Source: Tubulanus polymorphus (lineage: Eukaryota; Animalia; Nemertea). Taken from it: DNA of 23,339 nucleotides. Positions within the stretch are counted from its first letter, which is position 1. The number at the start of each line of letters is the position of its first letter. The notes below the pieces were generated by a model. It saw only the letters and a program-made list of their open reading frames with translations. It searched no databases and was not told the origin of the DNA. Shown here piece by piece: positions 1 through 23,339 of this stretch. Both the position numbers and the translations under genes were made by a program. The stretch covers positions 1 to 23,339 of the forward strand of contig NW_027437491.1 of NCBI RefSeq assembly GCF_964204645.1. The letters are read 5' to 3'.

Positions 1-141
1 GCTACTACTCAATTGCTTTAGGCCTATAAAGTAATTCGATAAGCCTACAAGTCGTGTGGAAGATTCCAATCAATCCGCAGTTGAACCACATGGAGAGTCT
101 TATGACAGATAGGCCTATGAGTCAGCTTGCCGCAACCGATG
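1..141 (+). pseudogene. Degenerate copy (copy 0) of the tandemly repeated 114-nt exon, splice acceptor lost
   Basis: 51-141 aligns to the 3' two-thirds of exon copies 3424-3537 etc. and keeps the ATG|GTAAAT donor. The 5' part and acceptor are replaced, and the frame is broken by small indels including TAggccTA at 110-117. Confidence 0.6.
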
Positions 142-579
142 GTAAATCAGTTTAGTTATTCCATATCTTTTTAGCCCACTTGGAACTGGTCTAGTACCTA
201 GCCGTTGGTTGTAGGGAACCGGTATTCGGTAACAACGACTGGTATTCAGACTAACTTGGAACTTAAGACCTTAAGTTGATTTTATTGGGAAATATAAGAC
301 CAAGATCTAGTAACGTGTCGTATACGGCTGAGTGTTTATGTGGTAGGTAGTTTAACTTGTACAGTCGGGTATTGGATGGTGCTGCCATCTTGGGTCCGGA
401 TGGTAGTCCGCAGGCAGAGGGGAGTCGTCTTCCAGAGTTGTTTAGCCAGTCGAAAACTGGTTGTTCGGGGAGACAGTCGTAATAAAACTACTGGCATATT
501 CTATCAGTCTATGCTTTTTATTTTAATCTCTAGTTCTCAGGAGCAGGAGTTGGAGTCTTCCAAGGCGGAGTGTGCTGGC

Positions 580-2510
580 GTGTCCACCGTACACGTCCGC
601 TGAAATAGTCGCTACTGTTCGTTCCTCAACGAGAGGACCGACATCCCTCGACATCGATCGTGCGAGAAGCTCGCTAAGGGGGCGCTGCTGTTTGTCCCTC
701 AACGAGAGGATCGACATCGATCGTGCGAGAAGCTCGCTAAGGGGCGCTGCTGTTCGACCCTCAACGAGAGAATCGACATCGATCGTGCGAGAGGCTCGCT
801 AAGGGGCGCTGCTGTTCGACCCTCAACGAGAGGATCGACATCACTCGCATCGGTCGTGCGAGAAGCTCGCTAAGGGCGCGCTGCTGTTCGACCCTCAACG
901 AGAGGACCGACATCGGTCGTGCGAGAAGCTCGCTAAGGGCGCGCTACTGTTCGTTCCTCAACGAGAGGACCGACATCGCTCGACATCAATCGTGCGAGAA
1001 GCTCGCTAAGGGGGCGCTGCTGTTCGACCCTCAACGAGAGGACCGACATCGCTCGACATCGGTCGTGCGCGAAGCTCGCTAAGGGCGCGCTGCTGTTCGT
1101 TCCTCAACGGGAGGATCGACGTTGCTCCAAATTGATCGTGCGAGAAGCTCGCTAAGGAGACGCCGCTGTTCGATCCTCAACGGGAGGACCGACATCGATC
1201 GTGCGAAAGGCTCGCTAAAGAGACACCGCTGTTCGATCCTCAACGGGAGGACCGACATCGATCGTGCGAGAAGCTCGTTAAGGAGACGCAGCTGTTCGAT
1301 CCTCAACGGGAGGACCGACAGCGATCGTGCGAGATGCTCGCCAATGGCGCGCTGCTGTTCGACCCTCAATGAGAGGACCGATGTTGCTCCAAATTGATCG
1401 TGCGAGAAGCTCGCTAAGGAGTCGCCGCTGTTCGATCCTCAATGAGAGGACTGACTTCGCTCGACTTTGATCGTGCAAAAGGCTTGCTAGGGAGACGCCG
1501 CTGTTCGTTCCTCAACGGGAGGACCGAGATCGATCGTACGAGAAGCTTGTTAAGGAGACGCCGCTGTTCGACCCTCAATGAGAGGACCGATGTTGCTCCA
1601 AATTGATCGTGCGAGAAGCTCGCTGAGGAGTCGCCGCTGTTCGATCCTCAATGAGAGGACTGACTTCACTCGACTTTGATCGTGCAAAAGGCTTGCTAGG
1701 GAGACGCCGCTGTTCGATCCTCAACGGGAGGACCGACATCGATCGTGCGAGAAGCTCGTTAAGGAGACGCCGCCGTTCGATCCTCAACGGGAGGACCGAG
1801 ATCGATCGTACGAGAAGCTTGTTAAGGAGACGCCGCTGTTCGTTCCTCAACGAGAGGACCGACATCGCTCGACATTGGTCGTGCGAGAAGCTCGCTTAGG
1901 GCGCGCTGCTGTTCGTTCCTCAACAGGAGGACCGACGTTGCTCCAAATTGATCGTGCGAGAAGCTCGCTAAGGAGTCGCCGCTGTTCGATCCTCAACGGG
2001 AGGACCGACATCGATCGTGCGAAAGGCTCGCTAAAGAGACGCCGCTGTTCGATCCTCAACGGGAGGACCGACATCGATCGTGCGAGAAGCTCGTTAAGGA
2101 GACGCCGCCGTTCGATCCTCAACGGGAGGACCGACATGGATCGTGCGAGATGCTCGCTAATGGCGCGCTGCTGTTCGACCCTCAACGAGAGGACCGATGT
2201 TGACCGATGTCTCCAAATTGATCGTAGGAGAAGCTTGCTAAGGAGTCGCCGCTGTTCGATCCTCTACGAGAGGATCGACTATGATCGTGCAAAAGGCTTG
2301 CTAGGGAGACGCCGCTGTTCGTTCCTCAACGGGAGGACCGAGATCGATCGTGCGAGAAGCTCGCTAAGGAGGCGCCGCTGTTCGATCCTCAACGAGAGAA
2401 CCGACATCGCTTGACATCGTTTGTGCAATAGAGACGTGTCTACCGTTCACGTTCGCTTAAGAGAATGCCGCCGTTCGGTTCTCAACGCGGGAACCGACGT
2501 CTCTCGACAT
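580..2510. repeat. CpG-rich minisatellite, ~26-27 units of 62-63 bp and 73 bp, with higher-order duplications
   Basis: Consensus GATCGTGCGAGAAGCTCGCTAAGGAGACGCCGCTGTTCGATCCTCAACGGGAGGACCGACATC. Unit starts include 656, 719, 781, 1197 and 1260; 73-bp variants carry a 10-nt insert. Degenerate flanking units lie at 580-655 and 2436-2510. Confidence 0.97.
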
Positions 2511-2884
2511 TGTTCGCGTGGGAAAGACGAGTCTAGTGTCCTCAACACGAGGGCCGACAACGACCGATAACGTTTGTGTAGGGAGTTCACTGAATTAAGC
2601 ACTGTTGTCCGTTCTCAACGCGAGGACCGACGTCGACCGACATTGACCGTTTAACTGTTACAGAGAGTGGAAGTAGAAGGGGACATCTTGGCAACAAGTT
2701 CCGGGCAAAAGCAGAACGACCCTGAACAGCAGCCGCCGGTCCCCTAAGAGGGATTGGAGTGTTTCGGCTGCGACATTTAGTTCCGCTATTTAACGTACAT
2801 TGTCGCTGATTGGCTGATTTACGCCGCACATGCGCACGGAGGTGCGCAACTTAGAAAATTCAAGGAAAGTGTAGAGAAAATAGA

Positions 2885-2955
2885 GCGGCTAGAGCAAGAC
2901 TCAAACCCGGGCAAGTAAATTACTAGCGCAGCGTCATCCCACTAGATCACCGAGC
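2885..2955 (-). ncRNA. tRNA-like / Pol III type-2 promoter remnant (SINE-head-like)
   Basis: The minus strand reads GCTCGGTGATCTAGTGGGATGACGC...CCCGGGTTTGAGTCTTGCTCTAGC, with box A-like TGATCTAGTGG and box B-like GGTTTGAGTCT at tRNA-like spacing. The cloverleaf is imperfect. Confidence 0.35.
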
Positions 2956-3100
2956 TCGTGAAAACCAACCGAATGTTTTCAGATGCAAGATGGCCGTTCT
3001 GTTTCCTATTTTGTACCAAAAAAATGTCAATTTTGGCCTCAATTTCAACTAGGCCTACTACTCAATTGCTTATGCATGTTCATATTTTTTATTTTCATAG

Positions 3101-3165
3101 GAAGATGGACCACCGCGTTCGGTACGAGTCGTGCAGAAGATTCCAATCAATCCACAGGTTAACCA
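3101..3165 (+). pseudogene. 3'-truncated copy of the repeated exon
   Basis: TTTTCATAG|GAAGATGGACCACC... matches the first ~60 nt of the exon, then joins directly to upstream-module (HINE-derived) sequence. Confidence 0.55.
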
Positions 3166-3423
3166 CATTTTTGTTCGCTGAAATCAGCACTTTCCTACTC
3201 ATTTTTGAAGTTTTCAAGGGAATTTTGAAGACACTGATCGAATTACCTTGATCTATCAGATCGTGTACTCGAAGGTTCCATCAGCATGAGAGAAATTTTG
3301 GGTCAATCGGATGCAAGATGGCCATCCTGTGACCTTTTTTCGTACCCAAAAAATATCAATTTTTGTCTCAATTTCAACCACTACTCAATTGCTTATGCAT
3401 GTTCATATTTTTAATTTTCGCAG

Positions 3424-3537
3424 GAAAATGGACCACCGAGTTCGATACAATTGGTGTGGAAGATTCCAATCAATCCGCAGTTGAATCACATAGAGAGAGT
3501 CTTATGGTAGATACGAGTCAACTTTCCGAGACCGATG
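3424..3537 (+). CDS. Candidate internal exon copy 1 (114 nt, phase 1-1): (G)KWTTEFDTIGVEDSNQSAVESHRESLMVDTSQLSETD(G)
   Basis: Acceptor TTTTAATTTTCGCAG, donor GTAAAT, length a multiple of 3, open frame. The peptide is Ser/Thr/acidic and linker-like, with no recognisable domain. Confidence 0.55.
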
Positions 3538-4523
3538 GTAAATCAGTTTAGTTATTTCATACCTTTTTAGCCCACTAGGGACTTTAGACCGAAAGTCGAT
3601 TATTTGGGATATTTCTCTAAAACTTTTGAACACATACTGTAGGCCTACCTGAATTTGATCATCATACTACCAGTGAAACTGGTATATTGTGGGTTGACTG
3701 TAAATCAATTTTAACAATATGTTTCCGTGCCTACCATTTGAAATTATAATCAAATCATCAAAAATCAATGGTTCGTAGGCATGGAAACTCAGGACGCATA
3801 TTGTTAGAATTTCAAAAATGGCTTATTTTTAGCCTACTTGGGAGTCCCAGCGGGCTATTGCGTTCACTTTTCGTCCGTCCGTCCGTAGACGGAATCCAGT
3901 TATTTTGGGAAGTTTTGAAGACGCTTCAAGGTAACGTCTTGATATTTGGGTTACACGTGTATCTACCCTAGACACATCTTCAGCCCAAAAACTGACCCTG
4001 TCAGAATCAAGATGGCTGACTGGCAGCCATTGTTGTTCGCCAAAATCAGCACTTTTTACACATTTTTGAACTTTTTGAGGGAAATTTTAAAGACGCTTCG
4101 ATCAATTACCTTGATCTTTCGGATATATGTGAATCCCCCCAGGGCCCATCAACGAAACAAAAATTGGGTCGGTCGGACTCAAGATGGCCGTCCTATGACC
4201 TTTTTAGTGCCCAAAAATGTTAATTTTTGCCCGAATTCTGAGTCCTGTAGCTTCCTACTGGTTTACCATTTCTCAATGCAATTTGTGATGGGTATTCTTT
4301 GGAAAGGGATGTTTTATACCTCAGACAGGTATTTTTCATCAGCCAATTATGACACAATTGGCGGCCATCTTGGTGTCACCAGTACTCATTCGTAAGTGGG
4401 AAAAAGTTTTTCCACATTATATTGATACCTAAGCGTATTTTGCTACCACAATCAATTAGAAAGTTGTAGCTCATAACGTGTTCTATGATTGTGGTGAGTT
4501 TCAAGGTAATTGGATTTCGTATA

Positions 4524-4542
4524 TGGCCACCAGGGGGCGTTG
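4524..4542 (+). promoter_or_regulatory. CTCF-like binding motif (representative; roughly 15 same-orientation copies or variants in the HINE repeats)
   Basis: TGGCCACCAGGGGGCGTTG matches the established CTCF consensus TGGCCACCAGGGGGCGCTA at 17 of 19 positions. Binding is not shown. Confidence 0.5.
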
Positions 4543-4739
4543 AATAATACAATATCTTAGCATTTCTTTATTATATTCGTACCTATGCATATTTTGTAAC
4601 CACAATCAATTGGAAAGTTGTAGCTCATGACATCATCTATGATTGTTGTGAGTTTTAAGGACATTAGTTTTTCTATATGGTCACCAGGTGGCGTTGAATA
4701 GTAGAATAACTTAGTATTTCCTTATTATATTGGTACCAA

Positions 4740-4920
4740 GGGCGTACTCTTTTATGACCTCCGAAGTCTCCGTCCGAAATCTCCGGTTGGCTCCACACAA
4801 AATCCGAATCACACCACCTCGACAGAAAGGAGGTTTCGGAGACTCCAAAAAGTCACGTGACCAATAAAAGAGTACGATTGGAGGCAAACGGATTCTCCGA
4901 TCTGATAAAAGAGTTCGCTC
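4740..4920. mobile_element. 181-bp MITE (PIF/Harbinger/Tourist-like) nested in H1
   Basis: 16-bp TIRs GGGCGTACTCTTTTAT / ATAAAAGAGTTCGCTC with two mismatches. Flanks CAA/CTA versus the empty site GGTAC-CTA-GGCAT in H3 (~10372) imply a 3-bp TSD. Confidence 0.75.
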
Positions 4921-6057
4921 CTAGGCATATTTTGTTACCATGATCAATTGCAAAGTTGTAGTTCATGACATGTTCTATGATTGTGGTGAGTTTCGAGGTC
5001 ATTGGGTTTTGAATATGGTCACCAGGGGGCGTTGAATAGTAGAATGACTTAGTATTTCCATACTAAATTGGTAACGAGGCATATTTTGTTATCACAATCA
5101 ATTACAAAATCGTAGCTGCTGACATGTTCTATGATTTTGGTGAGTTTCAAGGTCGTTGGTTTTTGTAAATGGTCACCAGGGGGCGTTGAATATTGAAATT
5201 GTTAGATTGTTGAGCATTTGAAACCATTTCCCAAATGGGCATGGTGTCCCTGGACCCCTAGTTTCTCATTTCAACATGCGAAAATGAAAACTTTTTGGCA
5301 ATCTTTCAATACAGCGTAAAATGGATATAAAAACAATGGTTTATTAAAACTGCACAGTTTCACTGGTCGTATTAAAACCAATTAGGCGTATGTGTTCAAA
5401 ACATTAATGTATAGGCCTATTAATGTATATTATTCATCACATAGGAATCCCCGAATTGAGGGAAATCTATGATAGAATGTATTGTTATAACACAGGAAAC
5501 CCAGAGTTAGATTGGTCTGATGGTAAAATCTATCATATGGATTATTATGTACTATAAGACAAATGACCCAATAGGTCGGTACAATCTATCATGTGGAATG
5601 TATTAGTTATTACACAGGAAACCAGCTGTTTCATGGACCCAATAGATTGGTTCAATCTATAAAATGTAATGGGCCCTATATCATTCATAGAAATATATTA
5701 ATTTAATTGATTTAACGTATTTATATACATGCATCTACCCTAGATACATCTTCTGCCCAAAAACTGAGCTTGGTCAGAATCAACATGGTTGACTGGTGGC
5801 CTTTTTTGTTCGCTGAAATCAGCACTTTCTTACTCATTTTTGAAGTTTTCAAGGGAATTTTGAAGATTCTGATCAATTACCTTGATCTATCAGATTGTAT
5901 ACCCGAAGGGTGCATCGGCATGAGAGAAATTTTGGGTCAATCGGATGCAAGATGGCCGTCCTGTGACCTTTTATCGTACCCAAAAAATGTCAATTTTGGT
6001 CTCAATTTCAACCACTACTCAATTGCTTATGCATGTTCATATTTTTGATTTTTACAG

Positions 6058-6172
6058 GAAGATGGACCACCGAGTTCGATACAAATTGGTGTGAAAGATG
6101 CCAATCAATCTGCAGTTGAATCACATAGAGAGAGTCTTATGACAGATATGAGTCGACTTTCCACAACCGATG
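6058..6172 (+). pseudogene. Exon copy 2 (115 nt), frameshifted
   Basis: Same splice signals (TTTTTACAG / GTAAAT), but an extra A (GATACAAATTGG versus GATACAATTGG) shifts the frame into a TGA. This could also be a homopolymer sequencing error. Confidence 0.55.
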
Positions 6173-6329
6173 GTAAATCAGTTTAGTTATTTCATACCTT
6201 TTTAGCCACATGAAATGGACTTAAGCGGGTTATCGCATCCGCTTTGTGTCATTGTCCCGAGCTTGACAGAATCCAGTTATTCTGATACATTTTGAAATCA
6301 GCACTTTTAGACATTGTTTGAACCTTTTT

Positions 6330-7496
6330 AGCCCACTTGGGACTTTAGTCCCAGTGGGCTATTGCGTTCACTTTTCGTCCATTGTCCGTCATAGCGTACG
6401 TCCGTCCGTAGACGGAATCCAGTTATTTTGGGAAGTTTTGAAGACGCTTCAATGTAATGTCTTGATATTTGGGTTACACATGTATCTACCCTAGACACAT
6501 CTTCAGCCCCAAAACTGGCCCTGTCAGAATCAAGATGGCCGACTGGCAGCCATTGATGTTCGCCAAAATCAACACTTTTTACACATTTTTTAACTTTTTG
6601 AGGGAACTTTTTGATCTTTCGGATGTATGTGCATCCCCCCAGGGCCCATCAGCATAACAAAAATTGGGTCGATCGAACTCAAGATGGCCATCCTATGACC
6701 TTTTTTAATGCCAAAAAATGTCAATTTTCGCCTGAATTCCGAGTCCTGTAGCTTCCTACTTGTTTGCCATTTCTCATTGCAATTTGTGATGGGTATTCTT
6801 AAGAAAGGGATGTTTTATACCTGAGACAGGTATTTTTGATCAGCCAATTATGACGCAATTGGCGGCCATCTTGGTGTCATCAGTACTCATTCCTAGGTGG
6901 GAAAAAAATTTTCCACATTATATTGATACCTAGGTGTATTTTGTTACCACAATCAATAAGAAAGTTGTAGCTCATAACATGATCTATGATTGTGGTGAGT
7001 TTCAAGGTCATTGGTTTTGTATATGGCCCAGTGTGCATTGAATAATACAATATCTTTCCATATTATATTCGTATCAATGCATATTTTGTAACCACAATCA
7101 ATTGCAAAGTTGTAGCTCATGACATCATCTATGATTGTGGCAAGTTTTAAGGACATTAGTTATTCTATATGGTCACCAAGAAGCATTGAATAGTAGAATA
7201 ACTTAGTATTTCCTTATATTGGTACCTAGGCTTATTTTGTTACCATGATCAATTAGAAAGTTTTAGTTCATGACATGTTCTATGATCTAGTATTTCCATA
7301 TTAAATTGGTAACAAGGCATATTTTGTCATCACAATCCATGAAATCATTCCTCCTGACATTTACCATGATTGTGGTGAGTTTCAAGGCCATTGGTTTTTG
7401 TATATGGTCACCAGGGGGCGTTGAATATTGAAATTGTTAGATTGTTGAGCATACGGAAACATTTCTCAAGTGGGCATGGTGTCCCTGGACCCCTAG
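6330..7496 (+). mobile_element. HINE copy H2, nested in an older HINE-family remnant (~6203-7815)
   Basis: AGCCCACTTGGGACTTTAGTCCCAGTGGGCT head and CTCAAGTGGGCATGGTGTCCCTGGACCCCTAG tail, with internal deletions relative to H1/H3. Both flanks are diverged HINE-like sequence. Confidence 0.85.
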
Positions 7497-8481
7497 TTCA
7501 AGTTTTCATGGGAAATATTGAAAACGCTTCGATCATTTATCTCAATTTCTCTCATTCGCAGTAAATAACTTGGCCTCATGACTTGCTCTAACATGAATTG
7601 CCCTAAGATTGTGGTGAGTTTCTAGGCATTGTTTATGTTCACCGGTGGCGTTAATTAGCCGAAGAATATGGTACTACAGTATATTAGTACCTAGACATAT
7701 GACGTTGTTACCACAAACAATTGCATGTTGTGCCAGTGCATGAAATGCCCTATGGTAATGGTGATTCTTGACATTTCCAGATTGTTCAGTATTTCACCAA
7801 GTACTAACTAGAAGGACCCATTATGTTTGTTAAAGTCTATCATGCTGAATATAAAATATTTATCACATAGGAATCCCCCAGTTTGAGGGAAATCTATGAC
7901 AGAATGTATTATTATAACACAGGAAACCCACAGTTAGATTGGTCTGGTAAAATCTATCATATGGATTATTATGTACTATAAGACAAAGGACGCAATAGGT
8001 CGGTACAATCTATCATGTGGAATGTATTAGTTATTACACAGGAAACCAGCTGTTTGATGGACCCAATAGATAGGTACAATCTATAGAATGTAATAGGCCC
8101 ATTATCATTTATAGAAATATATTAATGTAATTGATTTAATGTATTTATATACATGTATCTACCCTAGATACATCTTCTGCCCAAAAACTGAGCTTGGTCA
8201 GAATCAACATGGTTGACTAGTGGCCATTTTTGTTCGCTGAAGTCAGCACTTTCTTACTCATTTTTGAAGTTTTCAAGGGAATTTTGAAGATTCTGATTAA
8301 TTACCTTGATCTATCAGATTCTATACCCGAAGGGTGCATCGGCATGAGAGAAATTTTGGGTCAATCGGACGCAAGATGGCCGTCCTGTGACCTTTTTTCG
8401 TACCCAAAAAATGTCAATTTTTGTCTCAATTTCAACCACTACTCAATTGCTTATGCATGTTCATATTTTTAATTTTCACAG

Positions 8482-8595
8482 GAAGATGGACCACAGAGTT
8501 CGATACAATTGGTGTGAAAGATTCCAATCAATCCGCAGTTGAATCATATAGAGAGAGTCTTATGACAGATACGAGTCAACTTTCCGCAACTGATG
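8482..8595 (+). CDS. Candidate internal exon copy 3 (114 nt): (G)RWTTEFDTIGVKDSNQSAVESYRESLMTDTSQLSATD(G)
   Basis: TTTTCACAG acceptor, GTAAAT donor, open frame. Confidence 0.55.
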
Positions 8596-8644
8596 GTAAA
8601 TCAGTTTAGTTATTTCATACCTTTTTAGCCCACTAGGGACTTTA

Positions 8645-9025
8645 GACCGAAAGTCGATTATTTGGGATATTTCTCTAAAACTTTTGAACACATTGTAGGC
8701 CTACCTGAATTTAGCTTCATACTACCAGTGAAACTGTTATATTGGGGGTTGACTGTAAATCAATTTTAACAATATGTTTCCGTGCTTACCATTTGAAATT
8801 ATAATCAAATCATCAAAAATCAATGGTTCGTAGGCATGGAAACTCAGGACGCATATTGTTAGAATTTCAAAAATGGCTTATTTTTTCTCATTTCAACATG
8901 CGAAAATGAAAACTTTTTGGCAATCCTTCAATACAGCGTAAAATGGATATAAAAACAATGGTTTATTAAAACTGCACGGTTTCACTGGTCGTATTAAAAC
9001 CAATTAGATGTATGTGTTCAAAACA
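8645..9025. mobile_element. Foldback/MITE-like module (also at ~3588-3830 + 5262-5405, split by H1, and at ~11093-11437)
   Basis: Nested imperfect inverted repeats: TTTTGAACACA..CCAGTGAAACTG versus CGGTTTCACTGG..TGTGTTCAAAA, and inner TTTCCGTGCTTAC versus GTAGGCATGGAAA. True termini are not visible. Confidence 0.5.
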
Positions 9026-9454
9026 TTAATGTATATTAATGTATATTATTCATCACATAGGAATCCCCGAATTGAGGGAAATCTATTATAGAATGTATTG
9101 TTTTAACACAGAAAACCCACAGTTAGATTGGTCTGGTAAAATCTATCATGTGGATTATTATGTACTATAAGACAAAGGACCCAATAGGTCGGTACAATCT
9201 ATCATGTGGAATGTATTAGTTATTACACAGGCAACCAGCTGTTTGATGGACCCAATAGATAGGTACAATCTATAAAATGTAATAGGCCCATTATCATTTA
9301 TAGAAATATATTAATGTAATTGATTTAATGTATTTATATACATGTATCTACCCTAGATACATCTTCTGCCCAAAAACTGAGCTTGGTCAGAATTAACATG
9401 GTTGACTGGTGGCCATTTCTGTTTGCTGAAATCAGCACTTTCTTACTCATTTTT

Positions 9455-10717
9455 AGCCCACTTGGGACTTTAGTCCCAGCGGGCTATTGCGTTCACTTTT
9501 CGTCCGTCGTCTGTCCGTCCGTCTGTAGACGGAATCCAGTTATTTTGGGAAGTTTTGAAGACGCTTCAAGGTAACGTCTTGATATTTGGGATACACATGT
9601 ATCTACCCTAGACACATCTTCAGCCCAAAAACTGGCCCTGTCAGAATCAAGATGGCCGACTGGCAGCCATTGTTGTTCGCCAAAATCAGCACTTTTTACA
9701 CATTTTTGATCTTTTTGAGAGAAATTTTGAAGACGCTTCGATCAATTACCTTGATCTTTCGGATATACGTGAATCCCCCCAGGGCCCATCAACATAACAA
9801 AAATTGGGTCGGTCGGACTCGAGATGGCCGTCCTATGACCTTTTTAGTGCCCAAAAATGTTAATTTTTGCCCGAATTCTGAGTCCTGTAGCTTCCTACTG
9901 GTTTGCCATTTCTCATTGCAATTTGTGATGGGTATTCTTTGGAAAGGGATGTTTTATACCTGAGACAGGTATTTTTCATCAGCCAATTATGACGCAATTG
10001 GCGGCCATCTTGGTCTCACCAGTACTCATTCGTAAATGGGAAAAAGTTTTTCCACATTATATTGATACCTAAGCGTATTTTGGTACCACATTCAATTAGA
10101 AAGTTGTAGCTCATAACATGTTCTATGATTATGGTGTGTTGCAAGGTAATTAGATTTTGTATATGGCCACCAGGGGGCGTTGAATAATACAATATCTTAG
10201 CATTTCTTTATTATATTTGTACCTATGTATATTTTGTAACCACAATCAATTGGAAAGTTGTAGCTCATGACATCATCTATGATTGTTGTGAGTTTTAAGG
10301 ACATTAGTTTTTCTATATGGTCACCAGGGCGCGTTGAATAGTAGAATAACTAAGTATTTCCTTATTATATTGGTACCTAGGCATATTTTGTTACCATGAT
10401 CAATTGCAAAGTTGTAGTTCATGACATGTTCTATGATTGTGGTAAGTTTTGATGTCATTGGGTTTTGAATATGGTCTCCAGGGGGCGTTGAATAGTAGAA
10501 TAACTTAGTATTTCCATATCAAATTGGTAACGAGGCATATTTTGTTATCACAATCAATTACAAAATCGTAGCTGCTGACATGTTCTATGATTGTGGTGAG
10601 TTTCAAGGTCATTGGTTTTTGTATATGGTTGCCAGGGGGCGTTGAATATTGAAATTGTTAGATTGTTGAGCATTTGGAACCACTTCCCAAGTGGGCATGG
10701 TGTCCCTGGACCCCTAG
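9455..10717 (+). mobile_element. HINE copy H3 (most intact), with four 154-bp internal repeats
   Basis: Head AGCCCACTTGGG..., (GTCY)n, tail CCCAAGTGGGC...CCCCTAG. The repeat anchor CAGGG recurs at 10171, 10325, 10479 and 10633. The empty site CTTACTCATTTTTGAAG is seen at ~5829 and ~8253. Confidence 0.9.
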
Positions 10718-10935
10718 TTGAAGTTTTCAAGGGAATTTTGAAGACTCTGATCAATTACCTTGATCTATCAGATTGTATACCCGAAGGGTGCATCGGCATG
10801 AGAGAAATTTTTGGTCAATCGGACGCAAGATGGCCGTCCTGTGACCTTTTTTCGTACCCAAAAAATATCAATTTTGGTCTCAATTTCAACCACTACTCAA
10901 TTGCTTATGCATGTTCATATTTTTAATTTTCACAG

Positions 10936-11049
10936 GAAAATGGACCACCAAGTTCGATACAATTGGTGTGAAAGATTCCAATCAATCCGCAGTTGAATCA
11001 CATAGAGAGAGTCTTATGGTAGATATGAGTCAACTTTCCGCAACTGATG
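10936..11049 (+). CDS. Candidate internal exon copy 4 (114 nt): (G)KWTTKFDTIGVKDSNQSAVESHRESLMVDMSQLSATD(G)
   Basis: TTTTCACAG acceptor, GTAAAT donor, open frame. Confidence 0.55.
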
Positions 11050-11480
11050 GTAAATCAGTTTAGTTATTTCATACCTTTTTAGCCCACTAGGGAACGAAAG
11101 TCAATTTTTTTGGGATATTTCTCTAAAACTTTTGAACACATACCTGAATTTGATCTTCATACTACCAGTGAAACTGTTATATTGGGGGTTGACCGTAAAT
11201 CAATTTTAACAATATGTTTCCGCGCCTACCATTTGAAATTATAATCAAATCATCAAAAATCAATGGTTCGTAGGTATGGAAACTCAGGACGCATATTGTT
11301 AGAATTTCAAAAATGGCTTATTTTTTCTCATTTCAACATGCGAAAATGAAAACTTTTTGGCAATCCTTCAATACAGTGTAAAGTGGATATAAAAACGATG
11401 GTTTATTAATACTGCGCAGTTTGACTGGTCGTATTAAGGGTGCTCCTATCCCTTAATTATCAAAATTTTCCATTTTCGAC

Positions 11481-12132
11481 ATTATATTGATACCTAAACA
11501 TATTGTATTACCACAATCTATTGAAAGTTGTAGCTCATAAGGTGTTCTATGATTTTGGTTAGCTTCAAGGTCATCGGTTTTTGTATATGGTCACCAGGGG
11601 GCGTTAAATAATACAATAACTTAGTATTTCTATATTATGTCTGTACCTATGCATATTTTGTTACCACAATTAATTGCAAAGTTATAGCTCATGACATCGT
11701 CTATGTATGTGGTGAGTTTTAAGGACATGAGTTATTATATATGGTCACCAGGGGCGTTGAATAGTAGAATAACTTAGTATTTCCTTATAGATTGGTATCT
11801 AGGCATATTTTGTTACCATGATCAATTGCAAAGTTGTAGTTCATGACATGTTCTTTGATTGTGGTGAGTTTCGAGGTCATTGGGTTTTGCATATGGTCAC
11901 CAGGGGGCATTGAATAGTAGAATAACTTAGTATTTCCATATTAAATCGGTAACGAGGCATATTTTGTTATCACAATCAATTACAAAATCGTAGCTGTTGA
12001 CTTATTCTAATTGATTGTGGTGAGTTTCAGGGTCATTGGTTTTTGTATCTGGTTACCAGGGGCGCTGAATATTGAAATTGTTAGATTGTTGAGCATTTGA
12101 AACTACCTGGCATGGTGTCACTGGACTGCTAG
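11481..12132 (+). mobile_element. 5'-truncated HINE copy H4
   Basis: Four ~154-bp repeats and a diverged tail GGCATGGTGTCACTGGACTGCTAG; the head is absent. Confidence 0.75.
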
Positions 12133-13728
12133 TTTACTTATTTTTGAAGTTTTCATGGGGAATTTTGAGGACACTCTACTTGATCTATCAGATTGTATTC
12201 CTGAAGGGTGCGTCAGCATGAGAGAGATTTTGGGCAAATCGGATACAAGATGGCCGTCCTGTGACCTTTTTGTACCAAAAAATGTGACGTTATTACCACA
12301 AGAAATTGCAAGTTGTGCCAGTGCATGAAATGCTCTATCGTAATGGTAATTCTTGACATTTGCAGATTGTCAGGTATTTCACCAAGTACTTACTAATCAC
12401 CTTGAGGGACCCAATATGTTTGTTAAAGTCTATATTCATACTGAATATATATTATTTTTCACATGCCCCGTTTGAGGGAAATCTATGATAGAATGTATTT
12501 ATAACACAGTAAACCCAAAGTTAGATTGGTCTGGTCAAATCTATCATATGGATTATTTTGTATTATTAGGGCCCAACAGGTCGGTACAAACTATCATGTG
12601 GAATGTATTAGTTATTACAGAGGAAACCATCTGTTTGATTGACCCAATAGATAGGTACAATCTATAATCTATAATCTATAAAATGTAATAGGCCCTATAT
12701 CATTTATAAAAATATATTAATGCAATTGATATAATTTATTTATATACATGTATCTACCCTAGATACACTTTTTTACAAAATACTAGCTTAGTCAGAATCA
12801 ACATGGTTGACTGGCGGCCATTTTTTGTTTGCTGAAATCAGCATTTTTTACTTATTTTTGAAGTTTTCAAGGGAAATATTGAGGACACTCTGCTTGATCT
12901 ATCAGATTGCATTCCTGAAGGGTGCGTCAGCATGAGAGAGATTTTGGGTCAATCGGATGCAACATGGCCGTCCTGAGTTTTAAGGTCACATGAGCAATTG
13001 TAATTTAAAACATAACCAATACATATTCTTCAGATTATTCTCGGGTCGAAATTCAATATTATGATGTAGTGCAAAGTTGCAGATTATGTCCCTATGAACA
13101 TGTACATCAAGTTTTACAGGGATGCATTATTCATCATGGCCACCAAGCAGTGCTAAATATCAATGGTTGAAATTAACCGTAATAACATTTGAAAGCAGTT
13201 TAGTTTTACTAGTATATCATAAAGAATATATAAAGTTTAAAGGTCATACCTTTTTCGATATGCTGCCAGGCTGAGGCGATGTTTAATATACATACAATAT
13301 AATAGTGCACTTCCCGAGTTTCAATGTCACAATTTTGATATCCCTACCCAGGTAGCTTACTTTCAAAAAGGTTAATTTAAATAGCTCAAGTACCTGAACA
13401 AGTAGTGCCTCCCACTTTGACTGTGCACGTATGTTTTATATAATTTGACGGGTCATGTATTCAAATTGGTCAATTAAGGGAAAAAATGATACCTTGTTTC
13501 TCCGCTCTACCTAGCTTAAAGTTAATTTACCCTGCAGCCTATCTACCCAGTACATTATTTTTCTAATCACTATCAGGCATACAATTATAGACCCTGCAGC
13601 TATAGAAATGAACTGATTACAAATTTTATTGGAATTTACACTATTTCCCGGCAGCTGCAGAGAAACAAAGTATCATTTTTTAACCTAAACCAAATATAGA
13701 AATAAATGAATTTTCTTTCTTTTAATAG

Positions 13729-13953
13729 GCAGAATGAAAACACGAAGGCGCTGGTCATCGGATGAAGATAAAATATTTCATACGATCTTGCATTCGTTCC
13801 AACAGAATGCCTAATCGTGAACTTTTGGACGAAGCCACTAAAATGCTGACAAAGAAAATTATAAAAAAGAGAAAGATTCCAAATAAACTTATAATGATGT
13901 ATAATCCAGGTGTTTGTGTTAAATTCACAGGCTTTACCCAAATATCGATTTGA
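13729..13953 (+). pseudogene. Candidate degenerate 3' exon with a Myb/SANT-like helix (frameshifted)
   Basis: Strong acceptor TTTTCTTTCTTTTAATAG|GC in phase 1, compatible with the upstream exons. It reads (G)RMKTRRRWSSDEDKIF and stops at 13812. The +1 frame continues RSCIRSNRMPNRELLDEATKMLTKK, resembling the rest of a Myb-like domain. Confidence 0.4.
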
Positions 13954-14073
13954 TTTTTCTAGGAACCGTATACACATTAGACTGCGCTAAACTTGGATAA
14001 TTCCTAATTATTGATGTTTAGACAAACATGAGATCAAAATTGAACTGATCCCGATTAGCCAATGATAACAATT

Positions 14074-14185
14074 GAAACCTATTCAATTCTCAACCCCTTC
14101 TGACAAAGTTTGATTTAAACTTTGTCAGATGGGGTTGATATAGGTTTCGATAATACAAGACATAGTGGAATTAGGATTAAGGCCT
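14074..14185. repeat. Palindromic MITE remnant
   Basis: 22-bp arms TCAACCCCTTCTGACAAAGTTT (14090-14111) and AAACTTTGTCAGATGGGGTTGA (14117-14138), one mismatch, 5-nt loop, plus outer GAAACCTAT/ATAGGTTTC. It ends in GGATTAAGGCC-TA. Confidence 0.65.
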
Positions 14186-15763
14186 ACGTGTATGCGCAAG
14201 CACTCTTCGATTTTGAAGGATAAACTACATGTATATTGATGACTATGCTGAGTTGATTTAGTAATTTGGTGAATTCAAAGGAAGGAACAGTGCAGGAACT
14301 TCCTCACATTGCCAAACGTTTCCATGTGGATATGCAGCGGCACTTGAATATGCCATATTACATGAATCCATACATCCCTTCCATTCTCTTGGATTATGCC
14401 AATGCAGTACCGTGAAAACAGAAAATAAAATTATTTCACAGGAAACCACTTAGAATGGTCTATTAAAGTCTCCCATATGGGTATCGGAATGTATAAGTTT
14501 GATATAAGACCATATTTGACCCAATAGATAGTACAATCATGTATCATGTGATATATATTAGTTACTACAGAAAACCAACTGTTTGATGGACCCAACAGAT
14601 AGGTACAAATATCAAAAGAAATATATTAGTTATTACTGAGGGCCCCAATATGTCTGTTTAATATTATCTCATAAACTCAACAGTTTGAAACGGGGGAAAT
14701 CTTATGATATGAAATGAGAGACTACGTAGAAAAAACCAGTGCCTGTGGCTACTAGTCGACAATTTCTAAATTAATTTTCCTGTGCGATTTGGTTTCGTAC
14801 AATTGAGAGACTACTTTTTTCAGTAGGGCATCTTTTGGATCACATCACTGGAAATTGGCTTGTGCTTTTGGGCCCCTTCGTTGGTTATCTACAAATGTTT
14901 CATATAAGCTATCGACCACAATGCTGACACCGAGATGGTCAGAAACTGACCAATTGAGATATGATCCCCGAGTCTGAACGATTCAGACTTCGAATGTCGG
15001 AAAATTCTCAAGCCATGTTTGTTTACAAACTACCAAGTATTCATCATTGCAAATTCATAAGCTGACCAACACTGACCACTACTGACGAATTACAATTTCA
15101 CGAACATGAGAACGATATACCGCGTTTGGTGTGAAACTAGAAAAGATTCGCCATTGAAGATTCATAAATTGACCATTGACCACCAATGACCAATTCAAAA
15201 CGAATAAGATCACAATACAATGATTTACCCCCACTTTCATCCAACAGCACGATACCATTTAATTGAATCATTAAACGCATTGGGCTTCTGATATTTGAAA
15301 TCATTTGTTACAATGAAGTTGATCCTAAGACTTGATCACCTGCGCTACAGAAAACGTACAAGACGAAATTTTAAGATTGTAAAATCCGATTAGGTGATCG
15401 TCATTATGACGACAGCTCCATCTCTGTAATTCTTAAGAGATTAGAACCACTTCTGGGTCGTCAATACAATTAAACTTTGACTCGAAATAATGTTTAATTT
15501 ACTAATTTGAATAAGCAGTTCAAACTTGGGACTCATAAGGTGATGACCCAATAGACCTGTACATAATGTTTCCGCAGTTTGAGGCACCCAATAAGTCTGT
15601 TAAATCTATGGAATATATAATTTTTAGTATGAACCCATATAGGTCCCAATAGGTAAGTAAAGTCTACCATATGAATATATATAAAATTATGTACCGTACA
15701 GTAATATCAGGATACACAGCCGACATCGGGGATTCGTGATTAAATATTCACATCTTAGATGAA

Positions 15764-15875
15764 TTCTAGAGGCCATAAGAGCTAATTTTGACCACTTTGA
15801 CCAATTTTCTAGAGGCCATAAGAGCTAATTTTGACCACTTTGACCAATTTTCTAGAGGCCATAAGAGCTAATTTT
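15764..15875. repeat. 43-bp tandem repeat, ~2.6 copies
   Basis: TTCTAGAGGCCATAAGAGCTAATTTT... recurs at 15764, 15807 and 15850. Confidence 0.9.
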
Positions 15876-16911
15876 TTTAAAAATACATTTTCTTTTCTTC
15901 CAAATTTCCTAGATCCGCCTGGTAATGAAAATGGCATCTTAGGTACCGGGTATACGATTGATACTATTGAGTCAAAACTTCATCAAAATCGAAAACAAAT
16001 GGTTCAATTGGATCGAAGATTTAGATTTGTTTAAATCCGTTTACTGGGCAACTTTCATGAAAAAAACCTGCCTGGTTCAGTGCGGCCGCCTACCGTAAAC
16101 ACTTGTTTTTCTGGTCATTCCACCTGATGATGGCTGTGGTTTCATAGTAATAAATTTGATCGTATAATCTTAAATTTGAAGTGTAGGATTTCTTCATTTA
16201 TCTACAGTATACACGGATTATAGTGTTTATTCGACATCTATTAAGCAATCCTTTAGCTAAGACTATCTCAGTGGTTATTATTGTGGCATTTCACTGTCAA
16301 AGGGCTATGCTTACAACAACTTAAATTGGACAGCTCATATATGACCAAACTCAAACTTGTTCTTTTGTTACATGTGGCCCGTACACAGAAAATCCCAACT
16401 GCTTTAAATATCACCGTATTTGTGCCTCAGAACAAAATGCTGCTGTTTGCAATTCGGACTAATTTGATACTCCCCCCCCCCCTTAAATGCAGAATAACAT
16501 TTATTATGGCGTCTTGGGTTATTCAATTATTGGTGCGGCATGTCGCTTTACGGTCGTAGGTGGCACGTCCCTGATCGAGTAGCTAGGCGTTCGCGTTCGG
16601 TATTTTTGAAAAGCGTCGGCTGTTTGCGAGGCCGGTGGTGTATCGGAGGGTGCGAGGCTGGTTGTGTATCGGGGGTGTATGGAGATGACTATTACAAAGG
16701 AAACGAACCGTTCTGTTGGTCTCGAAATCATATACCGGGTACCCGATATACCGGTATGCTATTTAAGTTTTATACAAGACCCAATAAGGACTGTCGTGCC
16801 CCGAATTCTCTGCTGGTGCTTGAGTCCCAGGTCTCAAATGGTCGTTCTATCTATCATGTGGAATGGCATGCAATGGGCTATAACACATTGAAAACCCAAT
16901 ATTCGAGGGAC

Positions 16912-16933
16912 TGTGTGTGTATGTGTGTGTGTG
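16912..16933. repeat. Imperfect (TG)n microsatellite
   Basis: TGTGTGTGTATGTGTGTGTGTG. Confidence 0.85.
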
Positions 16934-17185
16934 TAATGGTCCTATGGATCAGTTTCGTATAAAAACATGACCCACTAATACTGTATCAGATTAGTGTGGA
17001 GTATATATTTGTTACGAAAGCGTCGACTTATTTCGCAATATCCGAGTCTAAATTCATTTATTTGTCTATCCATTAATAAATCAGCCATACCTTTTTCATC
17101 AAAATGAACAATACATGAAACAGCATATTTGTATAACAAAATCGTCAACCGGTCGCATAACGAAGGCCTGCCCTTATGAAAATGG

Positions 17186-17370
17186 TACACGTGTATTTAG
17201 CTAAATACACGTGTAATATGAAATTACACGTGTACTTTTGACGTGTATTTTGAAATACACGTGTAACTTATGACGTGTATTTTAAAAACACGTGTAAATT
17301 CATATGTGGCTTCTGAAATACACGTGCAATCTGGATGCATGTACTAGGCTAAAAAATTATACATGTACCT
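17186..17370. repeat. Left subterminal array of the TACACGTGTA palindrome
   Basis: About 8-9 exact or degenerate copies at ~15-30-bp spacing. Confidence 0.9.
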
Positions 17371-17702
17371 TGTTTCTCATAATTGGTCACTTTTGTAATC
17401 TGCAATAAAATTTGTAATTACATCATTTAGCATCACATGATTTTATTAAAAGTAAGATTGTGCATGTAATGTTTGAGAAATTGAAGGAATCTCCTGTCTT
17501 TTTAATTATTTGATCCTCATTTAGTAGTTTTTTCCAGGATGCCGTGTCAAAAAAGTCATGTTGTTTGTCCTGTATTGACTAGATTGGATCCTGTATGAAT
17601 GAAGCACATGTCTTTGTTGCCCCTTGAATAAATCCAAAAACTGTTTCACAAAAATCATGATCTGAACAAAAAATTTTGGATATTTTTCATTTATTATCAA
17701 GA

Positions 17703-17735
17703 TAACTAGAGGCTTAGGGGACTGCCCAAGCCCCG
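17703..17735 (-). mobile_element. 3' end (hairpin + CTAG-TT) of a different Helitron/Helentron-type element
   Basis: The minus strand reads CGGGGCTTGGGCAGTCCCCTAAGCCTCTAGTT, the same tail architecture as the HINEs. It sits where transposase similarity ends. Confidence 0.4.
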
Positions 17736-17749
17736 AATTACAATGTTAT

Positions 17750-18442
17750 TTATGAAAAATGTTGAATATATTGCTGTCACCAGCTCGAAGTGTTCTGCTT
17801 TCCTTGTAGGCCCATTCATTAATTTTGCTAGCTAGCTCTTCTTAGCCGAGGAGTCTTTTCAGTTGTTCATTAACGGGCATGTACACAAAAAAATGTCCTT
17901 TTTCCTCTAATGTTGCCTTATCATACTGTATAACACATAATGAACATTTGTATCATACCTGCAGTTTTTTGAATAATGTCTTATATACGGGGCAGTAATA
18001 TTTGTTCACCTCCGGACATAGAGAAAATCTTTTGAAAATAGGGTAATTAGAACTGCGTAGAACCGCTTCTCAGTAACAGTAAATTCAACTGATCCAACAA
18101 TCCAGTCAAAACAGTTGATGTGGATCCAGCTTTGAGGGAGAACGCCATAATAGTAGTAACAGCCCCACGATGGTTCACCTCAGCATTTGTGTGGAGAGGA
18201 TCATCTATTTCCATCAATGAGCTGTGGCTGCAAAACAGATTAAACATTTTTGTGATTGGTCAAGTTCATATCGGATGAGTAGATTGGCAATTAAGATTGC
18301 ATTTTTAGTCATAAGGCACTGTATTACTAACTTACGTTGTCATAACCATTGTCTGCATTATTGGTGGATTGTGGCCATTTTCAATTCTTAAATCTTCCAG
18401 ATTCTCAAAATCCACTTCTTGAAAAATCGAAATGTCCATCAT
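17750..18442 (-). pseudogene. N-terminal part of an EnSpm/CMC-type transposase, spliced, with a frameshift and stops
   Basis: Exon 18442-18336 (MMDISIFQEV..., donor GTAAGT) joins in frame to the exon from 18227 (acceptor TTTTGCAG): DDPLHTNAEVNHRGAVTTIMAFSLKAGSTSTVLTGLLDQLNLLL. After a shift it reads SNYPIFKRF..KYYCPVY..*YKCSLC..YD..KGHFFVYMPVNEQLKRLL..DSNIFNIF. This follows the helix, CxxC..CxxC, F-Y-P-QL and DIYDG layout I recall from animal EnSpm transposases. No catalytic core is seen. Confidence 0.7.
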
Positions 18443-19760
18443 TTAGCAACATATTACCATCTACAAAACAAAAAGTAATTTGAGATTAAATTATTCCCAA
18501 ATAGAACCCATATAGAACTTAAGGCTACAGTAGGCCTATACGACGTAGGTTGATTTCCAGCTAGCGATTTTGTAGCCTATTGTTGCGATGAACAGTAAAC
18601 CTCATGCATAACATACCAGATCGGACCTGGATTAAAAGATTAACTAACAACATTAACATTAAACTAAACAATTGACCTATGCAATTGCATAATTCTCCAT
18701 GTCTCTTGTTTGTCCTGTCAACTTTATTGAACTGTCAAACCAATAATATACATGTTTATTGATATTGATAAGGACCAATAAAGTCAATTTGATTTGCTTA
18801 CATTTAAAATGATCTTACCTTCAAATGTTTAACATGTAGGCCTACTCGCGTATTTTCACTGGCCTTTTTACTTGCAATTTTCTTTTTCAAACTCCATGCT
18901 TGCAAAAGACGAATTCGGTTGGTGTATATCGATATTTACGGGTAATTTTCCACTAAAAAGCGCATCTTTGTGTTACTTGTCTTCCATTTTGGAACACTAC
19001 CAAAATGAAAACCTCACTGACGAACTGACGAGCTCTAGATAAATGGTTTTCATGAACAGAAAAACAACCTAGACAAAATAATCTCATCTAAATGTTGAAT
19101 TAAATAGTTAGAGGCCTTATTCATGCACCTTTTTGTCTATTTTTATAATACAGCGTATATTAAAATGATCGTCATTTCTTCACTGAATCGTTATTTTCAA
19201 TTTACTTAATTGATTTTGCCTTAGCTTCATATTAACCCTTAGTATAAGTAATTTTTGCTAATTAAATATCACTTAACACGATTATTTTTTAATTCTAATT
19301 GAACTAAAATGCAGACATAAAACTTATTAATAATTAAATAATTTATTTCAATTAAACTCCCAAGCACCCCTGCGCGGTGGCAGCCATATTGCCATTGTTA
19401 AGCAACACGTTTTCACAGGTTTTCACCATCTATTCTATTCTCATAATGATTGCAAAACGCAATAATGGATGACAATCAGTCCATAAAAGGGGATCATTGA
19501 CAACTGGGCCGAAAGTGACACTGTTTCTTTGTTTGAGGTCAAACACATAGTGGATCCTTGAATGGATCATTGAATTAGATTCATTAGAATGGATTGGAAG
19601 AATGGAAGTGGAAGAACAAAAAAGTCGAAGGCCATTTATTATTATCCCGCGTATAAAGGACGCGTTGTGGATTGTTCAGGTATGATTATTGTTATGTAGT
19701 AAAGTAAAGGTTTATAGGTCACTAAAAGAATATGTTTATTTGAATGAAAAGCAACATGAC

Positions 19761-20308
19761 CTAATGTCTATTTATTAATTGATGAGACCTGTTTTTCTGG
19801 GATATTTTGCTTACTTTTTGGGGTACATACCTCATTTATGTCTTAACAGAATGCCAAAAATCGCGGACAACAACTGAATATCCGATATATTTCCAGTTCT
19901 GTACCAATTAGATGGATTGGCAAAAAGACTCCTTAAGTCCAGTTGAATGAGAGAGAAAATCCTCCATTTTGTCAAGTTTCTTGGATTTGAACATTGTTAC
20001 CATGCCTACGCCACCCTGATTTAGTTGTTGAGACTCCACAAGAAAAATAACTTCATTTCGTAAGCATGGTGACAATGTAAAAATTCAAGAAATTTCACAA
20101 AATGGAGGATTTTCTCTCTCATTCAATTGGACTTAAGGAGTCTTTTTGCCAATCCATCTAATTGGTACTGAACTGGAAATATATCGGATATTCAGTTGTT
20201 GTCCGCGATTTTTGGCATTCTGTTAAGACATAAATGAGGTATGTACCCCAAAAATTAAGCAAAATATCCAAGAAAAACAGGTCTCATCCATTAATAAATA
20301 GACATTAG
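19761..20308. mobile_element. 548-bp foldback MITE with 250-bp inverted arms
   Basis: Arms 19761-20010 and 20059-20308 are near-perfect reverse complements around a 48-nt spacer. The TSD is unclear. Confidence 0.9.
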
Positions 20309-21106
20309 TATTGAATTTGAATTAGTTAGCATAGTATTAGTAGGCCTTAAATGATTGAATGTCCAGTGAAAAAATTGTAAATGATCATTCCAATTGTGAG
20401 GGATAAAAACGGAGTGTCTTTGGTGTTTATGCATCCAATCTAAAAACTGCAGGGTCATTTAGATTTTGTTGTGCGCCCATCATCGCCATTAAACTTGTAT
20501 GCTGGACATGAAATTAGGTCGCTGTCGGAGTTTCGACTGGGGGCAAAAACCACGTTAGTGCAATCAATTCTTGACCATTTTTTTTCAAACTTTATAGGGT
20601 ATACACCAATAAGAATTGATCCAAGGACAGACACTATAAAATTGGAATTCCCGTTTTTTTGGCTTAAAAATGTGTCCACTGGGGGATTGTTGGAAAACGA
20701 TGTTAGCGCGAGAGAGCCTTCAATTCTCCACTGATTTCTCAACAACGACAGCGTGATGAAAATCAGGTATTTACATTATATATTATATGAGCGTCGGAAT
20801 GGTTTTAGTAAAGATTATAGCGTAAGCATTGTAAATTCTTCTCATTTTAGGATGCCTACTCACTATTGGATGATACAACAGCTGCTGCCATACGCTGATT
20901 AGTCGGAAAACCTAATACTGTTGGGTGCATGCATGCTGTTGTCCACTCATTTAAAAGAAGAACTAATTGTCAAGGCATTGGACTGGATGTGACGCAATGA
21001 AAGTCTTCCATGAGGAAAAAAGTTGGACCCAAACCGGGTCAGCTAAATAATACGTAAGTACATGAATTCAATATATAATGGCTAGCATTCATTTGTTGTT
21101 GTTTTA

Positions 21107-21275
21107 CAGGGGCGGATCCAAGCTGGAAGAACGAGGGTTCAGCTCTTATGAAAAGGGCACTAGTCAATACAAGTCTCCCTGTGTGAAACGGTTGTATGGG
21201 GTTTGTGCACTTTGATCATTGGGTGGAATTTTTCACCTGTGATTCAAAAGGGCACTTGGTCAGAAAAGGGGAGGG
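21107..21275 (+). mobile_element. Fragment of a CAGGGGCGGATCCA-headed (hAT-like) MITE
   Basis: It starts CAGGGGCGGATCCA and contains AAAAGGGCACT twice. No matching right TIR is visible. Confidence 0.35.
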
Positions 21276-21464
21276 TTTAACGTTTAATATGGCGCTCAAT
21301 GCGAACAATCACTGTGGCCTGATGCGTTGGGTGATTCAGTCGCAGGACGTGTTGGATTCGGGCGATTCAGTCGGCGCAGACCCTGACAAACTAGGTGATT
21401 TTACCGACGATTTCGTTGCACAACTTAAGTGCTCGACGAAATTGCCTAATGTGTCCCCAGCTTT

Positions 21465-22238
21465 AGCCCATTTGAGACGTAAGTCCAAGCAAGCGGGCTA
21501 TTGCATTCACCCTTTGTTCGTCTGTAGATGGAATCCAGTATTTTGGGAAGTTTTAATACTCTTGATATTTAAGTTACACACATATCTATCCTAGACATGT
21601 CTTCAGCCCAAAACTGGTCCGAATCAAGATGGCCAACTGCATTGGCCATTTTCGTTCCCCAAAATCATCACTTATGCAATTTTTTGAAGTTTTCAATGGA
21701 GATTTTGAAGATGAAGATGGCCATCTTGACACAAGATGGCCATCATGTGACCTTTTTTGTACCCAAAAAGGTCATTTTTGCCTTTGAAATTTGTGATGGG
21801 TATACATTTCTTAACAATCTAAAACATACGAGACAGATTTTTTGGATCAGTCAAGCATGACACATTTGGCAGCCATCTTGGTGTCATCAGTTCTCATTCG
21901 TAGATAGAAGAAGGTTTTTGAAGGAAAATATCGACGGGTTTTGACTTATAGTCTTGATATTTGATAATTGTTACCACTGTTGTAGTATTCACCTCATGTG
22001 GAATTGGGGTTACCCAGGTTTTTGTTCTCACCACCAGGGGGAGTTGAGTATTGAATTATATACAATTTGTCTAATTTATTTTGGTACCTATGCATACATT
22101 ATAACATCGATCAATTGTAAAATTGTAGCTTGTGACATGTTCTATGATTGTGGTGAGTTTCAATGTCCTGTTTCTATTTCATTATGTTGATTGTTTAGCA
22201 TTCGTAACCATACGGGAATGGTGTCCCTAGACCCCTTG
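21465..22238 (+). mobile_element. Older, internally deleted HINE copy H5 in an intron of the BEN-like gene
   Basis: Head AGCCCATTTGAGAC..AAGCGGGCTATTGCATTCAC, body homologous to H1-H3, tail ATGGTGTCCCTAGACCCCTTGTT. Confidence 0.8.
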
Positions 22239-22677
22239 TTTTTCATCAGGTGGCGTTGAACATTGAAATTTCCAGATTGTCAAGCAATTCACCATATGGC
22301 TTATAATCAAGTCATTAAGAGTGAAAAAACTTAGCTGTTATATGCAGAAGACTGTTAGAAAAAGCTATATAATTTAATCATCATCCCAAGCAGCTGAAGT
22401 TGATTTATTTATCCTCGTAAAGAAATCATTGTATACTTTTGCTTAATTTTTTTCAAATGGTTATCATTTCAGAACAATGTCGAAAGGAGAAGGGTGCAAA
22501 AGAGGCCAACATAAGACATGCAATTACTCAAAAATTTATAAAATTTATGAAGATGAATAAATCAGTTAGTATGGAAAATGTGAATCTCTTGAGTGTTCAT
22601 TCTAAACAGCACATAGATTAAGGAGATTTCCTCACATGGTGGTTTGATTTGAATTCAACAAAAAATGGCAATCAAAG

Positions 22678-23143
22678 ACACATGTATTTAGCATGAAGTA
22701 CACGTGTAAGACACGTGTAATATTGGATGAAATACACGTGTAATTAGGATAAAGTACACGTGCAACACTGGATGAAATACACGTGTAATTAGGATGAAGT
22801 ACACGTGTGGGATAAAGTACATGTGTAATACAGGATGAAATACACGTGTAATAAGGATGAACTACACGTGTAGTTAGGATGAAGTACACGTTTAATTTGG
22901 ATGAAGTACACGTGTAATACACGTGTAATTAGGATAAAGTACATGTGTAATACAGGATGAAATACACGTGTAATAAGGATGAACTACACGTGTAGTTAGG
23001 ATGAAGTACACGTGTAATTTGGATGAAGTACACGTGTAATACACGTGTAATTAGGATGAAGTACACGTGTAATTGGGATAAAGTACACGTGTAAAATTGG
23101 GCCAATTTTACACGTGTATTTTCATTTACAATTACACGTGTAC
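22678..23143. repeat. Right subterminal array, ~22-bp unit TACACGTGTAATTAGGATGAA(A/G), about 20 or more copies
   Basis: Read directly. It includes a ~122-bp higher-order duplication (22811/22933) and a perfect 17-bp-arm hairpin at 23084-23118. Confidence 0.95.
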
Positions 23144-23339
23144 CATTTTCGTAAGATGAATCTGGCTCGATGATATCGATATTATATTGATATTGATGAT
23201 ATTTCACTTATTTTAAGGGATTTCTGCCACTTTCATCTAATTTAAAGCTATCGCGACTACGGATACATGATCCAATCAACAAATCATATTATTAGAGAGC
23301 ATTACTTCAATATTTGCACTTTTTGCACTTATCCAGATG

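Follow-up and report, generated by a model that had tools for sequence, protein, structure and literature searches.

A decayed copy of a recently mobile TIR transposon family in Tubulanus polymorphus, with subterminal palindrome arrays and a putative BEN-domain exon

An element of 5,985 bp (positions 17171-23155) was identified in the analysed window, that is, the whole stretch comprising positions 1 to 23,339 of the forward strand of contig NW_027437491.1 in the Tubulanus polymorphus (Nemertea) assembly GCF_964204645.1. This element is a decayed, non-autonomous copy from a recently mobile family of cut-and-paste transposons with terminal inverted repeats (TIRs), and its interior carries an exon that is disrupted and, judging from sequence similarity, comes from a BEN-domain gene. 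In the reading that we favour, with a probability of about 0.6, the window holds a copy of a non-autonomous family that would stem from a longer element coding for a BEN-domain protein and would be mobilised in trans. The features of the element are collected in Table 1.

Table 1. Features of the element, with positions in the window
Feature	Positions	Strand	Remarks
Left terminal inverted repeat, CCCTTATGAAAATGGTACACGTGTATTT	17171..17198	+	Includes the outermost TACACGTGTA site
Left subterminal array, 6 TACACGTGTA sites (4 exact)	17186..17328		Spacing of 19-32 bp
ORF fragments, putative spliced transposase remnant of the original prediction	17426..18442	-	Without homology or coding signal
AT-rich central spacer	18460..19380		Many indels between subfamilies
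Nested hairpin MITE, 542 bp, ~250-nt arms at 95%	19764..20305		TA duplication at 19762-19763 and 20306-20307
Decayed exon, putatively of a BEN-domain gene	20851..21054	+	Splice-like AG and GT borders; three stops and one frameshift
Unrelated high-copy repeat segment	21462..22167		Further pieces at 3943-4392 and 9586-9963 of the window
Right subterminal array, 22 TACACGTGTA sites (14 exact)	22699..23142		Within a 122-bp higher-order repeat
Right terminal inverted repeat	23130..23155	-	Window copy ends ...CGTAAG, without the terminal GG of independent copies

To begin with, the matching TIRs that had been claimed for this element were confirmed, with 26-nt arms (17173-17198 and 23130-23155) showing 92% complementarity and with CCC as the first bases at 17171. 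A total of ~40 family copies of 5.3-5.8 kb were found in the genome, with paired ends lying 5.3-5.8 kb apart, and termini with up to three mismatches appeared 80 times versus once for a control pattern. The family unit measures ~5.4 kb, and the window copy is longer because of the 542-bp MITE inside it, which was found in none of the other copies examined. Six independent copies (L032, L034, L036, L037, L038 and L040) gave the true termini as CCCTTAYG...CRTAAGGG, the 5′ end of intact members being CCCTTAYGAAAATGGTACACGTG and the 3′ end CRTAAGGG. Their target site duplications (TSDs) were AT, TA, TC, CA, AT and TG, 2 bp long in all six and without sequence preference. Moreover, independent insertions within one subfamily were 98.6-99.3% identical, and the family must therefore have been mobile recently. 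The window copy, which lacks the last two bases of the right end, has been carried along to at least 11 places inside a ~27-kb duplicated unit, as seen from the flanks and the truncated right end that these places have in common. At the central spacer, extra DNA of ~7 and ~4 kb was present in two long copies (C5:13152220-13164651 and C6:11756462-11765554, respectively). The majority sequences built for two subfamilies for ORF statistics contained no long ORF in either of them, and an intact gene was absent from every copy examined. Overall, the family presents the features of a non-autonomous TIR transposon, namely TIRs with TSDs, many near-identical copies and no intact transposase gene, and the self-contained protein/site system initially envisaged was not supported, every copy examined being non-coding. 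The inserts of copy L040 were considered as candidates and rejected for being unrelated repeats. The high-copy repeat of Table 1 is nested in the ancestor of the family, and the matches of a DNA search with 21061-22700 as the query were dominated by it.

Regarding the palindrome arrays proposed at both ends, these were upheld (6 sites on the left and 22 on the right). In particular, 31 matches to TACACGTGTA with at most one mismatch were counted in the window versus 0.52 expected, a number reached by none of 100 shuffled windows. The left array also has GACGTGTA half-sites at 17240 and 17272, while the sites of the right array are spaced by 22-23 bp or 11 bp, the phasing of 22 or 11 bp being about one or two helical turns.

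The assignment of the decayed exon relies on two homologous loci of the same genome. Window positions 20840-21060 were 80% identical to C9:9948247-9948475 and 79% identical to C6:12258229-12258457, over all 221 nt in both cases. The exons at these two loci are intact, with 77-codon open frames, and scored 26.4 bits (C9) and 25.9 bits (C6) against the Pfam BEN profile (PF10523, cut-off of 23.2), with window positions ~20929-21054 corresponding to positions 2-50 of the model. The BEN pieces of the window gave no direct profile match in Pfam at the gathering threshold, the BEN-like pieces of four copies gave only chance-level Pfam matches, and nothing relevant to the BEN pieces was found in the PDB sequence search or in the ESM Atlas (Atlas scores <0.8). 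Furthermore, stops and frameshifts break the exon in all of the ~31 family copies translated. From the spliced BEN-like remnant predicted on the plus strand, one decayed exon was retained, and the BEN gene looked for within other TIR-bearing copies was represented by this putative exon in ~31 of them, broken in all. At C9, a perfect 23-nt terminus is found at a distance of 1.9 kb from the intact exon, and at C6 the counterparts of 17489-17695 and 20840-21060 are colinear, in the same orientation and 10.5 kb apart (the former being 79% identical to C6:12268955-12269157). Of the supposed BEN gene, a single exon is conserved at the two loci, and the region of its putative first exon (19380-19760), which is 77-80% conserved between subfamilies, is absent from C6 and C9.

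Under the favoured reading, the family would be derived from a longer element coding for a BEN-domain protein, and a transposase encoded elsewhere would mobilise it in trans. Such an enzyme may recognize the terminal CCCTTACGAAAAT, which is common to the family and to sibling families with the termini CCCTTACGAAAATACTACACATG and CCCTTACGAAAATATTACTCGTG, while a dimeric sequence-specific protein would bind the phased palindromes and bring the ends together. BEN domains are sequence-specific binders of short motifs, in some cases of palindromes that have a CpG at their centre, and by analogy a BEN protein is the leading candidate for the predicted binder of the TACACGTGTA palindromes. BEN domains are familiar from chromatin and transcription factors, and in the literature collection searched in full text no paper was found that presents a BEN domain as the accessory protein of a DNA transposon. 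Should such a protein read the arrays, the family would provide a ready-made pair of protein and binding site, would add to the two-component DNA transposons and could be an origin of domesticated host BEN factors together with their palindromic sites. The window itself holds only a dead, non-autonomous copy, whose value is that of a pointer to related loci.

None of the tests performed supported the original reading of the minus-strand fragments at 17426-18442 as a spliced transposase remnant. These tests covered pieces of the window and of family copies, with exons searched separately. Pfam returned only chance-level matches for 20 ORF pieces of the window, nothing relevant for the best transposase-like piece, and no family, again with chance-level matches only, for the full set of 76 open pieces (≥33 aa) of copy L036. 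A phmmer search with a 54-aa piece (L036:667-828:-) gave 0 matches among 1.84 billion representative proteins, the PDB sequence search gave no transposase match for the pieces of the element, and the ESM Atlas held nothing relevant for the transposase-like piece (scores <0.8). The read-through frame (X at stops) showed no similarity to the five Transposase_21 loci of the genome by tblastn and shuffled Smith-Waterman comparison (z from -1.2 to 2.5). Moreover, translating the genome in six frames and searching it for an intact paralogue of the transposase-like piece yielded nothing beyond family copies, whose open frames did not exceed 106 aa, and the stop-poor frames at 17426-18442 were no longer than in shuffles. 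No transposase for the family was identified in the genome with the window pieces and family copies searched, and the two-gene head-to-head layout stays unsupported because the minus-strand remnant was not confirmed. The original prediction had taken the lack of a BEN or transposase profile hit as evidence against itself; this lack was found for the transposase, while the BEN part escapes it solely via the homologous exons that are intact at C6 and C9. The 4.8-kb insert of copy L033 was rejected as the missing transposase, since its own CACTATTGG terminus and its ATT duplication mark it as a nested CACTA element.

These results bear directly on the proposal that the element is a two-gene EnSpm/CACTA-like (CMC) transposon, with a CMC transposase remnant on the minus strand and a BEN protein acting on the subterminal repeats as the analogue of TnpA, which we consider quite improbable. 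A subterminal array of a short repeated motif, a trait of EnSpm/CACTA, is indeed present, and its combination with a second DNA-binding gene recalls En/Spm. By eye, a loose C..C...F.Y.P...L..LL pattern on the minus strand also resembles the N-termini of the CMC ORFs of the genome. The 2-bp TSD found in all six copies is outside the 3 bp of classical CACTA elements, but inside the range of 2-4 or 2-5 bp quoted for CMC/CMCT (PMC4482050, PMC12730594). In contrast, CACTA termini are 5′-CACTA...TAGTG-3′ and those of most CMCT elements 5′-CA...TG-3′ (PMC12730594, PMC4079192), whereas the family ends in CCCTTA...TAAGGG. The L033 insert, a genuine CACTA element, differs as well, with its CACTATTGG terminus, 3-bp TSD and DUF4218 ORF, and sibling loci of the N-terminus of its transposase carry Transposase_21, of which no match was found in or near any family copy. 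Together with the empty Pfam, phmmer, PDB, Atlas and Transposase_21 comparisons, the termini argue against membership in EnSpm/CACTA.

A deletion derivative of two-gene Tc1-type transposons with a Tudor-like/BEN accessory gene appears unlikely, if less so. The duplications of Tc1/mariner are 2 bp long, as in the family, the C6 locus holds two colinear segments of the element 10.5 kb apart, and 'KIFCSDHDF' recalls by eye, as a motif-level impression, the 'FSDE' near the first catalytic D of Tc1 transposases. However, the TA duplication of Tc1/mariner was found in only one of the six TSDs, and neither a Tc1-type profile match (DDE_3 or Transposase_1) in any open piece nor a transposase match in the PDB was obtained. 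Somewhat more weight, as a minority possibility, is given to the BEN exon being a captured gene fragment (transduplication) without a role in transposition, the arrays being bound by the transposase or by host bHLH factors of the E-box (CACGTG). In hAT and P elements it is the transposase that binds the subterminal repeats, as known for Ac and the P element, and CACGTG is the E-box core; in addition, C6 and C9 share one exon only, the other putative exons being missing there, and the interior contains further captured or nested repeats. Capture is at odds with the second segment of the element that is colinear with the BEN exon at C6, and with the perfect terminus 1.9 kb from the intact exon at C9. 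A further proposal is as tentative as capture: the window copy may be the relic of an undescribed lineage with CCC...GGG ends and an untargeted 2-bp duplication, the autonomous form of which would encode a BEN-domain accessory protein that, as a dimer on the phased TACACGTGTA sites of both ends, would assemble the transposition complex.

In En/Spm, a second, motif-binding protein helps to pair the ends. Like En/Spm (CACTA) with its TnpA/TnpD, the family belongs to the cut-and-paste TIR elements and has a short motif arrayed within each end, but En/Spm has CACTA ends and a 3-bp TSD, in contrast to the CCCTTA...TAAGGG ends, the 2-bp TSD and no detectable Transposase_21/CMC transposase of the family. 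TnpA is unrelated to BEN, and the true CACTA elements of this genome are clearly unlike the family. Among PIF/Harbinger-ISL2EU (PHIS) elements, most autonomous members have a transposase and a second ORF, called a DNA-binding protein (PMC4482050), which is a Myb/SANT protein, or YqaJ in ISL2EU. The TSD of ISL2EU has the same length of 2 bp, with AT duplicated within A|AT|T and TIRs beginning with GG (PMC4482050), while the family accepts any dinucleotide (AT in two of the six TSDs), its ends begin with CCC and DDE_Tnp_4 was not found in the element (Pfam, 76 open pieces of L036). With regard to BEN-domain DNA binders such as Insensitive and BANP, TACACGTGTA is of the kind of palindrome with a central CpG that some BEN domains bind, whereas the BEN exon of the window is a pseudogene fragment. 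The putative role of a BEN dimer would make it a BEN-based counterpart of the TnpA of En/Spm or of the Myb-like protein of Harbinger.

A total of 80 ends carrying the 23-nt terminus with three or fewer mismatches were found in the 268-Mb assembly, compared with one for the reversed control, and a 1-kb probe of the element's left part detected at least 40 places at 94–100% identity. Paired ends lay 5.3–5.8 kb apart, save in four longer copies: one of 8.7 kb (L040), whose inserts were unrelated repeats, one of 10.6 kb, with a nested CACTA element in its extra length, and two of 9.1 and 12.4 kb. The true termini, 5′-CCCTTAYGAAAATGGTACACGTG...CRTAAGGG-3′, were read from six copies whose flanks were unrelated (L032, L034, L036, L037, L038 and L040), which were bordered by 2-bp direct repeats (AT, TA, TC, CA, AT and TG, respectively), TA appearing in only one of them. 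The two subfamilies compared diverged by about 5%, while independent insertions of one subfamily were 98.6–99.3% identical, and therefore the family transposed recently. Overall, these are TIR elements with 2-bp target-site duplications (TSDs), recently mobile and non-coding, in which phased palindrome arrays accompany a dead BEN exon. Moreover, sibling families had the outer 13 nt of the terminus (CCCTTACGAAAAT) in common with this family, with different inner motifs. Tandem partial element copies were also present at C4:16964429-16982526 (L039), with BEN-exon matches 3.6–4.0 kb apart (16968686, 16972250 and 16976272).

The matching TIRs and the palindrome arrays at both ends described in the original prediction were confirmed. 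In the window, the 10-bp palindrome TACACGTGTA had 31 matches with up to one mismatch versus 0.52 expected, a number reached in none of 100 shuffles. The sites of the right array were spaced by 22–23 bp or 11 bp, approximately two or one helical turns, inside a 122-bp higher-order repeat, and the extended site GAARTACACGTGTAAT had the same plus-strand reading at both ends, except for the sites inside the TIRs. One exact TACACGTGTA at window position 3952, outside the element, was part of a high-copy repeat, for which the genome holds 2,895 first-look candidates; window 21462-22167, inside the element, is also this unrelated repeat.

Features of the window and of related loci (C, contigs of genome G000; L, loci in it)
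Feature	Position	Description
Inverted repeat, 26 nt	17173-17198 and 23130-23155	92% complementary; bounds stretch 17171-23155
Left TACACGTGTA array	17186-17328	6 sites
Right TACACGTGTA array	22699-23142	22 sites
Hairpin MITE, 542 bp	19764-20305	TA duplication on both sides; among copies, in window copy only
BEN-exon segment with splice-like borders	20851-21054	AG before 20851, GT after 21054
GC-rich 63-bp satellite	615-2409	In ~27-kb unit
Four arrays of 145-154-bp repeat	4409-4737, 6910-7286, 10045-10648, 11491-12071	In ~27-kb unit
High-copy repeat	3943-4392, 9586-9963, 21462-22167	Twice in window's left part, once inside element
Long family copy, 12.4 kb	C5:13152220-13164651	~7 kb extra DNA at equivalent of window 18457-19380
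Long family copy, 9.1 kb	C6:11756462-11765554	~4 kb extra DNA at equivalent of window 18457-19380
Nested CACTA element	L033:2176-6975	One CACTATTGG terminus, ATT duplication, DUF4218-positive ORF
Sibling-family termini	C2:15509845, C4:12112289, C8:2473710, C8:2847303, C8:4428175	CCCTTACGAAAAT then ACTACACATG or ATTACTCGTG, where family has GGTACACGTG

The window copy is an immobilised relic, its right end reading ...CGTAAG without the terminal GG. Copies at 10 other places had both flanks in common with it, the left flank being 97.7–99.8% identical over at least 1.27 kb. The copy spacing of 27.25 kb on contig C47, together with the recurrence there of window 1-1745 about 2.7 kb past the right end of the element, points to duplication of a unit of some 27 kb. 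Window 1-17170 and 23156-23339 belong to this unit, which was tandemly duplicated on C47 and also present on C13, C4, C5, C6, C9 and C12; accordingly, roughly one in four "copies" stems from duplicated host DNA and not from transposition. The junctions were compared at window 17150-17175 and its equivalents in L002-L012, L020-L031 and L039. Among the eleven flank-sharing places, the right junction (...CGTAAG|ATGAATC) was identical in all nine readable loci, while the left junction had seven versions, differing by 2–13-bp deletions or small changes exactly at the terminus (e.g., GGTAGGAT|CCC at five places; CTG|CCC in the window). This asymmetry would fit recurrent cutting on one side only, at the left end that is still intact, with imprecise repair afterwards, although this is only a guess.

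Other elements were found near family copies. An 806-aa open frame (L027:1729-4146, minus strand; DNA_pol_B_2, E = 6.6e−16), probably of a Polinton/Maverick-like element, adjoined zinc-finger ORFs in DNA truncating another family copy on C4. The flanks of two copies held a Harbinger-type DDE_Tnp_4/HTH_Tnp_4 fragment (L032:2752-3180, minus strand) and a 471-aa MULE/ZSWIM-type transposase ORF (L030:1247-2659, plus strand), both unrelated to the family.

Exons of the BEN and minus-strand candidates were searched separately. For the BEN-like remnant, homology was supported indirectly; the window's own pieces gave no BEN match in Pfam, PDB or Atlas. A whole-genome six-frame Pfam search yielded ten weak BEN matches, five of them above the gathering threshold, the best two being intact 77-aa frames at C9:9948240-9948386 (26.4 bits) and C6:12258216-12258371 (25.9 bits). 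These coincided with the sole divergent matches spanning all 221 nt of window 20840-21060 (80% and 79% identity, respectively), which places BEN model positions 2-50, by coordinates, at about window 20929-21054. At both intact loci the match ended at model position 50-52, consistent with an intron interrupting the domain at that point. The window exon is real but dead, since every family copy that could be translated had two to three in-frame stops and needed a frame shift; it was dead already in the ancestor that the subfamilies share. The putative first exon (19380-19760) was absent at C6 and C9 and only 77–80% conserved between subfamilies.

The spliced transposase remnant proposed on the minus strand found no support. 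Its fragments (17426-18442) could be joined via splice-like sites, giving in subfamily B a 175-codon frame with three stops. They had no Pfam match, the best 54-aa piece had no phmmer match among 1.84 billion proteins, and PDB and Atlas searches were negative, as were tblastn and shuffled Smith-Waterman comparisons with the genome's five Transposase_21 loci (z from −1.2 to 2.5). No intact paralogue was found in the genome; the single divergent DNA match (C6:12268955-12269157, 79% to window 17489-17695) was not recovered in the protein-level search, a weak argument against conservation of that frame as coding sequence. Furthermore, long ORFs were absent from the window copy and from both subfamily majority sequences, the longest frames with zero to three stops were not longer than in composition-matched shuffles, and the full set of 76 open pieces of 33 aa or more in copy L036 gave only chance-level Pfam matches.

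The family may be mobilised in trans, with the shared outer CCCTTACGAAAAT as the putative cleavage and recognition site, and the palindromes would be bound on one helix face by a dimeric protein, pairing the ends. The leading candidate for this binder would be the parent element's BEN protein; no description of a DNA transposon with a BEN accessory gene turned up in a full-text literature search. Alternatively, the transposase itself might bind the palindromes; in hAT and P elements, subterminal sites are bound by the transposase itself. Host E-box factors might also do so, a reading favoured by the palindrome core, CACGTG, which is the E-box core.

Leads to a candidate autonomous relative reside in the C6, C9, long-copy and sibling loci. 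On C6, segments matching window 17489-17695 and 20840-21060 were colinear and in matching orientation, separated by 10.5 kb instead of 3.1 kb, with the BEN exon intact, and on C9 a perfect 23-nt terminus lay 1.9 kb from the intact BEN exon.

Regarding the superfamily, the EnSpm/CACTA label of the original prediction was not borne out by the termini or the transposase searches. The family fits neither the CMCT clade, with CA..TG termini and 2–5-bp TSDs (PMC12730594), nor Chapaev, with CAC...GTG termini (PMC4079192), nor ISL2EU, with AT-specific 2-bp TSDs and GG termini (PMC4482050). The 4.8-kb insert of L033 was rejected as the missing transposase, being a nested, genuine CACTA element with its own terminus and target duplication. 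It had an acidic-repeat N-terminus and a Cys-rich motif, its catalytic core seems to be missing, and its transposase N-terminus resembled, by eye, those of L041 and L045, both with Transposase_21 matches. Thus, genuine CACTA in this genome differs from the family in having other termini, another TSD and a recognisable transposase.
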